From the NCBI GenBank assembly GCA_945835885.1, contig CAMAJR010000001.1, positions 7,193 through 71,192 on the forward strand: a DNA stretch of 64,000 nucleotides. The letters are read 5' to 3'. How positions within the stretch are numbered: position 1 is the stretch's first letter; each line of letters starts with the position of its first letter. Under the pieces are notes generated by a model. It searched no databases. It was not told the origin of the DNA and saw nothing but the letters and a program-made list of their open reading frames with translations. This stretch comes from an uncultured Alphaproteobacteria bacterium (GTDB lineage Bacteria; Pseudomonadota; Alphaproteobacteria; RF32; CAG-239). A program made the position numbers and the translations under genes. Positions 1 through 64,000 of this stretch are shown piece by piece.

Positions 1-406
1 GGTTTTAATCAGCATACCGCAAGTGGCAATATCGCAACCGGTGCGTTCCACCATTTCGACCAACGGAAGCGTAACTTTCGGGTCAACATTGATGTTGTCT
101 CCCTGAAAGTCAACTACAATGTCGTATTTTGTGCCTTCTGGGTCTAAAACCTTTAGTGCGGCGGCAATGCGGTCGGTTCCGCTCGGCAAATTCGGGTCGG
201 TCAAAATTGCGGTGGCGCCGAATTTTTTGCACTCATCGACAATTGCTTGGTCGCCGGCGGCAATCGCAATATCGGTATTGAGCGCGTTTTTCACGTTTTC
301 ATACACGCGTTGCACCATTGTTTTGCCGTTAATCACGCGCAACGGTTTGTTCGGAAGACGTGTTGCTGCCAAACGCACAGGCATAAGGGTTATTACTTTG
401 CTCATA
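1..406 (-). CDS. kdsB: 3-deoxy-manno-octulosonate cytidylyltransferase (CMP-KDO synthetase), 3' end truncated by window edge
   Basis: Not in the ORF track because no stop lies in the window. Reverse-strand translation from ATG at 406 gives MSKVITLMPVRLAATRLPNKPL..., a KdsB N-terminal signature. AGGAGA RBS 6 nt upstream of the ATG. Confidence 0.75.
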
Positions 407-420
407 TTTTTCTCCTTTGA

Positions 421-852
421 TTAAATTTGTCCGTATTGCGAATCGGCGCTCAAAGCGTCAAATTCTGTTTTGATTTTTGTGATAATTGCGGCTTTTTCTT
501 CCGGCGCATATTTGCCGGTGGTGCGGTTCCATACCGTATCCGGCCATTCCGGGTCGCCTTGTTTGCGACAAACAATATGAACATGAAGTTGCGGGGTCAT
601 ATTGCCAATCATCGCAACGTTGTCTTGGTCGCACGGAAAAAGATTGAACATCACGGTTTCCGCCAGCGCAATTTCGCGCATCAGCTGAAAACGCTCGTCC
701 ATCGTTAAGTTTGTCATATTTTTTGTGTTTTCTTTTTTCGGAACTAAAAAAATCCACGGGTAATGCTTGTTGTCTTCAAACAAAACGCGGCATAATTTGA
801 GGTCGGTTACATAATCTTTTGCCGCCAAACCCGGCACTAATTTAAACGCCAT
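421..852 (-). CDS. HIT-family (histidine triad) nucleotide hydrolase
   Basis: 143 aa. Histidine triad motif ...QLHVHIV... near the C-terminus. Confidence 0.7.
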   Translation of the reverse strand: MAFKLVPGLAAKDYVTDLKLCRVLFEDNKHYPWIFLVPKKENTKNMTNLTMDERFQLMREIALAETVMFNLFPCDQDNVAMIGNMTPQLHVHIVCRKQGDPEWPDTVWNRTTGKYAPEEKAAIITKIKTEFDALSADSQYGQI

Positions 853-1833
853 TTAACGTCCTCCCACACTTTTAATTTGTATAATTTGTTTTACATCAAT
901 ATTTTGCTCAATGCAAAGTTTTTCGACGGTTTTTCCTTTACAAATTTCTTCTGCCGTTACTCCGGTTTCGACACACAAAATCGGCACAATACCGGCATTA
1001 ACGCCGCCTTTGACATCAGTGCGCACGGTGTCGCCGACCATACAAGTTCGGGCTTTATTTATCTCGATTTTTTGCTCTTGCAGCAAATTAAAAATATAAT
1101 CATAAATATCGGTATGTGGCTTGCCGTATTCCAAAACTTCGGCGCCGCGTTGGCGAAACATCTCGGCGATTGTGCCGTTGCGCACCACAAACACCGACTC
1201 CGAATCCGGCACCAACGGGTGTCCTTCTTTAGCGGTAAAATCCGGATTGGCATTTAAGACCGGAAGCTCGAGCGCAACTGCTTTTTCAACAATTTCCGTG
1301 AACGGTTCTTCTGTCAATGTGTCCCATACGTTACGACCATCATTCTCCCGATTTTTAACCGGATAGAACAAATGGGCGTATTGCGGATATTTTGCTACAT
1401 CTTCATCATATAAAAACGGCACGCCGCAATAAATAAAATCGGCATCTTGCATTGTTTCGACCTGCTGATATTTGGTGTCGGCAAACGCGGCTGTGTGCGG
1501 TTGACCGATAACAAAATATTTGCACGGGTGCGGGTTGCTCTTAAAGGCAATATCGCCTTTGAGCAAATGGTAGCGCAACAAATCGCCGGACGACAGAAGA
1601 CAGTGATAATCCGTGCCGGCAATCAGGCCGCGTTTGCCATAGCTTGTCATTAAATTTTGGTGCATTTGCGTCGAGTTGGAAATAATCACAACGGTTTTAC
1701 CCTGTGTAACCAGAGAGCGCATAGTTTCAATGCTGCCGTCATAGAATTTGCTGCCTTCCCAAAATACACCGTAAGCATCGAACAAAAACAAATCGAATCT
1801 GTTTGAAATTTCTGATAAATTATTATATATCAC
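853..1833 (-). CDS. HAD-superfamily subfamily IIA hydrolase
   Basis: 326 aa. N-terminal LFLFDAYGVFW and C-terminal MVGDTVRTDVKGGVNAG motifs typical of HAD-IIA. Confidence 0.65.
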   Translation of the reverse strand: MIYNNLSEISNRFDLFLFDAYGVFWEGSKFYDGSIETMRSLVTQGKTVVIISNSTQMHQNLMTSYGKRGLIAGTDYHCLLSSGDLLRYHLLKGDIAFKSNPHPCKYFVIGQPHTAAFADTKYQQVETMQDADFIYCGVPFLYDEDVAKYPQYAHLFYPVKNRENDGRNVWDTLTEEPFTEIVEKAVALELPVLNANPDFTAKEGHPLVPDSESVFVVRNGTIAEMFRQRGAEVLEYGKPHTDIYDYIFNLLQEQKIEINKARTCMVGDTVRTDVKGGVNAGIVPILCVETGVTAEEICKGKTVEKLCIEQNIDVKQIIQIKSVGGR

Positions 1834-2894
1834 AGTTTTTCTCCATAGTGCTGTAAAATTGCCACGCGCGCTTTATGCGGAATTTTTTGTTTGGCGTATT
1901 GCGGGTTCTTTAGCGTAAAATTCTTCCATAAGTCACGGCTCGGCTTACGTTTGGCGCACAGTTCCGGAACAATCCAAATATTGCCGTATGCGCTGAAAAT
2001 TTCTTTGCCGCCGAGAGTTAAGCCGGTAAACGGCAGTTTGTTCATCGCCGCAATCGCGTTTAAAATATGCTCGGCGCGCGGTATATAGTTTCGACGGCAG
2101 AGTTCGGCTAAAATCCGAAATTTGATTTCACGATGCCACGTTAAAAAGTCGGTGTGGTGAAAGCAATAAATATTTGTTGCAACGGCTTGAATTTGTGTTT
2201 CAAAAATATGATTCAGTTGCTGTTCAATATATTCTTCCGCACTTTGCAAACGAAAAGCGGTTTGCGCCAATTCGCGCGGCGTAATACCGATTTCTTTTTC
2301 AATTTGCGGCATAAAAGCACGGATACGGTTGCGTAAGTAGTCGGTGTTGCCGTTAGATTCATCTTCAATCCATTTAATATTTTTGTGTTGCAGATATTGC
2401 CGCAGAGCTTCCGGTGCGGTTTTCAAAAGCGGACGGGCAATCATAACGCCGTTATTATCGGACACTTCACGCATACAACACAAGCCGTCGAGTCCGCTGC
2501 CGCGTTGCAGACGCATTAAAAATGTTTCGGCTTGGTCATTAAGGTGGTGTGCCGTCAGCAGAATGCTGACACCGTGATTTTGACACCATTCGGTCAGGAG
2601 TTGATAACGCGCGATTCGAGCGGTTTCTTCCACACCGGTTTTCGGTTTTTCACTTGTCCACTCCAAAATATGATGTTCGATGCCGTGTGTTTTCATTACC
2701 TCGGCAACGTAGGCGGCTTCTTGCGTCGAAGTCGGACGTAATTTATGATCAACCGTCAGGGCTGTAACTTCATAACCGAATACGGCCAGTTCATCTTTTG
2801 CCATAAGTGCAAGTGCAAGCGAATCGGCGCCGCCGGAAACGGCAACGGCGACTTTTTGCGGTTTGATTTTATGGCGCGCAAAAAATGTTTGCAA
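1830..2894 (-). CDS. tilS: tRNA(Ile)-lysidine synthetase
   Basis: 354 aa. PP-loop VAVAVSGGADSLALA at the N-terminus. Directly downstream of ybgF, as in many Alphaproteobacteria. Confidence 0.85.
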   Translation of the reverse strand: MQTFFARHKIKPQKVAVAVSGGADSLALALMAKDELAVFGYEVTALTVDHKLRPTSTQEAAYVAEVMKTHGIEHHILEWTSEKPKTGVEETARIARYQLLTEWCQNHGVSILLTAHHLNDQAETFLMRLQRGSGLDGLCCMREVSDNNGVMIARPLLKTAPEALRQYLQHKNIKWIEDESNGNTDYLRNRIRAFMPQIEKEIGITPRELAQTAFRLQSAEEYIEQQLNHIFETQIQAVATNIYCFHHTDFLTWHREIKFRILAELCRRNYIPRAEHILNAIAAMNKLPFTGLTLGGKEIFSAYGNIWIVPELCAKRKPSRDLWKNFTLKNPQYAKQKIPHKARVAILQHYGEKL

Positions 2895-2904
2895 CTTTTC
2901 ATCC

Positions 2905-3795
2905 CTATTTGCACTTTAATTTCAGTTGTTCAGAGATAACTTTAGCTCTGATTTCAGCGTGTCCGGACGGATACTCATCTTCAAAACTCATCAAAATCAG
3001 GCAAGCGTGCTGGGAATCGTTCAAAAGTTCAAAAGTTGTTGCCAAACGATATAAGCTGTCGGCGCCTTTATTGCCGTTTTTGTATGTTTCGTAGCCGTTT
3101 TTGAATGCAACTTTGGCTTTATCATAATTTTTTTGTTTAAGATAAATTTCGCCGAGCCAATATTGTGCGTTGCTGGCGAGTGCGTGGTTCGGGAATCTGC
3201 TTAAAATATCGGAAAACGCAAGTTCTGCTTCGTCATAATAGCCGGTATTATATGCTCTGAGGGCGTTATCATACATTGTTTGCGGGTCGTTGGCGTTGAC
3301 AAGGTTGCCGGCAACTTGCGTCGGAACAACAAGCGGAACCGGTTCACCATCTATCGGAGCTAAATCATTGCCGCTGATTTTTTCTCCGGCAACCGAAGCG
3401 GCGGCATTTGTTGCTACCGGTGCGTCGTATGTGGTCGGCAGAATTGGAACAGGGGCGCTTAATTCGCTTGGAATCGGGCGACCTTCCAAAATTTTGAGGC
3501 GGATTTCCATATCGCGATTATATCTTTCTATTTTTTCGTCATTGGTCTTGAGTTGATGTTCGAGTTCGTCCATACGACCGTTCAATTTGCGGATAATTTC
3601 GTCGTATTCGCCGATTTTGCCCTGAATCTCACTATTTTCCGGTGAAGTTTTGGTGTTTTCGCGATAGAGTTGGCGTTGCAAAACTTTGACATCTTCACGC
3701 AATGTTGACAACTCTTGTTCGAGCGTTGCCGCATTTACAAATTTTGGTAACATAAGTGCGCTTAAAGCGATTGTGCAAAATAGAATCCGTTTCAT
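2905..3795 (-). CDS. ybgF: Tol-Pal system protein YbgF/CpoB
   Basis: 296 aa. Signal peptide, central coiled coil and C-terminal TPR-like repeats. Downstream of pal. Confidence 0.75.
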   Translation of the reverse strand: MKRILFCTIALSALMLPKFVNAATLEQELSTLREDVKVLQRQLYRENTKTSPENSEIQGKIGEYDEIIRKLNGRMDELEHQLKTNDEKIERYNRDMEIRLKILEGRPIPSELSAPVPILPTTYDAPVATNAAASVAGEKISGNDLAPIDGEPVPLVVPTQVAGNLVNANDPQTMYDNALRAYNTGYYDEAELAFSDILSRFPNHALASNAQYWLGEIYLKQKNYDKAKVAFKNGYETYKNGNKGADSLYRLATTFELLNDSQHACLILMSFEDEYPSGHAEIRAKVISEQLKLKCK

Positions 3796-3921
3796 TTTCC
3801 CCTCGTTAAAATAAAATACATCTCATTTATAATGCGCTTTTTTCAAGATTACAAGACAAAACAAAAAAAGACGCAACCGTATAAGCTGCGCCTTTTAATG
3901 AATCTACTTTAAACTGTCGTA

Positions 3922-4386
3922 TTATTCAGCTGAGCTTACAACTGTAACGGCACGACGGTTTTGAGCCCAAGCTGCTTCGTTGCTGCCGAATACAGCCGGT
4001 CTTTCTTTACCGTAAGAAATTGTAGAAATTCTGTTTTCTGCAACACCTTGAGCTACCAAGTATTGTTTAACAGCGTTGGCACGGCGTTCACCCAAAGCCA
4101 AGTTGTATTCACGGGTACCTCTTTCATCGCAGTAACCTTGAACAATTACGTTCACATCGTCGTGGCTCTTCAACCAAGCTGCTTGAGAATCCAAAGCGGC
4201 ACGAGCTTCAGCCGACAAAGCAGAACTGTCTGTAGCAAAGAATACAGTATCTGTTGTGTTTTCAGCAAAATCACGAGCATTTCTCGATTCGCAGTCAGCA
4301 CCGCTGAACAAACCGCCGTTTGCACCAAACATAGAACAACCGGACAAAGCTACGAGAGCTACGAACAAACTTAAAAGCTTTTTCAT
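3922..4386 (-). CDS. pal: peptidoglycan-associated lipoprotein Pal (OmpA-like domain)
   Basis: 154 aa. Lipobox LSGCS. OmpA-like peptidoglycan-binding domain (NLALGERRANAVKQYL, RRAV). Confidence 0.85.
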   Translation of the reverse strand: MKKLLSLFVALVALSGCSMFGANGGLFSGADCESRNARDFAENTTDTVFFATDSSALSAEARAALDSQAAWLKSHDDVNVIVQGYCDERGTREYNLALGERRANAVKQYLVAQGVAENRISTISYGKERPAVFGSNEAAWAQNRRAVTVVSSAE

Positions 4387-4566
4387 TTTATTTTCTCCAT
4401 ATGGTTTTATTATTTATCGTATTACACGATTGTTTATTTAATTGTATAACAACTAATACAATGACAACTTATGCAATAATTGTAAATTTTTCAATAAGAA
4501 AATTAAAAAAATAAACATAAAGTTTAAAAATGTGCATTATTTTTATGGAAATCAGTTTTATGAAGA

Positions 4567-6327
4567 CTATTTTTTTATTTTGTAAGCCGCGTCAACGATG
4601 CTTTTTTGCTTTTCTAAATCAAAATCTGCCTTAATATTGAGTTGCGGCGCTACCGAGGTGATGATTTTGCGAGAAATCGGAACGGCATTCCAACCGGCGG
4701 TAGTGTAGCCGTAAGTTTCTTTGCTGGCTTTCGGGTCGTCAATCACAACCAAAAGCGCGTATTGCGGATTTGATTGCGGAAAAGCGGATAAAAACGAAGA
4801 TATGCTCTTGCTTTTGTTATAATGCCCATTTTCGTTCTTGTCGGCCGTTCCGGTTTTGCCTATTACCTGATAACCCTCAACATTGGCGTTTTTGCCGGTG
4901 CCGCGTGTGACAACCGCACGCAACAGTGTGCGCATCGAATCGGATGTTTTTTCTGAAATAATACGCTTTCCTTCCCGCCGAACATTGCTTAAAATGGTCG
5001 GTTGATGATATATACCGCCGTTGACAATAGCCGAAAAAGCAGTGATGATATGTAACGGGGTTGGAGAAATACTATATCCGTAGCTAATGCTGATCATAGA
5101 AGTTTCACTCCAGTCTTTTGAGCTTAAAAACCTCGGTTTTGCGAGTTCCGGAAGCTCAAATTCGGTCAGTACCTTATCCATGTTGATTTTTTGCAAAAAC
5201 TTGCGTTGGTATTTTTTGCCGACGCGCATAATTTCCAAAGCTGAACCGATGTTTGATGATTCTACCAAAATATCTTCCGGCGTTAATTGACCGTGCGAAC
5301 CGTGCGGGTCGGTCACACGCAGACGGTGAAAGTGTATCGGGTGAGAAGTATCAAACCTGTCGGTAACTTTGACTTTGCCGCTTTCCAAACTCAGGGCGGT
5401 GTTGAATACCTTAAATACCGAACCGGCTTCATATATGCCTTTGGTGGCAAAATTAAAATGTTCCGGCGAGTTGATATTTTTATTGACGTTCGGGTCATAG
5501 TCCGGAATACTGGTCATAGCAATAACCTGACCGGTTTTGACATCCATCAGAATGGCGGCTCCGCCTGCGGCCTTAAATTGTTCGACTCCGGCGAGCAGTT
5601 CTTCGCGAATCGTGTTTTGCACACCTAAATCAAGCGTCAGAGCCAACGGTTTGGTGGAAGTGGTTAAACGCTCGTTCATTGATTTTTCAATACCGGCCGT
5701 ACCGATGTTGTCAGCATCGGTTAAGCCCAAAACGTGCGAAAACAAATTTTGGTGAAGATAAATACGTTTTTCCGAATTTTCAAAATTGAGTCCCGGAATA
5801 CCCAAATTGTTGACTTGCGCCTGTTGTGCCGGCGAAATATCGCGTTTAATATAAATAAAAGCACCTTTGCGGTTAAGGCGATTTAAAAAATATTCATAAG
5901 ATTCTTCCGGAAAAATTTCATTCAGTTTTGCGGCCACTTCTTCCGCATGGCGAATTTGTTTAGTATTGGCATATAAATTCACAGTCGGTAAAGAAGTAGC
6001 GATAATTTCTCCGTTGCGGTCGGTAATATCGGCACGCGAAACCGGATTTTTAAAATGAAAAATATCAGCGGCGATTTGGTCGCTGATGGCTGTGTCGATA
6101 TTGATGCCGTTGCCTAAACAAACATAGGTGACGCGAATGCAGAGTGCTAAGTAAATTGCGGCAAAACAGCACAACGTGAACCAAGTGCGTCCGCGACAGG
6201 TTGAAACATTATCGTTTTCGGTGGTGTAGCTTTTCGCCGTAATGGCTCGGCGCGAAATTTTTATCTCCTGTCCCGGAAGATAAAATTTTTCATTTTTGCG
6301 CTTTGAAAAACTGACATTAAAACCCAT
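4567..6327 (-). CDS. ftsI: peptidoglycan D,D-transpeptidase FtsI (PBP3-like)
   Basis: 586 aa. N-terminal TM anchor. SxxK (SVFK), SSN and KTG motifs. Immediately follows ftsL in the dcw cluster. Confidence 0.85.
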   Translation of the reverse strand: MGFNVSFSKRKNEKFYLPGQEIKISRRAITAKSYTTENDNVSTCRGRTWFTLCCFAAIYLALCIRVTYVCLGNGINIDTAISDQIAADIFHFKNPVSRADITDRNGEIIATSLPTVNLYANTKQIRHAEEVAAKLNEIFPEESYEYFLNRLNRKGAFIYIKRDISPAQQAQVNNLGIPGLNFENSEKRIYLHQNLFSHVLGLTDADNIGTAGIEKSMNERLTTSTKPLALTLDLGVQNTIREELLAGVEQFKAAGGAAILMDVKTGQVIAMTSIPDYDPNVNKNINSPEHFNFATKGIYEAGSVFKVFNTALSLESGKVKVTDRFDTSHPIHFHRLRVTDPHGSHGQLTPEDILVESSNIGSALEIMRVGKKYQRKFLQKINMDKVLTEFELPELAKPRFLSSKDWSETSMISISYGYSISPTPLHIITAFSAIVNGGIYHQPTILSNVRREGKRIISEKTSDSMRTLLRAVVTRGTGKNANVEGYQVIGKTGTADKNENGHYNKSKSISSFLSAFPQSNPQYALLVVIDDPKASKETYGYTTAGWNAVPISRKIITSVAPQLNIKADFDLEKQKSIVDAAYKIKK

Positions 6328-6328
6328 T

Positions 6329-6697
6329 TTAATTCTTCTTCACTTCTGCTTTTACAAGAGTGGTTAAACTTTTTTTATCGGTCTTGACGATTCGTGTCTG
6401 CTCGTTGCTCTCATAATTGAAGTGTAACGCAGAATAGTTAATAATTTGTTCAGGTTTTGCATTTTCTAAAGATAATTGTTCGGCAGCCAATTTACGCAAA
6501 CGGTCCGGTGAATTATTCATACTCCATTGTGCCTTTAAAACATGAATATCGGCGATGTCTTGCTGAATATTGCCGTTAATGACGGCTAAACGGCGCTCCA
6601 ACCCTTGCACTTTGTTCTTCAAAACAGAAGAACTGAACGCTACCACGAGTGTAACCATAAACCATAAGACAACCATTGCTGTTTTAATATTGCCCAT
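6329..6697 (-). CDS. ftsL: cell division protein FtsL
   Basis: 122 aa. Single N-terminal TM plus coiled coil. Position between rsmH and ftsI. Confidence 0.6.
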   Translation of the reverse strand: MGNIKTAMVVLWFMVTLVVAFSSSVLKNKVQGLERRLAVINGNIQQDIADIHVLKAQWSMNNSPDRLRKLAAEQLSLENAKPEQIINYSALHFNYESNEQTRIVKTDKKSLTTLVKAEVKKN

Positions 6698-6701
6698 TTG
6701 T

Positions 6702-7616
6702 TTATCTCCTTATTGCATATCTGAGTTTTGCCGAACGAGCGCGCGGATTTTCAAAACATTCAGCCGCCGTCGGGGTGATTGCTTTGGAAATTTCCGAAAA
6801 TACGCTGTCATCTTGTGCCAATTCCGGCGCATATTTGGAAATACGAACCTTCTTAGCGCTGTTTGCTTTCATATAATTTTTAACGATTCTGTCTTCTAAA
6901 GAATGAAAATCCACAACAACCAATTTGCCACCGGAAATCAGGCGTTCCGTAGCCCCTTTCAGCCCGCGTTCCAATTCACCGAGTTCATCATTGACGGCGA
7001 TTCTCAGGGCCTGAAACGTGCGTGTTGCCGGATCAATGTCGCCGGCGTGCTTGTGGATGACGGTATAGATGATTTCGGCTAATTCGGTCGTGGTTTCAAT
7101 TTTTTTACGGCGACGATATTCAATGATTTTTGCGGCAATCTGACGCGATTTGCGTTCTTCCCCGTATTGATACAAAATATCCGCCAATTCTTTTTCACCG
7201 TAAAAATTGACAATGTCTTTGGCGCTTTCTCCGTCGCACGACATACGCATATCAAGCGGGGCTTCTTTGGCAAACGAGAATCCGCGCTCGGCGTTGTCGA
7301 GTTGCATAGAAGAAACACCGATGTCAAATACCGCACCGCCTATCTTTTCCGGCACTAAAGCAGAAAAATCGCCGAATTTACCGGCACGAAATTCGAATCG
7401 GTCGGAATAGAAATTTTTAAATTCGTTGGCACGGATTTTGACGTTCGGGTCGCGGTCGAGCGCAATTACTTTGCACGGCGCCGCTTCGAGAATTGCTTGA
7501 GTATAACCGCCGTTGCCGAAGGTGGCATCAACGTAAATGTCACCGGCTTTCGGTTGCAAGTATTGCAACACTTCTTGTAACATAACCGGAATATGTTTTT
7601 GTCTTTGTGCTGTCAT
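6702..7616 (-). CDS. rsmH: 16S rRNA (cytosine1402-N4)-methyltransferase
   Basis: 304 aa. MraW-family signature (HIPVMLQEVL, DATFGNGGY, DLGVSS). Confidence 0.9.
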   Translation of the reverse strand: MTAQRQKHIPVMLQEVLQYLQPKAGDIYVDATFGNGGYTQAILEAAPCKVIALDRDPNVKIRANEFKNFYSDRFEFRAGKFGDFSALVPEKIGGAVFDIGVSSMQLDNAERGFSFAKEAPLDMRMSCDGESAKDIVNFYGEKELADILYQYGEERKSRQIAAKIIEYRRRKKIETTTELAEIIYTVIHKHAGDIDPATRTFQALRIAVNDELGELERGLKGATERLISGGKLVVVDFHSLEDRIVKNYMKANSAKKVRISKYAPELAQDDSVFSEISKAITPTAAECFENPRARSAKLRYAIRR

Positions 7617-8083
7617 TATTCCGCATCCTTTTGAATTTTAAGAGACGGACGGTTTTTCATTACTTCGGCACGAATCCGAGTTTCTTCTTTTTCCCAATTT
7701 TCCGGATTCCATATTTGGAACTTGCGGCCTTTACCGACAAAAACGGCCGTGTCTTTAATGTTTGCGTGTTTCAAGAGTTTTTCGGTCAGCATAATGCGAC
7801 CGGTGCTGTCAAACGAAAAACGTTTGGCATCGCCGAAAATAAGATTGGTTAAATTATCTTGGGTTTCCGAAAAGAAATCGGTCGAATTTTCGATTTCGGT
7901 TGCGAGCTTATCAAGCGAATCTTCCAAACACCCCTCAATGCAAGGCGAAGTCAAACTGCGATAGCAAACAATTTCTGTTGATAATTCTTTAACGATTGCG
8001 CGGTAATCTGCCGGAAGTGAAACGCGCCCTTTGGCGTCCACTTTATTGAAAATCGTATCCATAAAAAGAAAGATTTTCCGCAT
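7616..8083 (-). CDS. mraZ: transcriptional regulator MraZ
   Basis: 155 aa. Two MraZ/SpoVT-AbrB-like halves (DAKGRVSLP ... DSTGRIML). First gene of the dcw cluster. Confidence 0.85.
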   Translation of the reverse strand: MRKIFLFMDTIFNKVDAKGRVSLPADYRAIVKELSTEIVCYRSLTSPCIEGCLEDSLDKLATEIENSTDFFSETQDNLTNLIFGDAKRFSFDSTGRIMLTEKLLKHANIKDTAVFVGKGRKFQIWNPENWEKEETRIRAEVMKNRPSLKIQKDAE

Positions 8084-8115
8084 TTTCCGATTCCTTTACC
8101 ATTGTTCCATACCAA

Positions 8116-8150
8116 ATGGTATAACATGGTATTTTATGGGATTCAATGGG
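8116..8150. promoter_or_regulatory. Four 10-bp-phased direct repeats ATGG(T/G)A upstream of mraZ; candidate MraZ operator
   Basis: ATGGT at 8116 and 8126, ATGGG at 8136 and 8146, exact 10-bp period, 33-67 bp upstream of the mraZ start. MraZ is known to bind phased TGGGN-type direct repeats in its own promoter. Confidence 0.35.
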
Positions 8151-8507
8151 AAAATTTAGTATTTTCTTAACTGTTCTTTTTTTGTTCTTTTTAAGCGTAA
8201 CAATGCAATATAATTTTTTATGCATATTCAAAACGTTATAAATTGCAGAGAAAAATGAAAAATTTTTTGCTGATTTTAATAAAGGATTGTGGATAGCAAA
8301 TAAAGGTAAGATTTTGCGAGCTTTCAAAAAGAAATAAAATTAAGAGAAGCATAAAATTTTCTGCCATACGAAAAAAATCAGACATTCAGAGCCGATTCGC
8401 CGGCTGTTCGGGATATTGCAAAAGATTGTAATTTTCTAAAATCTGCTTGACAAAGAATCTTGAATAACGTAATTTTAATGCACAAAATCCATTATATACA
8501 TACAATT

Positions 8508-8771
8508 ATGGCAGAAATTACAATTAAAGAAGTTCGTGACGCAATCGTTTATGTGCAAAATTCGAGATGTGAACTTGCGTTGTCTGATGAACAACTGCTG
8601 AAAGCAGATTTTTTCAAAGATTTGGGTATGGGTAATATCCGAGTGATGAACGTCTTTATCGAATTGCAACGTCGGCACAGAGTTTTTTTGCCGCTCGATT
8701 TGTTCGAAAAGATGGAAGACAACACCGTCGGTGCGTTTTTGAATGCTGTCAACGGAGCTATGCCCGCTTAA
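8508..8771 (+). CDS. small hypothetical protein with acyl-carrier-protein-like motif lacking the phosphopantetheine serine
   Basis: ORF 8460..8771; likely start MAEITIKEV at 8508. Segment DLGMGNIRVMNVFIELQRRH resembles the ACP DLGxDSLD helix II region, but Ser is replaced. Divergent from mraZ. Followed by a hairpin terminator. Confidence 0.35.
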   Translation: MAEITIKEVRDAIVYVQNSRCELALSDEQLLKADFFKDLGMGNIRVMNVFIELQRRHRVFLPLDLFEKMEDNTVGAFLNAVNGAMPA

Positions 8772-8781
8772 CGTAAAAGAA

Positions 8782-8825
8782 AAACCTGTGATGAGAACTT
8801 TGTTCCTTCACGGGTTTTTCTTTGG
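8782..8825 (+). terminator. rho-independent terminator hairpin between convergent genes
   Basis: Stem aaacctgtga / tcacgggttt (one G-T wobble), 16-nt loop, followed by TTTTCTTT. Confidence 0.4.
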
Positions 8826-8832
8826 GCTTATT

Positions 8833-9561
8833 TTATGTTTTCGTGCGGGCGAGGGTAAGTGCGTAGATTTCAAGTGCGCCGGCTTTCTTCAGGGCCTTGG
8901 CACATTCGTTTAAGGTTGAACCGGTGGTGGAAACATCATCAATCAACACAACTTTTTTTCCTTTAATATTTTGCGGATATTTAACCGTAAACGCCTGTTT
9001 CAAATTGTTGCGGCGCGCCCGCCCCGAAAGCTGAACTTGCGGAATGGTATTGCGACAACGTATCAGTGAACTAAAGTCGGTCGGAATTTGTGTTTTGCGC
9101 GACAAATATTTTGCCAACACAGCACATTGATTATATCGACGCTGAAGCAGACGCAACCTGTGAATAGGAACCGGAACCAATAAATCAGGATTTTGTTGCC
9201 AAATATCTTTGCCGGCAGAATAAAGCATATTTGCCAATGCTTCGGCGTTAGCGGTTTTATCAAAAAACTTCAGGTCTAAAATAAGGTTTTTCGATTCATC
9301 ATCATAAACAAAGGCAGAACGTTGCATTTTAAATAAGAGCTTTTTCTTTTGCAAGCATTGTCCGCATAACTGCTTTTGCGCAAACCGGATATCAAGCGCA
9401 TCGGTGAACGGACGACCGCAGCAAGAACACATCGGCGCACTGATGAAATGAATCTTGTTAAAACATTCGGCACATAAGCCGTTGCGTGCGCTTAAAATTT
9501 TGCCGCATTTAAGACAACGCGGCGGCAACAGTATATTGAACAATTTTTGCAATAAAGACAT
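8833..9561 (-). CDS. comF: ComF-family protein (zinc finger + phosphoribosyltransferase domain)
   Basis: 242 aa. N-terminal CxxC...CxxC. C-terminal PRTase motif VVLIDDVSTTGSTL. Confidence 0.7.
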   Translation of the reverse strand: MSLLQKLFNILLPPRCLKCGKILSARNGLCAECFNKIHFISAPMCSCCGRPFTDALDIRFAQKQLCGQCLQKKKLLFKMQRSAFVYDDESKNLILDLKFFDKTANAEALANMLYSAGKDIWQQNPDLLVPVPIHRLRLLQRRYNQCAVLAKYLSRKTQIPTDFSSLIRCRNTIPQVQLSGRARRNNLKQAFTVKYPQNIKGKKVVLIDDVSTTGSTLNECAKALKKAGALEIYALTLARTKT

Positions 9562-10433
9562 TATAAAGAAAGTTCCGTCAAGATTTTATGAATGTCGTCC
9601 ATTTGGTCGGCAACCAAAATACCGGCTTCACGCATAATTCGCTTTTTATCGCTGACGGTAACACGACCGCGTGTGATAATGTTTTGTGCATATCCCATAC
9701 GATGTCCGAACGGCAAAGATTCACCGGCAACAAAAGCAACGACCGGCTTTTTGTCAGGCAGAGAATCGTAATATTCGGCGGCCAGTTGCTCGTATGCGTT
9801 ATCCGCTTTTCCGACCAAAACGATTGCCTTGGTTTCGTCATCTTCCATAAAACGCCGCAGCGGTTCGCGAAAGTCCGTGCCGATAATCATATCATCGCCC
9901 AAACCGACAACTGTGGATTGTCCCATTCCGGCTTTGTTGGTTTGTAAAACGGCCTCATAAGTCAGTGTTGACGAGCGTGAAATAATACCAATCGAACCGG
10001 CTTGGTGAATGTTGTCGGGGAAAATTCCCAAACGCGCTTGCTTTGGGGTAATAATCCCAGGTGTGTTCGGGCCGAACATCAGGGTTTTTGAGCCCTTGAG
10101 CATATCGCGAATCTCTAACATGTCGTGCACCGGCACGCCTGATGCGATGGATACGACTAAGCCGATTTCCGCCTCAACCGCTTCTCGCACGGCATTTTTG
10201 ACCGCCATAGCCGGCACAAATAAAACACTGGCATCAAAAGAAAATTGGCGCATAGCATCATGGACATTGTTGAAAACAGGCACGCCGAGATAATTTTCAC
10301 CGGCACGCCCCGGAGATGTTCCAGCTACAATGTTTGTGCCGGTTTCAAGCGAACGTTTAACGTGAAAAGAGGCCTGAATGCCGGTGATTCCTTGGACTAA
10401 AATGCGGCTGTTTTTATCAGCTAAAATAGACAT
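9561..10433 (-). CDS. sucD: succinyl-CoA ligase subunit alpha
   Basis: 290 aa. Strong full-length SucD similarity (ILVQGITG..., GHAGA-like region). Overlaps the sucC stop. Confidence 0.9.
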   Translation of the reverse strand: MSILADKNSRILVQGITGIQASFHVKRSLETGTNIVAGTSPGRAGENYLGVPVFNNVHDAMRQFSFDASVLFVPAMAVKNAVREAVEAEIGLVVSIASGVPVHDMLEIRDMLKGSKTLMFGPNTPGIITPKQARLGIFPDNIHQAGSIGIISRSSTLTYEAVLQTNKAGMGQSTVVGLGDDMIIGTDFREPLRRFMEDDETKAIVLVGKADNAYEQLAAEYYDSLPDKKPVVAFVAGESLPFGHRMGYAQNIITRGRVTVSDKKRIMREAGILVADQMDDIHKILTELSL

Positions 10434-11635
10434 CAGTCGTTCACCTCCATTTGCTCAAGCAGTTTTTCAACGGCTTCCGTTGCGTTTTCGGCAAAAGTAA
10501 CGGTCAATCCGGATTGCTCTAAAATGGCCTTGGCTTCATTTTTGTTTGTGCCCTCAAAACGCACCACGAGCGGCACGGTCAGCCCGACATCTTCACACGC
10601 TTCCAAAATTCCGTCGGCAATCAAATTACAGCGCAAAAAACCGCCGATAATGTTAATCAAAACACCTTCAATGCGCGGGTTGGTCATAATGATTTTAATG
10701 CCGGCGGCGATTTTATCTTTATCGACACCGCCCTTGACATTAAGAGAACAGGCGGTTTCGTAACCCTTATACTTAATGATGTCCATCGCCTCGAGTGCTA
10801 AGCCCTCACCATTGACGATACAACCGATGTTGCCTGAAAATTCATGATATTGAAAGCCGCATTGTTTGGCGCGGCGATGGCGTGTATCTTCTTCAAAATC
10901 TTCGTGCATCAGCACAATGTCGGGATGTCGAAACAGCGCATTGTCATCAAAATTGATTTTGGCATCGAGTGCAATCAGCTTTTTATCGGGTAAAATGCCG
11001 ACCGGATTAATCTCTATCATTTTGGCATCGAGGTTGATAAATGTAAATAAGAGCTTGCCGAAAAAATCGTGAAAACTGCGCAGATATATCTTGTCAAGCG
11101 ACAAAAAATCGAGAATTTGAAGAATCTGTTTGTCGCTGATTCCGACATTATATTCAAGGTTAATGCGCAGAATTTTATTTTTTTCACGTTGTGCCAATTG
11201 GACGATATCTTTGTTGGCGGCGTCTGAAATTAAAAGCGTAATCGCCGGAATCGAACTGTCTATAATCATACCGGCATAAAATAAATGTTTGGCGTCTTCA
11301 TACGTTTCAACATAAACCTTGGTGACCAAACGTCCCTTATCGCCGGTTTGTTCCGTTACCAGACGATTGTTGAGCATTTGCGCGGTTTCATAAGGAATAT
11401 TACTGATTTGTGTGACTTGCCGAATACCACCCTTTGAGCCGGCTTCGTGGTCAATAAAGTGACCGGTGGCACGAGCGCCTGACTGAATTTGCGCTTTGAG
11501 CATCCACGGACCGCGCGACGACAGCGACTGCGCTATGCGCTTTGCTTCGCTCGGCGTGTAAGCAATTCCGCCTTTCGGAACAATAACGCCGTATTGCGCG
11601 AGAATTTTTTTGGCCTGATATTCGTGAATGTTCAT
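10433..11635 (-). CDS. sucC: succinyl-CoA ligase subunit beta
   Basis: 400 aa. MNIHEYQAK N-terminus, ATP-grasp domain and CoA-ligase domain (NIGCIVNGEGLA, NIIGGFLRC). Confidence 0.9.
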   Translation of the reverse strand: MNIHEYQAKKILAQYGVIVPKGGIAYTPSEAKRIAQSLSSRGPWMLKAQIQSGARATGHFIDHEAGSKGGIRQVTQISNIPYETAQMLNNRLVTEQTGDKGRLVTKVYVETYEDAKHLFYAGMIIDSSIPAITLLISDAANKDIVQLAQREKNKILRINLEYNVGISDKQILQILDFLSLDKIYLRSFHDFFGKLLFTFINLDAKMIEINPVGILPDKKLIALDAKINFDDNALFRHPDIVLMHEDFEEDTRHRRAKQCGFQYHEFSGNIGCIVNGEGLALEAMDIIKYKGYETACSLNVKGGVDKDKIAAGIKIIMTNPRIEGVLINIIGGFLRCNLIADGILEACEDVGLTVPLVVRFEGTNKNEAKAILEQSGLTVTFAENATEAVEKLLEQMEVND

Positions 11636-11644
11636 TGCAGTCCT

Positions 11645-12043
11645 CTACTGACAAGCGGCGTATTCTTTAATTTTAGCCACCATCGACAACATACCGTTGC
11701 GACGGCTCGGCGTCAAATTTTCCTCTAATCCGAGTTTAGCAAAAATTTTCGCAATATCAACATTTTTTATTTGTTCGGCGGTTTTGTCATTATAAATCAG
11801 CAAAATGACAGCGATGATACCGCGCACCAAAATCGCGTCGCTGTCGCCCTTAAAGTGATAAAGGCCGTTTTTGATTTCAGGGACTAACCAAACCTGCGAT
11901 TGGCAACCTTGCACTTTCCATTGTTCGATTTTGAACGAATCGTCAAGCGGTTCGAGTTTATGACCTAAATCAATAACGTATTGATACTTCTCTTCCCAAT
12001 TTTCGAAAAACGAAAAGTTTTCTTCCAATTCTGCGATATCCAT
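11645..12043 (-). CDS. sufE: cysteine desulfuration protein SufE
   Basis: 132 aa. Conserved Cys in VQGCQSQVWL, typical of SufE. Confidence 0.75.
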   Translation of the reverse strand: MDIAELEENFSFFENWEEKYQYVIDLGHKLEPLDDSFKIEQWKVQGCQSQVWLVPEIKNGLYHFKGDSDAILVRGIIAVILLIYNDKTAEQIKNVDIAKIFAKLGLEENLTPSRRNGMLSMVAKIKEYAACQ

Positions 12044-12534
12044 TATATAAGCTCCAGCATTTCTTTGGCTTCATCGGTCATTTTATCCGGTGTCCACGCC
12101 GGTTCCCATACCAATTTGACTTCAATTTTGCCAACCCCGGCAACGGTGGCGACCGAATCCGCAACCTGTTGCGGTAAAACGCCGGCAATCGGACAAGTCG
12201 GCGCGGTCAGAGTCATCTCGATAAACAAGTCACCGTTATCGTGTTGGTCAATTTTATAAATCAACCCCATATCATAAACGTTTATCGGAATTTCCGGATC
12301 GGAAACAAGGCGAATCGCTTCAATAATATCAAACATTTTGGCTCTTGGGGTTTCCGAATTGAGTGTTGTTCCGGCATAAGCGATAAAGTCCGGCAATTCT
12401 TCCGGCAATGGTTCTGACAATGTGTCATCGATACTCATAGCTTGTAATAAACGGCTTTCGGTTGCACCGACGGTTTTATCTTCAGTTTCCGATGCAATTT
12501 CGGATGGCAATATTTTTGCTGTTTCGTTTTCCAT
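12043..12534 (-). CDS. sufT: Fe-S assembly protein, DUF59/MIP18 family (SufT-like)
   Basis: 163 aa. DUF59 core (VYDMGLIY...MTLTAPTCP). Located between sufS and sufE. Confidence 0.6.
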   Translation of the reverse strand: MENETAKILPSEIASETEDKTVGATESRLLQAMSIDDTLSEPLPEELPDFIAYAGTTLNSETPRAKMFDIIEAIRLVSDPEIPINVYDMGLIYKIDQHDNGDLFIEMTLTAPTCPIAGVLPQQVADSVATVAGVGKIEVKLVWEPAWTPDKMTDEAKEMLELI

Positions 12535-13757
12535 TATGCGTCCTTAAAAAATTTTTCGGCCTTAAGCAAAGCGCCGATAAGTGCGTCAATATCTTCTTTG
12601 ACGGTATAAAGTCCGAACGAAGCGCGTGCCAGTGAGTTATATCCCATACGGTTGACAATCGGCTGCGCACAATGATGTCCGATACGAACCGCCACATTTT
12701 CTTTGTTGAGAACAAAAGCCAAGTCTTGCGGATGAATTTTCCCGACTGCAAAACTGAATACACCGCCTTTATTTTGTGCCGTGCCGACGATTTTGAGCTG
12801 CGGAACGGTCAAAAGACGAGATTCAGCGTATGCGGTTAGTGCTTCTTCGTGGCGGATAATGTTGTCAAAGCCGAGCGAACGCATATATTTCAACCCTTCG
12901 GCAAGTCCGACGGCTTGCACCGACGCCGGTGTTCCCGCTTCAAACCGAGCCGGAATATCGGCAAAAGTTGTGCGTTCAAAAGTAACATCATCAACCATAT
13001 CTCCGCCAAATTGATACGGTGCCATTGTTTCTAAAATCTCTGCTTTGCCATAAAGCACACCGATACCGGTCGGACCGTAAGTTTTGTGTCCGGAAAACGC
13101 CGCAAAATCACAATCAACATCTTGCACATCAAGCGGATAATGCACAGCATATTGACAGGCATCAATCAGCACTTTTGCGCCGATATTATGAGCGGCGGCG
13201 GTGATTTCTTTTATCGGGAAAACCGTTCCCAAAACATTAGACATACCGGTAACGGCAACCAATTTTGTTTTGTTATTCAGTCGTTTCAAAAACTCTTCTT
13301 TGATAAAATCGCCGGAATCAGAAATCGGAAACACGATGAGCTTAGCGTCTTTTTCAAGGCAAATTTGTTGCCACGGCACTAAATCGGCGTGATGTTCGGC
13401 CTCTGAAATCAGAATCTCGTCGCCGGCTTTGATATTTTGACGCGCCCAAGTTGCCGCCACAAGATTAATCGACTCGGTGGCGTTTCGGGTGAACACGATT
13501 TCGCGTGTCGAACGGGCGTTAAGAAATTGTCGCACGGTTTCGCGCGCCGACTCATACGCTTCCGTAATCGCATCGGCAAAAAAATATGTGCCGCGATGCG
13601 GGTTGGCATAGGCGGTTTCATAAATTTTGCTCATTGCTTGCAAAACACAAAACGGTTTTTGTGCCGAAGCGGCAGAATCCAAAAACGCGACCGGTTTGCC
13701 GTTGACAAGTTCTGAAAAAATCGGAAAATCTTTTCTTATTTTATACACATCAAACAT
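12534..13757 (-). CDS. sufS: cysteine desulfurase SufS
   Basis: 407 aa. Class-V aminotransferase. PLP lysine motif FSGHKTYGPTG. C-terminal catalytic Cys region RIGHHCAQP. Confidence 0.9.
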   Translation of the reverse strand: MFDVYKIRKDFPIFSELVNGKPVAFLDSAASAQKPFCVLQAMSKIYETAYANPHRGTYFFADAITEAYESARETVRQFLNARSTREIVFTRNATESINLVAATWARQNIKAGDEILISEAEHHADLVPWQQICLEKDAKLIVFPISDSGDFIKEEFLKRLNNKTKLVAVTGMSNVLGTVFPIKEITAAAHNIGAKVLIDACQYAVHYPLDVQDVDCDFAAFSGHKTYGPTGIGVLYGKAEILETMAPYQFGGDMVDDVTFERTTFADIPARFEAGTPASVQAVGLAEGLKYMRSLGFDNIIRHEEALTAYAESRLLTVPQLKIVGTAQNKGGVFSFAVGKIHPQDLAFVLNKENVAVRIGHHCAQPIVNRMGYNSLARASFGLYTVKEDIDALIGALLKAEKFFKDA

Positions 13758-13833
13758 CGCAATCCTCTTATTGGCTCATATTTAAACCGCAAAAAAATAT
13801 TTTTCAAGTTTTATGTTGCGGTATGCGGTATTT

Positions 13834-14274
13834 TTATTCTCGATGATAAGGGTGATGATTGATGATGGTTTGAAGGCGATAGATTTGCTCGCACAACACC
13901 GCGCGCATTAAAATATGGGGCAGGGTAAGTTTGCCGAAAGAGAGAATAAGGTCGGCTTTGTCACGGGTAGATTGTAAATGACCGTCGGCACCGCCGATGA
14001 GAAAGCAAATTTCGGAACAGCCGTCGTTGAGCCAGTTTTCGACTTTTGCCGCTAATTCCGAACTCGAAATATTGACACCACGCTCATCCAAAACAATGAC
14101 TTTGGCACCGTGAGGAATCGAACTTTGCAAAAATTTTGCTTCATCTGTTTGGTTGGAATTGTTTTGTTCTTTAATCACGACTTCCCAGCCGGAACGCTTG
14201 ATGTATTCGGCAATAATCGCTGCTTCCGGTGCATTTTTTTTACATTTTCCGATGGCGATAATCGTGGCTTTCAT
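13834..14274 (-). CDS. rlmH: 23S rRNA (pseudouridine1915-N3)-methyltransferase RlmH
   Basis: 146 aa. SPOUT fold. Ends with HPYHRE, characteristic of RlmH. Confidence 0.85.
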   Translation of the reverse strand: MKATIIAIGKCKKNAPEAAIIAEYIKRSGWEVVIKEQNNSNQTDEAKFLQSSIPHGAKVIVLDERGVNISSSELAAKVENWLNDGCSEICFLIGGADGHLQSTRDKADLILSFGKLTLPHILMRAVLCEQIYRLQTIINHHPYHRE

Positions 14275-14278
14275 TTTT

Positions 14279-14521
14279 TTAGTCCTTCAACTTAACGGGG
14301 GCGAATCCGATTTCTTGTTCGGACATTGTTGCCGCGGCGGCAATCGTATATACTGAAGTTGCGGAAACAACAAAATTTTCGGTGTTTTGTTCTATTTGCT
14401 TTTGTAATATCTTCAAACCCAAATTCAGATTTTTCCGATTTATAGGAGTTTGTGCGGAAACATTGGCGGATATCAGCATTATCCCAAATAATGCGGAAAT
14501 GAATTTTGCCGGTTTGAACAT
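14279..14521 (-). CDS. hypothetical small secreted protein
   Basis: 80 aa. Clear signal peptide (ISALFGIMLISANVSA-QT). Inserted between rsfS and rlmH. No recognisable domain. Confidence 0.35.
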   Translation of the reverse strand: MFKPAKFISALFGIMLISANVSAQTPINRKNLNLGLKILQKQIEQNTENFVVSATSVYTIAAAATMSEQEIGFAPVKLKD

Positions 14522-14522
14522 A

Positions 14523-15973
<1,451 letters not shown>

Positions 15974-16033
15974 TTAAGTATCTTTATATAAATAAAGGGG
16001 CATTACGCCCCTTATATTCAACAGAATCAAAGA

Positions 16034-16288
16034 TTATTCGGCAACGACGGAAACGTAAACCTTATCGTTGGCCTTAGTCTTAAATTCAACTTTACCTTCA
16101 GAAGTAGCAAAAATCGTGTGATCTTTACCCAAGCCGACATTCTGTCCCGGATGATATTTTGTTCCGCGTTGACGAATGATGATGTTGCCCGGAATTACCG
16201 CTTCGCCGCCGAACTTTTTAACACCCAAACGACGACCTTCGGAATCACGACCGTTATTGGAGCTACCACCGGATTTCTTATGTGCCAT
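16034..16288 (-). CDS. rpmA: 50S ribosomal protein L27
   Basis: 84 aa. [16 protein letters not shown]... signature. Confidence 0.9.
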
Positions 16289-16306
16289 AACGTTTTCTCC
16301 TTTTCA

Positions 16307-16606
16307 TTAACCTAAAATATCCGTGATTTTAACAATCGTGATATTTTGTCTGTGACCGTTTTTACGACGATAGTTTTGTCTTCTTTTCTTTTTGAAAACA
16401 ATAACTTTCTTGTCTTTTGCCTGTTTTACAACCAAGGCCTTAACGCTTGCACCCTTAACGAGCGGTGTGCCGATTGTGGAATCAAGCGCTAAAACTTCGT
16501 TAAAAACAACTTCTTTACCTTCTTCACCGGCGATTTTTTCGATTTTTACAACATCACCCGTTGTGACATTGTATTGTTTGCCGCCTGTCTTTATTACTGC
16601 ATACAT
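16307..16606 (-). CDS. rplU: 50S ribosomal protein L21
   Basis: 99 aa. [12 protein letters not shown]... signature. Confidence 0.9.
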
Positions 16607-16726
16607 ATTCTTTCCCTTTAATTTTAAACATAAAGCAATGGCTTGTAATATACATAAGTTTTTGCCGCTGTCAACTATAAAAATAACGATTTTTTAATTT
16701 TTTTACGCTTTACCGAAATCTCTGAT

Positions 16727-16760
16727 AAAAAAACGCCCTCTTTCGAGAGCGTTTTTTTTA
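16727..16760 (-). terminator. hairpin with flanking A/T runs (bidirectional terminator-like)
   Basis: A7-cgccctctttcgagagcg-T8, downstream of the pilin-like gene on the minus strand. Confidence 0.4.
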
Positions 16761-16783
16761 GGTGTCTTATGATTTTAATACTC

Positions 16784-17482
16784 TCAATAATACTTCCAGC
16801 TGACTGCACAAGTTGATTTGTTTGCGCAATTGCAGGCCGTGCGTGCTTGATCAATACGCATCGGAATACCAACCACTGCGTCACCCGGAACAGCGATTCC
16901 GTCGTCTGCACTACCGGTATTTGCCGTTGTTACGGCATTTAAAACTGTGTCTGTTGCTGCAGATTCAGCCGGTGTTTCCATAGTGCCGCCGACATCTACA
17001 CTGGTCAAACCTTCAACGTTATAAACATGCATAGCGAGCAAACCTGAAGAAGAACCCGCACCCCAATCAGAGGTGGCAATTGCTATACAGGCGTCGCGTG
17101 ACATATTAAAGAACGAAAGGATAAATGCACTCTTATCTGTTTCGTCATTCACATAAGACGGGGCAATTTGAACCGGTCCGCCAAACACATTACGGAGAGC
17201 TCCGGTCGGTTTTCCATCACTGTCAACCACAATTAAATCATCCGGCACAATACCCATATCAACGGCCATCGTGTTACCTAAGTTCATATATGTTTGTTGT
17301 TGTGCATACATTGTGCGCGTGTTGGTCACAAACATAGAAATTTGTTCCATAACTTTGTTGGCACGATATTTGGCCATTGCCTTTGAATAACCCGCAATAC
17401 CGCCTACCGACAAAACACCGATAATCGCTAACACACCGAGCATTTCGATCATGGAACGACCTGATTGATTGTTTTTCATCAT
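16784..17482 (-). CDS. type IV pilin-like protein (prepilin-type N-terminal cleavage/methylation motif)
   Basis: 232 aa. N-terminus MMKNNQSG|RSMIEMLGVLAIIGVLSVGGIAG has Gly at -1, Glu at +5 and a hydrophobic helix. C-terminal Cys pairs. Confidence 0.55.
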   Translation of the reverse strand: MMKNNQSGRSMIEMLGVLAIIGVLSVGGIAGYSKAMAKYRANKVMEQISMFVTNTRTMYAQQQTYMNLGNTMAVDMGIVPDDLIVVDSDGKPTGALRNVFGGPVQIAPSYVNDETDKSAFILSFFNMSRDACIAIATSDWGAGSSSGLLAMHVYNVEGLTSVDVGGTMETPAESAATDTVLNAVTTANTGSADDGIAVPGDAVVGIPMRIDQARTACNCANKSTCAVSWKYY

Positions 17483-17595
17483 TATTCTCCTATTAATACA
17501 TTAAGAATTAATACCCCTTGGTATTCTGTTTTAATTATGCCTGAAATTTTGAGTGGTGTCTATTCTGTAAATGGATATATTACTTTTGGCATATC

Positions 17596-17642
17596 AAAAA
17601 AAACGGCTCCCGTATGATTACCTCAAGCATCATACGGGAGCC
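17596..17642 (-). terminator. rho-independent terminator (perfect 14-bp stem)
   Basis: ggctcccgtatgat / atcatacgggagcc with 10-nt loop, preceded on the plus strand by A8 (a T-run on the minus strand). Downstream of the 17647..18018 gene. Confidence 0.55.
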
Positions 17643-17646
17643 TTAA

Positions 17647-18018
17647 TTAATAAGATTTTTTTTCCTCACGGAAAATAACCGGCCGGAACAGCATAGATTC
17701 TGGGTTAAAAGCTTTCTCCTCCGGTTCAAACACCAACAACTTGTTGTCGGCATAACGACGCGAGAGAAGGAGCTCATACCCGTCGGGATAGCGGAAAAAA
17801 CTGCCCGACAAATTGCTCCAAACGAGAGTGTTCTCGGTCTTTTGAACTTGCTCTCCGGTTCTCAAATCAAAAAACTTTCCGTTTTTTTCTTCACACGGAA
17901 CGGTGCGAAGGATATACGGATTTTTGTAATCGCCGATGTGTGGATACATTGTGAGCGAAATCACGGCAGGTACAGTAACCAATGTTACGGCCTTGTCAAT
18001 AGTCTTAATGTGTTTCAT
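17647..18018 (-). CDS. hypothetical protein with N-terminal membrane anchor
   Basis: 123 aa. No recognisable domain. Own terminator. Confidence 0.4.
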   Translation of the reverse strand: MKHIKTIDKAVTLVTVPAVISLTMYPHIGDYKNPYILRTVPCEEKNGKFFDLRTGEQVQKTENTLVWSNLSGSFFRYPDGYELLLSRRYADNKLLVFEPEEKAFNPESMLFRPVIFREEKKSY

Positions 18019-18151
18019 AAGCTATTTTTTTTGTAAATAAATATATGTCCATAATTCTAATCGGACCTAACTTTTAACATTTTTTTTATATTTTGTCAAG
18101 TCATTTTTTGTGAAAATATACACATTACCACACTTATTATATAAAAGTCGG

Positions 18152-20119
18152 TTATTCGATATATTTTTTGACGGCAGCGATAATGTTGTCAACCGTTATC
18201 CCGAAGTGCGCATAAACATCATCGCCTTTGCCGGATGCGCCGAATCCGTCAAGTCCGATAATCGTGCCGTTTTCACCGACATAGCGTTCCCAACCGTAGC
18301 GAGAAGCCGCCTCAACGGCTATCCGCGGTTTGTTGCCGAGGACTTTGTGCTTATATTCTTCCGGTTGTGCGTCAAATAATTCCTGACACGGCATAGATAC
18401 GACATTGATGCCGATATTTTCCTGAGCCAGTTTTTTCTGTGCTTCAACCGCTAAAGAAACCTCGGTTCCGGTAGCAATTACGGTCGCTTTGACGTTGCCT
18501 TGTGTTTCAGAAATAATGTAGCCGCCTTTGGCTGTTAGGTTCTCGCCGGTTGTCCAACGCAAAGTCGGCACATTTTGGCGCGATAAGGCCAAAATGCTCG
18601 GCGTATGTTCGCTTTCAATCGCAATTTGCCAAGCTTCCGCCGTTTCTACTACATCGCACGGACGAAAAGTGTTGATGTTCGGCATTGCACGATAGGCCGC
18701 CAAATGTTCGATTGGCTGGTGTGTCGGTCCGTCTTCGCCGACACCGATGGAATCGTGTGTTAAAACATAAATTGAACGCACGCCCATTAAGGCCGCTAAA
18801 CGCATTGACGGACGCATATAGTCGGAGAATACGAAAAATGTGCCGCCGTAAGGAATAACGCCGCCGTGCAGACTCAAACCGTTCATAATCGCACCCATCG
18901 CGTGTTCTCTGATGCCATACATAATGTTATTGCCGTTATAGTCAACGGCCGTAATGGTTTTCATCCCCTCAACAAATGTCAAATTGGAGGCCGCTAAATC
19001 AGCCGAACCGCCGATGATTTGCGGAACATTCGGCACAATAGCTTCCAAGCACATTTGCGAGGCCTTGCGTGTTGCTGCTTTGGTTTGTTCGCGAATCGAT
19101 GAAAGTTTCAGTTCATGAAGATTTTTGTTCCAATTTTGCGGCAACACATTATTTATATGATTCATAAATTCAGAATCGGCAGCGGCTGCTTTTTGCCATG
19201 TATCATATAATGCCGCCGATTTTTGTCCTGCCGCGCGCCACGCTGCGACAATTTCTGCCGGTGTTTCAAACGGGGCGGCCGTCCAGCCGAAGTTTTTCTT
19301 CATCGCGTCTAATTCTTCTTGTCCGAGAGGCGAACCGTGAACTTTTGAGGTGCCGCACTTGGTCGGAGCGCCGAATCCTATGGTGGTTTTGCAGGCAATC
19401 AATGTCGGCTTATCCGACTTTTGAGCACTTTCTATTGCCGCTGAAATTTCATCATAGTTATGACCGTCGATGCTGACAGTATTCCAACCGACAGCCTTAA
19501 AACGAGCGATTTGGTCAGTGCCGTTTGCTTTGTCAACCGTGCCGTCAATTGTGATGTTGTTGTTATCCCACAGCACAATCAATTTGTTGAGTTTCCATAA
19601 GCCGGCTAAAGAGATTGCTTCTTCGGAAATACCTTCCATCAGACAACCGTCGCCGCAAATAACATAAGTGTAATGATTGCATAAATCGTTGCCGAATTTG
19701 GCGTTAAGCACGCGTTCGGCCAAGGCCATGCCAACGGCGGAAGAAATACCTTGTCCCAAAGGACCTGTTGTCATATCGATACCGCTTAAATGCCCGTATT
19801 CCGGATGACCGGCGGTTTTGGCACCGAGTTGACGGAAGTTTTTAATGTCATCAAGAGAGATGTCGGGATAACCCATAAAATATAAAAGAGAATATAAGAG
19901 CATTGAACCGTGCCCCGCCGATAACACAAAACGGTCGCGGTTAAACCACTTTGGTGCGGATGGATTAACGTGCAGATATTTGCCGAATAAAACCGTTGCC
20001 ACATCAGCCATACCGAGCGGCATTCCCGGATGTCCGGATTTTGCTTTTTCGATGGCTTCGGCGCTCAACACGCGCAAAGCGGTTGCCATTTGTTGCAGTT
20101 TTTGATTGGTTAAGCTCAT
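18152..20119 (-). CDS. tkt: transketolase
   Basis: 655 aa. TPP-binding N-terminus (SGHPGMPLGMADVA), GDGCLMEG motif, full-length transketolase architecture. Confidence 0.9.
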   Translation of the reverse strand: MSLTNQKLQQMATALRVLSAEAIEKAKSGHPGMPLGMADVATVLFGKYLHVNPSAPKWFNRDRFVLSAGHGSMLLYSLLYFMGYPDISLDDIKNFRQLGAKTAGHPEYGHLSGIDMTTGPLGQGISSAVGMALAERVLNAKFGNDLCNHYTYVICGDGCLMEGISEEAISLAGLWKLNKLIVLWDNNNITIDGTVDKANGTDQIARFKAVGWNTVSIDGHNYDEISAAIESAQKSDKPTLIACKTTIGFGAPTKCGTSKVHGSPLGQEELDAMKKNFGWTAAPFETPAEIVAAWRAAGQKSAALYDTWQKAAAADSEFMNHINNVLPQNWNKNLHELKLSSIREQTKAATRKASQMCLEAIVPNVPQIIGGSADLAASNLTFVEGMKTITAVDYNGNNIMYGIREHAMGAIMNGLSLHGGVIPYGGTFFVFSDYMRPSMRLAALMGVRSIYVLTHDSIGVGEDGPTHQPIEHLAAYRAMPNINTFRPCDVVETAEAWQIAIESEHTPSILALSRQNVPTLRWTTGENLTAKGGYIISETQGNVKATVIATGTEVSLAVEAQKKLAQENIGINVVSMPCQELFDAQPEEYKHKVLGNKPRIAVEAASRYGWERYVGENGTIIGLDGFGASGKGDDVYAHFGITVDNIIAAVKKYIE

Positions 20120-20131
20120 TATTATTCTCCT

Positions 20132-21265
20132 TTATATTTTTTCAAAATATGCGACCAGTTCAAAATGCTCGCTGTGAACAAACTGGTCGACCATGGTTAC
20201 TTCTTTTAAATGATAGCCGCCGGCGATAAGCGTATTTGCATCATTGACAAATGTGCGCGGATTACACGAAATTGCAACAATTTTTTGCGGCTTATCCGCC
20301 TGATTTGCAGCAGCAATTTCTTTTGTTTGCGCATCGGCACCGGCTCGCGGCGGGTCTAAAACGATTGCATTAAATGCTTTCAGCTCGGTTGCGTCCAAAG
20401 GATATTTAAACAAATTTTTTTGCACAATATCGATGTTTGGAATTGTCAATGCATTCACGGTTTGGCGAAAACCGGCCAACAGCTCCGGTGACGAATCAAC
20501 GGCCGTTATTTTGTTTTTGATGTTGGCAGACAACGGATACGAAAAAGTGCCGACCCCGCAAAATAAATCAGCGATGTTGCCGCTTGTTTCGCCGACATAT
20601 CGCAACACTAAAGCAATAAGTGCGTTTTGACCTTCTTGCGACGGTTGCAGGAAGGTTCCTGCCGGAATAAAAACATTGCGGCCGGATATGTCTATGACCG
20701 GTTTGGCTTTTTCGATAATCGTTTCCGGTGTTTGATTTTTTGCGCCTGACGATACACGCACGATTTCCGGTGCAGCATTGGCAAACTCGCAAATTTCCAT
20801 ACGATGTTCCAATGTGATTTTACCGTCAATTTCAAGCAATACATCAATGCCGTTGGCGGCTTCGGTTAACCGGATTTCGCCTTGTGTGATTTGTGCGGTT
20901 ATGAATTTGTTTTTGATTTTTTCGGTTGTTTTGATGGCGCAAAAACGCTCTAAAAATGCTCGAATCGAGGTGAGTGCGATATTGAGTTTTGCGGTTAGAG
21001 CCACACATTTTTCCACATCGACAATATCGTGGCTTTGTGCTGCATTAAAGCCCAAAAGCACACGTCCTTTTTTGTATTGAAACGTCAATTCGGCACGTCG
21101 CCGACAGCCGTCCGCCACAAAAACCGGTTCACCGAATCGAATATTTTGTTGTCGAATTGCCGCAACAATATGTTCAAATTTTTCTATTTTGTGCCGCCGA
21201 TAAGACGCTTCATCTAAAGTGCGCAAAGGACAGCCGCCGCAGATGTTTTGATACGGACAACTCAT
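20132..21265 (-). CDS. rlmD: 23S rRNA (uracil-5)-methyltransferase RlmD/RumA-family, Fe-S cluster type without obvious TRAM domain
   Basis: 377 aa. N-terminal Cys cluster MSCPYQNICGGCPLR. SAM motifs DLFCGVGTFS and DPPRAGA. Confidence 0.7.
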   Translation of the reverse strand: MSCPYQNICGGCPLRTLDEASYRRHKIEKFEHIVAAIRQQNIRFGEPVFVADGCRRRAELTFQYKKGRVLLGFNAAQSHDIVDVEKCVALTAKLNIALTSIRAFLERFCAIKTTEKIKNKFITAQITQGEIRLTEAANGIDVLLEIDGKITLEHRMEICEFANAAPEIVRVSSGAKNQTPETIIEKAKPVIDISGRNVFIPAGTFLQPSQEGQNALIALVLRYVGETSGNIADLFCGVGTFSYPLSANIKNKITAVDSSPELLAGFRQTVNALTIPNIDIVQKNLFKYPLDATELKAFNAIVLDPPRAGADAQTKEIAAANQADKPQKIVAISCNPRTFVNDANTLIAGGYHLKEVTMVDQFVHSEHFELVAYFEKI

Positions 21266-22941
21266 TTTTGTTTCTCCAACATTTTACTTTCATAGTTTCC
21301 GAGCAAAGAAATCTCTTCATTATCTTCGTTTTGAAAAATCGGATGAATATCTCTTTGTTTGGTCGTTTTGGTTTTACGGCGCTTATATTTTTTTACTTCT
21401 TGCTCATCATACAGGGCGATACGGTTTCGTCCGCCGCGTTTGGCTAAATACAGTGCTTCATCGGCTTGTCGCATCAAAACTTCAAAACTTGCCGTTTTTT
21501 CAGAAGAAACGACGCCGACGCTGACCGTAACTTTGATTAAAGCATCGTCATCGCCCTTAAATTCCGTTTGTGCCGTATTTTGCACCAGCCGCTCGGCGAT
21601 GTGTGCAGCGGCTTTGGAGTCCGTGTCGTTGAGGAAAATAGCAAATTTTTCACCGCCGAATCGGGCAATAATGTCATCTTCTCGTAACGAACTTCGGCAA
21701 ATTTCCGCTAAGCCGATTAAAACTTTGTCACCGATTTTGTGCCCATAGGTTTCGTTGATTTTTTTGAATTTGTCGGCATCAAGCAACAATAAACTGAAGT
21801 TGCGTGTATTCCTGATACATTCGGAGATGCGTTGCGGCACGATTTTTTCAAAATAATGCCGATTCCAAGCAAGCGTCAGCGGGTCTTTGTTGGCTTGATT
21901 TTGCAGATTTGCCTCACGTTCTTTGCGGTAGATAATATCTTGGAAGGTAATAAAAACAGCAGTTTCGTTGTTATATTCGAGTATTTTGGCCGAGGCGGAC
22001 ATCCAAAACGGGGAGGTGCTGATTAAATTGCAAACCATAACGTCAAAATTATCAACCGAACCGTTTTCTTGTATGGTTTGCTGAAATTTTTCGTTGTTTT
22101 GAGCGTCAATCATAATGTCGCTGAGCTGGCGATAACCGATTTCTTTGTGTCCGATACCGAATAAAAGCGATGCTTTAGCGTTGAGCGTTATGAGTTTTCG
22201 GTCGCTCAAACGCGCAATCACAATCGGGAACGGCGAAAGGTCTATCATATTCATAATTTGCAAATTCAGTTTATCCAAACTGTTCCAGCAACGCGCTAAT
22301 TCTTCTTTGTATAAATCAAAGCGCATAAAGATGATGGATACGGTAAAAACATAAATCCAAAGCCAGTTGAACAAGTTAAGATTAAGTCGGTTATATTCAA
22401 AGAAAAAAGCCGAAACGACTAACTTTCCACCGAGCATAAGCAAGGCAAAACACAATAATGAACTTCCGACAGACGGGCGTTGGGATAATTTGAGCACACT
22501 GACGACAAACAATAAACTTATGCCGATGAGCGGAAATAATTGCCGCAAAAGCGTAATATATGCCGAATTATAACCGGCAAAGGAATAATAAAAACACAAG
22601 GTCAATGCCAATGTGGTATAAATTGTGAGCGTTTCCCGATTGGCAAGTCGGTGAGAATAAAGGTCGGTGGCGGCGTTAATCCACAACACCGAAATCAAAA
22701 TAGACGTCATTATTTGAGCGAAAGCCGCAAACCTGAAATTCAGACCGAGTGAGTAAAGCAAGTGGTCCTGTGTGGTAATATATGTCAAAAAAATCATTGC
22801 CAGACCGCCGATTTGAAACAACAGCATACTGCGAAAACGATTTGAATTGGCAATCAAAAATACCGAACCGATGCCTATAAATAAAGACATGATGCTGAAA
22901 AATATATTGTAGCCGGAATAAAAAATATTAGAACTGAGCAT
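21262..22941 (-). CDS. membrane-anchored GGDEF-domain protein with degenerate active site (GGEKF)
   Basis: 559 aa. About 7 N-terminal TM helices and a PAS-like linker. GGDEF domain with I-site-like REDD and RFGGEKFAIFL instead of GG(D/E)EF. Confidence 0.7.
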   Translation of the reverse strand: MLSSNIFYSGYNIFFSIMSLFIGIGSVFLIANSNRFRSMLLFQIGGLAMIFLTYITTQDHLLYSLGLNFRFAAFAQIMTSILISVLWINAATDLYSHRLANRETLTIYTTLALTLCFYYSFAGYNSAYITLLRQLFPLIGISLLFVVSVLKLSQRPSVGSSLLCFALLMLGGKLVVSAFFFEYNRLNLNLFNWLWIYVFTVSIIFMRFDLYKEELARCWNSLDKLNLQIMNMIDLSPFPIVIARLSDRKLITLNAKASLLFGIGHKEIGYRQLSDIMIDAQNNEKFQQTIQENGSVDNFDVMVCNLISTSPFWMSASAKILEYNNETAVFITFQDIIYRKEREANLQNQANKDPLTLAWNRHYFEKIVPQRISECIRNTRNFSLLLLDADKFKKINETYGHKIGDKVLIGLAEICRSSLREDDIIARFGGEKFAIFLNDTDSKAAAHIAERLVQNTAQTEFKGDDDALIKVTVSVGVVSSEKTASFEVLMRQADEALYLAKRGGRNRIALYDEQEVKKYKRRKTKTTKQRDIHPIFQNEDNEEISLLGNYESKMLEKQK

Positions 22942-23078
22942 TATACCACCATATTTTAACCAACGATTATTATACTACACTTAAATCCGAGAAAAACAAA
23001 TATTATTTAAAAAAAATGATGAAAAAAATTTTTTACGGGTGTAAAATATTACCGTATGATTTTTTTGGGGAGAACAAA

Positions 23079-24263
23079 ATGACTTTTATCGCACCGAATC
23101 ATTTCAGCTATAAATTCAGATTAAATACGGACAAAATACCGGCCGTGCAAACGGATAAATTTTCAACGCATTTAATTCTGTGGGGAATAATCGGCGGATT
23201 GCTTTTTGTAGCGCTCGGCTCGTATGAAATTATTGCTTATTTATTTAATTTCAGCGATGAAAGTTATGATTTTAAGTTGCCGCCGGAAATGACGCTCAAA
23301 CAGTTGATTGCTATCCGTTATTCTTTTGATGTGTTGATTTTGTCGCTTGGTGTGATTATTTTGACGGTTGCGATTTGTGCCATACGCCGTCGTAAAACCG
23401 TTTTTTTTGATGGAGAAAACGTTCGTGTAACGCACAAAACAATTTTAGGCAAGACCATTGTTGAAGAAGAAAGTTTATATAATTACAGCGGAGTTTTGTT
23501 GACCGTCGAATATTATCAAATCGGGCTGATTACACGCAATCGCTATATTATCGAGTTGTATCATACCGACCGCAACAAACGCGTGCCGTTGTATATTTCT
23601 ACTTCGGGTAAGGATATTAACGAAATTTGGTATCATTATGCCGATACGCTCAAAATGCCGGCATTGTTTTTGAGCGACCACGGCTTGGTGTCTAAGCATT
23701 ATGACGAGCTTAATAAAACTTTGCAGGAAATGGCCAGACATTGGCATTCAGATGCTTTATACCGCAAAGAAGAAAATGTTCCGAAATCGGTGAAATACCG
23801 CACACGCAATGGGCGCACGGTGTTTAAGGAAAGACGTGCCTTTTTTGATGTCTACGGAATCTTGATGTTTTTGTTGACAATTGCACTCGGAACGGTGTTT
23901 GTGTGGTCTATTATGCATTATGATTTGCTAAAATCGTTGGTCGGAATAATCGGGTTTGCCGCCGTCGTTTCAATATGCGGATGTTTTGCTTGCGGCTTTT
24001 TAATCGGTTTATTTGCCAAAGATGTGCTGATTATTACGGATAACAACGTCGTTCTCGGACATAATTTTGCAATCCTGCGTGCCGACCTTGAAGCTCTGCC
24101 GAAAGATGAAATCGAATCGGTCGACATCGGGCATAATCCGATTAGCGGGCGCTACTATCTTTCGATTATTGCGCATCACGGAAACATTATTTTCGGGAAA
24201 AATATGCCGATTGAAGACTTGCGGTGGATACGCGGTTGCCTTATTCGCGAAATAGTAAAGTAA
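23079..24263 (+). CDS. hypothetical polytopic membrane protein
   Basis: ORF 23016..24263. Start chosen at the ATG at 23079, preceded by GGGGAG RBS 6 nt upstream. Four predicted TM segments in two pairs. No recognisable domain. Confidence 0.45.
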   Translation: MTFIAPNHFSYKFRLNTDKIPAVQTDKFSTHLILWGIIGGLLFVALGSYEIIAYLFNFSDESYDFKLPPEMTLKQLIAIRYSFDVLILSLGVIILTVAICAIRRRKTVFFDGENVRVTHKTILGKTIVEEESLYNYSGVLLTVEYYQIGLITRNRYIIELYHTDRNKRVPLYISTSGKDINEIWYHYADTLKMPALFLSDHGLVSKHYDELNKTLQEMARHWHSDALYRKEENVPKSVKYRTRNGRTVFKERRAFFDVYGILMFLLTIALGTVFVWSIMHYDLLKSLVGIIGFAAVVSICGCFACGFLIGLFAKDVLIITDNNVVLGHNFAILRADLEALPKDEIESVDIGHNPISGRYYLSIIAHHGNIIFGKNMPIEDLRWIRGCLIREIVK

Positions 24264-24330
24264 AAACTGTTGCTTTATTTGACTTTTTTTGTTATGTGTT
24301 AGAAAATTTTATTTTAATGAAAAGGAAAAA

Positions 24331-25059
24331 ATGATGGCTAAAGCTTTGAATAATAAAACAGAAAAGAAATCGGTTGTCCGCGGTCGCCGCGACCTTTCGG
24401 ATGTTAATCCGGAATTGACCGATGCGTTTATTCAAGAAGTTGATGAAGATGTAAAAAACGACAGCTGGAAAGCGTTGTGGGATAAATACGGTTTGTTTGT
24501 TATTGCATTTGTGGTTATTGCCGTATCCGCGGCTGTTTCGTTTGACCGATTCCAAGCGTGGCGCACCGCTCTTAATCAGCGCAGAACCGAGGCCTATGTA
24601 GCAGCAAATTCTCTTGGAACAACGGCTGAAGAAAAAATCGGTAATCTGCAGCAAATTTCTAAAGATAATCAGGGCTTATTCAGTGATTTTGCCAAGTTGC
24701 AAATCGCCAATATTCTGCTTGCCGACGGCAAACAAGATGAGGCATTGGCAGCACTTGAAAAATTGGCAAGCGAAAAACAGGTCAATAAAGAAGTAAAGCA
24801 TATTGCGCTGATGAAACTTGCGACTTATCGCGTGGATACTATGGGCAAAGATGAATTTGCCGAATTGTTACAGCCGATTTTGGCGGAAAATAATTCGTGG
24901 GCACCGATGGCTCAAGATTTGCTCGCAATGTCCGCTATTCAAAACGGAGATGTCGAAACAGCTCAAGAAATTTATACAAAACTCTTGAAAATAAAAGATT
25001 TGCCAGAAAATTTCCGCAACAAAATTCAAGATATGCTTGCGTCAATCAGTAATCAGTAA
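24331..25059 (+). CDS. yfgM: YfgM-like (UPF0070) membrane-anchored TPR-like protein
   Basis: ORF track start 24289 is a TTG. ATG at 24331 with AAAGGAAAAA RBS is preferred. Architecture: cytoplasmic N-terminus, one TM, periplasmic helical repeats. Conserved yfgM-bamB-der order. Confidence 0.5.
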   Translation: MMAKALNNKTEKKSVVRGRRDLSDVNPELTDAFIQEVDEDVKNDSWKALWDKYGLFVIAFVVIAVSAAVSFDRFQAWRTALNQRRTEAYVAANSLGTTAEEKIGNLQQISKDNQGLFSDFAKLQIANILLADGKQDEALAALEKLASEKQVNKEVKHIALMKLATYRVDTMGKDEFAELLQPILAENNSWAPMAQDLLAMSAIQNGDVETAQEIYTKLLKIKDLPENFRNKIQDMLASISNQ

Positions 25060-25078
25060 TTTATATTGAGAGGTAAAT

Positions 25079-26392
25079 ATGTTCAATCATCAGTTTTGGT
25101 TGCGACTCGGTTGCTGTGCTGCCGTATTGATTCTCGGCGCTTGCACTGCAAAAGAAATTCCGCAAGGAACGCGCATAGCCGTTTTGGATGAGGTAACCAC
25201 TCTTAAACCGGATGTTGCCGATGGGGCCGGAAGGATTCAAACGGCGGCGATTACAAATATTACAAATTGGTTACAGCCGGATGTTAATGCGCAACACGTC
25301 ACTCCAAACGCTAAAATAGGCATTGAATTTAAAAAACAATGGAAAACCGATTTCGGGACCGGCGGTTCAAAACGGGAAATTTTGATGGCTAAGCCGCTGG
25401 TTAAAGGTAATGTGCTATATATGCTTGATGCCGAGGGAATGTTGAGCGCATTCAATTTGGCTGACGGCGAAAATTTGTGGCGCGTTGAGCTGACGAGCGA
25501 AAATAAATATGCCGAAGCTACCTCTATGAAAGGGGTTGGCCTGACAATGGAAAACGATACGATTTTCATAACAATGGGTTTTGGTTCGGTAGTCGCGGTT
25601 AAGGCAAAAGACGGCACAAAAGTTTGGGAGCAGAATTTGCGCGCACCGCTTAGAATTGCGCCGACTATTGCCGCCGGAAAAGTGTTTGTGCAGAATATCA
25701 ACAATCGCTTTTTTGCGTTAGATGCCCGCACCGGCGAAATTTTGTGGGATTACGATATTGCTATGGAACATACGACTTTGGTCGGCGGGGCATCGGCTGC
25801 TTATTGTCCGGCGCTTGATGTGGCGATTACGGGTTTCTCAAACGGAGAAATTCAGGCATTCGGAGCAACAATCGGCACACCGCTGTGGTCGGATAATCTT
25901 GTGTCCAACCGTCAGGCATATTCTTCAACCGCATTACATACCGTTAAGGCGTCACCGGTGGTTGAGGGCGAAACGGTTTATGCACTCGGAACGGCTGATG
26001 TGCTGACGGCTATTGATATTCGTTCGGGTTCGCGCCGTTGGGAAAAAGAAATCGGTGGCACGCAAACGCCGCTGTTGTCCGGTAATACTTTGTATGTTGT
26101 AGCCAACACGCATGATTTGGTTGCGCTTGATAAAAATAACGGCAATATTTTGTGGGCATCTGCGTTAAATTTGGGTAAAAAAGCCGATGATATTACGGTT
26201 TATGCGCCGATTATGCTGAATAATCATCTGTTGGTGACACTTTCAGACGGACGCGTGATGTTGTTTAATGCCAAAACCGGCAAAAAAATCAATGAGCTTG
26301 ATTTGATGGAAGACTTTAATTCAGCACCGATTGTGGCGCAGGGTTATGTTCTCTTTACGACGCGCAATGCAAAAATCATCGCATACAAATAA
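25079..26392 (+). CDS. bamB: outer membrane protein assembly factor BamB (PQQ-like beta-propeller lipoprotein)
   Basis: 437 aa. Lipobox LILGAC. Repeated PQQ-like blades (LYMLDAEGMLSAFNLADGENLW etc.). Upstream of der. Confidence 0.8.
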   Translation: MFNHQFWLRLGCCAAVLILGACTAKEIPQGTRIAVLDEVTTLKPDVADGAGRIQTAAITNITNWLQPDVNAQHVTPNAKIGIEFKKQWKTDFGTGGSKREILMAKPLVKGNVLYMLDAEGMLSAFNLADGENLWRVELTSENKYAEATSMKGVGLTMENDTIFITMGFGSVVAVKAKDGTKVWEQNLRAPLRIAPTIAAGKVFVQNINNRFFALDARTGEILWDYDIAMEHTTLVGGASAAYCPALDVAITGFSNGEIQAFGATIGTPLWSDNLVSNRQAYSSTALHTVKASPVVEGETVYALGTADVLTAIDIRSGSRRWEKEIGGTQTPLLSGNTLYVVANTHDLVALDKNNGNILWASALNLGKKADDITVYAPIMLNNHLLVTLSDGRVMLFNAKTGKKINELDLMEDFNSAPIVAQGYVLFTTRNAKIIAYK

Positions 26393-26403
26393 GGAGAGTT
26401 TAG

Positions 26404-27795
26404 GTGCTGACTATTGCTATTATCGGTCGTCCGAATGTCGGAAAATCAACATTATTTAATCGCCTCGTGGGTAAAAAATTAGCGATTGTTCACGATATGC
26501 CGGGGGTTACTCGTGATCGCAAAATGGCACCGGCAAAGTTCAAAGATTTGGATTTGGAAGTCATTGACACCGCCGGTTATGAATATTCGACCACAGATAA
26601 TATGGAAAGTCGGATGTGGCGGCAAACACAAATGGCGATAAATGATGCTGATTTGTGCTTGTTTTTGTATGATGCTCGCGCCGGTGTGCAACCGTATGAC
26701 GAGCAGTTTGCCGACTTGGTGCGGCGCACGCATAAGCCGGTGATTCTGTTAGCCAATAAGTGTGAAGGTAAACAGCAGGAAAACGGTGTTGGCGAGGCGT
26801 ATAAATTAGGTTTGGGTGACCCGATTATTTTTTCGGCAGAACACGGTATCGGTTTTGATGCACTCTATGTTGAATTGTTGCAAATAGAAGAGGCAAAACA
26901 AAAAGCCGAAGCGGAAACGCCAACCGTTGCGACTATCGGTATGATTCCCGAAGATTTTGAGCCGATTAAAGATGACCGTCCGATTCATGTGGCATTTGTC
27001 GGGCGTCCGAATGTCGGTAAATCGACTTTGGTTAATGCTTTGCTCGGCGATGAGCGTATGTTGACAGGGCCGGAGGCGGGTATGACGCGTGATGCCATTA
27101 CGACCGAGTGGGTGTGGCAAGGGCATAAGTTTAATTTGGTGGATACCGCCGGTTTGCGCCGCCAGTCCAAAGTGACGAATTCGCTTGAAAAAATGTCGGT
27201 AGAAAGCACAAAATACGCTGCCAATATGGCGCAAGTCGTGGTGTTGGTGTTAGATGCCGATGCGGTGCTTGATAAGCAGGATTTAACGATTGCGCGCAAC
27301 GTGCTGGACGAGGGCAGGGCGTTGGTGATTGCCGTCAATAAATGGGATATAGCCAATCGCAAAGAGGCGCTTGAAAAGCTCAATTACAAGCTCGAAACAT
27401 CATTGACGCAGGCCGCAGGTGTGCCGACCGTGACAATTTCCGCGCTCAAAAAAGAGGGCTTGGATAAGCTGATGCGCGCGCTGCTCAAAGTTTATGAACG
27501 GTGGAATATACGAATCCCGACCTCGCCGCTCAATAAGTGGTTTGCCGATGTGCAAGAGCAGAATCCGGCGCCACTCGGTAAAAATAAACGTCGGATTAAG
27601 CTGAAGTATATTACACAAGCCAAAACGCGTCCGCCGTCATTTTATATTTTTTCAAGCAACCCTGAGGGCTTGCCGGAATCGTATTTTCGCTATTTGCTGA
27701 ACAGTTTGCGCCAAACATTTAATATGGGCGGGATTCCGATTCGGATAACTGTGCGCAAAGCGGATAATCCGTATGCGGATAAAGAAAAGAAATAA
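26404..27795 (+). CDS. der: ribosome-associated GTPase Der/EngA
   Basis: 463 aa. GTG start. Two tandem GTPase domains (GRPNVGKST x2) plus KH-like C-terminus. Confidence 0.9.
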   Translation: MLTIAIIGRPNVGKSTLFNRLVGKKLAIVHDMPGVTRDRKMAPAKFKDLDLEVIDTAGYEYSTTDNMESRMWRQTQMAINDADLCLFLYDARAGVQPYDEQFADLVRRTHKPVILLANKCEGKQQENGVGEAYKLGLGDPIIFSAEHGIGFDALYVELLQIEEAKQKAEAETPTVATIGMIPEDFEPIKDDRPIHVAFVGRPNVGKSTLVNALLGDERMLTGPEAGMTRDAITTEWVWQGHKFNLVDTAGLRRQSKVTNSLEKMSVESTKYAANMAQVVVLVLDADAVLDKQDLTIARNVLDEGRALVIAVNKWDIANRKEALEKLNYKLETSLTQAAGVPTVTISALKKEGLDKLMRALLKVYERWNIRIPTSPLNKWFADVQEQNPAPLGKNKRRIKLKYITQAKTRPPSFYIFSSNPEGLPESYFRYLLNSLRQTFNMGGIPIRITVRKADNPYADKEKK

Positions 27796-27813
27796 TATTC
27801 TATATCAAAAAAA

Positions 27814-27848
27814 AGCACCCGCATACATTAGGCAAGCGGGTGTTTTGA
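27814..27848 (+). terminator. rho-independent terminator after der
   Basis: Stem cacccgc / gcgggtg, 13-nt loop, then TTTTG. A-run upstream makes it potentially bidirectional. Confidence 0.5.
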
Positions 27849-27866
27849 TTTAAAAACAGCAGTATT

Positions 27867-28280
27867 TTATTGTTGTTGGTTGATAACTTCCGATAAATCA
27901 TCCTGCGTTTTGATGTTTTTGGCATAGCGGTCGAACTTGGTGCTTAAGTCGATGTTAGCAGTATTGATAATTATACAGGTTATGAAAGCGGCACAAGCAA
28001 TAATTATCAAATGTTCAAACGAACTGCCAAAGGTTTTTTTCCAGTTGATTTTAGTGCTGTCAATATGATAAACCGGTCGGAACAATATTGCGTAAAACAA
28101 AGCGATAAGCCACAGCACTCCGAGTGTTTGCGGAAGATATTCATCCGGTTTGCTCATAATTTGATGAATATAACTCATACCGTCATTTGCCATAATATAA
28201 TAGCCGCAAGCGATACCGATAAGGGCCATCGGGTTTAAGATGATTACCTTGAAAATAATTTTAATAATATCACCAAACAT
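27867..28280 (-). CDS. small membrane protein, paralog 2 of a tandem pair
   Basis: 137 aa. N-terminus MFGDIIKIIFKVI and internal KINWKKTF are shared with the neighbouring paralog. About 4 TM helices. Confidence 0.5.
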   Translation of the reverse strand: MFGDIIKIIFKVIILNPMALIGIACGYYIMANDGMSYIHQIMSKPDEYLPQTLGVLWLIALFYAILFRPVYHIDSTKINWKKTFGSSFEHLIIIACAAFITCIIINTANIDLSTKFDRYAKNIKTQDDLSEVINQQQ

Positions 28281-28316
28281 TTGACACTCCTTTGAAAAAA
28301 TTTATGGTTAGTATAT

Positions 28317-28766
28317 TTATTTTTTTGAAATTCGCAAGATAAATAAAATTATCAAAAAACAAAGAACTGTGGTGCAAAACCAGACAATGACGAGGTCTTT
28401 TGCCGGCTGAAAAGTTTCGCGCCAATTGATACGCTTGCTGTTTTTGTAATGCACACGGTTGAAAAGCAGTAAAAGCAAGGGAAAACTCAGCAAAAATAGC
28501 ACACTTAACGTGAGAACGTGTGCAAAAACAACCGAATTGTGCTGCGATAAGCTTATAAGCAGAGCAACCGCCGTAAATATGCCGTATATAATCGCCGTTA
28601 TATGAACATTTTGCACGAAAAAATCTTTGACAATACGCCACGGACGCGGGGAATGATACCAAAGCGCAATCATCGGAAAAAGGAACCTCGGATTGATAAA
28701 TATACGGAACAGCGGCCATATTACTTTGATAACGGGTGTAAATATTTTCAGCAAATTTCCAAACAT
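28317..28766 (-). CDS. small membrane protein, paralog 1 of a tandem pair
   Basis: 149 aa. N-terminus MFGNLLKIFTPVI and internal RINWRETF. Preferred over the overlapping 190-aa ORF 28270..28842 because of conservation with the paralog. Confidence 0.5.
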   Translation of the reverse strand: MFGNLLKIFTPVIKVIWPLFRIFINPRFLFPMIALWYHSPRPWRIVKDFFVQNVHITAIIYGIFTAVALLISLSQHNSVVFAHVLTLSVLFLLSFPLLLLLFNRVHYKNSKRINWRETFQPAKDLVIVWFCTTVLCFLIILFILRISKK

Positions 28767-28780
28767 TTTGCGCTTTCGGT

Positions 28781-30124
28781 TCAGGCGTGTTTGTTAATGC
28801 AATCCAGTAAGATTTTGACTTCACGCGCGGCAACGGCGGCATCTTCGTCTTCTATTTTGAGGCGCAGAACCGGTTCTGTTCCGGATTTGCGGATAATCAG
28901 CGAGCCGTGTCCGGCAAGGCGTGCCGTAATATCTGCAATACACTTTGTGACTTCGGCATTTTCCAAAATTTTGCTAATGATTTCCTTATTATCGTAGCGC
29001 AAATTGCGGGCTTCGGTCGGGAACGGTTCAAATACCGGAAAGATTTCGCTGACTTTTTTGCCGCTTTCAAAAATACCCAAGCAAACAACGATTGCCGCAA
29101 TCATAGCATCACCGGTGCGCGAATAATCACTCAAGACCATATGCCCGGATTCTTCGCCGCCGAGATTGCTGCCGACTTCGCGCATTTTTTCAATTACATA
29201 ACGTTCGCCGACAGCCGAAGCATAATGTTCTAAACCGAGCGAGCGAATATATTTTGCCAACCCCATGTTTGAATAAAGAGTGGAAACAACCGCGTTGCCT
29301 TTTAAGAGGTTATGTTCTTTGAGGTATTTGGCTAAATAAGCGATGATTTGGTCGCCGTTCAAACGTTTGCCGTTTTCATCGCAGATAATAATTCTGTCAC
29401 CGTCACCGTCTACCGCGATACCGAGGCGGCAATTTTTTTCAACAACGGTTTTGCATAGATTTTCGGTATGTTGTGAACCGCAGTTTTCGTTAATGTTGTA
29501 ACCGTCCGGTGAATCAGATAAACTTATGACATCGGCCCCCAAATATTTGAAGATATACGGCAAAATATCGGAAAATGCGCCATTTGCCGAATCAATCGCG
29601 ATTTTCATTCCCGCAAGCGCATTGGCATCGGCAAGGGAATTGACTGCTTCGAAATAATCGTCAATGCCGGCATCGGTAATGATAACGTGTCCGATTTGCT
29701 GCGGGTTATATTCCGGCTCGAACGGTGCTTTCATCAATTCTTCAACCTTAGCTGTATCCAAATCGGTAAATTTGTCGCCGTTTTTGTTGATGAGCTTGAT
29801 GCCGTTATCTTGATACGGATTATGCGAGGCGGTTATCATTAAAGCCATATCCGTTTCTAAGTCCGGCGTCAGCGTGGTGCAAAGCGGAGTCGGAATAATG
29901 CCTAAATCCAACACATCAATACCTTGCGCCGTAAATCCGGCCGCTAATGCACTGAACAGCATTGAGCCGGAAATTCGGGTGTCATAAGCAATTGCAACAC
30001 GGTGTTTATCCGTGCAAAAATAACGTCCCAAAACAGAACCGAGTTTTGTGCAAAAATCAATGGTAAGCGGAAATGTGTTGGCTACACCGCGCATACCGTC
30101 CGTTCCGAAAAGTTTATCAGCCAT
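28781..30124 (-). CDS. glmM: phosphoglucosamine mutase
   Basis: 447 aa. Active-site motif ITASHNPYQDNGIK. Full PGM/PMM four-domain architecture. Confidence 0.9.
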   Translation of the reverse strand: MADKLFGTDGMRGVANTFPLTIDFCTKLGSVLGRYFCTDKHRVAIAYDTRISGSMLFSALAAGFTAQGIDVLDLGIIPTPLCTTLTPDLETDMALMITASHNPYQDNGIKLINKNGDKFTDLDTAKVEELMKAPFEPEYNPQQIGHVIITDAGIDDYFEAVNSLADANALAGMKIAIDSANGAFSDILPYIFKYLGADVISLSDSPDGYNINENCGSQHTENLCKTVVEKNCRLGIAVDGDGDRIIICDENGKRLNGDQIIAYLAKYLKEHNLLKGNAVVSTLYSNMGLAKYIRSLGLEHYASAVGERYVIEKMREVGSNLGGEESGHMVLSDYSRTGDAMIAAIVVCLGIFESGKKVSEIFPVFEPFPTEARNLRYDNKEIISKILENAEVTKCIADITARLAGHGSLIIRKSGTEPVLRLKIEDEDAAVAAREVKILLDCINKHA

Positions 30125-30144
30125 TTTTATCCTCCGTTAATAAG

Positions 30145-30174
30145 AAAAAAGCCGCGTTTGACAGCGGCTTTTCA
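30145..30174 (-). terminator. hairpin terminator between OMP gene and glmM
   Basis: aagccgc-gtttgaca-gcggctt flanked by A6 and T3. Confidence 0.45.
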
Positions 30175-30186
30175 AGGTTAATGATA

Positions 30187-30807
30187 TTAGAATACGTAAC
30201 GTAGACCGCCATAAATTTCGTGCGCTTTAACATCCATTTTATGAATGGCACCCATATCATAATAACGGTAGCCGGCGTCAACATTGAATTTGTTTGTTAC
30301 CTTCAAAGTCAAACCGCCGCCGACAGACCAAGTGAAACGTGTCGGGGTGTTGTTGTAACCGCTGGTGTAATCATCAACATCACCTGTCGGATATGTCGTT
30401 TTGTCGTGGTATTTCATTTTGGTAAAACCGATACCGGCTCCGACATAAGGTGACCACCAGTTATACGGTAAGATGTCTATAAAATGATTCCACATAAACG
30501 ATTGCGTTTGAAAATCGAGTTTGGAATTGGCACCGCTATCGCTGATTTTCCAATCATCTTTGTCACGCCAAACATATTCAAGTTCGGTACGGTAATAATC
30601 ATAGCGATAACCTAAGGCACCGCTTAGCATAAAAACATGGGAATCCAAACCGTCCATATCTATGTGATTCTTTTTAGAATAATCGTGTTTGGCACTGCCG
30701 GCACGGATACCGACATATAAGCCGTTGCAATCAGCCAAGGCATCGGTGGCAACAGCCATCCCTAACACAAGTGCCGATACGGTCAATAAAAGTTTTTTCA
30801 TAAGCAA
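30187..30807 (-). CDS. outer-membrane beta-barrel protein (OmpA-like TM domain / OMP_b-brl family)
   Basis: 206 aa. Signal peptide ...VATDALA. Alternating hydrophobic beta-strand pattern rich in Y/G. C-terminal GLRYVF with terminal Phe. Confidence 0.65.
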   Translation of the reverse strand: MLMKKLLLTVSALVLGMAVATDALADCNGLYVGIRAGSAKHDYSKKNHIDMDGLDSHVFMLSGALGYRYDYYRTELEYVWRDKDDWKISDSGANSKLDFQTQSFMWNHFIDILPYNWWSPYVGAGIGFTKMKYHDKTTYPTGDVDDYTSGYNNTPTRFTWSVGGGLTLKVTNKFNVDAGYRYYDMGAIHKMDVKAHEIYGGLRYVF

Positions 30808-30933
30808 ATCTCCTTTATTAAACGATTGTTATAGCATAAAAAGTATATAAGAATATTTAAGATTTCATTAAAAGTTGTGAACATACTTAAAAAACGTTGA
30901 TTTTATTTATAAATCGGGTTATTTGTGAATATT

Positions 30934-31346
30934 GAAGGCAATCGGATAGCTGCGTCTCGGAAAGGAAAATCCGAAGATGAGGAAAGTCCGGGCTTCACGG
31001 GAACAAGATACCGGATAACGTCCGGCTGGAGTAATCCACGGGAAAGCGCCGCAGAAAATTACCGCCGCGCAAGTTCGCGGTAAGGTTGAAAAGGCGAGGT
31101 AAGAGCTCACCGCGTGCGCAGTAATGCGTGCGGCAAGGCAAGCCCTATCTGATGTAAGACCAAATGAGGAGGGTTTCGTGCTTTCGGGCATTAAATTACA
31201 CGGGGTGTTTCCGACCCGCTCCAGAGGTAGGTCGCACCAGTCAAGCGGAAACGCTTGGCGCAGATGAATAGCTATCGTGCAAAATCTTTGCCGTTTGCGA
31301 CAAAGCAAATTGCATACAGAACTCGGCTTACAGATTGCCTTCTATG
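30934..31346 (+). ncRNA. rnpB: RNase P RNA (bacterial type A)
   Basis: P4 strands GAGGAAAGTCCGGGCT (30978) and ACAGAACTCGGCTTA (31316). GGTAAGGTTGAAAAGGCGAGGTAAGAGCTCACCG matches the conserved P10-P12 region. P1 pairing GAAGGCAATC (30934) with GATTGCCTTC (31333). The ORF-track ORF 30919..31308 (-) is spurious. Confidence 0.8.
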
Positions 31347-31364
31347 TTGATTTAGGAGTTATAA

Positions 31365-32222
31365 ATGCAACAAAAAACATTGTCCAAGAAAGTAGAAATC
31401 AGCGGAATCGGTCTGCACAGCGGTTGCGAGAGCAAACTTTTATTTAAGCCGGCACCGATAAATACCGGTATTGTGTTTGTGCGCACGGATTTGAAGGAAC
31501 ATAATCGGTTTCCGGCGCTGTATTCCAATGTGGTTGATACGCGTAATTGCACTTGTTTGGGTAACACCGATAAGCAAATTGTCAGCACGATAGAGCATAT
31601 TATGGCAACTTTGGCGGTTTTGGGGATTGATAATGTCGAAATAGAGGTAAATAATCCGGAAGTACCGATTATGGACGGCAGTGCCAAAGTGTTTTATGAT
31701 ATTTTGAAAAAAGTGCCGCTTGTTGAGCAAAGTGCAGTAAAGAAGTTTTTGAAAATTAAAAAACAGGTTGCGTTTAAAGACGATAAAGGAAATTATGTGA
31801 TTTTGAAACCGGCTGAGACGTTTAAGATACATTTTACGATAGATTTTCCGTCGGCAATTGTCGGGCATCAGGAATTTGTCGGTGATATAATCGAAAAAAA
31901 CTTCGCTACACAAATCGCCCCCTCACGCACGTTTTGCGAAAAATATCAGGTTGATTATTTGCAGTCAATCGGTTTGATTAAGGGCGGAAGTTTAGATAAT
32001 GCGGTAGTGCTTGACGGTGAAACAATTTTGAACGATGGCGGTTTTAGAGTGCAAAATGAATGCGTTAATCATAAAACACTTGATTGCATCGGTGATATGC
32101 TGACTTCGGGATATTATATTATCGGTGAAGTTGAGGCGTTTCACAGCGGTCACTTTCACAATAACGAAGTGTTGAAAAAATTATTTGAAAATACTGAAAA
32201 TTACGAAATTACAGAGGATTAA
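31365..32222 (+). CDS. lpxC: UDP-3-O-acyl-N-acetylglucosamine deacetylase
   Basis: 285 aa. N-terminal QKTLSKKVEISGIGLHSG and full LpxC similarity. Confidence 0.9.
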   Translation: MQQKTLSKKVEISGIGLHSGCESKLLFKPAPINTGIVFVRTDLKEHNRFPALYSNVVDTRNCTCLGNTDKQIVSTIEHIMATLAVLGIDNVEIEVNNPEVPIMDGSAKVFYDILKKVPLVEQSAVKKFLKIKKQVAFKDDKGNYVILKPAETFKIHFTIDFPSAIVGHQEFVGDIIEKNFATQIAPSRTFCEKYQVDYLQSIGLIKGGSLDNAVVLDGETILNDGGFRVQNECVNHKTLDCIGDMLTSGYYIIGEVEAFHSGHFHNNEVLKKLFENTENYEITED

Positions 32223-32223
32223 A

Positions 32224-34098
32224 ATGAAAAAATATTATACGATACTCAGTGCGTTTTTATTGTTGACAGCTTGTTCAAATTCAATCGATTTGCAAACCAT
32301 GTCGGCTGAAGAAATTTATAACTATGCGATGGATGAGCTGGAAAAGACACGTTATGTCAAGGCGGAAACGGCATTTGAAACACTCGAAACCGACCATCCG
32401 TATTCGCAGTGGGCTGTGCGTGCAAAATTGATGGGTGCGTATGCGTATTATAAAGATGAAAAATATGATGAAGCGGTTATGGCTGTAGATCGGTTTATCA
32501 AATATCATCCGGGCAATAAAGATGTGCCGTATGCGTTGTATTTGAAAGGTATGTGCTATTATGACCAGATTTCAGCCGCCGATAAGGATCAGGGAAACAC
32601 GCAAAAAGCAGCAGAAACGTTCACTCTGTTGATGGTTATGTATCCGGATTCGGAATATGCAAAAGATGCGGCAGGCAAAATGAATCTGACGGAAGATTAC
32701 AAAGCCGGTCAGGAAATGATTGTCGGACGCTACTATTTGCATGAAGGTAATTATTTGTCCGCGCTTAATCGGTTTAATGTGGTGCTTGAAAATTATCAAA
32801 AAACCATTCAAATAGAAGAAGCGTTGTATCGTGAAGTTGAAATTTATGCTATTTTCGGTTTGAACAATTATGCAGACGGCTATTTTAAAATCCTGCAAAA
32901 GAATTATCCGGACGGGAAATGGACGGCAAAGGCCGAAAAAATTATGAATAAGATTGGTGCAAAAACTAAACCGAGTAAAGCAATAATGGCACCGACGGTA
33001 TCATCAAACACAAAACAAACGCAAGAAGAAAGCAAAGGTTGGTTCAGCGGTTGGTTCGGCGGTGATGACGACAAAGCCGAAGACGCGAAGGAGGTTATTG
33101 AGCAAAAGGCGGAGTCGGTTGTTCAAAAGAAAGATGCGGCAACTGCCGAAGAACAAGTCAAAGAAGTGAAAGAAGAAAGCAAAGGTTGGTTCAGCGGTTG
33201 GTTCGGCGATGATGACGACAAAGCCGAAGACGCGAAGGAGGTTATTGAGCAAAAGGCGGAGTCGGTTGTTCAAAAGAAAGATGCGGCAACTGCCGAAGAA
33301 CAAGTCAAAGAAGTGAAAGAAGAAAGCAAAGGTTGGTTCAGCGGTTGGTTCGGCGATGATGACGACAAAGCCGAAGACGCGAAGGAGGTTATTGAGCCAA
33401 AGACGGAGCCGGTTGTTCAAAAGAGAGATGCGGCAACCATAGAAAACGAAGAAAAACAAGCGGAAGCACTTGAAAAAATGGTGACAAGGACCGAAGATTC
33501 GGCAAAAGGAGTCGGCAACGAAAACTCCAGTTGGTATAATGACTGGTTTGGCGAAAACGAAACCGAAAAAGAAAAAACGGTAATCGAGCGCGAGAGTTGG
33601 TTCGACGGTTGGTTCGGCAACAGCAAAGAGGAAGTCAAAGAAATTAACGCCGATACTACAGAAAAAGTCGAAAGTGTTGAAAAAGAAAGTCCAACAGTAT
33701 CCGATGCGGACAAAACTAAAGTGGTTAAAACCGATAATGAACAATCGTTGGCGCAAGTGCGTCAAGAATTGCAAAAAATCGTAGATACGGACGATGCCGA
33801 TGCGGAAGAAGCGTATGAACCAAAGGAAAGACGCAGCGGTTGGTTCAGCGGCTGGTTCCACAGCGGTAGCGAAATTAGCGATGATATGGCTCAAAGCAAA
33901 AAAGAAGCCAATGACACCATAAACGAGACATTGGATCAAACGCATAATGAGATGCAGAACGTTGCAAATACGGCAGAGAAAACTGAACAAACGGCAGAAG
34001 ATGCAGAAGATGCTGCCGAGCCGAAAGAAGAGCATCGCGGTTGGTTCAGCGGATTGTTTGGCGGCGGAACTGTGGCGGGTGATGACAACGCAGAGTAG
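32224..34098 (+). CDS. bamD: outer membrane protein assembly factor BamD (lipoprotein) with ~370-aa C-terminal extension carrying reiterated GWFSGWFG motifs
   Basis: Start ATG 32224, 1 nt after the lpxC stop, with GAGGAT RBS. Lipobox LLLTAC. First ~265 aa are TPR-like BamD/YfiO. The remainder is acidic/Lys-rich, with 7 W-F-x-G-(W/L)-F-G motifs and three near-identical 49-aa repeats. Confidence 0.7.
   Translation: MKKYYTILSAFLLLTACSNSIDLQTMSAEEIYNYAMDELEKTRYVKAETAFETLETDHPYSQWAVRAKLMGAYAYYKDEKYDEAVMAVDRFIKYHPGNKDVPYALYLKGMCYYDQISAADKDQGNTQKAAETFTLLMVMYPDSEYAKDAAGKMNLTEDYKAGQEMIVGRYYLHEGNYLSALNRFNVVLENYQKTIQIEEALYREVEIYAIFGLNNYADGYFKILQKNYPDGKWTAKAEKIMNKIGAKTKPSKAIMAPTVSSNTKQTQEESKGWFSGWFGGDDDKAEDAKEVIEQKAESVVQKKDAATAEEQVKEVKEESKGWFSGWFGDDDDKAEDAKEVIEQKAESVVQKKDAATAEEQVKEVKEESKGWFSGWFGDDDDKAEDAKEVIEPKTEPVVQKRDAATIENEEKQAEALEKMVTRTEDSAKGVGNENSSWYNDWFGENETEKEKTVIERESWFDGWFGNSKEEVKEINADTTEKVESVEKESPTVSDADKTKVVKTDNEQSLAQVRQELQKIVDTDDADAEEAYEPKERRSGWFSGWFHSGSEISDDMAQSKKEANDTINETLDQTHNEMQNVANTAEKTEQTAEDAEDAAEPKEEHRGWFSGLFGGGTVAGDDNAE
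33031..33471 (+). repeat. three tandem 147-bp direct repeats inside the bamD 3' region
   Basis: The unit starting agcaaaggttggttcagcgg recurs at 33031, 33178 and 33325 (exact 147-bp period). Copies 1-2 are nearly identical; copy 3 diverges in its second half. Confidence 0.9.
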
Positions 34099-34110
34099 AA
34101 AGGCGCTTTA

Positions 34111-35778
34111 ATGCTGAAATCACTCTCAATCCGAAATGTGATTTTGATTGATAAACTCGATTTAGATTTATCCGGTGGCTTTACTGTGCTCAGCGGTGAA
34201 ACCGGAGCCGGTAAATCTATATTGCTTGATTCGCTCGGGTTGCTTTTGGGACAACGTGCTGAAACATCGATGATTCGGTCGGGTTGTGACAAGCTCAGCG
34301 TCAGCGGTACTTTTGAGTATGCCGATAAAGACGGCGGTTTGGCACGCCTTTGTGCCGAACACGAATTGGAATATGAGCACGATATTTTAATCAGTCGCAC
34401 ATTGTCGCAAGACGGACGCGGCAAAATCTTTTTTAATGACCAGCCGATTACGCAAAAACTCTTGAAAGAAATCGGCTCGTTTTTGGTTGAAGTGCACGGG
34501 CAGTTCGATAATCAAGGGCTGTTGAATCCGGCAACACATTTAAGTGTGTTGGACGGTTATGGACGTTATCCGGCGGCGCTGAGTACGCTAAAGCAGGCCT
34601 ACGCGTGTTATAAAGAGGCGCAGAAAGCCCGTGAGATTGCTGAAAAAAATCTGACAGACGCGCAAACGGAAGAAGAAAATCTACGGCATTGGGTGCAGGA
34701 ATTTGCCGTAATTAAGCCGCGCGAAAATGAGCTTGATGAACTTGAACAAAAACGACAACTGATGATGAATGCCGAAAAATTGGCAGGCAATTTCAGTGCC
34801 GCTTATCAGTCACTTAACGGCTCGGCGCAGAGTGTGCGCGATAGTTTGCGGCAGGCCGAATCGGCAATTTCGCGGATTAACGGCTTAACTGATGACCAGT
34901 TCGTCAATATTTATGAAATGTTAGATACGGCACTGGTAAATGTAACAGAAGCAAGCAACGAAATTGAAAACGCACTCGGTGAAATCAATGTAAATCAAAA
35001 CGAGGCGGATAGTGTGGAAGAGCGTTTGTTCACACTCAAGGATTTGGCGCGCAAACATCATGTGGCTGTTGAAAATTTGCCGAATATTTGGCATGAAATG
35101 GAAGAAAAATTGTTGCATCTTGAACGCGGTGCCGATGATTTGAATGCGTTAAAACGTGCCGAAAAGCAGGCATTTGATGAATATGTTTTGAAAGCTGACG
35201 CTGTGCATTTTGAACGAATCGCGGCGGCCGAAAAATTAGATGCGGCTATGCGGCGTGAATTGCCGGCACTTAAAATGGAAAAGGCCGTATTTCAAACGCA
35301 AATCAATAAAAAAGCTGAAAATATGTGGAACGAAAACGGCTATGATGACGTGTGCTTTATGGTATCGACCAATGTCGGCACGCCTTTCGGCAGTTTAAGC
35401 AAAATCGCCTCGGGCGGCGAATTGGCGCGTTTTATGTTGGCACTTAAGGTTAATTTAGGACAAGCCGGTGCAATCGAAACAATGATTTTTGACGAAGTTG
35501 ATACCGGTATCGGGGGCGCAACGGCGCAGGCAGTCGGTGAAAAATTGGCGCAACTCGGTGCAAACAAGCAGGTTTTGGTGGTAACGCATTCGCCGCAAGT
35601 TGCCGCATTCGGCGCACACCATTTTAAGGTGGAAAAATTCAATGCCGACGGCGCAACCACAACGACGGTGCGTTTGCTCTCCGTAACCGAGAAACAGGAA
35701 GAAATCGCACGGATGCTGTCCGGTGAAATAATCAGTGATGAAGCACGAGCGGCGGCAAAAGTTTTGATTGGAGCGTAA
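34111..35778 (+). CDS. recN: DNA repair protein RecN
   Basis: 555 aa. N-terminal Walker A GETGAGKSILLD, long coiled coils, C-terminal SMC signature/Walker B. Confidence 0.9.
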   Translation: MLKSLSIRNVILIDKLDLDLSGGFTVLSGETGAGKSILLDSLGLLLGQRAETSMIRSGCDKLSVSGTFEYADKDGGLARLCAEHELEYEHDILISRTLSQDGRGKIFFNDQPITQKLLKEIGSFLVEVHGQFDNQGLLNPATHLSVLDGYGRYPAALSTLKQAYACYKEAQKAREIAEKNLTDAQTEEENLRHWVQEFAVIKPRENELDELEQKRQLMMNAEKLAGNFSAAYQSLNGSAQSVRDSLRQAESAISRINGLTDDQFVNIYEMLDTALVNVTEASNEIENALGEINVNQNEADSVEERLFTLKDLARKHHVAVENLPNIWHEMEEKLLHLERGADDLNALKRAEKQAFDEYVLKADAVHFERIAAAEKLDAAMRRELPALKMEKAVFQTQINKKAENMWNENGYDDVCFMVSTNVGTPFGSLSKIASGGELARFMLALKVNLGQAGAIETMIFDEVDTGIGGATAQAVGEKLAQLGANKQVLVVTHSPQVAAFGAHHFKVEKFNADGATTTTVRLLSVTEKQEEIARMLSGEIISDEARAAAKVLIGA

Positions 35779-37584
35779 ATGGCGGGGATTCAACACGGCA
35801 TTGAGGTCATTAAGGGCTATGTCAAAATTGCGCCGACCAACCCAGGTGTTTATCGTATGTTTGATGCTGTCGGCAAAGTTTTGTATGTCGGTAAAGCAAA
35901 AAATATTAAAAAACGAATCGTGGCTTATACGCATTTTGAGCGGCTGCCGGACCATATTAAGCGGATGGTGTCGGAAGTTGAAAAAATGGAGTTTATCATT
36001 GTTGAAAATGAAGCTAAAGCTCTGTTGATGGAAAATGATTTAATCAAAAAACTTGAACCGAAATACAATATTTTGCTCAAAGATGATAAAACATTTCCGC
36101 ACTTAATGATTAACCCGAATGAGGATTTTCCGGCTCTGCGTAAAAGTCGCGGGGCACGACGTGACAAAAGCAAATATTTCGGACCTTTTGCCAGCGCGAC
36201 GGCGGTCAACAATGTGATGGACATTATTCAAAAAACGTTCAGGTTACGCTCGTGTCGTGACAGCGTTTTTCATAATCGGGAACGACCGTGTATGCTATAT
36301 CAAATCAAGCGTTGCAGTGCGCCGTGCGTCGGAAAAATCAGCCGTGAAGATTATCATAAAACGGTAGACGAAGTGATTGCGTTTTTGGCGGGAAAAAACA
36401 GCGCACTTAAAGATAAGTGGTCGGCTCAAATGCAGGCAGCAAGTGATGCCGAAGATTTTGAAACCGCGCTTGTTCTGCGTGACCGAATCAGGACACTGAG
36501 CAGTATTCAGGGCGGGTATAACGTGGAATATGCCGATATTATGTCAGCCGACGCGGTGGCGGCGGTTAAACACAAAAATATGGTTTGTATTCAGGTGTTT
36601 TTTATTCGCTCGGGGCAGAATTGCGGTAATATACCGTATTTTCCGAAGCATGCGGCAGATATGACGGAAGAAGAAATTTTAGAAGGTTTTTTAAGCACTT
36701 TTTATGCCGAACATTTACCGCCGAAAGAAATTTATGTGTCGCACGAATTGGAAAATAAAGAGTTCTTGGAAGATGCCATCGGGACAAAAATCAATCGTTA
36801 TCAAAAAGGAAACAAGGCAAAATTGATAGAGCGGGCGCACGAAAATGCCGTGGCTGCAATAGAGCGCAAATTAGCCGAATCGGCAACGGTGGAATCGAAT
36901 TTAATCGAAATGCAGCGTTGTTTCGATTTGCCGCGCATTCCGCAACGAATTGAGGTTTATGACAATTCACACAATCAAGGCACTTATGCGGTGGGGGCAA
37001 TGATTGTGGCGACGCCGGAAGGGTTTGATAAAAAATCGTATCGCACGTTTAACATCAAATACACCGAAAATACCAATGACGATTTTGCGATGATGAAAGA
37101 AGTTTTAATTCGCCGTTTTGAGCGTATGAGCGATGAAAATCGTCCCGATGTGATATTACTCGACGGCGGGTTGGGACAGCTGCACGCCGTGCACGAAGCA
37201 CTTGCGGATTATGATTTGAGCGGTATTACGATTATTGCGATTTCAAAAGGGCCGGAGCGTAACGCGGGTAAGGAGTTTTATCATATTATGGGACGGGAAA
37301 GTTTTGATTTACCGTTTCAGTCGCCGATAGCGTTTTATATGCAAAATATTCGCGACGAAGCACACCGATTTGCCATCGGCACCCATCGTAAAAAACGCGG
37401 TAAGTCGATGTTTAAATCGGCCGTTGATGAGATTGACGGAATCGGCGCCAAGCGCAAGCGTGATTTGCTGAACTTTTTCGGCTCGGTCGAACAAATTAAG
37501 GCGGCGAGCGTGACTGACTTAATGAAAGTCGGCGGTATCAGCAAAAAAACGGCGGAAAAAATATATAAATACTTTCATAATTGA
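35779..37584 (+). CDS. uvrC: excinuclease ABC subunit C
   Basis: 601 aa. GIY-YIG N-terminus (PGVYRMFD...LYVGKAKNIKKR), UvrBC-interaction region, RNase-H-like and HhH C-terminus. Starts immediately after the recN stop. Confidence 0.9.
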   Translation: MAGIQHGIEVIKGYVKIAPTNPGVYRMFDAVGKVLYVGKAKNIKKRIVAYTHFERLPDHIKRMVSEVEKMEFIIVENEAKALLMENDLIKKLEPKYNILLKDDKTFPHLMINPNEDFPALRKSRGARRDKSKYFGPFASATAVNNVMDIIQKTFRLRSCRDSVFHNRERPCMLYQIKRCSAPCVGKISREDYHKTVDEVIAFLAGKNSALKDKWSAQMQAASDAEDFETALVLRDRIRTLSSIQGGYNVEYADIMSADAVAAVKHKNMVCIQVFFIRSGQNCGNIPYFPKHAADMTEEEILEGFLSTFYAEHLPPKEIYVSHELENKEFLEDAIGTKINRYQKGNKAKLIERAHENAVAAIERKLAESATVESNLIEMQRCFDLPRIPQRIEVYDNSHNQGTYAVGAMIVATPEGFDKKSYRTFNIKYTENTNDDFAMMKEVLIRRFERMSDENRPDVILLDGGLGQLHAVHEALADYDLSGITIIAISKGPERNAGKEFYHIMGRESFDLPFQSPIAFYMQNIRDEAHRFAIGTHRKKRGKSMFKSAVDEIDGIGAKRKRDLLNFFGSVEQIKAASVTDLMKVGGISKKTAEKIYKYFHN

Positions 37585-37647
37585 AAAATTTGTTTATAGT
37601 AAAAACAGAATTAACGTTAATTTTTTGTTTTTGTATGGGAGGCTCTC

Positions 37648-38352
37648 GTGTATAATTTACCGAATATTCTGACGATTTCAAGAATTATGGTGATACCGCT
37701 GATTTTTATGTCGGTATTTCAGTTTGCGCCATTTAATACTTATGCTTGGGCAATGTTTGCGGGCGCTTTGTTTATTGCTGCTTCAATTACGGACTATCTT
37801 GACGGTTATTTGGCGCGTGCGTGGAATCAAACATCGGCGTTCGGTCGTTTGTTGGACCCGATTGCCGATAAACTTTTGGTGGCAACGGCTTTGGTGGTGA
37901 TTTTGGTAAAGCCGGATATGTATACGTGGAATTATACGGTTATTGCCGTGTTTGTAATTTTATGCCGAGAAATATTGGTGTCCGGATTGCGCGAATTTTT
38001 GCGTGAGGTTAATGTCGGTTTGCCGGTAACAAAATTGGCTAAATGGAAAACAACGTTCCAAATGACGGCGCTTGCGATGATGCTGTTCAAAGATTTGTGG
38101 ATTTGGTGGAGCTATGTCGGCGAAGGGTTGCTTTGGGTTGCCGCAGTTCTGACGTTTATTACCGGCTATCAGTATTATCAAAAGAGTTTGGATTACGTCA
38201 AAGAGGAAGAAGAACGCAGACGGAATCCGATTAAAAAAATGGCATCGGCGGTTAAAGCGGTTGCCGAAAAAATGACAAGTAAAGCGGCAGTTTCCAAAAA
38301 ATCAAAATCGGTTAAAAATTCAAAAATCGGGGCGAACGACAAGAAGGCATAA
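37648..38352 (+). CDS. pgsA: CDP-diacylglycerol--glycerol-3-phosphate 3-phosphatidyltransferase
   Basis: 234 aa. GTG start. CDP-alcohol phosphatidyltransferase motif DGYLAR...G...DPIADK. Lys-rich C-terminal tail. Confidence 0.8.
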   Translation: MYNLPNILTISRIMVIPLIFMSVFQFAPFNTYAWAMFAGALFIAASITDYLDGYLARAWNQTSAFGRLLDPIADKLLVATALVVILVKPDMYTWNYTVIAVFVILCREILVSGLREFLREVNVGLPVTKLAKWKTTFQMTALAMMLFKDLWIWWSYVGEGLLWVAAVLTFITGYQYYQKSLDYVKEEEERRRNPIKKMASAVKAVAEKMTSKAAVSKKSKSVKNSKIGANDKKA

Positions 38353-38364
38353 GGATAAACGCCG

Positions 38365-39054
38365 ATGATGAGTGATTGTCCGCATATTTTGGTTATTGAT
38401 GACGATGCACGTTTGCGTGCTTTGTTGCAACGTTATTTGCAGGAAAACGGTTTTGCCGTGACCGGTGCCAAAGATGCCGAAAATGCGAGAATGTTCTTAA
38501 GGCAATATTGTTTTAGTTTGCTGATTGTTGATGTGATGATGCCTAATGAAACCGGTATTGAATTTTTGCACAAATTCAGAAAAGAGAGCGATATTCCGGC
38601 GATTGTGTTGACCGCTATGGGAGAAACTGAGGACCGTATTGTCGGTTTAGAGGCCGGTGCCGATGATTATCTGCCAAAGCCGTTTGAACCAAAAGAATTA
38701 GTGCTGCGAATTAATAATATATTGCGCCGCGTTCCGACCAAGCAAAAAGAAAATGTGCAGATTTTGAAGTTTGGCGAATGTAGTTATGATTTAAACACAA
38801 AAGAATTCAGCCGTCGTGATGTCGGCACAATCCATATTACGCCGGTAGAACAATCGATTTTGAGCATTTTAGGGCAAAAAAACGGGCAGATTTTTACGCG
38901 TGAACGATTGGCGGAGTTACTCGGCGTCGGACAAAGTCCGCGCTCGATTGATGTGCAAATCACGCGCTTGCGTAAAAAAATCGAAGCAGATTCAAAAAAT
39001 CCGCGCTATTTGCAAACAGTGCGCGGTAAAGGTTATATGTTGTTAACAGAATAG
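38365..39054 (+). CDS. OmpR-family two-component response regulator
   Basis: 229 aa. Receiver domain (ILVIDDD...D at the phospho-acceptor position) plus winged-helix trans_reg_C (RLRKKIE...RGKGYML). Confidence 0.85.
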   Translation: MMSDCPHILVIDDDARLRALLQRYLQENGFAVTGAKDAENARMFLRQYCFSLLIVDVMMPNETGIEFLHKFRKESDIPAIVLTAMGETEDRIVGLEAGADDYLPKPFEPKELVLRINNILRRVPTKQKENVQILKFGECSYDLNTKEFSRRDVGTIHITPVEQSILSILGQKNGQIFTRERLAELLGVGQSPRSIDVQITRLRKKIEADSKNPRYLQTVRGKGYMLLTE

Positions 39055-39063
39055 GAGAGAAAA

Positions 39064-40419
39064 ATGCACGTTAGATTTCCAAAAAAGATTGATGGGTTTT
39101 TGTCGTGGATGAAACGAAAGTTTGTGCCGAAAACGATGTTCTTCAGAACAATGTTGCTGATTTTTGTGCCGCTGATTGTGGTGCAAGTGGTGTCGATTTA
39201 TACGTTTTTGAACAGCAGTTGGACGCGTGTCGGACGCAAACTTTCCGATAATATGGCCGAGAATATGGCATTTATTATTCAAATGCATAATGAAGATTTT
39301 GATTTTGAGCGTATTAAAACAATGGCGGCAACACAATATGGGCTTGATGTCAGTTTTTATGATAATGACAGCAAGCATTCTGTTTGGCGTGAAAATAAAA
39401 AACACGACCAGTTTGCAACGCGCTATTTTAATGAGGCATTAGATAGAAAATTTCCGGTGGCAAATACGGAAGTTTTCTTAACATCGCATCACTCGAATTT
39501 GAATGTGTTGATAGATACCGACAACGGGCTGTATGTGTTTAACACGCCGGTGAAAAATATTTTCAGCACGTCGATTTTCGGTTTTGTGCTGTGGATGATT
39601 GGCAGCGCGCTGTTTTTGTTTGTGGTTGCGGCATTATTCTTGCGGATTCAAGTGCGTTCGATTGCGCAATTGGCTGATGCGGCAGAGGATTTCGGTAAAG
39701 GTATCAATACCAAGTTTAAGCCATACGGCTCGGTTGAAGTGCGTCGTGCCGGTTTGGCCTTTACTAAAATGAAAGAGCGCATTTTACGTCAGATTTCTGA
39801 GCGCACACAAATGCTTGCCGGTGTTTCGCACGATTTGCGCACACCGTTGACTCGAATGAAATTGCAAATGGCAATGCTTCCGGACAGCAAAGAAAATCAG
39901 GAGTTTGTGCAGGATATCAACGAGATGGAGAAAATGCTCGACGGCTATTTGGCGTTTGTTAGCGGTGAGGGGGGCGAAAAGTCGACCTTTATCGACCTTA
40001 ACGAGATGATCTCAAGCATTATCGGCAAATATCGCAAAAATTCAAATGCTATGATTCGGTTTGCAACGAACTATGATGTGAGTGCCGTGCAGGGACGTGA
40101 GCAAGCGTTACGCCGTGCAATTACCAATGTGATTGAAAACGCATTCCATTACGGCAAAACGATTGCGGTGCATCTCGATAGTGATGCAAAGCACGTTCAG
40201 CTCAGTATTGATGATGACGGACCGGGTATTCCGGCGGATAAACGCGATGATGTGTTTAAGGCGTTTTACCGTGTTGACGGCTCTCGCAATAAAGAAACCG
40301 GCGGTGTCGGTTTGGGGCTTTCGATTGCGAAAGATGTGGTGGTTTCTCACGGCGGTTCAATAGAATTGTCCGACAGCGAATTAGGAGGCTTGAGGGTTCT
40401 CATTACTTTGCCCTTATAG
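39064..40419 (+). CDS. EnvZ-like sensor histidine kinase
   Basis: 451 aa. Two TM helices flanking a periplasmic domain, a HAMP linker, H-box SHDLRTPLTRM, N/G1/G2 boxes (GGVGLGLSIAKDVV). Confidence 0.85.
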   Translation: MHVRFPKKIDGFLSWMKRKFVPKTMFFRTMLLIFVPLIVVQVVSIYTFLNSSWTRVGRKLSDNMAENMAFIIQMHNEDFDFERIKTMAATQYGLDVSFYDNDSKHSVWRENKKHDQFATRYFNEALDRKFPVANTEVFLTSHHSNLNVLIDTDNGLYVFNTPVKNIFSTSIFGFVLWMIGSALFLFVVAALFLRIQVRSIAQLADAAEDFGKGINTKFKPYGSVEVRRAGLAFTKMKERILRQISERTQMLAGVSHDLRTPLTRMKLQMAMLPDSKENQEFVQDINEMEKMLDGYLAFVSGEGGEKSTFIDLNEMISSIIGKYRKNSNAMIRFATNYDVSAVQGREQALRRAITNVIENAFHYGKTIAVHLDSDAKHVQLSIDDDGPGIPADKRDDVFKAFYRVDGSRNKETGGVGLGLSIAKDVVVSHGGSIELSDSELGGLRVLITLPL

Positions 40420-40490
40420 ACGGCTGAGCAAATATATTCGTCGCACCACATATTCGTGGTAAAATGCGGATAACGGATTATGTCTGAAAA

Positions 40491-40617
40491 CCTGACCGTC
40501 ACTGAGGAGGCGGATGCCGACGTGAGGATTTTATGCGTTGCCGTGCGGCCTTTGGCATTATAAAACGGCAATATAATCACTTTGCGGTGATTGCACGGCG
40601 TTTTAGGAGATTCTTCA
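40491..40617 (+). repeat. copy A of a ~130-bp structured repeat element (inverted partner at 43830..43957)
   Basis: About 80-85% identity to the reverse complement of 43830..43957. Contains nested hairpins (ttgccg/cggcaa; aatcac-tttgcg-gtgatt; gccgtgc/gcacggc). Shared core atgccgacgtgag. Confidence 0.6.
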
Positions 40618-40714
40618 TTTCTCTGACGCTGCATTCAGAATCGCGTGCTTTTGCTCAATGCCTCGGGCGTTATAAAGAGACAAGATAATCATTTTTTTAT
40701 TTAACAGGGCGTAA

Positions 40715-40751
40715 AGAAAAAATCCTTCAGTGTGATGCTGAAGGATTTTTG
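40715..40751. terminator. perfect 10-bp hairpin with flanking A/T runs (bidirectional terminator)
   Basis: aatccttcag-tgtgatg-ctgaaggatt, then TTTT; A-run upstream. Confidence 0.5.
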
Positions 40752-40767
40752 CAAAATATTTCTTATT

Positions 40768-40956
40768 TTATTTTTTGCCGCCGCGGCCGCCGCTCTTTTG
40801 TTCAAGCAAAGCATTGATAAGCGCATCGTTACGGATAGAAGAGCCCTTTGGCGGTTTCTTCTTTTCCGACTCCGGCTGCTTTTGGGAAATTTGTTCTTCA
40901 TCAGGATTATTAGGAGCAGGAAATTCGTAAGTTTTTCCCGAAATTGTGATAGTCAC
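40768..40956 (-). CDS. hypothetical small Lys/Pro-rich protein (GTG start)
   Basis: 62 aa. GTG start preceded by GAGGAAGA. Lies between the small lipoprotein gene and a terminator. Weak support. Confidence 0.25.
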   Translation of the reverse strand: MTITISGKTYEFPAPNNPDEEQISQKQPESEKKKPPKGSSIRNDALINALLEQKSGGRGGKK

Positions 40957-41040
40957 GCGCTCTTCCTCTGTATGAGGCGTGAAAAAGTTATTACTGTTAT
41001 CAATAGTGTCCGAATGGATTGTTGGACGTTTTGTTTCTGT

Positions 41041-41244
41041 TCATTTTCTGTCATCGGATTCTCTGCCATCGGATTTTCCGCTTTTTTCAGCAGTCCAATT
41101 TTCAAAATTATTTGTTGACAATTCTGTCTGCGTTTTTTTATTTTCTTCTTGGTTCTCGTTTTTGTTCTCGCAAGATGTTAAAACGAGAACGCCGGCAATA
41201 GACATAACTGTCCCCATTGCAATTTGTTTCCATTTATCAGCCAT
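41041..41244 (-). CDS. small acidic lipoprotein
   Basis: 67 aa: MADKWKQIAMGTVMSIAGVLVLTSC... Lipobox VLTSC. AAGGAG RBS 7 nt upstream of the ATG at 41244. The ORF-track start at 41268 is less likely. Confidence 0.4.
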   Translation of the reverse strand: MADKWKQIAMGTVMSIAGVLVLTSCENKNENQEENKKTQTELSTNNFENWTAEKSGKSDGRESDDRK

Positions 41245-41373
41245 TGTTTTTCTCCTTATAATGCTCAATTATAACTTCATTTTATTTTACTGTTAGACAA
41301 AAGTTAAGTTTTTTTTACAAAAAAAAGACCGAATTGCTTCGGTTTTTAAGAATTTTTGTTGACTTTTAGACTT

Positions 41374-42351
41374 TTAGAGTCGAATGACTGCGCCGCCCCA
41401 AGTAAAACCAGCGCCCATCGCCGTTAAAACAATGACATCGCCATTATGAAAACGTCCGGCTTCCATATTCTCGGAAAGTGCCAACGGAATCGAGGCCGCC
41501 GAGGTGTTGCCGTGGTGGTCAACCGATACGATAACTTTTTCTTTCGGCAGTTCCATACGTTCACCGACACTTTCAATAATGCGGATATTCGCTTGATGCG
41601 GAATAAGCCAATCAATATCTTTTTTGCTGATTTTTGCTTTTTGCAGGGCGGTTTCTGCCGCTTCCGATAAACTGACGACCGCGTGTTTAAACACTTCTTT
41701 GCCGTCCATTTGCACAAAACCGGCCGTTTGAGTGGAGGAAACGCCACCGTTTGTTTTGAGATGGTCAAATTGTGCGCCGTTAGCATAAAGACAGGTGCTT
41801 AACACGCCGGTATCTTCAGCCGTTCCTTTTCCTTCACAAGCGCGTAAAACGGCAGCTCCGGCCCCGTCGCCAAACAAAACGCAGGTGTTTCTGTCTGTCC
41901 AATCAACAATTTTTGAAAGACATTCTGCACCGACAATAACGGCTGTTTTAACTTGGCCGAGGCGAATCATATTGTCTGCCAGTGTCAGCGCATATACAAA
42001 TCCGGAGCAGGCCGCCGATATATCAAACGCAATCGCGCCGGCACGAAAACCGAGTTTGCCGGCAACCTTGGCAGCTGTTGACGGTGTCGTGTTATCCGGT
42101 GTTACGGTTGCGACAATCAACAAGTCAATATCTTGCGGTAACAAACCGGCATTTTTTATCGCTTTTTCTATTGCGTAGCCGGCTAAAACCGAGGTTGTTT
42201 CATCTTCTGAAGCAATATGGCGCAGACAAATTCCGGTGCGCGTGCGAATCCATTCATCATTAGTTTCAACCATATGCGATAAATCGTCATTGGTTAAAAT
42301 TTTATTCGGTAAATAGTGCCCAAAGCCGACTAATTTGCTTCTAATATACAT
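41374..42351 (-). CDS. fabH: 3-oxoacyl-ACP synthase III
   Basis: 325 aa. Active-site Cys region (AFDISAACSGFVYAL), His/Asn motifs, C-terminal GAGFTWGGAVIRL. Confidence 0.9.
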   Translation of the reverse strand: MYIRSKLVGFGHYLPNKILTNDDLSHMVETNDEWIRTRTGICLRHIASEDETTSVLAGYAIEKAIKNAGLLPQDIDLLIVATVTPDNTTPSTAAKVAGKLGFRAGAIAFDISAACSGFVYALTLADNMIRLGQVKTAVIVGAECLSKIVDWTDRNTCVLFGDGAGAAVLRACEGKGTAEDTGVLSTCLYANGAQFDHLKTNGGVSSTQTAGFVQMDGKEVFKHAVVSLSEAAETALQKAKISKKDIDWLIPHQANIRIIESVGERMELPKEKVIVSVDHHGNTSAASIPLALSENMEAGRFHNGDVIVLTAMGAGFTWGGAVIRL

Positions 42352-43405
42352 CGTATAATATGTCCTGAGATAATTCGTCTAAATCAACGTGTTCTACTTC
42401 ATCACGAATTGTTTGCACAAAGTGTTGGCGAACAAGCTTAGAGGCATTGTCTATGGCGTATGAAAAACCGAGCGAATCGGTCCCGCCGTGACTCTTTACT
42501 GACAAACCGTTTAAGCCGACAAACATTGCGCCGTTATATTTACGCGGGTCCATCTTTTTTTTCAAGGCCCAGATAACCGGCAATAAGAACGGTAAGCCGA
42601 TTTTGGACCATATCGATTTTTTGATTGTTGTTTTCAAAATGCTTGAAATAAGTTTTGCGGTGCCTTCCATTGTTTTAAGAGCGATATTGCCGGTAAAACC
42701 ATCTGATACAATGACATCGGCATATCCCTCACCGATTTGATGCGGTTCAATATAACCGATAAAGTTCAAATCAAGATGGGTGTTCTTAATCATTTTGGCT
42801 GCCTGATGAATTTCTTCACGGCCTTTCATTTCTTCGGCACCGATATTCAAAAGAGCAATACGCGGACGGGCAATATCAAGCGCATGACGTGCCAATATAT
42901 TGCCGATAATCGCAAATTCCGCCAAATTGACGGCGCTGCATTCGGTATTGGCGCCCAAATCAAGCATTACGCACATACCGCTTTTATGCGGAATATTCGT
43001 GCAAATTGCAGGGCGATGAATACGTTGAATTGTTTTAAGGAGCATTTTGGATATAGCCATTAAAGCACCGGTATTTCCGGCGGATATAACGGCCTCGGCT
43101 TCGCCTTTGCGCACGGCGTCAATAGCCATATACATACTAGTGTTTTTGTTGCGGATAACTTGCGACGGTTTATCTTCGTTGCGCACAAATTCCGGTGTAT
43201 GAATGATTTTGCAATAATCTTTCATTTTTGGAAAACGCTTAAAGTCAACATTGATTTTTTCTTCGTCGCCAAACAACAAAAACTTAATATCGGGATTATT
43301 TTTATGTGCTAAATTTATCCCTTCCACTACGATGCGAGGGGAATTATCTCCCCCCATTGCATCTACAGATATGACCAGATTATTTTCAGACAAAACCTGC
43401 TCCAT
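42341..43405 (-). CDS. plsX: phosphate acyltransferase PlsX
   Basis: 354 aa. Full PlsX similarity (ISVDAMGGDNSP, SHGGTD). Confidence 0.9.
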   Translation of the reverse strand: MEQVLSENNLVISVDAMGGDNSPRIVVEGINLAHKNNPDIKFLLFGDEEKINVDFKRFPKMKDYCKIIHTPEFVRNEDKPSQVIRNKNTSMYMAIDAVRKGEAEAVISAGNTGALMAISKMLLKTIQRIHRPAICTNIPHKSGMCVMLDLGANTECSAVNLAEFAIIGNILARHALDIARPRIALLNIGAEEMKGREEIHQAAKMIKNTHLDLNFIGYIEPHQIGEGYADVIVSDGFTGNIALKTMEGTAKLISSILKTTIKKSIWSKIGLPFLLPVIWALKKKMDPRKYNGAMFVGLNGLSVKSHGGTDSLGFSYAIDNASKLVRQHFVQTIRDEVEHVDLDELSQDILYDVY

Positions 43406-43426
43406 ATTTTATAAGTTCAAAAAAGA

Positions 43427-43612
43427 TTATTTTGCCGCCTTTTGAGCAACAACATCTTTGCCATCATATTGACCGCATTTCGGGCAAACATGATGAGGTC
43501 TCTTGAGTTCGCCGCAATTCGGGCATTCCTGATACGCATTCGGCGTCAAGGCATCATGCGAACGGCGCATATCGCGACGAGATTTTGATACTTTTTTCTT
43601 TGGTGTAGCCAT
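43427..43612 (-). CDS. rpmF: 50S ribosomal protein L32
   Basis: 61 aa. [22 protein letters not shown] plus zinc-ribbon CPNCG...CPKCG. Confidence 0.9.
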
Positions 43613-43829
43613 TTTTCTTCTCTTTAGTTAATTACATTACACAAACATTCGGCGCTATAAATAGCACAGCTTTATTTAAAAAGCAAGCAAAATATCGCAA
43701 CCGAACAATTATGCTCTCTTGTATATACTTTTTTTGCGCTTTGCAAGCATTTTTTTTATTTTATTTGTTCTATATAACAAAATTGTTGAAAAAGCAAGCA
43801 CGCCATTCTGAGGCAAAGGCGAAGGAGGC

Positions 43830-43957
43830 GAAGAATCTCCTAAGACGCTGTGCAATCTACCGCAAAGTGATTATATTGCCGCTTTATAACACCCGAGGCT
43901 GCACGGCGGGAGAGGGGATTCTCACGTCGGCATTCTCCTCCTCAGGATGACCGTCAT
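43830..43957 (-). repeat. copy B of the ~130-bp structured repeat element (inverted relative to copy A)
   Basis: Reverse complement aligns to 40491..40617 (gaagaatctcctaa...ccgcaaagtgattatattgccg...ctcacgtcggcat...cctcctcag). Lies at the 3' end of the minus-strand gene 44083..44706, just after that gene's terminator. Confidence 0.6.
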
Positions 43958-44082
43958 ATTTTTTGCTCATATTTCAACAAATTCGTTTAACAAAGCGTTT
44001 TTATTCTGATTTTCAGGGGAAAAATAAAAAAAACGGAAAGCGTATGTTTCGCCTTCCGCGCAGAAAGTTATCGGGCAATAAA

Positions 44083-44706
44083 CTACAACGCCGGTATGTT
44101 AATGGCGGCAATCTGCCCCGGCTTAATACGTTGTTGCCCGTAGTGCATATTATTTACTTCAATCATATAGGCCTCACGTCCCGTCCATTTGGCGGCGGTC
44201 GTGTAAAAGTCTTTGCCCGACACTTCTTGCGTTTTCGGGTTGACGATATATAATACGCACGGTTGCTGATATTCTACCAAACCGCAACGACTGCGTCCTC
44301 TCGGAACATCGGGGTTAAATACAACACCATCCAAGCCCTGACCGGTAACGGTGCGCGAACGCGGAGCCACCATATAGCCGAGTATTATACCGATTAAACA
44401 AGCAATAAACATCAATATCTGAACATTTTTGCTTTGAATAATATCTTTCATCGACTCAGTGTGCTCATTATACAACTCCGCATCGGTAATAAAGTGAATG
44501 CTCTCTGCTTCACCGTTGTTATCAAAGATAATATTATCGCCGTTATCTGAAAAAAATGAATCCGGTGACGACGGCTGCTGTTCCGGTTGCGTATAGTTGA
44601 CTTTCGTCGGGGTTCCGAAACTGGTCGGCTGATTAATCGGCTGAGTTTTTATCTTTTTGATTTTTCTTAATTTTCTCGGTGGAACTGAATTTGGTGTATC
44701 TGCCAT
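44083..44706 (-). CDS. hypothetical bitopic membrane protein (possible secretin/pilus-assembly partner)
   Basis: 207 aa. Pro/Ser/Gln-rich cytoplasmic N-terminus, one TM (ILMFIACLIGIILGYMV), ~110-aa periplasmic C-terminal domain. Starts 17 bp after the secretin-like gene. Confidence 0.45.
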   Translation of the reverse strand: MADTPNSVPPRKLRKIKKIKTQPINQPTSFGTPTKVNYTQPEQQPSSPDSFFSDNGDNIIFDNNGEAESIHFITDAELYNEHTESMKDIIQSKNVQILMFIACLIGIILGYMVAPRSRTVTGQGLDGVVFNPDVPRGRSRCGLVEYQQPCVLYIVNPKTQEVSGKDFYTTAAKWTGREAYMIEVNNMHYGQQRIKPGQIAAINIPAL

Positions 44707-44723
44707 AATAAAACCTCGTCAAA

Positions 44724-46004
44724 TTAAAGATTATTTTTAACTTTTTCATTTGTTTTTAGGGTGCGAATCAAACGCGGAACCATAAAGACAATGGTTTCCG
44801 ACTTAGGCGAATCGATGCCGAACAGTTCGTTTGGCAAGCCAATCATCAGGAAATTTTCGCCGAGTTTGCTTCTAATATTAAATTTTGTGACTTGACCGTC
44901 GGTAACTTCCAAAGTGGCATCCGTAAAGATTTTATTGCCTTTTTCAACAGAGGCCTTTGCCAAGATGGACATCCCGTAAGGGTCTGCGCCCGGTGCACTG
45001 CATTTGCCGATATCAAACCGCGCCAACCACAAGTTCGGAACAACAAATTTGCCTTCGGAAACTGCTTCAATTCTTGCTTGATTACCAAGGAATTGCTGCA
45101 ATTTTTCAACCGAAATATCGTTGCTGGTGGTCAAAATGCGACCGATAACGCCGGTCTGCGCCGTGGTAATTGAGCCGAAATCAAACGCGTTCAGCATCTC
45201 TTTCCACTCAATATCTTTCGATTGGTCAAACGGATAAAGCCGGAAGACGCTGACATCGTAGGCCACTAAAGTAGGGCTTCCTTCAAAAAACTTTATCAGT
45301 TCGGTTATCTTCTTTTGGGTATCTATGTCGGCATCAAAGGTTATCGAGTAATCCGACCAATTTGCCACAATATTTGTAATACCGGCACCGCGAATCACGT
45401 CAAGCAAACCAAGCATTATCGGGCGAGAATGCGGCAGATACAGCGTCATATTGGCGTGACGACTCATTGTCAGGATTTTATCTTTAGCATTATAAGAATA
45501 ATAAACACCGGCAGATTCGGCAATCATTTTAATAACCTCAGAAAATTCACCCTTCAAATCTTGCGCCGAAATGCTGGTATAAGGTCCGTCAGCTGACGAA
45601 ATACGAATCCCGGCTTCTTTGGTCAGACGCACCATTGCTTGTTCGGCCGGCATCATATCGAATGTAAAGCCGTTGACTTTAAAGCGCGGTAACGGGTCGT
45701 TTTGACCGTTGCGTTCGAGCTTAAAGGCAGATTTGGCATACGGCAGGGTTAAAATCATTTGTTGGTCTTCCCAGTTGACGTTGCAACGAAGCGGGGTTTC
45801 CAAATCGAGTGCATTGGCACCTTCTGTCGTGCGAATCATATACGGATTTTGCTTTTCCGATTTTAGAGGTTCGACTTTTAAGCTTTCCTGATACTCTTCT
45901 TCCAATTCTTTAAGAAGGACTTCCTGATCTTCAACACATGCTGCCAAAACAATGGCTAAAGCTGTCAGAAAAATGTAAAAACTTATTTGATAAAACTTTT
46001 TCAT
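44724..46004 (-). CDS. secretin-family outer-membrane lipoprotein (compact secretin with N0/N1-like and C-terminal secretin domain)
   Basis: 426 aa. Lipobox IVLAAC. C-terminus GENFLMIGLPNELFGIDSPKSETIVFMVPRLIR resembles the conserved secretin C-domain tail (IPxLGxLFG....E..iFitPri). Size and lipidation resemble T4bP/BfpB/TcpC/PilN-type secretins. Confidence 0.5.
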   Translation of the reverse strand: MKKFYQISFYIFLTALAIVLAACVEDQEVLLKELEEEYQESLKVEPLKSEKQNPYMIRTTEGANALDLETPLRCNVNWEDQQMILTLPYAKSAFKLERNGQNDPLPRFKVNGFTFDMMPAEQAMVRLTKEAGIRISSADGPYTSISAQDLKGEFSEVIKMIAESAGVYYSYNAKDKILTMSRHANMTLYLPHSRPIMLGLLDVIRGAGITNIVANWSDYSITFDADIDTQKKITELIKFFEGSPTLVAYDVSVFRLYPFDQSKDIEWKEMLNAFDFGSITTAQTGVIGRILTTSNDISVEKLQQFLGNQARIEAVSEGKFVVPNLWLARFDIGKCSAPGADPYGMSILAKASVEKGNKIFTDATLEVTDGQVTKFNIRSKLGENFLMIGLPNELFGIDSPKSETIVFMVPRLIRTLKTNEKVKNNL

Positions 46005-46023
46005 GCGTTTGCTTTCCGTTAAG

Positions 46024-46539
46024 TTATGATTGATTCTGCTTATTTTCGCTATTGTTTTGAGCGTTTTCGGACATCAGTTTATTCATTAAATCATCGATAT
46101 TCATACCGGCACCGACAGTCGGATCGACAGCTTTATCGAAATTGCTCATAACTTCGTTCATTTTTTGAGCCTCGTTCGGGTCTGTCCGAAGCATCTCCGG
46201 CGATTGATTATTCGTCAATTCTTTTTGATAAAGAGATAAATTTTTCTTTAAGGCGGCAATACCGCCGGCAATTTTCTTTTCAACATAAGGATGCAGTTCT
46301 TTGTGTTCTAAAATATAATTACCCGTATCGCAAATTTCTTCTAAAACATCTAAAATATACGGATAAAATTTATATTCTTCCAAAGCAATGTTACCCATGC
46401 GCACGCAACGGGCTGCGATTCGTGATATTGTGCGGTCGTAATAATCAATCAACACAATATAATTATGCACATACCACAAGCTGTCTTTAGATACGGCCGG
46501 TCCGATGTTTTGCGGTGTGTTTGTATATGCTTCTGCCAT
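46024..46539 (-). CDS. hypothetical soluble protein
   Basis: 171 aa. No signal peptide. No recognisable motif. Asn/Gln-rich tail. Confidence 0.45.
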   Translation of the reverse strand: MAEAYTNTPQNIGPAVSKDSLWYVHNYIVLIDYYDRTISRIAARCVRMGNIALEEYKFYPYILDVLEEICDTGNYILEHKELHPYVEKKIAGGIAALKKNLSLYQKELTNNQSPEMLRTDPNEAQKMNEVMSNFDKAVDPTVGAGMNIDDLMNKLMSENAQNNSENKQNQS

Positions 46540-46612
46540 AATTTGTCCCTCTACAATGTTTTCAGTTTAATCGCATACGTTTTATTTGTAAATATATTTT
46601 TGCGGATATGCG

Positions 46613-48925
46613 CTAAGCTTTAATCGGATTACCGTTTTCATCAACATATTCATATTCCCATTCGTCATCGTCGGACGGATTTATCGGGTTGCCGTTTTCA
46701 TCGACGTATTCATACTCAACGTTATCATCAGACGGATTTATCGGGTTGCCGTTTTCATCGACGTATTCATATTCAACGTTATCGTCAGACGGATTTATCG
46801 GGTTGCCGTTTTCATCGACGTATTCATATTCATATTCGTATTCCCATTCGTTATCGTCCGAAGCTTCGTTCGGTGTATCGCTGCCGCCGATATATTTCCA
46901 AGAGCTATCGGCAAAAGCAGAAGCGGTGTTATCGGTCGGAGTATTGTTATGGTTACTTTGCGCAGTAAAAGAATCATCGGCAGAAAAGGCATTTTGCAAA
47001 TCATCTTCCGGCGAAAGCGAGATTGGCGAAATATCGTCATCAAAATCGTTAAGTGAAATTTGTTTGTCGGGATGAAGTGCGCTGCGAATTTGCGCCATTG
47101 GGTCAAAGTCTTTTGTTATTTGCTCGGAAGCCGGTGTCGCAATATCGTCAATCTCTTTCGTCGAATCCGAAAAAACGGTGTCAAAAGCTTGTGCAAAAGA
47201 ATCGGCTTGCAGACTGTCGTCCTCCTTCTTTTGCGTATTTTCCGAATGTAAGGAATTGGCGACTTGCGCAAATATATCGTTAATATCAATTTCGTTGTCT
47301 GCCAAATCGTTATTCCTTATATCGTGTTCGGAGTTTGAATTGACCTGAGATAAATCGTTCACAACCGAATCGGCCTTCTTTTCCGGTTTTTGTTCTTTCT
47401 TCGGCTCTTGTTTCGGTGCTTGTTTAACTTCCGGTTTTTGTTCTTTCTTCGGCTCTTGTTTCGGCGCTTGCCGGACTTCCGGTTTTTGTTCTTGCTTCGG
47501 CTCTTGTTTCGGCGCTTGTTTAACTTCCGGTTTTTGTTCTTTCTTCGGCTCCTGTTTCGGCGCATTCTTTTCGGTGCTTGTATTCTTTTGCGGTGTGATA
47601 ACCGACTTAGAAACTTTTTCTGAAATATCTGCCTCAATATTTTCGGAAGCGGACGCACTTAATACGCTCACCGGTTTCGGTTTGTTTGGCGCGCTGTAAG
47701 AAGTTTGATTTTTTGCTTGAGCGGAAGGTGTTGAATTAGTCGCATCTTCAGTCGGCACTTGCATAAATTTATCAAAAATTGATGAATTGTGATTTGAGGT
47801 TTTAATTGAAGAAATCAATTCGCGTTGCGAATCGGTAATTGTTTTTGAAAGCATTTCACCGAACGACTTCAGAACATTCATTTGCTGTTGTGCATTTTCT
47901 TTAAGCACGGTCGATATTGAATCTGTAAAATTCGGTAGCAATACACCATTGGAAGAAGTGTTTTGCTGCACAATATTGTTTGTAGCAATTTGTTTGATAC
48001 TTTCCGTTAAATTTTCCAAATTATGCGAATAGGCCTCAAACGATGCCGTCAGGGCTTTAGAAAAATCTCCGCCGAGTTCAATAGATGCCGGAGATGCCGA
48101 TACAACAGGAGTTTGGTGTTGGTTTTCGGCAATTTTTTTTACGCTCTTGGTTAAATCCTCTAAGTTGCGGGCATAAGTATCAAACGATGTTGTCAGCGAT
48201 TTTGCAACTTCTCCGTCAAGTTCGGAAGATGCCGAAGTTGACGGTGCCGAATGATGGCTCTCCGCAATTTGTTTAATGCTGGAAGTTAAATCTTTCAGGT
48301 CTTGTGAGTAGGACTGAAAGGAAGCGGTTAACGCCTTGGTGTAATCATTATTCGGAGTGCTTCCGGCAGAGTGTGTCGGTGTATTCAGAGCCATTTTTTG
48401 AATGTTTGCCGATAAATCTTTCAGATTTTGCGAATACGCCTTAAATGAATCGGTCAATGCATTGGTAAAATCACTGCTTAATTCTATCGGAGCTGAAACA
48501 ACTTGCGGTGCGATTGCCGGAACGCCTGCCGGTGCTGCTAATGCCGGCGCAGATGGTGCCGCGGCGATTTTATTGTCGGAAAAGTGGTCGTTTTGCGAAA
48601 GAGAAAGCAACAAAGCATCAAGGGCCGGATCTCTTTTTCCGGCTTCTTCCATCAATTCGGCAATATGCTCAAGCAAAACGCGTCCGCCCGGTAATAAAGC
48701 AATAATTTTGCGGATTTCTTGAGGTATTTCAAGAAGTTGTTTCTTGAATTGTTCTTGTCGGAACTCTTTGAAAATGTGAATTTGGTGGAAAATGTTCAGA
48801 TAACGTTGAGCCGTCAGAAGGACATCTTCTTCGTCATCTTTATTTCCTTTAAATTCTGCATTTGCATTAAGTTCGGTATTGCTATTATCCGATTGCGTGA
48901 CAAGATTATTATTTTCTTCCGACAC
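46613..48925 (-). CDS. large hydrophilic multi-repeat protein (candidate secreted effector / surface protein)
   Basis: 770 aa. GTG start with AGGAG upstream. No signal peptide. Five copies of a ~40-aa module (x-LT-SF-xYSQ-L-DLT-SIK-IAE), four copies of a KQEPKKEQKPEVKQAP 16-mer, C-terminal EYEYVDENGNPINPSDDNV 19-mer x4. Confidence 0.6.
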   Translation of the reverse strand: MSEENNNLVTQSDNSNTELNANAEFKGNKDDEEDVLLTAQRYLNIFHQIHIFKEFRQEQFKKQLLEIPQEIRKIIALLPGGRVLLEHIAELMEEAGKRDPALDALLLSLSQNDHFSDNKIAAAPSAPALAAPAGVPAIAPQVVSAPIELSSDFTNALTDSFKAYSQNLKDLSANIQKMALNTPTHSAGSTPNNDYTKALTASFQSYSQDLKDLTSSIKQIAESHHSAPSTSASSELDGEVAKSLTTSFDTYARNLEDLTKSVKKIAENQHQTPVVSASPASIELGGDFSKALTASFEAYSHNLENLTESIKQIATNNIVQQNTSSNGVLLPNFTDSISTVLKENAQQQMNVLKSFGEMLSKTITDSQRELISSIKTSNHNSSIFDKFMQVPTEDATNSTPSAQAKNQTSYSAPNKPKPVSVLSASASENIEADISEKVSKSVITPQKNTSTEKNAPKQEPKKEQKPEVKQAPKQEPKQEQKPEVRQAPKQEPKKEQKPEVKQAPKQEPKKEQKPEKKADSVVNDLSQVNSNSEHDIRNNDLADNEIDINDIFAQVANSLHSENTQKKEDDSLQADSFAQAFDTVFSDSTKEIDDIATPASEQITKDFDPMAQIRSALHPDKQISLNDFDDDISPISLSPEDDLQNAFSADDSFTAQSNHNNTPTDNTASAFADSSWKYIGGSDTPNEASDDNEWEYEYEYEYVDENGNPINPSDDNVEYEYVDENGNPINPSDDNVEYEYVDENGNPINPSDDDEWEYEYVDENGNPIKA
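46626..46850 (-). repeat. 57-bp tandem repeats (x4) in the 3' end of the 770-aa gene
   Basis: ggatttatcgggttgccgttttcatcgacgtattcat... recurs with a 57-bp period. Encodes EYEYVDENGNPINPSDDNV. Confidence 0.85.
47381..47572 (-). repeat. 48-bp tandem repeats (x4) inside the 770-aa gene
   Basis: ttccggtttttgttctttcttcggctcttgtttcgg... with a 48-bp period. Encodes the Lys/Pro/Glu-rich 16-mers. Confidence 0.85.
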
Positions 48926-48939
48926 TACAGATGGCTCCT

Positions 48940-48975
48940 CTCTTAAAATTCACTCTCTCCATTCTACAACAGAGA
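48940..48975 (-). terminator. 8-bp inverted repeat hairpin between regulator gene and 770-aa gene (terminator or operator-like)
   Basis: actctctc-(12 nt)-gagagagt. Only a weak T-tract on the minus strand. Confidence 0.3.
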
Positions 48976-49015
48976 GAGTAAATTTCTTGTTAAAATCACA
49001 TAAGCATTAAGATTA

Positions 49016-49990
49016 TTACAAGTTAATAACCGCAACTTTATGCAACTTTGTCAAATCGCTGTTAGAAAAGTTTATTCTCTCGTCAGGATTCCAACGCAAA
49101 CCGTAAAGTTGACCGTTTTCATCTTCGCGAATACTGAGTAATTTTGTTTCGGTATCGCTTGCGTAAAACAAAGCTATGTCACCGGAACTTACGACTTCGT
49201 TCGGATCAATAATCAAAACGGAGCGACTGGACAATAAAGAGCCCAAACGCCGAGAGCACAAGTTGACCGCATAAATATTGTGCTTATGCTGCAACTGGGT
49301 AGGGCAAGCGATTTCTTTAAAATTGGTGCGTGTGTCTATAATGATGTTGCCTTCACTGTCACCAGAACCGTAGACCGGTATCATAATATCATTATCACTT
49401 TCTGTAGATGAAAGACCGATGTTAGCGTAACGTGCATTGTTCAAAAGTTTGTAACGTGTGTCGTTATGTTCGATAATATCTTCGAGCTGTCCGCCGGCTT
49501 CAAGCGCTTGAATTTCGGCCTTAAGCTTATCAACCGTAGTAGAAAAAGCTTTGGCAATATTTTTGTATTCTTTATCGGAAACTTCGCGTTGTCCCATTTC
49601 AATACGATGGTAGACGGAAAGAGTCATATCTGCGTGTTCGGCAACTTCAATCAAGGTCAGTCCCTTATTGGTGCGGATATGGCGTAAGCCGGCTCCAAGT
49701 GTCTTCAGTCCGGCAGTCTGATTAATTTTGCTGCGACGCTCTTGCTCACGTTTCCATGCCTGAACAACATCTTGCTGTGAGTTTTGCTCGTTGACGTATA
49801 AATCTTGTAGCGAACAATCAAGTAATTCGGCAACTTGAATCAGCTGTTCTTGATTTAACCGGCGATAACCCTTTTCAATTTTAGAAATAGCAGACAAACT
49901 GACACCCAAATGGTCAGCCAACTCTTGCATCGGCATACCATGCAGGCGACGATGCATTCTTATTTGATTTGGGAAAATAATTTCTTCCAT
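49016..49990 (-). CDS. XRE-family transcriptional regulator with two tandem HTH domains and a C-terminal beta-rich domain
   Basis: ORF track start at 50035 lies in AT-rich DNA. ATG at 49990 (MEEIIFPNQIR...) with AGGGGT RBS is preferred. HTH 1: MQELADHLGVSLSAISKIEKG. HTH 2: LTLIEVAEHADMTLSVYHRIEMG. C-terminal ~150 aa possibly S24/LexA-like, but no clear GDSM. Confidence 0.7.
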   Translation of the reverse strand: MEEIIFPNQIRMHRRLHGMPMQELADHLGVSLSAISKIEKGYRRLNQEQLIQVAELLDCSLQDLYVNEQNSQQDVVQAWKREQERRSKINQTAGLKTLGAGLRHIRTNKGLTLIEVAEHADMTLSVYHRIEMGQREVSDKEYKNIAKAFSTTVDKLKAEIQALEAGGQLEDIIEHNDTRYKLLNNARYANIGLSSTESDNDIMIPVYGSGDSEGNIIIDTRTNFKEIACPTQLQHKHNIYAVNLCSRRLGSLLSSRSVLIIDPNEVVSSGDIALFYASDTETKLLSIREDENGQLYGLRWNPDERINFSNSDLTKLHKVAVINL

Positions 49991-50089
49991 TTTTAACCCC
50001 TGTAAATACATAATATTTAACATCATAATATTCATTTAGGGACAAAATGCAAGCCAAAAATAGCGATTATATACAAAATTTATTTGCGC

Positions 50090-64000: not shown

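What the first reader, a model, noticed from the sequence alone, without database searches (positions are those of the whole stretch)
32224..34098. BamD with a 370-aa C-terminal extension carrying seven WFxGWFG motifs and three perfect 147-bp repeats
Canonical BamD lipoproteins are about 250-300 aa. Here the TPR-like BamD core is followed by a long acidic/Lys-rich extension punctuated by aromatic W-F-S/D-G-W-F-G motifs (SKGWFSGWFGGDDD x3, SWYNDWFGENE, ESWFDGWFGNS, RSGWFSGWFHSG, HRGWFSGLFGGG). The first three copies sit in near-identical 49-aa repeats, which suggests recent expansion. A reiterated aromatic motif might mediate membrane or peptidoglycan interaction, or partner binding. The antisense ORF 33004..34035 is an artefact of the repeats.
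Basis: seen in the sequence. Interest (0 to 1): 0.6.

Follow-up and report, generated by a model that had tools for sequence, protein, structure and literature searches.

The report
BamD with repeated Trp-Phe tail
This is the ordinary outer-membrane assembly lipoprotein BamD of an uncultured gut alphaproteobacterium, carrying a real, fast-evolving, about 380-residue acidic disordered tail with seven conserved Trp-Phe motifs; the tail is shared by a whole gut/rumen clade, is undescribed, and its function is unknown.

Summary
ORF 32224-34098 (+) is a genuine bamD ortholog. It has a lipobox, a TPR core of aa 1-245 and lpxC-bamD-recN synteny, followed by a tail of about 380 aa. The tail is acidic (net charge -50), mostly disordered, and holds seven W[FY]x[GD][WL]F motifs. 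Composition-preserving shuffles give 0.00016 motifs.

The 147-bp repeats are not three perfect copies. Copies 1 and 2 differ by 1 nt. Copy 3 matches for 81 nt and then diverges.

The tail is not a fusion or assembly artefact. The identical gene occurs in an independent assembly. Strain variants carry two or three units. More than 100 related BamDs from gut and rumen alphaproteobacterial MAGs have such tails.

Repeat units are homogenised within lineages and linkers diverge, but the W/F residues are conserved. More distant BamDs, including that of P. aeruginosa, often end in one similar short motif. The same K-GWFxGWFG-D/E cassette occurs in phage tape-measure proteins.

My best guess at mechanism, with low confidence, is that the motifs are multivalent hydrophobic anchors that insert at a membrane interface, held on a polyanionic periplasmic tether. 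Binding to a protein partner is the main rival.

I found no paper describing this tail. I rate it a new variant of a known kind, of moderate interest.

The parts
32224..32274 (+). Lipoprotein signal peptide and lipobox (MKKYYTILSAFLLLTAC, Cys17)
   Evidence: Read directly from the sequence. M1 and C17 are invariant in 60 homologs.
32224..32958 (+). BamD core (TPR superhelix, aa 1-245)
   Evidence: Pfam YfiO 159.6 bits (cut-off 25) and TIGR03302 236.6 bits (cut-off 81.4). AF2 pLDDT is about 90 with 12 helices. Foldseek top hits are solved BamD structures, e.g. 5waq at 5.5e-15 and 5d0o_D with TMt 0.87.
32959..34095 (+). C-terminal tail (aa 246-624): acidic and mostly disordered
   Evidence: Net charge -50. 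All 263 residues with pLDDT below 50 lie in the tail. No Pfam or NCBIfam family matches it.
33023..33463 (+). Tandem 147-bp (49-aa) units: two near-identical copies plus a third that diverges after 81 nt
   Evidence: TRF period 147, 2.8 copies, 98%. One unit (33252-33398) is absent in strain variant P0002 (L002, L003).
33040..33057 (+). Motif 1, WFSGWF (aa 273-278)
   Evidence: Wimley-White interfacial energy of the 8-mer is -5.8 kcal/mol.
33187..33204 (+). Motif 2, WFSGWF (aa 322-327)
33334..33351 (+). Motif 3, WFSGWF (aa 371-376)
33532..33549 (+). Motif 4, WYNDWF (aa 437-442)
   Evidence: Interfacial energy -4.0 kcal/mol.
33598..33615 (+). Motif 5, WFDGWF (aa 459-464)
   Evidence: Interfacial energy -4.6 kcal/mol.
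33841..33858 (+). Motif 6, WFSGWF (aa 540-545)
   Evidence: Interfacial energy -5.7 kcal/mol.
34042..34059 (+). Motif 7, WFSGLF (aa 607-612), 12 residues before the C-terminus
   Evidence: Interfacial energy -4.5 kcal/mol. The element GWFSGLF(S/G)GGT..DD.AE is conserved in P0003-P0007 and P0011.
33430..33501 (+). Predicted helical island, aa 403-426
   Evidence: AF2 helix; the 10-residue block means of pLDDT are 65-74.
33736..33789 (+). Predicted helical island, aa 505-522
   Evidence: AF2 helix; block means of pLDDT are 56-79.
33868..34008 (+). Predicted long helix, aa 549-595 (SEISDDMAQSKKEANDTINETL...)
   Evidence: AF2 helix with pLDDT 65-85. The segment is conserved in P0003-P0006 and P0009.
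33004..34035 (-). Antisense ORF of 343 aa; not a gene
   Evidence: It is in phase 0 with the bamD codons. It ends at the only TCA codons of the tail (codons 260-261), and the tail has no TTA or CTA codon. It has no Pfam hit.
31365..32222 (+). lpxC, the upstream neighbour (synteny marker)
   Evidence: PF03331 on the identical contig. The lpxC-bamD-recN order is conserved in alphaproteobacterial loci.
34111..35778 (+). recN, the intact downstream neighbour, which rules out a fusion
   Evidence: ORF of 555 aa. SMC_N and AAA_23 domains. Synteny.

Best explanation
SHOWN. The gene is the housekeeping bamD ortholog of an uncultured gut-associated alphaproteobacterium. Its TPR core is followed by a lineage-specific tail of about 380 aa. 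The tail is polyanionic and largely disordered, and it was built by tandem duplication of units of the form acidic linker plus K-(S/G)-W-F-S-G-W-F-G-G-D-D. The tail arose once at the base of a gut/rumen clade. It evolves much faster than the core through substitution and gain or loss of units, yet its Trp and Phe residues are under clear constraint.

INFERRED, moderate confidence. The array is an amplification of a single short hydrophobic or aromatic motif. Many proteobacterial BamDs carry such a motif at or near the C-terminus. Examples are ...SWISRQWNKVF and ...KFLGLF in Alphaproteobacteria, WKIW in Betaproteobacteria, and RSWLNIITLGLLG in Gammaproteobacteria, with RSWLAKATLGLIEG in P. aeruginosa.

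INFERRED, low confidence: the mechanism. Each W/F motif acts as a small hydrophobic sticker that partitions into the interfacial region of a phospholipid leaflet. The target would be the inner leaflet of the outer membrane next to BAM. Given the reach of a 380-residue charged coil, it could possibly also be the periplasmic face of the inner membrane. The acidic spacers keep the chain extended and soluble and stop the stickers from aggregating. The array would then give BamD several weak, reversible extra membrane contacts, that is, avidity.
For: Identity:
- Pfam and TIGR scores are far above their cut-offs.
- The AF2 core is confident and Foldseek's top hits are solved BamDs.
- The lipobox is invariant across homologs.
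- lpxC-bamD-recN synteny holds across Alphaproteobacteria.

The tail is real:
- The identical gene is present in an independent ENA assembly.
- Strains P0138 and P0139 also have three units, with more diverged copies that assemblers can resolve.
- All 120 best homologs have tails of 113-387 aa, and 118 of them carry at least one motif.

Clade-wide, single origin:
- An NJ tree of the cores puts all tail-bearers in one clade. L030 and L031 are tail-less sisters. L025 and L021 are nested losses.

Constraint on the motif:
- Against P0003 the core is 93.9% identical and the tail 65.5%, but 38 of 42 motif residues are identical.
- W is 100% and F 96-100% conserved at their motif positions across the unique instances (143 of class A, 93 of class B).
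- Within-protein units have a median best identity of 0.83, whereas the linker against other lineages reaches 0.375.

Hydrophobic-insertion reading:
- Wimley-White interfacial energies are -4.0 to -5.8 kcal/mol per 8-mer. On the same scale the PBP5 C-terminal anchor gives -4.55 and the MinD membrane-targeting sequence -1.56; both comparator sequences were typed from my memory.
- Across lineages W and F are replaced by L or I (GLFGG, SRLFG, LGLLG). Hydrophobicity is kept, not aromaticity.
- The same basic-GWFxGWFG-acidic cassette recurs in unrelated envelope-crossing proteins. These include phage tape-measure proteins (P0128, P0130, L171, L186, the L085 family) and a signal-peptide LHH nuclease (P0131). 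It also recurs in Cryptosporidium giant proteins. This argues for a generic target such as a bilayer.
- AF2 gives no confident docking of any motif onto the TPR core; the motif blocks have pLDDT 35-46.
Against: - There is no experimental or structural evidence for lipid binding.
- The motif is only 6-8 residues long and Gly-rich. It shows no significant helical or strand hydrophobic moment.
- The tail is strongly anionic, which should be repelled by anionic phospholipid surfaces unless divalent cations screen the charge.
- The nearest outgroups (L030-L036, L048) have no C-terminal motif at all. 'Amplification of an ancestral motif' could therefore be de novo origin with convergence.
- The motif in phage proteins and in a eukaryote may be convergent and serve a different function.
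- Copy number in short-read assemblies of a 147-bp near-perfect repeat is inherently uncertain.
Confidence: 0.4

Rival explanations
1. The motifs are short linear motifs that bind a protein partner rather than lipid. Candidates are a hydrophobic groove of BamD's own TPR domain (pseudo-substrate or autoregulation, or a substitute for the BamC/BamF N-terminal lasso), BamA POTRA or beta-strand 1 (beta-signal mimicry), or a periplasmic chaperone such as SurA that recognises aromatic-rich OMP segments. The array would then act as a multivalent fly-casting recruiter or as a regulator of BAM.
For: - BamD is known to bind OMP targeting signals rich in aromatic and hydrophobic residues, and short Trp-rich peptides bind BamA beta-strand 1 (the Llp paper).
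- Many single-motif BamDs end exactly on an aromatic residue, as OMP beta-signals do (NKVF, LGLF, YKFW, WKIW).
- The motif residues are strongly conserved.
Against: - The dominant form WFSGWF has adjacent aromatics (positions i, i+1, i+4, i+5). It lacks the alternating aromatic-x-aromatic dyad of beta-signals, darobactin and Llp peptides.
- Six of the seven motifs are internal and are followed by Asp or Glu.
- AF2 does not dock any motif on the TPR core.
- The cassette also occurs in phage tape-measure proteins and in a eukaryote, which do not share a BAM partner.
Confidence: 0.25
2. The tail is a sticker-and-spacer disordered region. Its aromatic motifs associate with each other, as in FG-nucleoporin or condensate behaviour, and so cluster BAM complexes into assembly precincts or form a periplasmic meshwork around BAM.
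For: - The architecture is regularly spaced W/F stickers separated by charged spacers.
- Valency varies from 1 to 8 motifs.
- GLFG-like variants occur (SGLFGGG).
Against: - A net charge of -50 opposes self-association.
- There is no evidence for clustering.
- Single-motif BamDs are common, and one sticker cannot build a network.
Confidence: 0.1
3. The tail interacts with the cell wall or simply fills space. The aromatic residues would stack on peptidoglycan sugars, or the polyanionic chain would act as a spacer or cation buffer in the periplasm.
For: - Repeated aromatic/Gly motifs are typical of cell-wall-binding repeats (my own knowledge).
- The chain is long and acidic.
- Tape-measure proteins also have to cross peptidoglycan.
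Against: - There is no match to any cell-wall-binding family.
- W and F are replaced by L or I in related motifs, which does not fit sugar stacking.
- A pure spacer role does not explain 100% conservation of W and F.
Confidence: 0.1
4. The tail is exported to the cell surface and is a variable, host-facing repeat antigen of gut bacteria.
For: Copy number varies between strains and the linkers diverge fast, as in surface antigens. All carriers are host-associated.
Against: BamD is periplasmic in all solved BAM complexes. No surface-export signal was identified. The conserved element is the hydrophobic motif, not what immune evasion would preserve.
Confidence: 0.04
5. It is an artefact: a frameshift, gene fusion or mis-assembly creates a false long ORF.
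For: Near-identical 147-bp repeats are hard for short-read assemblers, so the exact copy number could be wrong.
Against: - The identical sequence is present in an independent assembly.
- Strains exist with three diverged units.
- More than 100 homologs share the architecture.
- recN is intact downstream.
- The motif is conserved in the reading frame across the clade.
Confidence: 0.02

Closest known systems
Canonical BamD (YfiO/ComL), e.g. E. coli BamD of 245 aa and N. gonorrhoeae BamD
   Same: It has a lipobox, a five-TPR core and family scores above the curated cut-offs. The fold superposes on solved BamD with TMt up to 0.87.
   Different: It has about 380 extra C-terminal residues, which are disordered, acidic and carry seven W/F motifs. 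The E. coli equivalog model NF008119 scores 97.8 bits against a cut-off of 363.
BamDs with short C-terminal extensions: C. crescentus (about 60 residues, mentioned but not shown in Anwari et al. 2012, PMC3359395) and P. aeruginosa BamD (341 aa, PDB 9pxg_D)
   Same: The extension follows the last TPR helix. It contains a hydrophobic or aromatic motif preceded by a basic residue: RSWLAKATLGLIEG in P. aeruginosa and GDFLHGVLGL in a Caulobacteraceae MAG.
   Different: Those extensions have one or two motif copies, are 15-95 aa long and are not acidic repeat arrays. The window protein has seven copies in 380 aa with tandem units. I found no function reported for those extensions either.
Interfacial membrane anchors: the MinD and FtsA membrane-targeting sequences, the PBP5 C-terminal anchor, and ALPS motifs (from my own knowledge)
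   Same: They are short stretches rich in bulky hydrophobic residues plus Gly/Ser, with a neighbouring basic residue. The computed interfacial free energy here is as good as or better than theirs.
   Different: The window motif is much shorter (6-8 aa), is not measurably amphipathic, is repeated many times and sits in a polyanionic chain. Membrane binding has not been tested.
Beta-signal mimics that bind BamA beta-strand 1 (OMP beta-signal, darobactin, Llp C-terminal peptides; bioRxiv 10.64898/2026.09.25.754295)
   Same: They are short Trp/Phe-rich peptides functionally linked to BAM.
   Different: Those mimics use an alternating aromatic-x-aromatic dyad with a cap near the C-terminus. The window motif has adjacent W-F pairs, is mostly internal and is followed by acidic residues.
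Outer-membrane lipoproteins with long disordered regions that reach across the periplasm (LpoA, LpoB; from my own knowledge)
   Same: An outer-membrane-anchored lipoprotein carries a long flexible region able to span periplasmic distances.
   Different: In LpoB the linker is N-terminal and delivers a folded domain. Here the disordered region is C-terminal and delivers only short motifs.
K-GWFxGWFG-D/E cassettes in phage tape-measure proteins
   Same: The motif and its charge pattern are the same: KKSGWFSGWFGDDEE in L186, KKSGGWFGGWFGDDEEEE in L171, and REKGWFDSWFGGDDEEE in P0128.
   Different: These have one to five copies, lying after the hydrophobic segments of a PhageMin_Tail protein. No homology extends beyond the cassette.

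Membership tests
BamD (YfiO; Pfam PF13525 / TIGR03302) | Profile match above the curated cut-off | tested here: met
   PF13525 scores 159.6 bits against a cut-off of 25. TIGR03302 scores 236.6 bits against 81.4.
BamD (YfiO; Pfam PF13525 / TIGR03302) | N-terminal lipoprotein signal peptide with a lipobox Cys | tested here: met
   The sequence is LLLTAC with Cys17. M1 and C17 are invariant in 60 homologs.
BamD (YfiO; Pfam PF13525 / TIGR03302) | TPR superhelix fold like solved BamD | tested here: met
   AF2 core pLDDT is about 90. The Foldseek top 27 hits are BamD chains, with E down to 5.5e-15 and TMt up to 0.87.
BamD (YfiO; Pfam PF13525 / TIGR03302) | Orthologous genomic position (lpxC-bamD-recN in Alphaproteobacteria) | tested here: met
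   tblastn finds lpxC upstream and recN downstream in most alphaproteobacterial loci, including distant ones (L037, L041, L043, L047, L050).
BamD (YfiO; Pfam PF13525 / TIGR03302) | Association with BamA and a requirement for OMP assembly | not testable with these tools
   This needs biochemistry or genetics.
E. coli-type BamD equivalog (NF008119) | Score above the equivalog cut-off | tested here: not met
   It scores 97.8 bits against a cut-off of 363, as expected for a distant alphaproteobacterial ortholog.
Interfacial or amphipathic membrane-binding motif (MTS/ALPS-like) | Favourable water-to-interface partitioning energy | tested here: met
   Wimley-White energies are -4.0 to -5.8 kcal/mol per 8-mer at all seven motifs. 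These are the only such minima in the tail.
Interfacial or amphipathic membrane-binding motif (MTS/ALPS-like) | Amphipathic helix periodicity over at least 10-20 residues | tested here: not met
   The hydrophobic moment at 100 degrees is no better than in shuffles (fraction 0.64). The motif is only 6-8 aa long.
Interfacial or amphipathic membrane-binding motif (MTS/ALPS-like) | Demonstrated lipid binding | not testable with these tools
   This needs liposome assays.
Beta-signal / beta-signal mimic | Alternating aromatic-x-aromatic dyad with a C-terminal cap | tested here: not met
   WFSGWF has its aromatics at i, i+1, i+4 and i+5. Six of the seven motifs are internal. Class B, SWFSWF, contains only one F-x-W pair.
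Known cell-wall or choline-binding repeat families | Profile match in the tail | tested here: not met
   No Pfam or NCBIfam family matches the tail at a significant level.

The most novel reading that the evidence does not exclude
The K-(S/G)WFxGWFG-D/E element is a portable periplasmic targeting module for a membrane or for BAM. It would be shared by BamD tails, phage tape-measure proteins and secreted toxins. In this gut clade the amplified array would let the outer-membrane BAM complex physically reach and hold the inner membrane or the Sec translocon, forming a trans-envelope conduit for nascent OMPs. The single motif at the C-terminus of P. aeruginosa-type BamD would be the minimal, overlooked version of the same function.
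Probability: 0.1. Interest if true: 0.8.

Novelty: new variant of a known kind. Interest (0 to 1): 0.48.

Why it matters
BamD is the one universally essential lipoprotein of the beta-barrel assembly machine and is a drug-target candidate. Its C-terminal extensions have been ignored; one paper literally left the extension out of its alignment.

This window shows that a whole clade of gut and rumen Alphaproteobacteria has amplified a small conserved Trp-Phe element into arrays of up to eight copies on a fast-evolving acidic tether. Single copies of a related element sit at the C-terminus of many other BamDs, including that of the tractable P. aeruginosa.

If the element anchors BAM to a membrane or recruits a partner, it is a new functional part of the machine and can be tested directly with peptides and C-terminal truncations. 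Its recurrence in phage tape-measure proteins hints at a general envelope-interaction module.

If it proves to be merely a tolerated accessory, the finding is still a clean example of repeat-driven evolution of a disordered region on an essential protein.

Tried and rejected
1. Fusion, frameshift or mis-assembly: rejected.
2. The antisense ORF as a gene: rejected. It is codon-complementary to bamD, bounded by the only TCA codons of the tail, and has no family hit. I tried synonymous/non-synonymous counts of 20 strain SNPs to tell the strands apart, but they were not decisive: 6 synonymous and 10 non-synonymous in the sense frame against 4 and 12 in the antisense frame.
3. Hydrophobic-moment analysis of the motif as helix or strand: uninformative for the window motif. 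Only the alphaproteobacterial single motif GSWISRQWNKVF is clearly amphipathic as a helix.
4. Known family for the tail: none in Pfam or NCBIfam. The weak PSII_Pbs27, YtxH and DUF hits all have E above 0.02 and fall below their cut-offs.
5. Literature: no paper contains WFSGWF, SWFSWF, WFGGWF or GWFSRLFG. Searches for BamD with C-terminal extension, tail or disordered repeat found only a passing remark in Anwari 2012.
6. I suspected that the 770-aa and 171-aa ORFs at 46-49 kb were bamA and skp. Pfam does not support this.
7. The scan of viral contigs for GWFxGWFG codons gave mostly single, out-of-context, chance-like hits. Only the tape-measure proteins were informative.
8. P0133 looked to me like an L,D-transpeptidase. 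Pfam did not confirm that, so I do not use it.
9. AF2 gave no confident intramolecular docking of the motifs. Coordinates and PAE were not available to inspect.
10. The NJ tree has no bootstrap support and is only a rough guide.
Full report
**What is there**

The ORF 32224..34098 (+) encodes 624 aa. Its ATG lies one base after the lpxC stop and is preceded by GAGGA. All homologs begin at this Met, so the TTG start at 32185 listed by the ORF finder is not used.

Residues 1-17 are a lipoprotein signal peptide with a lipobox Cys (LLLTAC). Residues 2-233 match TIGR03302 BamD (2.6e-70; 236.6 bits against a cut-off of 81.4). Residues 26-218 match Pfam YfiO (1.1e-46).

AlphaFold2, run with 60 homologs, gives a confident all-helical core to residue 244, with pLDDT about 90. 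Foldseek's best PDB matches are solved BamD chains: 5waq at 5.5e-15 and E. coli BamD in the BAM complex at TMt 0.87. Only about 200-230 columns, the core, are aligned.

The gene lies between lpxC and recN, and that order is conserved in alphaproteobacterial loci down to 37-45% identity. This is therefore the housekeeping bamD, not a paralog.

**The tail and the motifs**

Residues 246-624 (nt 32959-34095) contain 98 Asp/Glu and 48 Lys/Arg, for a net charge of -50. No Pfam or NCBIfam family matches this region.

The 263 residues with pLDDT below 50 all lie here. They are interrupted by three predicted helices at 403-426, 505-522 and 549-595.

Seven W[FY]x[GD][WL]F motifs start at aa 273, 322, 371, 437, 459, 540 and 607. 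Every one of the 13 Trp and 13 Phe of the tail belongs to a motif. In 200,000 composition-preserving shuffles the mean motif count was 0.00016, and no shuffle gave two. No other reading frame of the 64-kb window contains the motif.

**The repeats**

TRF finds a 147-bp period with 2.8 copies at 98% identity over 33023-33437.
- Copy 1 (33023-33169) and copy 2 (33170-33316) differ only at 33062.
- Copy 3 (33317-33463) is identical for 81 nt and then has 16 mismatches.

'Three perfect repeats' is therefore an overstatement. 'Two near-perfect units plus a diverging third' is correct.

**Not an artefact**

- The identical 1875-bp gene, with identical flanks, occurs in an independently assembled ENA contig, ERZ11448883 NODE_192.
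- A closely related strain was assembled twice independently (L002, L003). Its sequence differs by 20 SNPs in the gene and 12 in the 3 kb upstream. It lacks exactly one 147-bp unit (33252-33398) and one 9-bp micro-repeat unit (33994-34002).
- Two further strain variants, P0138 (626 aa) and P0139 (621 aa), have three units whose copies differ from one another at several positions. Such copies are easy to assemble.
- recN begins intact 13 nt downstream.

The caveat is that the exact copy number of a near-perfect 147-bp repeat in short-read assemblies remains uncertain without read-level data.

**The antisense ORF**

ORF 33004..34035 (-) is in phase 0 with bamD, so each of its codons is the complement of a bamD codon. 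Antisense stops can arise only from sense TTA, CTA or TCA codons. The tail, which has only 5 Leu, contains none of these except TCA-TCA at codons 260-261. That is exactly where the antisense ORF ends. It has no Pfam match. It is a compositional by-product.

**Relatives**

All 120 best database hits are BamDs of 351-624 aa with tails of 113-387 aa. The window protein is the longest of them. Of the 120, 118 carry at least one motif under a strict pattern. The other two carry aromatic variants: GFWSKTADFLWPWGKDD and KPWWKVFTWGDDE.

Source names and the genome scan place them in uncultured Alphaproteobacteria from rumen, human gut, deer, yak and horse.

In a rough NJ tree of the cores, all tail-bearers form one clade, with core identity to the window of at least 66%. 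L030 and L031 are tail-less sisters. Two nested members have lost the tail or the motif: L025 (7 aa) and L021 (26 aa).

Two motif classes exist:
- Class A: EExK[SG]-WFSGWF-G[GS][DS]DE
- Class B: EETSSS-WF[SG]WF-KSDEQPE

W is 100% conserved and F 96-100%.

Units are homogenised within proteins, with a median best within-protein identity of 0.83 and 30 of 94 proteins at 0.9 or above. The window's linker is only 0.375 identical, at the median, to the best unit of other lineages.

The tail evolves much faster than the core, yet the motif is held:
- P0139: core 100% identical, tail 94.4%, motif residues 42 of 42.
- P0003: core 93.9% identical, tail 65.5%, motif residues 38 of 42.

**A wider pattern**

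Among more distant BamDs from the same scan, 34 of 52 complete sequences end in one short hydrophobic or aromatic element preceded by a basic residue; a few have two.
- Alphaproteobacteria: EGSWISRQWNKVF, DKSWLSRLTSVF, GTRKFLGLF, REPWYKFW, and in Caulobacteraceae ...GDFLHGVLGL at the end of a 71-aa extension.
- Betaproteobacteria: WKIW, WKFWESMY, WQVWR.
- Gammaproteobacteria: ERSWLNIITFGLVG and KRSWLNILTLGLLGD.

P. aeruginosa BamD (341 aa, PDB 9pxg_D) has DTRSWLAKATLGLIEGGE right after the core.

The resemblance of KSWFSRLFG (P0051 and P0074 in the tail clade) to DKSWLSRL...F suggests that the arrays are amplifications of this element. However, the nearest outgroups lack it, so independent origin cannot be excluded.

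**The motif outside BamD**

A 30-column profile of the motif and its flanks was searched against 1.84 billion representative proteins. It found only 17 proteins at E of 1e-3 or better. Besides two BamD representatives, these included:
- Cryptosporidium giant proteins with 7-13 SSWFSGWFGG copies separated by Pro-rich spacers.
- Phage tape-measure proteins, P0128 and P0130, which match PhageMin_Tail.
- A secreted 811-aa protein with KKSFFGGWFKKDK repeated about seven times (P0127).
- A signal-peptide protein with an LHH nuclease domain (P0131).

A codon-level scan of viral contigs gave mostly isolated, chance-like hits. It did recover more tape-measure proteins carrying [K-rich]-GWF(S/G)GWFG-[D/E-rich] just after their hydrophobic segments: L171, L186, and the L085 family on seven contigs.

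The cassette is therefore rare but recurrent in proteins that operate in or cross the cell envelope.

**Mechanism**

Nothing here measures function, so this section is inference.

For hydrophobic insertion into a membrane interface:
- Each motif has a Wimley-White interfacial energy of -4.0 to -5.8 kcal/mol. That is equal to or better than the PBP5 C-terminal anchor on the same scale (the comparator sequences are from my memory).
- W and F are exchangeable with L or I across lineages. That fits hydrophobic burial better than sugar stacking.
- The cassette occurs in unrelated envelope proteins and in a eukaryote, which points to a generic target.
- AF2 shows no docking onto the TPR core.

Using the denatured-chain scaling law, which I recall as Rg = 0.193 N^0.598 nm (Kohn et al. 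2004; from memory), a 379-residue coil has Rg of about 6.7 nm and an r.m.s. end-to-end distance of about 16 nm. The chain could therefore sample much of the periplasm, while the acidic spacers keep it extended and soluble.

Against this reading:
- The motif is short and not measurably amphipathic.
- The chain is strongly anionic.

The main rival is binding to a protein: the BamD groove, BamA, or a chaperone. BAM does recognise aromatic signals, and Trp-rich peptides bind BamA beta-strand 1. However, those peptides use an alternating aromatic dyad with a terminal cap, which the adjacent, internal W-F pairs of this tail do not reproduce.

Self-association, cell-wall binding and surface exposure are less likely, for the reasons given under the rivals.

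**Novelty**

Text searches found no paper with these motif strings. They also found no description of repeat-bearing BamD tails. The only mention of any extension is a figure-legend remark that a 60-residue C-terminal extension of alphaproteobacterial BamD was not shown.

Databases name these proteins simply BamD. The protein is a clear member of a known family with an undescribed accessory region, so I rate it a new variant of a known kind.

Interest is moderate. It is a well-supported, clade-wide, selectively constrained addition to an essential machine, and it has a tractable minimal counterpart in P. aeruginosa. Its function is unknown.

Noticed in passing
window 30934-31346 (+): Bacterial RNase P RNA class A (275 bits, E 1.1e-88) lies between the OMP gene and lpxC. 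The ORFs listed on top of it (30919-31308 and 31352-31687, both on the - strand) are therefore spurious.
   Followed up: partly
window about 41000-64000 (- strand genes): This block of large ORFs has almost no Pfam matches. It includes a 2184-aa protein with an M23 peptidase domain (50090-56647), a double-HTH protein (49016-50035), and proteins of 911, 769, 608 and 513 aa with no significant Pfam match except one marginal SSSPR-51 hit on the 769-aa ORF. It may be a mobile element or prophage-like region.
   Followed up: partly
window 33994-34013: A 9-bp micro-repeat (GCAGAAGAT, 2.2 copies) encodes AEDAEDA. The sister strain (L002, L003) lacks one 9-bp unit (33994-34002), a second slippage polymorphism in the tail.
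   Followed up: yes
L043, L047, L044, L037, L039-L042, L050; L056, L058, L069, L072; L054, L055, L063, L064, L066, L068, L075, L082, L083; PDB 9pxg_D: Many alpha-, beta- and gammaproteobacterial BamDs end in one short hydrophobic or aromatic motif after a basic residue, and a few have two. Examples are SWISRQWNKVF, KFLGLF, WKIW, RSWLNIITLGLLG, and RSWLAKATLGLIEG in P. aeruginosa. I found no published function for it.
   Followed up: partly
P0121-P0126 (Cryptosporidium canis, C. xiaoi and relatives): Giant proteins of 2400-2600 aa carry 7-13 SSWFSGWFGG motifs near the C-terminus, separated by Pro-rich TPAPPPTPT spacers, and end in SSWFSGFGW. The core motif is the same as in the BamD tail, in a eukaryote.
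   Followed up: no
P0128, P0130; L171:3-2783(+), L186:3-2504(-), L085:11429-13381(+): Phage tape-measure (PhageMin_Tail) proteins carry one to five K-rich/GWFxGWFG/acidic cassettes just after their hydrophobic segments.
   Followed up: partly
P0045, P0051, P0052, P0074, P0086, P0099, P0102, P0113, P0119, P0120 (C-termini): Sister lineages of the tail clade end in a second conserved box, VGDII(S/A)xxxKGKK, which the window protein lacks. The window's own sub-lineage instead conserves EISxDMAQSKKxAxxxINExL and a terminal GWFSGLF(S/G)GGTxxxDDxAE.
   Followed up: no
L020 (CAVIDY010000007.1), L024 (CAVEOB010000006.1), L052, L057, L073: Contigs carrying proteobacterial bamD loci (with lpxC and recN in L020 and L024) are deposited under names such as Bacteroidaceae bacterium, [Ruminococcus] gnavus, Flavobacteriales and Enterobacteriaceae. 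They are probably mis-binned or mislabelled MAG contigs.
   Followed up: no
P0014 / L005 tail: One repeat unit has a degenerate motif, KGWFSSNDAED, which lacks the second W-F pair. This shows that individual units decay within an array.
   Followed up: no

Follow-up and report, generated by a model that had tools for sequence, protein, structure and literature searches.

Two copies of a probable palindromic repeat family flank the rpmF-plsX-fabH block of an uncultured gut alphaproteobacterium

The rpmF-plsX-fabH gene block of an uncultured alphaproteobacterium of the pig gut or rumen lies between two inverted copies of a sequence, here called A and B, which are probably (we put the probability at roughly 0.68) opposite-orientation members of a non-coding palindromic repeat family of about 180-190 bp, of the MITE/REPIN/ERIC kind. 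The first-pass annotation of this DNA had raised three options, a dispersed palindromic element (RPE/REP-like), a small RNA family embedded in 3' UTRs and a pair of inversion sites, and the dispersed element is the best supported of them: palindromy runs the whole length of B and of a third copy, C, the corresponding sites are empty in sister species, C occupies an unrelated site, fragments lie beside full copies, and assemblies break at the borders of B. The family is one of a poorly known clade of uncultured gut and rumen Alphaproteobacteria, to which a previously undescribed palindromic repeat family is thereby added. The window is the whole 64,000-nucleotide stretch analysed, and positions refer to it unless a related locus is named.

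A blastn comparison of 40440-40720 (+) with the reverse complement of 43760-44010 returned 109 identities in 135 positions (81%, 7 gap positions, E 1e-25), in keeping with the 80-85% identity proposed earlier for the inverted pair, and the strong part of the alignment covers 40487-40616 in A and 43956-43830 in B. A repeat search resolved the pair into four ungapped inverted blocks that are 88-93% identical. The common core described before, ATGCCGACGTGAG, is indeed carried by both copies, and a weaker likeness, a 16-nt block (TCAGAATCGCGTGCTT versus TCAGAATGGCGTGCTT), runs on to about 40650 and 43796. The palindromic ends take A to 40480-40657 and B to 43787-43977, giving a unit of 178-191 bp without functional coding sequence, a size within the roughly 50-500 bp range of MITEs. 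A profile of the pair found two full copies in the window, A and B themselves, plus a 36-nt fragment next to A that matches the centre of B at 31/36 positions (86%; blastn E 1e-5 to 6e-8). Both copies have the orientation first reported for them, A lying 3' of a HisKA/HATPase_c histidine kinase gene (39064-40419, +) and B 3' of the gene at 44083-44706 (-) (Table 1).

Table 1. Positions of the repeat copies and neighbouring features in the window
Feature	Position	Strand	Context or basis
Spurious ORF over A, antisense	40347..40634	-	No homologue; absent from public gene calls
Copy A, decayed	40480..40657	+	Between histidine kinase stop codon and bidirectional terminator; homology to B over 40487-40616
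Fragment of another copy, central part only	40660..40695	+	Directly adjoins right end of A, same orientation
Putative bidirectional terminator-like hairpin, AAAAATCCTTCAG..CTGAAGGATTTTT	40720..40752	.	Common to kinase operon and convergent 62-aa gene; read directly from sequence
Bracketed gene block	40768..43612	-	62-aa ORF 40768-40956; 67-aa ORF 41041-41244; fabH; plsX; rpmF
fabH	41374-42351	-	Pfam ACP_syn_III
plsX	42341-43405	-	Pfam FA_synthesis
rpmF	43427-43612	-	Pfam Ribosomal_L32p
Conserved rpmF promoter/leader block	43613..43766	-	Kept across relatives; B inserted just upstream, block intact
Spurious ORF over B, antisense	43711..43950	+	No homologue; absent from public gene calls
Copy B, better preserved, end-to-end imperfect hairpin	43787..43977	-	Between terminator of gene 44083-44706 and conserved rpmF promoter block
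Predicted intrinsic terminator of gene 44083-44706	44033..44059	-	Terminator scan: 10-bp stem, 6 GC pairs, then T8 run

The intact unit is a long imperfect palindrome (~180-190 bp) of two mirror-image arms of ~75 nt, with an A-run outside its left end and a T-run outside its right end. In A, B and C alike, each left arm aligns with the reverse complement of its right arm, so that the unit carries terminal inverted repeats, which read GTCATCCTGAGG / GCCATTCTGAGG in B and GTCATCCTGAGGAGCG / GTCATTACGAGGAGCG in C; the termini of B can also be described as an inner pair, GTCATCCTGAGG...CCTCAGAATGGC, within an outer pair, TTGAAA...TTTCAA. The MFE of B on the + strand is -61 to -62 kcal/mol (z -3.8 to -4.5 against shuffles), and both B and C pair end to end on both strands (z -2.7 to -4.5). 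Such folding on either strand points to symmetry at the level of the DNA. Copy A folds no better than shuffled sequences (z -0.5 to -1.4), and the nested hairpins of the first-pass annotation hold for B, as one long imperfect hairpin, but not significantly for A.

Copy C (L164:11644-11829) belongs to a bovine-rumen relative of a different species, whose PlsX is 91.7% identical. It is ~70% identical and strongly palindromic (nhmmer E 5e-19), and the covariance model R1 scores it at 125 bits, compared with 148 bits for A (40498-40644; nhmmer E 1e-58) and 155 bits for B (43802-43951). The site of C is not homologous to sites A or B; it is filled in L164 but empty in L007, 94.5% identical, in which a direct CCTCGTAATGACG flanks the gap. 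The spacer at this site grows stepwise: L008 has about 10 nt, L007 has 354 nt and L164 has 779 nt. In L164:11080-11855 the copies form a mosaic with other palindromic repeats inside one spacer. Isolated half-units were found at L007:15323-15381, at L012:198-273, in weaker form in L023, and at L164:11563-11625, the last adjoining copy C and being 97% identical to its right arm.

In total, the analysis covered about 1.5 Mb of the clade, which yielded three full copies as well as 3-4 fragments: two full copies and one fragment in 77 kb of this genome, one full copy and one fragment in 21 kb of the L164 genome, and nothing beyond two or three weak half-units in the other roughly 1.3 Mb of related loci. 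No family member was detected by exact-pattern scans of GTDB species representatives, JGI metagenomes and IMG/VR, or by blastn against plasmids and phages. In Logan, SPAdes and MEGAHIT assemblies, contigs of several samples stop at 43802-43840 and 43947-43973, at both borders of B, as expected from a repeat common to other loci, which suggests that further near-identical copies exist. Strain heterogeneity of this hypervariable stretch is an alternative source of such breaks and could give the same pattern.

The presence and absence of the element at orthologous sites is evidence of its movement. Site B is empty in L005, L165, L166 and L168, with its flanks kept, and measures 17 bp in L005 and 85 bp in L165 against 250-318 bp in the window. 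Site A lacks the element in L005, L165, L166 and L170, and along the kinase flank homology to L005, L165 and L170 ends at 40461-40473; in the two closest species, neither site is filled. Beside B, the native flank extends to 43786, as judged by comparison with L172. The adjoining rpmF block has a core of about 68 nt that is identical in the window and L005 and nearly so in L165/L166/L168 and L170, and the wider promoter block is well kept despite a genome-wide identity of only 80-88%. No target-site duplication was found at A, and none was clearly readable in the AT-rich flanks; B is flanked by AATTTGTTGAAAT / AATTTTGTTATAT-like strings that overlap the outer palindrome, and the C insertion lies within a direct CCTCGTAATGACG that is itself an element terminus. 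No transposase, RAYT or recombinase domain occurs among the window ORFs checked, no transposase domain in the fetched related loci, and no RAYT gene in the 77 kb of this genome.

Decay of the element is fast and non-compensatory. Between strain L004 and the window, 5% of positions differ in A versus 1.4% overall, and strain L174 has 13 differences within about 90 nt of B versus 1% overall, changes that weaken the B hairpin from -61 to -54 kcal/mol. A plausible course of events is that an enzyme whose gene lies elsewhere in the genome mobilises the unit in trans, the candidates being a transposase specific for the inverted termini or a RAYT-like single-strand transposase specific for the hairpin. 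The unit would settle in permissive spacers where transcription units end and would then decay neutrally. Under this model, B would be a fairly young, still strongly palindromic copy that left the rpmF promoter untouched, and A an older, degraded copy beside the stump of a still older one.

Several known families resemble this element. Palindromic bacterial MITEs include ERIC/IRU (127 bp, Enterobacteriaceae and Vibrio), Yersinia YPAL, Neisseria Correia/NEMIS, Coxiella QMITE and Rickettsia RPE (features in part from PMC10969869 and PMC3184786). The element shares with full-length-palindrome MITEs the 100-200 bp class, the lack of coding sequence, inverted termini and a long stem-loop if transcribed, as well as a location in AT-rich spacers at gene ends, presence or absence between close relatives, insertion in either orientation and spurious short ORFs. 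Those families number tens to hundreds of copies, whereas three full copies are documented here in about 1.5 Mb, with neither a clear target-site duplication nor a known parent IS. RPEs likewise occur in Alphaproteobacteria, but no copy of the present element was seen within a gene. Identity with ERIC/IRU was rejected, there being no sequence likeness and no match to the core ERIC1R and ERIC2 22-mers at up to 3 mismatches.

REP/REPIN elements are mobilised by RAYT transposases (PMC3116915). Like a REPIN, the unit joins two inverted arms as a doublet in one hairpin, half-unit 'singlets' also occur, mosaics with other palindromic repeats are formed in L164, and palindromy is kept between the diverged B and C. 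Unlike REPs, which are 20-40 nt long with a conserved GTAG head, the arms here are about 75 nt with GTCATCC heads, and the unit was not assigned to REP/REPIN. By layout, the element also recalls another kind of repeat. RIME/BIME-type intergenic mosaic elements are found in Rhizobia and enterobacteria, and in the present case too unrelated palindromic modules are combined in one alphaproteobacterial spacer that grows stepwise between relatives (L008, L007, L164); the host clade, uncultured gut Alphaproteobacteria, is a different one, and the likeness is one of layout.

An unlikely alternative is that A and B are recombination substrates that caused, or still cause, inversion of the block between them by a homologous or site-specific route. 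The proposal that the segment might be found inverted in relatives was borne out: window positions 41384-43766 align in inverted orientation to L170 9113-6726, while both flanks (34037-40473 and 44081-49993) remain collinear. A and B fall within the breakpoint intervals, 40473-41384 and 43766-44081 respectively, with A beginning 7 nt past the end of the L170 homology, and they are the sole full copies in 77 kb. A third arrangement, in L172, reuses the junction upstream of rpmF, so that five closely related species show three gene orders around rpmF-plsX-fabH. However, L005 and L165/L166 have the arrangement of the window with no repeat at either junction, L170 and L172 lack the repeats as well, and no other inverted-repeat pair lies at the junctions of any of these relatives. 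Contigs carrying the exact kinase, 207-aa protein or FabH of this species have one orientation only, in nine samples spanning junction 1 and four spanning junction 2, in assemblies that can hide minority orientations. No recombinase, integrase or invertase appears in the Pfam annotation of about 34-55 kb, and there is no recombinase domain within about 10 kb.

Timing also argues against a causal role. Distances suggest the grouping ((window,(L005,L165)),(L170,L172)), which would place the inversion before the split of the window lineage from the repeat-less species; the 19% difference between A and B, given 5% between-strain divergence in the element, looks younger than that split. The inversion in the sister species is thus most likely older than the insertions of A and B. 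With the repeats absent from the arrangements of all relatives and a single orientation within the species, they mark rearrangement-prone spacers and are not an established cause. The inverted pair could allow the 3.1-kb block to flip by homologous recombination, of which no instance was seen in this species. Invertons resemble the locus in the inverted-repeat pair that brackets a promoter-containing segment and in the existence of the opposite orientation, here in a related species. They differ in that the repeats in the present case are long (~180 bp) with an identity of only 81% and enclose a 3.1-kb essential operon, no invertase is nearby, one orientation occurs within the species and the relatives with the opposite one lack the repeats. 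An inverton was rejected on the single orientation in the nine and four samples and on the recombinase-free annotation.

The family of dispersed palindromic repeats is ordinary in itself, and the more interesting by-product is the recurrence of break points flanking the essential rpmF-plsX-fabH operon. Judged by gene order, the spacers on either side of it are recurrent rearrangement break points in the clade, the same two junctions having been rearranged at least twice among five close species, with repeats at both junctions in the sole lineage that carries them. The mobile-repeat model leaves one coincidence unexplained: of the two full copies in 77 kb, one lies at each junction of the block that a sister lineage carries in inverted orientation. 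It is conceivable, if improbable, that hairpin repeats make these spacers fragile, repeatedly flipping or moving the operon before being deleted without trace; were this so, short-lived hairpin repeats would repeatedly relocate an essential ribosomal-protein and lipid-synthesis operon.

Quite unlikely, too, is a structured RNA or cis element under host selection, such as a small RNA derived from a 3' UTR, a long bidirectional terminator or insulator, or a hairpin that stabilises mRNA. The hairpins of B and C are significantly more stable than shuffled sequences, the flanking A-runs and T-runs resemble bidirectional intrinsic terminators, and of the 47 pairs in the consensus of A, B and C, 7 have changes on both sides; but the RNAalifold covariation term across copies is unfavourable (+1.68), the fold is lost in A (z about 0, three strains), and between-strain changes weaken B. 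B and C fold better on opposite strands, so neither strand is consistently favoured. The sole Rfam match at gathering thresholds is RNase P at 30934-31346, and even at E<=10 no match over 40350-44100 overlaps A or B. The same positions lack the element in all relatives, and no conserved promoter motif was found within it.

The position of the copies is divided on this point. Because A lies upstream of the hairpin at 40720-40752 on the + strand, it is probably transcribed as part of the 3' UTR of the kinase operon; this hairpin is kept in L005 and L166, and since a simple terminator scan did not report it, its terminator role is one that we infer. A good terminator parts B from the gene at 44083-44706, so that B belongs to no 3' UTR, and the rpmF promoter region begins downstream of it. 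The earlier suggestion of a 3'-UTR small RNA family is accordingly not supported. An intact unit of the repeat, if transcribed, would form a long hairpin, which could in principle contribute to termination or give stability to the 3' end of the mRNA.

Both ORFs listed over the repeats by the first-pass annotation exist and encode similar peptides from the repeat, and they were rightly called spurious: no homologue was found among 5.8 billion proteins, an exhaustive profile search with both gave only summed matches to repetitive proteins, and public gene callers skip them save for one 51-aa call in a single strain. It is highly improbable that the repeat is instead a real miniature gene read from the sense strand (products MSENLTVTEEADADVRILCVAVRPLAL in A, MSKKYDGHPEEENADVRIPSPAVQPRVL in B and MRHPEERSDVRISLGAVRH... 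in C), for although all three copies keep an ATG close to their left end and stay in one frame across the EE..DVRI..AV stretch, with indels there summing to multiples of 3 and both substitutions in this ORF between L004 and the window synonymous, no Shine-Dalgarno precedes any of the ATGs, only 2 of about 14 A-versus-B nucleotide differences in the common frame are synonymous, C departs from the common frame after about 20 codons, the ORF is missing from public gene calls, and the conserved nucleotide palindrome explains the shared residues. The repeat accounts for the two spurious ORFs and for a recurrent assembly break point in pig-gut metagenomes.

Positions 40440-40720 (+) and the reverse complement of 43760-44010 aligned with 109/135 identities (81%, E 1e-25), confirming the inverted pair of ~130-bp repeats reported in the first-pass annotation. 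The aligned spans are 40487-40616 (copy A, past the histidine kinase gene) and 43956-43830 (copy B, upstream of rpmF), with an extra 16-nt matching block ~20 nt downstream of the main alignment; in a repeat search of the window, the pair appeared as four inverted ungapped blocks of 88-93% identity. The common core ATGCCGACGTGAG was found in both copies, the two antisense ORFs noted over the repeat exist and translate into the peptides quoted for them, and the neighbouring genes encode the expected products: a HisKA/HATPase_c kinase, RpmF (Ribosomal_L32p), PlsX (FA_synthesis) and FabH (ACP_syn_III). A two-copy profile run against the 64-kb window recovered only A and B, together with 36 nt at 40660-40695 (+) that match the centre of B at 86% identity.

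In every copy, the left arm aligns with the reverse complement of the right arm, which makes the element an imperfect palindrome. Copy B forms an end-to-end fold of -61 to -62 kcal/mol (+ strand; z -3.8 to -4.5), and so does a third full copy, C, found in a relative (z -2.7 to -4.2, both strands), while the folding of A does not exceed that of shuffled sequence. The inner termini are GTCATCCTGAGG...CCTCAGAATGGC, outside which lie an A-run and a T-run, followed by TTGAAA...TTTCAA. The limits of B were set at 43787-43977 because three lines of evidence agree: the native flank is homologous to that of the sister species L172 up to 43786, the palindromic symmetry stops at these limits, and Logan contigs (k=31) stop at 43947/43948, 29-30 nt inside the upper border. 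B thus defined lies ~20 nt upstream of a ~150-nt rpmF promoter/leader block. Given its placement between the kinase stop codon and a putative bidirectional terminator (see table), A is probably part of the 3' UTR of the kinase operon. A short hairpin, TACCAC-6 nt-GTGGTA, is found at 40443-40461 (+), ~20-25 nt past the kinase stop codon, and is kept in three sister-species loci (L005, L166 and L170), the spacer around it not being conserved.

Features located in the window around the repeats and elsewhere
Feature	Position	Strand	Remarks
PilS/bundlin-like type IV pilin ORF	16784-17482	-	
RNase P RNA class A	30934-31346	+	275 bits; between the OMP gene and lpxC
Putative bidirectional terminator	40720-40752		13-bp stem, conserved; separated from the kinase stop codon by A
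Terminator of gene 44083-44706	44059-44033		B lies downstream of it

Exact matches to proteins of the window came from contigs of pig-gut and other gut metagenomes; ERZ27292448, ERZ11448883, ERZ28658042 and SRR5976183 are among the pig-gut samples in which the species occurs. The species itself is absent from the GTDB species representatives, in which a PlsX-based scan retrieved 80 loci, whose titles mostly name uncultured Alphaproteobacteria or proteobacteria MAGs of rumen and gut samples; the best PlsX match among them was L005, from sheep rumen (95% identity). Profiles of two copies, of three copies and of the arms, and a covariance model of the repeat (R1), all failed to detect the element at the corresponding sites of these 80 related loci (~1.2 Mb). 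In the two closest species, L005 and L165/L166/L168, each with ~85% DNA identity and the same gene order as the window, site B is empty, measuring 17 nt in the former and 85 nt in the latter versus 250-318 nt in the window, and its two sides can still be recognised by the T-run of the terminator and the rpmF promoter block. Site A is a short spacer in L165, and in L005 and L166 it is occupied by an unrelated ~440-nt mosaic of other palindromic modules.

Copy C was reached through a member of the PlsX cluster, which led to a 117-kb bovine-rumen contig (L164/L192). Located at L164:11644-11829 (nhmmer E 5e-19, 125 bits with R1, ~70% identity), it has a 535-aa gene and a PNP_UDP_1 gene as neighbours, and its site bears no relation to those of A and B. 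The palindrome of C is strong, and its differences from B in the two arms come in matched fashion. The full copy is absent from L007, which is 94.5% identical to L164, the gap being bounded by a direct CCTCGTAATGACG; the spacer at this site measures ~10 nt in L008, 354 nt in L007 and 779 nt in L164. A right-arm fragment, 97% identical to C, is present 100 nt upstream of the C site in both L164 and L007, and weak half-units were detected in L012 and L023. Across the 80 plsX loci and all other loci retrieved, profile and covariance-model searches detected nothing beyond A, B, C and a few half-units. The repeat is a family, and a small one as documented. The clade's spacers also contain other recurrent palindromic modules, which combine into mosaics (L164:11080-11640, L007:15100-15320, L005:7600-7690 and L166:6280-6330), examples being GTCATCCCTCGAAGTGCGC... 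units and ACCTTGA.GCACG...CGTGC.AGGTATGAC; L164 additionally carries a 122-nt internal duplication (96.7% identical).

The suggestion of a dispersed palindromic element of the RPE/REP type was thus right in kind, considering that C occupies an unrelated site and that the corresponding sites of relatives lack the element. By sequence, the element is distinct from ERIC, and the unit size and head motif do not fit REP. At 14 of 15 positions, the A core (40502-40529, GGCGGATGCCGACGT) agrees with the left half of the E. coli REP consensus, GCCKGATGNCGRCGY, a likeness that is probably due to chance. In its behaviour, the element is similar to palindromic MITEs such as ERIC, YPAL, Correia, QMITE and RPE (PMC10969869, PMC3184786), and its doublet-plus-singlet layout and mosaic clustering resemble those of REPIN (PMC3116915), BIME and RIME.

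The repeats had also been proposed to be recombination or inversion sites bracketing rpmF-plsX-fabH, and an inverted arrangement does exist in relatives, although it shows no link to these repeats. Sought as the first-pass annotation proposed, it is present in the sister species L170 (PlsX 94% identical), where window positions 34037-40473 and 44081-49993 are collinear and 41384-43766 are inverted, so that the kinase is directly followed by rpmF; fabH there faces the homologue of p207, the 207-aa gene at 44083-44706 (-). L172 displays a third order, in which a block corresponding to 32972-27999 (BamD, LpxC, RNase P, OMP, PGM and a 137-aa gene) abuts the rpmF promoter, with a fabH-to-p207 junction of the L170 type. 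The rpmF-plsX-fabH module therefore occurs in three gene orders among five closely related species (window 27999-46717, L170 and L172), and its rpmF-upstream junction has three different neighbours, abutting the 3' end of p207 in the window, the kinase in L170 and the 137-aa gene in L172. In the more distant L164, this junction abuts the mraY-ftsA division cluster.

That the repeats drove the inversion of the operon and were later lost is unlikely. A and B do fall within the breakpoint intervals of the L170 inversion, but L170 and L172 lack the repeats, and so do L005 and L165/L166, which keep the order of the window, and no other inverted pair was found at the junctions in any of these loci. 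Moreover, pairwise distances suggest the topology ((window,(L005,L165)),(L170,L172)), which places the inversion on a branch that predates the divergence of the window from the repeat-less species. All contigs of the species itself have one and the same order, with kinase-A-fabH spanned in nine samples and rpmF-B-p207 in four, and there is no recombinase gene within ~10 kb. The most economical reading is that both spacers are permissive, rearrangement-prone edges of the operon module, to which the repeats came later. Between fabH and the next conserved gene, the spacer (40768-41244 (-) here) is a slot for variable cargo next to the operon: it contains 62-aa and 67-aa ORFs in the window, the latter a putative lipoprotein, is empty in L165, and holds a single gene of 265 aa in L166, 228 aa in L170 and 734 aa in L172.

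The element evolves fast and with disregard for its fold. In L004, a strain of the same species (98.6% identical overall), there are 7 substitutions in ~140 nt of A, several of which restore the base of B. Another strain, L174 (98.96% identical overall), has 13 differences in ~90 nt of B (43813-43900), some A-like and some new, and its B hairpin is weaker (-54 vs -61 kcal/mol). B is hypervariable within the species in this respect, the genome-wide divergence being ~1%. The A-matching variants in B suggest gene conversion among copies. The better-folding strand of B is opposite to that of C, the covariation term of RNAalifold is unfavourable (+1.68), and Rfam contains no matching family even with the cutoff relaxed to E<=10, leaving the proposal of a 3'-UTR small RNA family unsupported. 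The short sense-strand ORF common to A, B and C has no ribosome-binding site, and most differences between the copies are nonsynonymous. The fold-blind change, the blank Rfam search and the defects of the ORF therefore led us to favour neither an RNA gene under selection nor a peptide gene, and both were rejected as the main interpretation. An attC/integron site was likewise discarded, with copies in inverted rather than direct orientation, R'/R'' motifs absent and an essential operon as cargo.

Regarding copy number, the contig extended to 77 kb holds no additional copy. A left-arm 21-mer had 0 matches in GTDB representatives and a right-arm 21-mer had 0 in JGI metagenomes; with a relaxed 17-base arm motif there were 68 matches in JGI and 2 in IMG/VR, all of which proved to be chance upon re-scoring with nhmmer. 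No match was found by blastn against plasmids and phages. An indexed protein search with the antisense-ORF peptides, looking for ORFs over other copies, returned nothing, and an exhaustive profile search with them yielded only summed weak matches to long repetitive proteins; the 51-aa sense ORF retrieved the same locus in another strain and no other. On the other hand, further copies have indirect support, since in several samples and with three assemblers contigs stop at both borders of B, at 43802-43840 when approached from the block interior and at 43947-43973 from the p207 side. The new B variants of L174 likewise resemble conversion from unseen copies; for both observations, strain heterogeneity is an alternative cause. 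Contig ends at A were dropped as evidence of a repeat, since two contigs overlap there by exactly k-1 (40517-40546), and this break looks like an ordinary strain-variant branch. Reading of both regions revealed no reverse-complement flanks swapped between A and B, the signature of intramolecular replicative transposition.

The rpmF upstream region (43613-43766 (-)) is conserved far above the genome-wide 80-88% identity. Its ~68-nt core, AAAAAAATGCTTGCAAAGCGCAAAAAAAGTATATACAAGAGAGCATAATTGTTCGGT, which includes two TGCTTGC boxes, is unchanged in L005 and nearly identical in L165, L166, L168 and L170. The block may act as a promoter, operator or leader under strong constraint.

Beyond p207, a long run of minus-strand genes, most of them without Pfam matches, extends from 44083 to 64000 and further (L159). 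It encodes very large proteins of 2185 aa (Peptidase_M23), 907 aa, 953-1023 aa (weak TrbL match) and 770 aa (faint SSSPR-51 match), together with an HTH_3 regulator, and could be a secretion, conjugation-like or surface-protein island. The run was found in group I and II relatives and is not beside plsX in L164. Internal tandem repeats at ~50.5-50.75 kb and 62.5-63.3 kb differ in copy number between strains.

Follow-up and report, generated by a model that had tools for sequence, protein, structure and literature searches.

A divergent, shortened secretin-family lipoprotein and its bitopic partner beside a VirB6-like gene array in uncultured gut and rumen Alphaproteobacteria

The window (the whole 64-kb stretch of DNA analysed here) encodes a 426-aa lipoprotein that, according to profile comparison and structural modelling, is truly related to the type IVb-pilus secretins but has diverged very strongly from them. 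Judged from its sequences, the family to which it belongs is previously unannotated, shortened, conserved and widespread; we refer to its members as mini-secretins. The gene is followed by that of a 207-aa protein with a single transmembrane (TM) helix, p207, and both ORFs are found on the minus strand at the positions listed in a first-pass annotation of the window (Table 1). Both ORFs represent genuine genes and did not arise by chance: database searches retrieved 894 homologues of the mini-secretin and 80–115 of p207. Relatives of the mini-secretin occur in 330 GTDB species genomes, mostly of uncultured gut and rumen Alphaproteobacteria.

Scans against Pfam-A, NCBIfam and PHROGs gave no family match for either protein. 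PF00263, PF03958 and PF07660 did not match the 426-aa protein at E ≤ 1, nor did the NCBIfam secretin models, including TIGR02520 and TIGR02519, and searches of the PDB sequences with phmmer (426-aa protein) and hmmsearch (43-sequence profile) returned only noise (E ∼ 1). Homology to canonical VirB, Dot or Tra proteins was likewise absent from Pfam, NCBIfam and the PDB. The first-pass annotation had recognized a secretin-like C-terminal tail, adding that the similarity would be chance if an HMM search with PF00263 and PF03958 found nothing. Nothing was found, but this outcome is misleading, because a direct-profile test is too weak for a family so divergent. Together with a poor AlphaFold2 model built on a shallow alignment of 25 near-identical sequences (pLDDT 41.8), the blanks in Pfam, NCBIfam, PHROGs and the PDB sequences would suit a chance or compositional resemblance in an unrelated lipoprotein. 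Within the limits of computational evidence this reading is refuted by the bridging, profile–profile, structural and alignment results that follow, and we consider it scarcely credible.

Searching 1.84 billion representatives with the mini-secretin family profile identified bridging proteins at E-values of 3e-12 to 5e-5, and PF00263 was present in 10/10 of those tested. Alignment of the mini-secretin family (43 sequences) with these PF00263 secretins (23 sequences) by hhalign gave a probability of 100% and an E-value of 7.4e-40 over 337 columns. It covers residues 80–422 of the 426-aa protein, i.e. the N-domains and the secretin domain, and the tail originally taken as secretin-like falls inside it. 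Structure prediction, the other check that had been proposed, agrees: an AlphaFold2 monomer from a deeper alignment (43 diverse sequences) reached a pLDDT of 86.8 and a pTM of 0.74, and all 37 PDB matches returned for it by Foldseek at E ≤ 1e-3 are secretins. The top match is BfpB (9u5s, E 2.8e-9), and BfpB also leads the PDB matches of the bridging secretin family by a wide margin (E 1.3e-38), bearing out the suggested likeness to the lipoprotein secretins of type IVb pili. In the alignment, pIV, PulD and BfpB agree with the protein in domain order, hinge glycine and terminal strand motif.

Table 1. Coordinates of the mini-secretin, its parts and the other features of the window.
Feature	Position	Strand	Basis
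426-aa lipoprotein secretin homologue (mini-secretin)	44724..46004	-	ORF, hhalign, AF2, Foldseek
Signal peptide and lipobox, residues 1–23 (...VLAAC)	45936..46004	-	sequence
N-terminal linker, residues 24–83	45756..45935	-	AF2 secondary structure, pLDDT
N0-like domain, ∼ residues 84–190 (boundary approximate)	45435..45755	-	AF2 alpha/beta pattern, Foldseek, hhalign
N3-like ring-building domain, ∼ residues 191–258 (boundary approximate)	45231..45434	-	AF2, alignment
Shortened secretin domain, ∼ residues 259–417, ending SETIVFMVPRLIR	44754..45230	-	transitive alignment
Gate 1 remnant G333-KCSAPGADPY-G344	44973..45008	-	alignment to pIV
207-aa bitopic partner p207	44083..44706	-	ORF, TM prediction, family alignment
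p171, 171-aa protein directly upstream of the secretin gene	46024..46539	-	ORF
770-aa repeat-rich protein	46613..48925	-	ORF, SSSPR-51 repeat matches
339-aa regulator, two HTH_3 (XRE-type) domains	49016..50035	-	HTH_3 E 7.6e-24, two stretches
VirB6/TrbL-like polytopic membrane protein array	50090..63955	-	TrbL matches, TM counts
Type IVb-class prepilin, leader MMKNNQSG/RSMIEML...	16784..17482	-	PilS_N, Bundlin, N_methyl matches

The N-terminus of the 426-aa protein, MKKFYQISFYIFLTALAIVLAAC, contains the lipobox LAAC, with Cys23 as the predicted acylation site and Val at position +2; the lipobox Cys is kept in 36/43 family members and in 25/25 close relatives (alignments). In the linker, a helix (residues 27–42) leads into a low-confidence stretch and then into the conserved LDLETPLRC74NVNW. 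This linker sits where BfpB has its LG domain (PMC12531336), an equivalence that is positional and not based on alignment. Crystallized N-domains of GspD (3ezj), XcpQ (4e9j) and EscC (3gr5) are also among the Foldseek matches of the model, and the N3-like domain can be aligned with N3 of pIV and BfpB. The protein also includes ...GENFLMIGLPNELFGIDSPKSETIVFMVPRLIR, then TLKTNEKVKNNL. The secretin domain was placed by transitive alignment to BfpB, PulD and M13 pIV. According to the model and the alignment, the order of the parts is lipidated linker, N0, N3 and secretin domain, with neither N1/N2 nor an S domain; the alignment stops 9 residues past the last barrel strand.

This layout resembles that of BfpB from the EPEC bundle-forming pilus (PDB 9U5S, PMC12531336), which also has an N-terminal lipobox, a helix and linker before N0, and an N0–N3–secretin arrangement without N1/N2 or S domain. 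In the operon, bfpC, encoding a bitopic inner-membrane protein, comes after bfpB as p207 comes after the mini-secretin. BfpB is closed by a central gate (PMC12531336) and is longer than the mini-secretin (552 versus 426 aa); its Gate 1 has 29 residues versus 10, and relative to BfpB the mini-secretin lacks the Gate 2 loop and has half the loop that precedes the amphipathic helix. In contrast to BfpB, no BfpG/TcpQ-type N0 partner was found for the mini-secretin and no BfpD/E/F/P genes were found nearby (tblastn), and its context is T4SS-like. The best-scoring models for the bridging secretins are PilN (TIGR02520) and MshL (TIGR02519), lipoprotein families of similar architecture to the mini-secretin, although their scores with TIGR02520 (46–88 bits) are far below its curated cut-off of 287.65. 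A compact secretin of the same size is pIV of phage f1/M13 (405 aa mature, PDB 7OFH, PMC8563730), which consists of N0, N3 and secretin domain without an S domain, is a Foldseek match of the mini-secretin (E 8e-5) and has a hinge residue, Gly267, that aligns with G333. Unlike the mini-secretin, pIV possesses a full Gate 1 (267–297), a Gate 2 (321–335) and a 36-residue lip (PMC8563730); moreover, it is not a lipoprotein and its partners are the phage proteins pI/pXI.

The family differs from other secretins in its gates (defined in PMC8563730 and PMC6155069). The Gate 1 loop comprises 8–10 residues in 43/43 family members versus 29–34 in 23/23 BfpB-like secretins. In the 426-aa protein it is a 10-residue stub flanked by the counterparts of pIV hinge glycines 267 and 297 (PMC8563730), the second of which is retained in just 13/43 members. 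The Gate 2 loop is deleted across the family (alignments), the loop preceding the membrane-associated (amphipathic) helix has half its usual length, and the two segments after Gate 1 have 44 versus 63 and 13 versus 32 residues in mini-secretins and BfpB-like secretins respectively. Altogether the domain falls ∼ 55–60 residues short of its counterpart in the nearest canonical secretins. The family has kept, with high conservation, the first hinge Gly, the P..LF motif, the terminal strand and the strands from which the inner and outer walls of the barrel are built. Two cysteines are invariant (43/43 members), C74 and, inside the Gate 1 stub, C335. Identity across the clade is 56–95%. We rejected a one-off truncated pseudogene, since the short form is shared by the whole family and strongly conserved.

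A shortfall of this size, with gate loops and lip reduced, could also mark a degenerate, non-conducting secretin, whose periplasmic or outer-membrane ring would serve a T4SS-like machine as scaffold, tether or assembly factor. Its role would be comparable to that of the N0-domain lipoproteins in T4SS outer-membrane complexes, and the mini-secretin is indeed a T4SS-linked lipoprotein with an N0 fold, like Xanthomonas VirB7 and Legionella DotD; N0-like domains in such lipoproteins are well established, and PMC12531336 mentions them too. VirB7 and DotD, however, have the N0-like domain only, to which the mini-secretin adds N3 and a β-barrel secretin domain. We regard a non-conducting scaffold as unlikely, as the closing apparatus has been lost and the wall has not: barrel-wall strands, first hinge Gly, P..LF and terminal strand are all kept, and the very strong conservation within the clade argues for a demanding structure.

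The first-pass annotation described p207 as a single-TM protein, and one hydrophobic helix (residues 95–113) is indeed predicted. It is preceded by a basic cytoplasmic N-terminus (RKLRKIKK) and a variable Pro/Gln-rich linker and followed by a conserved C-terminal domain of ∼ 95 aa with two invariant Cys residues (C141, C150). In the related loci compared, the p207 gene is always directly downstream of the secretin gene. A p207 profile gave only TM-helix noise against the PDB and, against the protein database, only ‘hypothetical’ relatives without a Pfam domain.

Both genes are co-directional with the VirB6-like cluster as first described but not immediately downstream of it, since three co-directional genes intervene. 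The nearest encodes p171, which has neither signal peptide nor TM helix, is 61–94% identical across the clade and has no family match in Pfam, NCBIfam or PHROGs; in the distant loci L004 and L003 the p171-matching segment lies inside a 450–540-aa protein. The 770-aa protein contains KQEPK repeats and C-terminal YEYVDENGNPINPSDD repeats, lacks a TM helix and varies between genomes (26–68% identity over partial matches). A weak TcpQ match in it (E 0.052) was taken as noise. The double-HTH regulator occupies the same position in all loci with enough upstream flank, including the distant L004, L010, L093 and L094. The array itself consists of proteins of 2185 aa (with an N-terminal Peptidase_M23 domain, E 5e-11), 912, 369 (with a hydrolase-like periplasmic part), 514 and 609 aa. 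The last ORF is cut by the window edge and has a full-length form of 953 aa on the source contig, where the array extends through a 76-aa two-TM protein and an 807-aa paralogue as far as a 16S rRNA gene. TrbL (PF04610) matches to the 514- and 912-aa proteins (E 0.0016–0.0024) lend weak support to the VirB6 label; the 953-aa form passes the gathering score (30.6 versus 25.9 bits).

Within the locus, which is bounded by the 16S rRNA gene and rpmF, we found no pilus or T2SS ATPase. PilB, PilC, GspE and GspF were also absent from the window as a whole, as the first-pass annotation had observed, the scanned ORFs of ≥ 150 aa being housekeeping or locus genes, and tblastn with BfpD/E/F/P yielded nothing in the 64 kb. 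LpxC, BamB and BamD are encoded in the window; therefore the organism has an outer membrane.

Tandem, enlarged VirB6 paralogues are typical of the rvh (Rickettsiales vir homologue) T4SS, in whose loci virB3–virB4 adjoin the virB6 genes and no secretin is known. Like rvh loci, the present one is alphaproteobacterial, has oversized VirB6/TrbL-like proteins encoded in tandem, and is accompanied by VirB10 and VirB11 genes that lie elsewhere or in a separate operon. Unlike rvh, it has no VirB4 and has an attached secretin module, and some of its VirB6-like proteins carry peptidoglycan-hydrolase domains.

The order VirB6-like array, double-HTH regulator, variable protein, p171, secretin, p207 is conserved in the best ∼ 80 GTDB loci and recurs in relatives at 25–32% identity. 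Two alternatives had been offered at the outset, an orphan secretin or a part of the adjacent system. Since synteny from the array to the p207 gene is conserved in ∼ 80 species and in distant relatives, the former is not supported and the latter is favoured. Nearly all loci have a VirB6/TrbL-like array upstream; at locus L022, in one genome, the module from regulator to partner has no VirB6 array in the preceding 7 kb. Convergent with the partner gene, we found VirB11 in 14/60 loci (TIGR02788 full length, E 6e-43) and VirB10 in 12/60 (E 1e-27 to 3e-31), an adjacency that is confined to one subclade and absent in the window. We found no account of such an arrangement in a literature search covering VirB6, secretins and RF32.

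The window also contains the pilin-like gene mentioned in the first-pass annotation, which is matched by PilS_N (E 1.2e-10), Bundlin (E 1.9e-6) and N_methyl and stands alone among housekeeping genes. Elsewhere, 9/60 related loci have type IVb pilin homologues downstream of the partner gene at a distance of ≤ 3 kb, some of them 50–100 bp from its stop codon, and five copies surround the module in one genome; these counts rest on tblastn because a strict regular expression for class III leaders found fewer. The first-pass annotation had mentioned neither these neighbouring pilin genes nor the VirB10/VirB11 adjacency nor the family-wide gate truncation. Such pilins raise the possibility that scattered PilS/bundlin-like pilins make up a type IVb-like pilus for which the 426-aa protein is the outer-membrane secretin, the genes for the pilus ATPase, platform protein and prepilin peptidase being located at other sites in the genome. 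T4SS adjacency would then reflect co-regulation without a shared channel, as for the thin pilus of IncI plasmid R64. The R64 pilus supports a conjugative T4SS and is thus a precedent for a type IVb pilus in the service of one. The nearest relatives by profile and fold are type IVb-pilus secretins, and a lipoprotein secretin, the type to which the lipobox assigns the mini-secretin, is a hallmark of type IVb pili (PMC12531336). Class III leaders on the pilins imply that a pilus machine exists, and in diderms such machines require a secretin; the T4SS already has its own VirB10.

The rest of such a pilus machine was not found around the module. Neither the window nor 1.39 Mb of module surroundings from ∼ 80 genomes yielded a PilB/GspE, a PilC/GspF or a prepilin peptidase (tblastn with BfpD/E/F/P from the bfp operon of pMAR2). 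BfpE and BfpP gave no match at E ≤ 1, and BfpD matched only VirB11, identified by full-length match and rejected as a pilus ATPase. In known type IVb systems these genes and the secretin gene share one operon, as in bfp; the pil operon of R64 comprises ATPase, platform, peptidase and pilin. A BfpG/TcpQ-like N0 partner was not found near the module (BfpG tblastn, no match in the 1.39 Mb of related loci), 37/60 loci have neither a pilin nor VirB10/11 beside the module, and dynamic pili would be expected to need a gated secretin, the gate loops of which are missing here. On balance a pilus secretin seems to us a possible explanation, but less likely than not.

We give about an even chance to the proposal that the mini-secretin and p207 form an outer-membrane ring or pore and its inner-membrane partner, serving the neighbouring Rickettsiales-vir-like, T4SS-like locus or its pilins and not a free-standing pilus or T2SS. 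The mini-secretin would oligomerize into a double-walled β-barrel ring in the outer membrane. Because Gate 1 is stub-sized and the Gate 2 loop deleted, this ring would have to be permanently occupied or shut by something else. One candidate plug is the protein's own N-terminal segment, which may be tied to the Gate 1 stub by a putative Cys74–Cys335 disulphide. p207, with its basic cytoplasmic tail, its TM helix and a periplasmic domain that probably contains a disulphide, would be anchored in the inner membrane. From there the periplasmic domain could reach and contact the N0/N3 rings, coupling the ring to inner-membrane machinery, a task that GspC, PilP and BfpC perform for other secretins. 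We suggest that the pair works with the rest of the conserved locus (VirB6-like array, double-HTH regulator, variable protein, p171), and that this locus belongs to an atypical Rickettsiales-vir-like T4SS of uncultured gut and rumen Alphaproteobacteria.

Several observations bear on this T4SS-like role. Counting for it, T4SS genes lie on both sides of the module in some genomes. Counting against it, the nearest relatives are pilus secretins, and type IVb pilins are present and sometimes adjacent, which a pilus role fits at least equally well. The L022 module has no array within 7 kb, the VirB10/VirB11 adjacency is limited to one subclade, and the direct Pfam Secretin model gives no match. We know of no T4SS that uses a secretin. 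VirB10 normally forms the outer-membrane channel of T4SSs; these genomes encode it, and the T4SS itself would thus seem to have no need of a secretin. We also envisage, as a long shot, a hybrid machine in which the mini-secretin is the gate-less portal of a VirB6/VirB10/VirB11 T4SS-like apparatus that uses or assembles type IVb-class pilins without a PilB-type ATPase or PilC-type platform, and is closed by the N-terminal segment (Cys74–Cys335) or by a permanent filament. If true, such a machine would not have been described before.

Type II and type III secretion, type IV pili and filamentous phages all use secretins as their portal in the outer membrane. T4SSs are, to our knowledge, the one major class of envelope-spanning machine thought not to use secretins. 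A secretin family fixed beside T4SS genes therefore points either to a new partnership, such as a chromosomal T4SS with a type IVb-like pilus of its own, or to a new use of the secretin fold. With the barrel walls kept and the closing loops lost, the question arises how the pore avoids making the outer membrane leaky, and the gate-less family would be a natural test of current gating models. Some 900 clusters of ‘hypothetical protein’ and their 207-aa partner gain a name and a testable role, the carriers being uncultured bacteria abundant in the gut microbiota of humans and ruminants.

Both open reading frames were confirmed on the minus strand: a 426-aa lipoprotein, which the first-pass annotation had proposed to be a secretin on the strength of its C-terminal tail, and a 207-aa one-TM partner (p207). 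Scans of Pfam-A, NCBIfam and PHROGs gave zero matches for either protein, an outcome that was to have marked the resemblance as chance, and PDB sequence searches with the 426-aa protein returned noise only. Three deeper tests overturned that verdict. A 25-homologue profile, searched against 1.84 billion representative proteins, recovered ∼ 50 full-length family members and then longer proteins (450–750 aa, E 3e-12 to 5e-5). PF00263 is present in all ten of the longer proteins scanned (E 1e-11 to 1e-20), in some together with STN; their best scores are against the MshL and PilN family models, far below cut-off. Profile-profile alignment of the family (43 sequences) with 23 of these BfpB-like secretins gave a probability of 100% (E 7.4e-40, 337 columns), and the hhalign match spans query residues 80–422. 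The terminal SETIVFMVPRLIR strand, the tail noticed originally, falls inside the aligned region. An AlphaFold2 monomer built from the 43-sequence alignment (pLDDT 86.8, pTM 0.74) was compared with the PDB using Foldseek, and 37/37 matches at E <= 1e-3 are secretins. BfpB of the type IVb bundle-forming pilus ranks first (9u5s_A, E 2.8e-9), followed by PilQ, InvG, GspD, pIV and RcpA and then by isolated secretin N-domains. The match rests on Foldseek E-values; TM-scores are low (0.14–0.26), as expected when a monomeric multi-domain model is compared with subunits taken out of rings. BfpB is also the top PDB sequence match of the bridging family (E 1.3e-38), which bears out the earlier guess of kinship with type IVb-pilus lipoprotein secretins. 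We conclude that the 426-aa protein genuinely belongs to the secretin superfamily, with these lipoprotein secretins as its nearest canonical relatives, and that it represents a strongly conserved, previously unannotated subfamily. Chance resemblance is excluded for practical purposes.

Features of the secretin locus and its surroundings (window positions, or positions in the named locus)
Feature	Position	Strand	Description
Secretin, 426 aa	44724..46004	-	Starts MKKFYQISFYIFLTALAIVLAAC (lipobox, Cys23), ends ...GENFLMIGLPNELFGIDSPKSETIVFMVPRLIRTLKTNEKVKNNL
p207, 207 aa	44083..44706	-	Single hydrophobic helix, residues 95-113
p171, 171 aa	46024..46539	-	Co-directional, upstream of secretin gene
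770-aa repeat protein	46613..48925	-	Co-directional, upstream of p171
Regulator, 339 aa	49016..50035	-	Two HTH_3 domains; co-directional, upstream
Run of large polytopic proteins	50090..63955	-	Co-directional, farthest upstream
2185-aa protein	50090..56647	-	
Long antisense ORFs	50288..51127 and 50509..50982	+	Across 2185-aa gene
369-aa protein	59398..60507	-	
16S rRNA gene	L006 1..962, source contig beyond window position 64000	opposite	Model positions 1-998; bounds locus
Type IVb-class prepilin	16784..17482	-	
Pal-like OmpA-family lipoprotein	3922..4386	-	
Region with giant VirB10	L078 12018..21252	-	VirB10 of 1755 aa and the repeat gene upstream, Candidatus Scatocola faecipullorum

The AlphaFold2 model and the alignments divide the protein into a signal peptide with lipobox (residues 1–23), an N-terminal segment (residues 24–83: helix 27–42, then a linker modelled with low confidence and the conserved stretch LDLETPLRC74NVNW) and, with approximate boundaries, N0-like (about 84–190), N3-like (about 191–258) and secretin (about 259–417) domains. 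Only nine residues follow the secretin domain, so an S domain is absent. The domain order is that of BfpB, which has an LG domain, N0, N3 and secretin domain, and neither N1/N2 nor an S domain (PMC12531336); residues 24–83 are equivalent to the LG domain by position only.

The hhalign match was used to align the query to M13 pIV, BfpB and PulD. In pIV, hinge glycines 267 and 297 flank Gate 1, Gate 2 comprises Asp321–Asn335 and the lip residues 199–234 (PMC8563730); in InvG, the channel is physically blocked by GATE1, which GATE2 buttresses (PMC6155069). Hinge Gly267 of pIV aligns with G333 of the query, whose Gate 1 loop (KCSAPGADPY) has 10 residues, compared with 29 in pIV and BfpB. After F375 the Gate 2 loop has been lost, the loop from the following strand to the conserved P..LF motif is about halved and the lip is shorter. 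This truncation is family-wide: the Gate 1 loop measures 8–10 residues in the 43 family members versus 29–34 in the 23 BfpB-like secretins, the stretch from the second hinge position to conserved Gly389, which contains Gate 2, has a median of 44 versus 63 residues, and that between Gly389 and Glu403, a conserved residue in the last strand, a median of 13 versus 32. Glycine occupies the second hinge position in 13/43 family members and in 23/23 BfpB-like secretins. Kept with almost no variation are the strands that build the barrel walls, the terminal strand and the residues Gly370, Gly389, Glu403 and first hinge Gly. The family has therefore retained the barrel and lost its closing parts; that this secretin homologue is a non-conducting scaffold appears unlikely. 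Cysteine is invariant (43/43) at two positions, C74 of the N-terminal segment and C335 of the Gate 1 stub, and the obvious hypothesis from this pattern is that these two may form a disulfide.

Relatives of the secretin occur in 330 genomes of the GTDB species genome scan. Every one of the best 80 is a MAG of an uncultured alphaproteobacterium from gut or rumen (sheep, goat, deer, yak, horse, chicken and human); the set includes 'Azospirillum sp. 51_20' and Candidatus Scatocola and probably belongs to GTDB order RF32. Throughout the best 80 the genes follow a single order (VirB6-like genes, regulator, variable protein, p171, secretin, p207), except in locus L022, where the module from regulator to p207 is flanked by housekeeping and pilin genes instead of VirB6-like genes. 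Across these loci the secretin (56–95% identity), p171 (61–94%) and the regulator (62–86%) are far better conserved than the variable protein and the VirB6-like proteins, the latter only 20–54% identical. The module ends at p207, because the flank beyond it differs between genomes; in the window these downstream neighbours are rpmF, plsX and fabH. Housekeeping genes fill the remainder (mraZ/rsmH/PBP, sucCD, obg, tkt, BamB, Der, GlmM, LpxC, BamD, RecN, UvrC and an OmpR/EnvZ-type pair), and the presence of LpxC, BamB and BamD indicates an organism with an LPS-containing outer membrane and a BAM machine.

In every locus examined p207 lies directly 3' of the secretin gene, even where the secretins share only 25–32% identity. 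In the family alignment p207 opens with a conserved basic stretch (RKLRKIKRPK); a variable linker rich in Pro and Gln then leads to a conserved ENI-F motif, a single TM helix and a conserved C-terminal domain of ∼ 95 residues with two invariant cysteines (RCGL...QxC). That this domain is periplasmic is suggested by its cysteine pair and by the positive-inside rule. Family scans and profile searches of the PDB and protein databases detected no p207 relatives of known function. Its layout of cytoplasmic tail, one TM helix and small periplasmic domain is that of GspC, PilP and BfpC, and by analogy p207 may resemble these secretin-to-inner-membrane couplers.

On the 77-kb source contig the locus starts just after a divergent 16S rRNA gene and encodes, in order, a 300-aa protein, an 807-aa VirB6-like protein, a 76-aa two-TM protein, a 953-aa protein that exceeds the Pfam TrbL gathering score (30.6 versus 25.9 bits), proteins of 514, 368, 907 and 2185 aa, the regulator, the 770-aa protein, p171, the secretin and p207. 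No ATPase is encoded in the locus. The 2185-aa protein has a signal peptide, an N-terminal M23 peptidase domain (E 5e-11), a multi-TM, VirB6-like region (residues ∼ 350–640) and ∼ 1500 residues of low complexity or repeats (PTPEPTPTPAP; five copies of EPTIEPERTEERAQ); the antisense ORFs across its gene are most likely by-products of these repeats. The 369-aa protein combines an apparent signal peptide, a periplasmic cell-wall-hydrolase-like part, for which family scans gave zero confirming matches, a Cys-rich stretch and the first VirB6-like TM helices. Together with the M23 fusion it suggests a VirB1-type peptidoglycan-opening function fused to VirB6 paralogues. The 770-aa protein, the most variable of the module, has neither signal peptide nor TM helix; it carries internal repeats of ∼ 35 residues (..LTxSFxxYSQxLxDLTxSIKxIA..), KQEPKKEQKPE repeats and C-terminal YEYVDENGNPINPSDD repeats that match models of the SSSPR-51 surface-protein repeat. 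The protein may be a secreted substrate; antisense ORFs across its gene are repeat artefacts. In the regulator, two XRE-type HTH_3 domains are followed by ∼ 150 residues without family match. It occupies the same position even in loci whose secretin is only 30% identical, and this constancy suggests that it controls the module. In distant relatives (loci L004, L010, L009, L093, L094) the gene before the secretin encodes 450–744 aa with a p171-like segment inside, which makes p171 look like a larger conserved component that has been cut down.

The pilin-like gene noted in the first-pass annotation does encode a prepilin of the type IVb class, with matches to PilS_N (E 1.2e-10), Bundlin (E 1.9e-6) and N_methyl. 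Its leader Gly is followed by Arg, an unusual residue at +1 (QSG|RSMIEMLGVLAIIGVLSV), and the gene is isolated, with rpmA/rplU on one side and tkt on the other. Paralogues that share its N-terminus are scattered among housekeeping genes (gap, pgk, htpG, gyrB) in loci L022, L027, L031, L032, L040, L065, L069 and L076, and one genome has five around the module (up to five in one 21-kb stretch). PilB, PilC, GspE and GspF homologues are absent from the 64-kb window, as originally described, and tblastn with the bfp operon proteins against the 1.39 Mb window-plus-loci set found neither platform (BfpE) nor prepilin peptidase (BfpP). BfpD matched one protein in ∼ 18 loci, a 322-aa VirB11 with a full-length match to TIGR02788 (E 6.4e-43). 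The gene before it encodes 1755 aa and ends in a VirB10/ComB10 domain (E 9e-27 to 3e-31). Both genes converge on p207, in some loci from a distance of just ∼ 40 bp. In the 60 loci whose downstream flank is 3 kb or longer, VirB11 lies within 3 kb of the module in 14, VirB10 in 12 and a homologue of the window's pilin in nine; 37/60 have neither pilin nor VirB10/VirB11 within that distance. The window itself lacks VirB10 and VirB11, and only the pilin is present, 27 kb from the module. In the giant VirB10 of L078, ∼ 1400 residues are D-x-N-G-N-(V/I)-IG repeats matching the YD-repeat model, and these repeats also make up > 1000 aa encoded by the gene upstream; across the L078 subclade VirB11 is ∼ 90% identical. 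The Pal-like lipoprotein shows a weak match to Tad-pilus CpaD (PF09476, E 2.4e-4, below cut-off), most likely reflecting only a shared OmpA-like domain.

The secretin is thus not an orphan, one of two alternatives offered initially: with p207, p171 and the double-HTH regulator it forms a module of kept synteny attached to an atypical T4SS-like gene set. The other alternative, membership of the adjacent system, agrees with both leading readings. Synteny favours the best, if evenly balanced, explanation, that the secretin ring serves the T4SS-like system. It is possible, if somewhat improbable, that the ring belongs to a T4SS-associated type IVb-like pilus with motor genes elsewhere, as its homology to type IVb-pilus secretins, the type IVb pilins and the existence of VirB10 would suggest. 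The two overlap, since in both the secretin/p207 pair belongs functionally with the T4SS locus. For the T4SS-like system and the pilus alike the missing gate is a real puzzle, and under either a gate-less secretin predicts a permanently occupied channel or a different plug.
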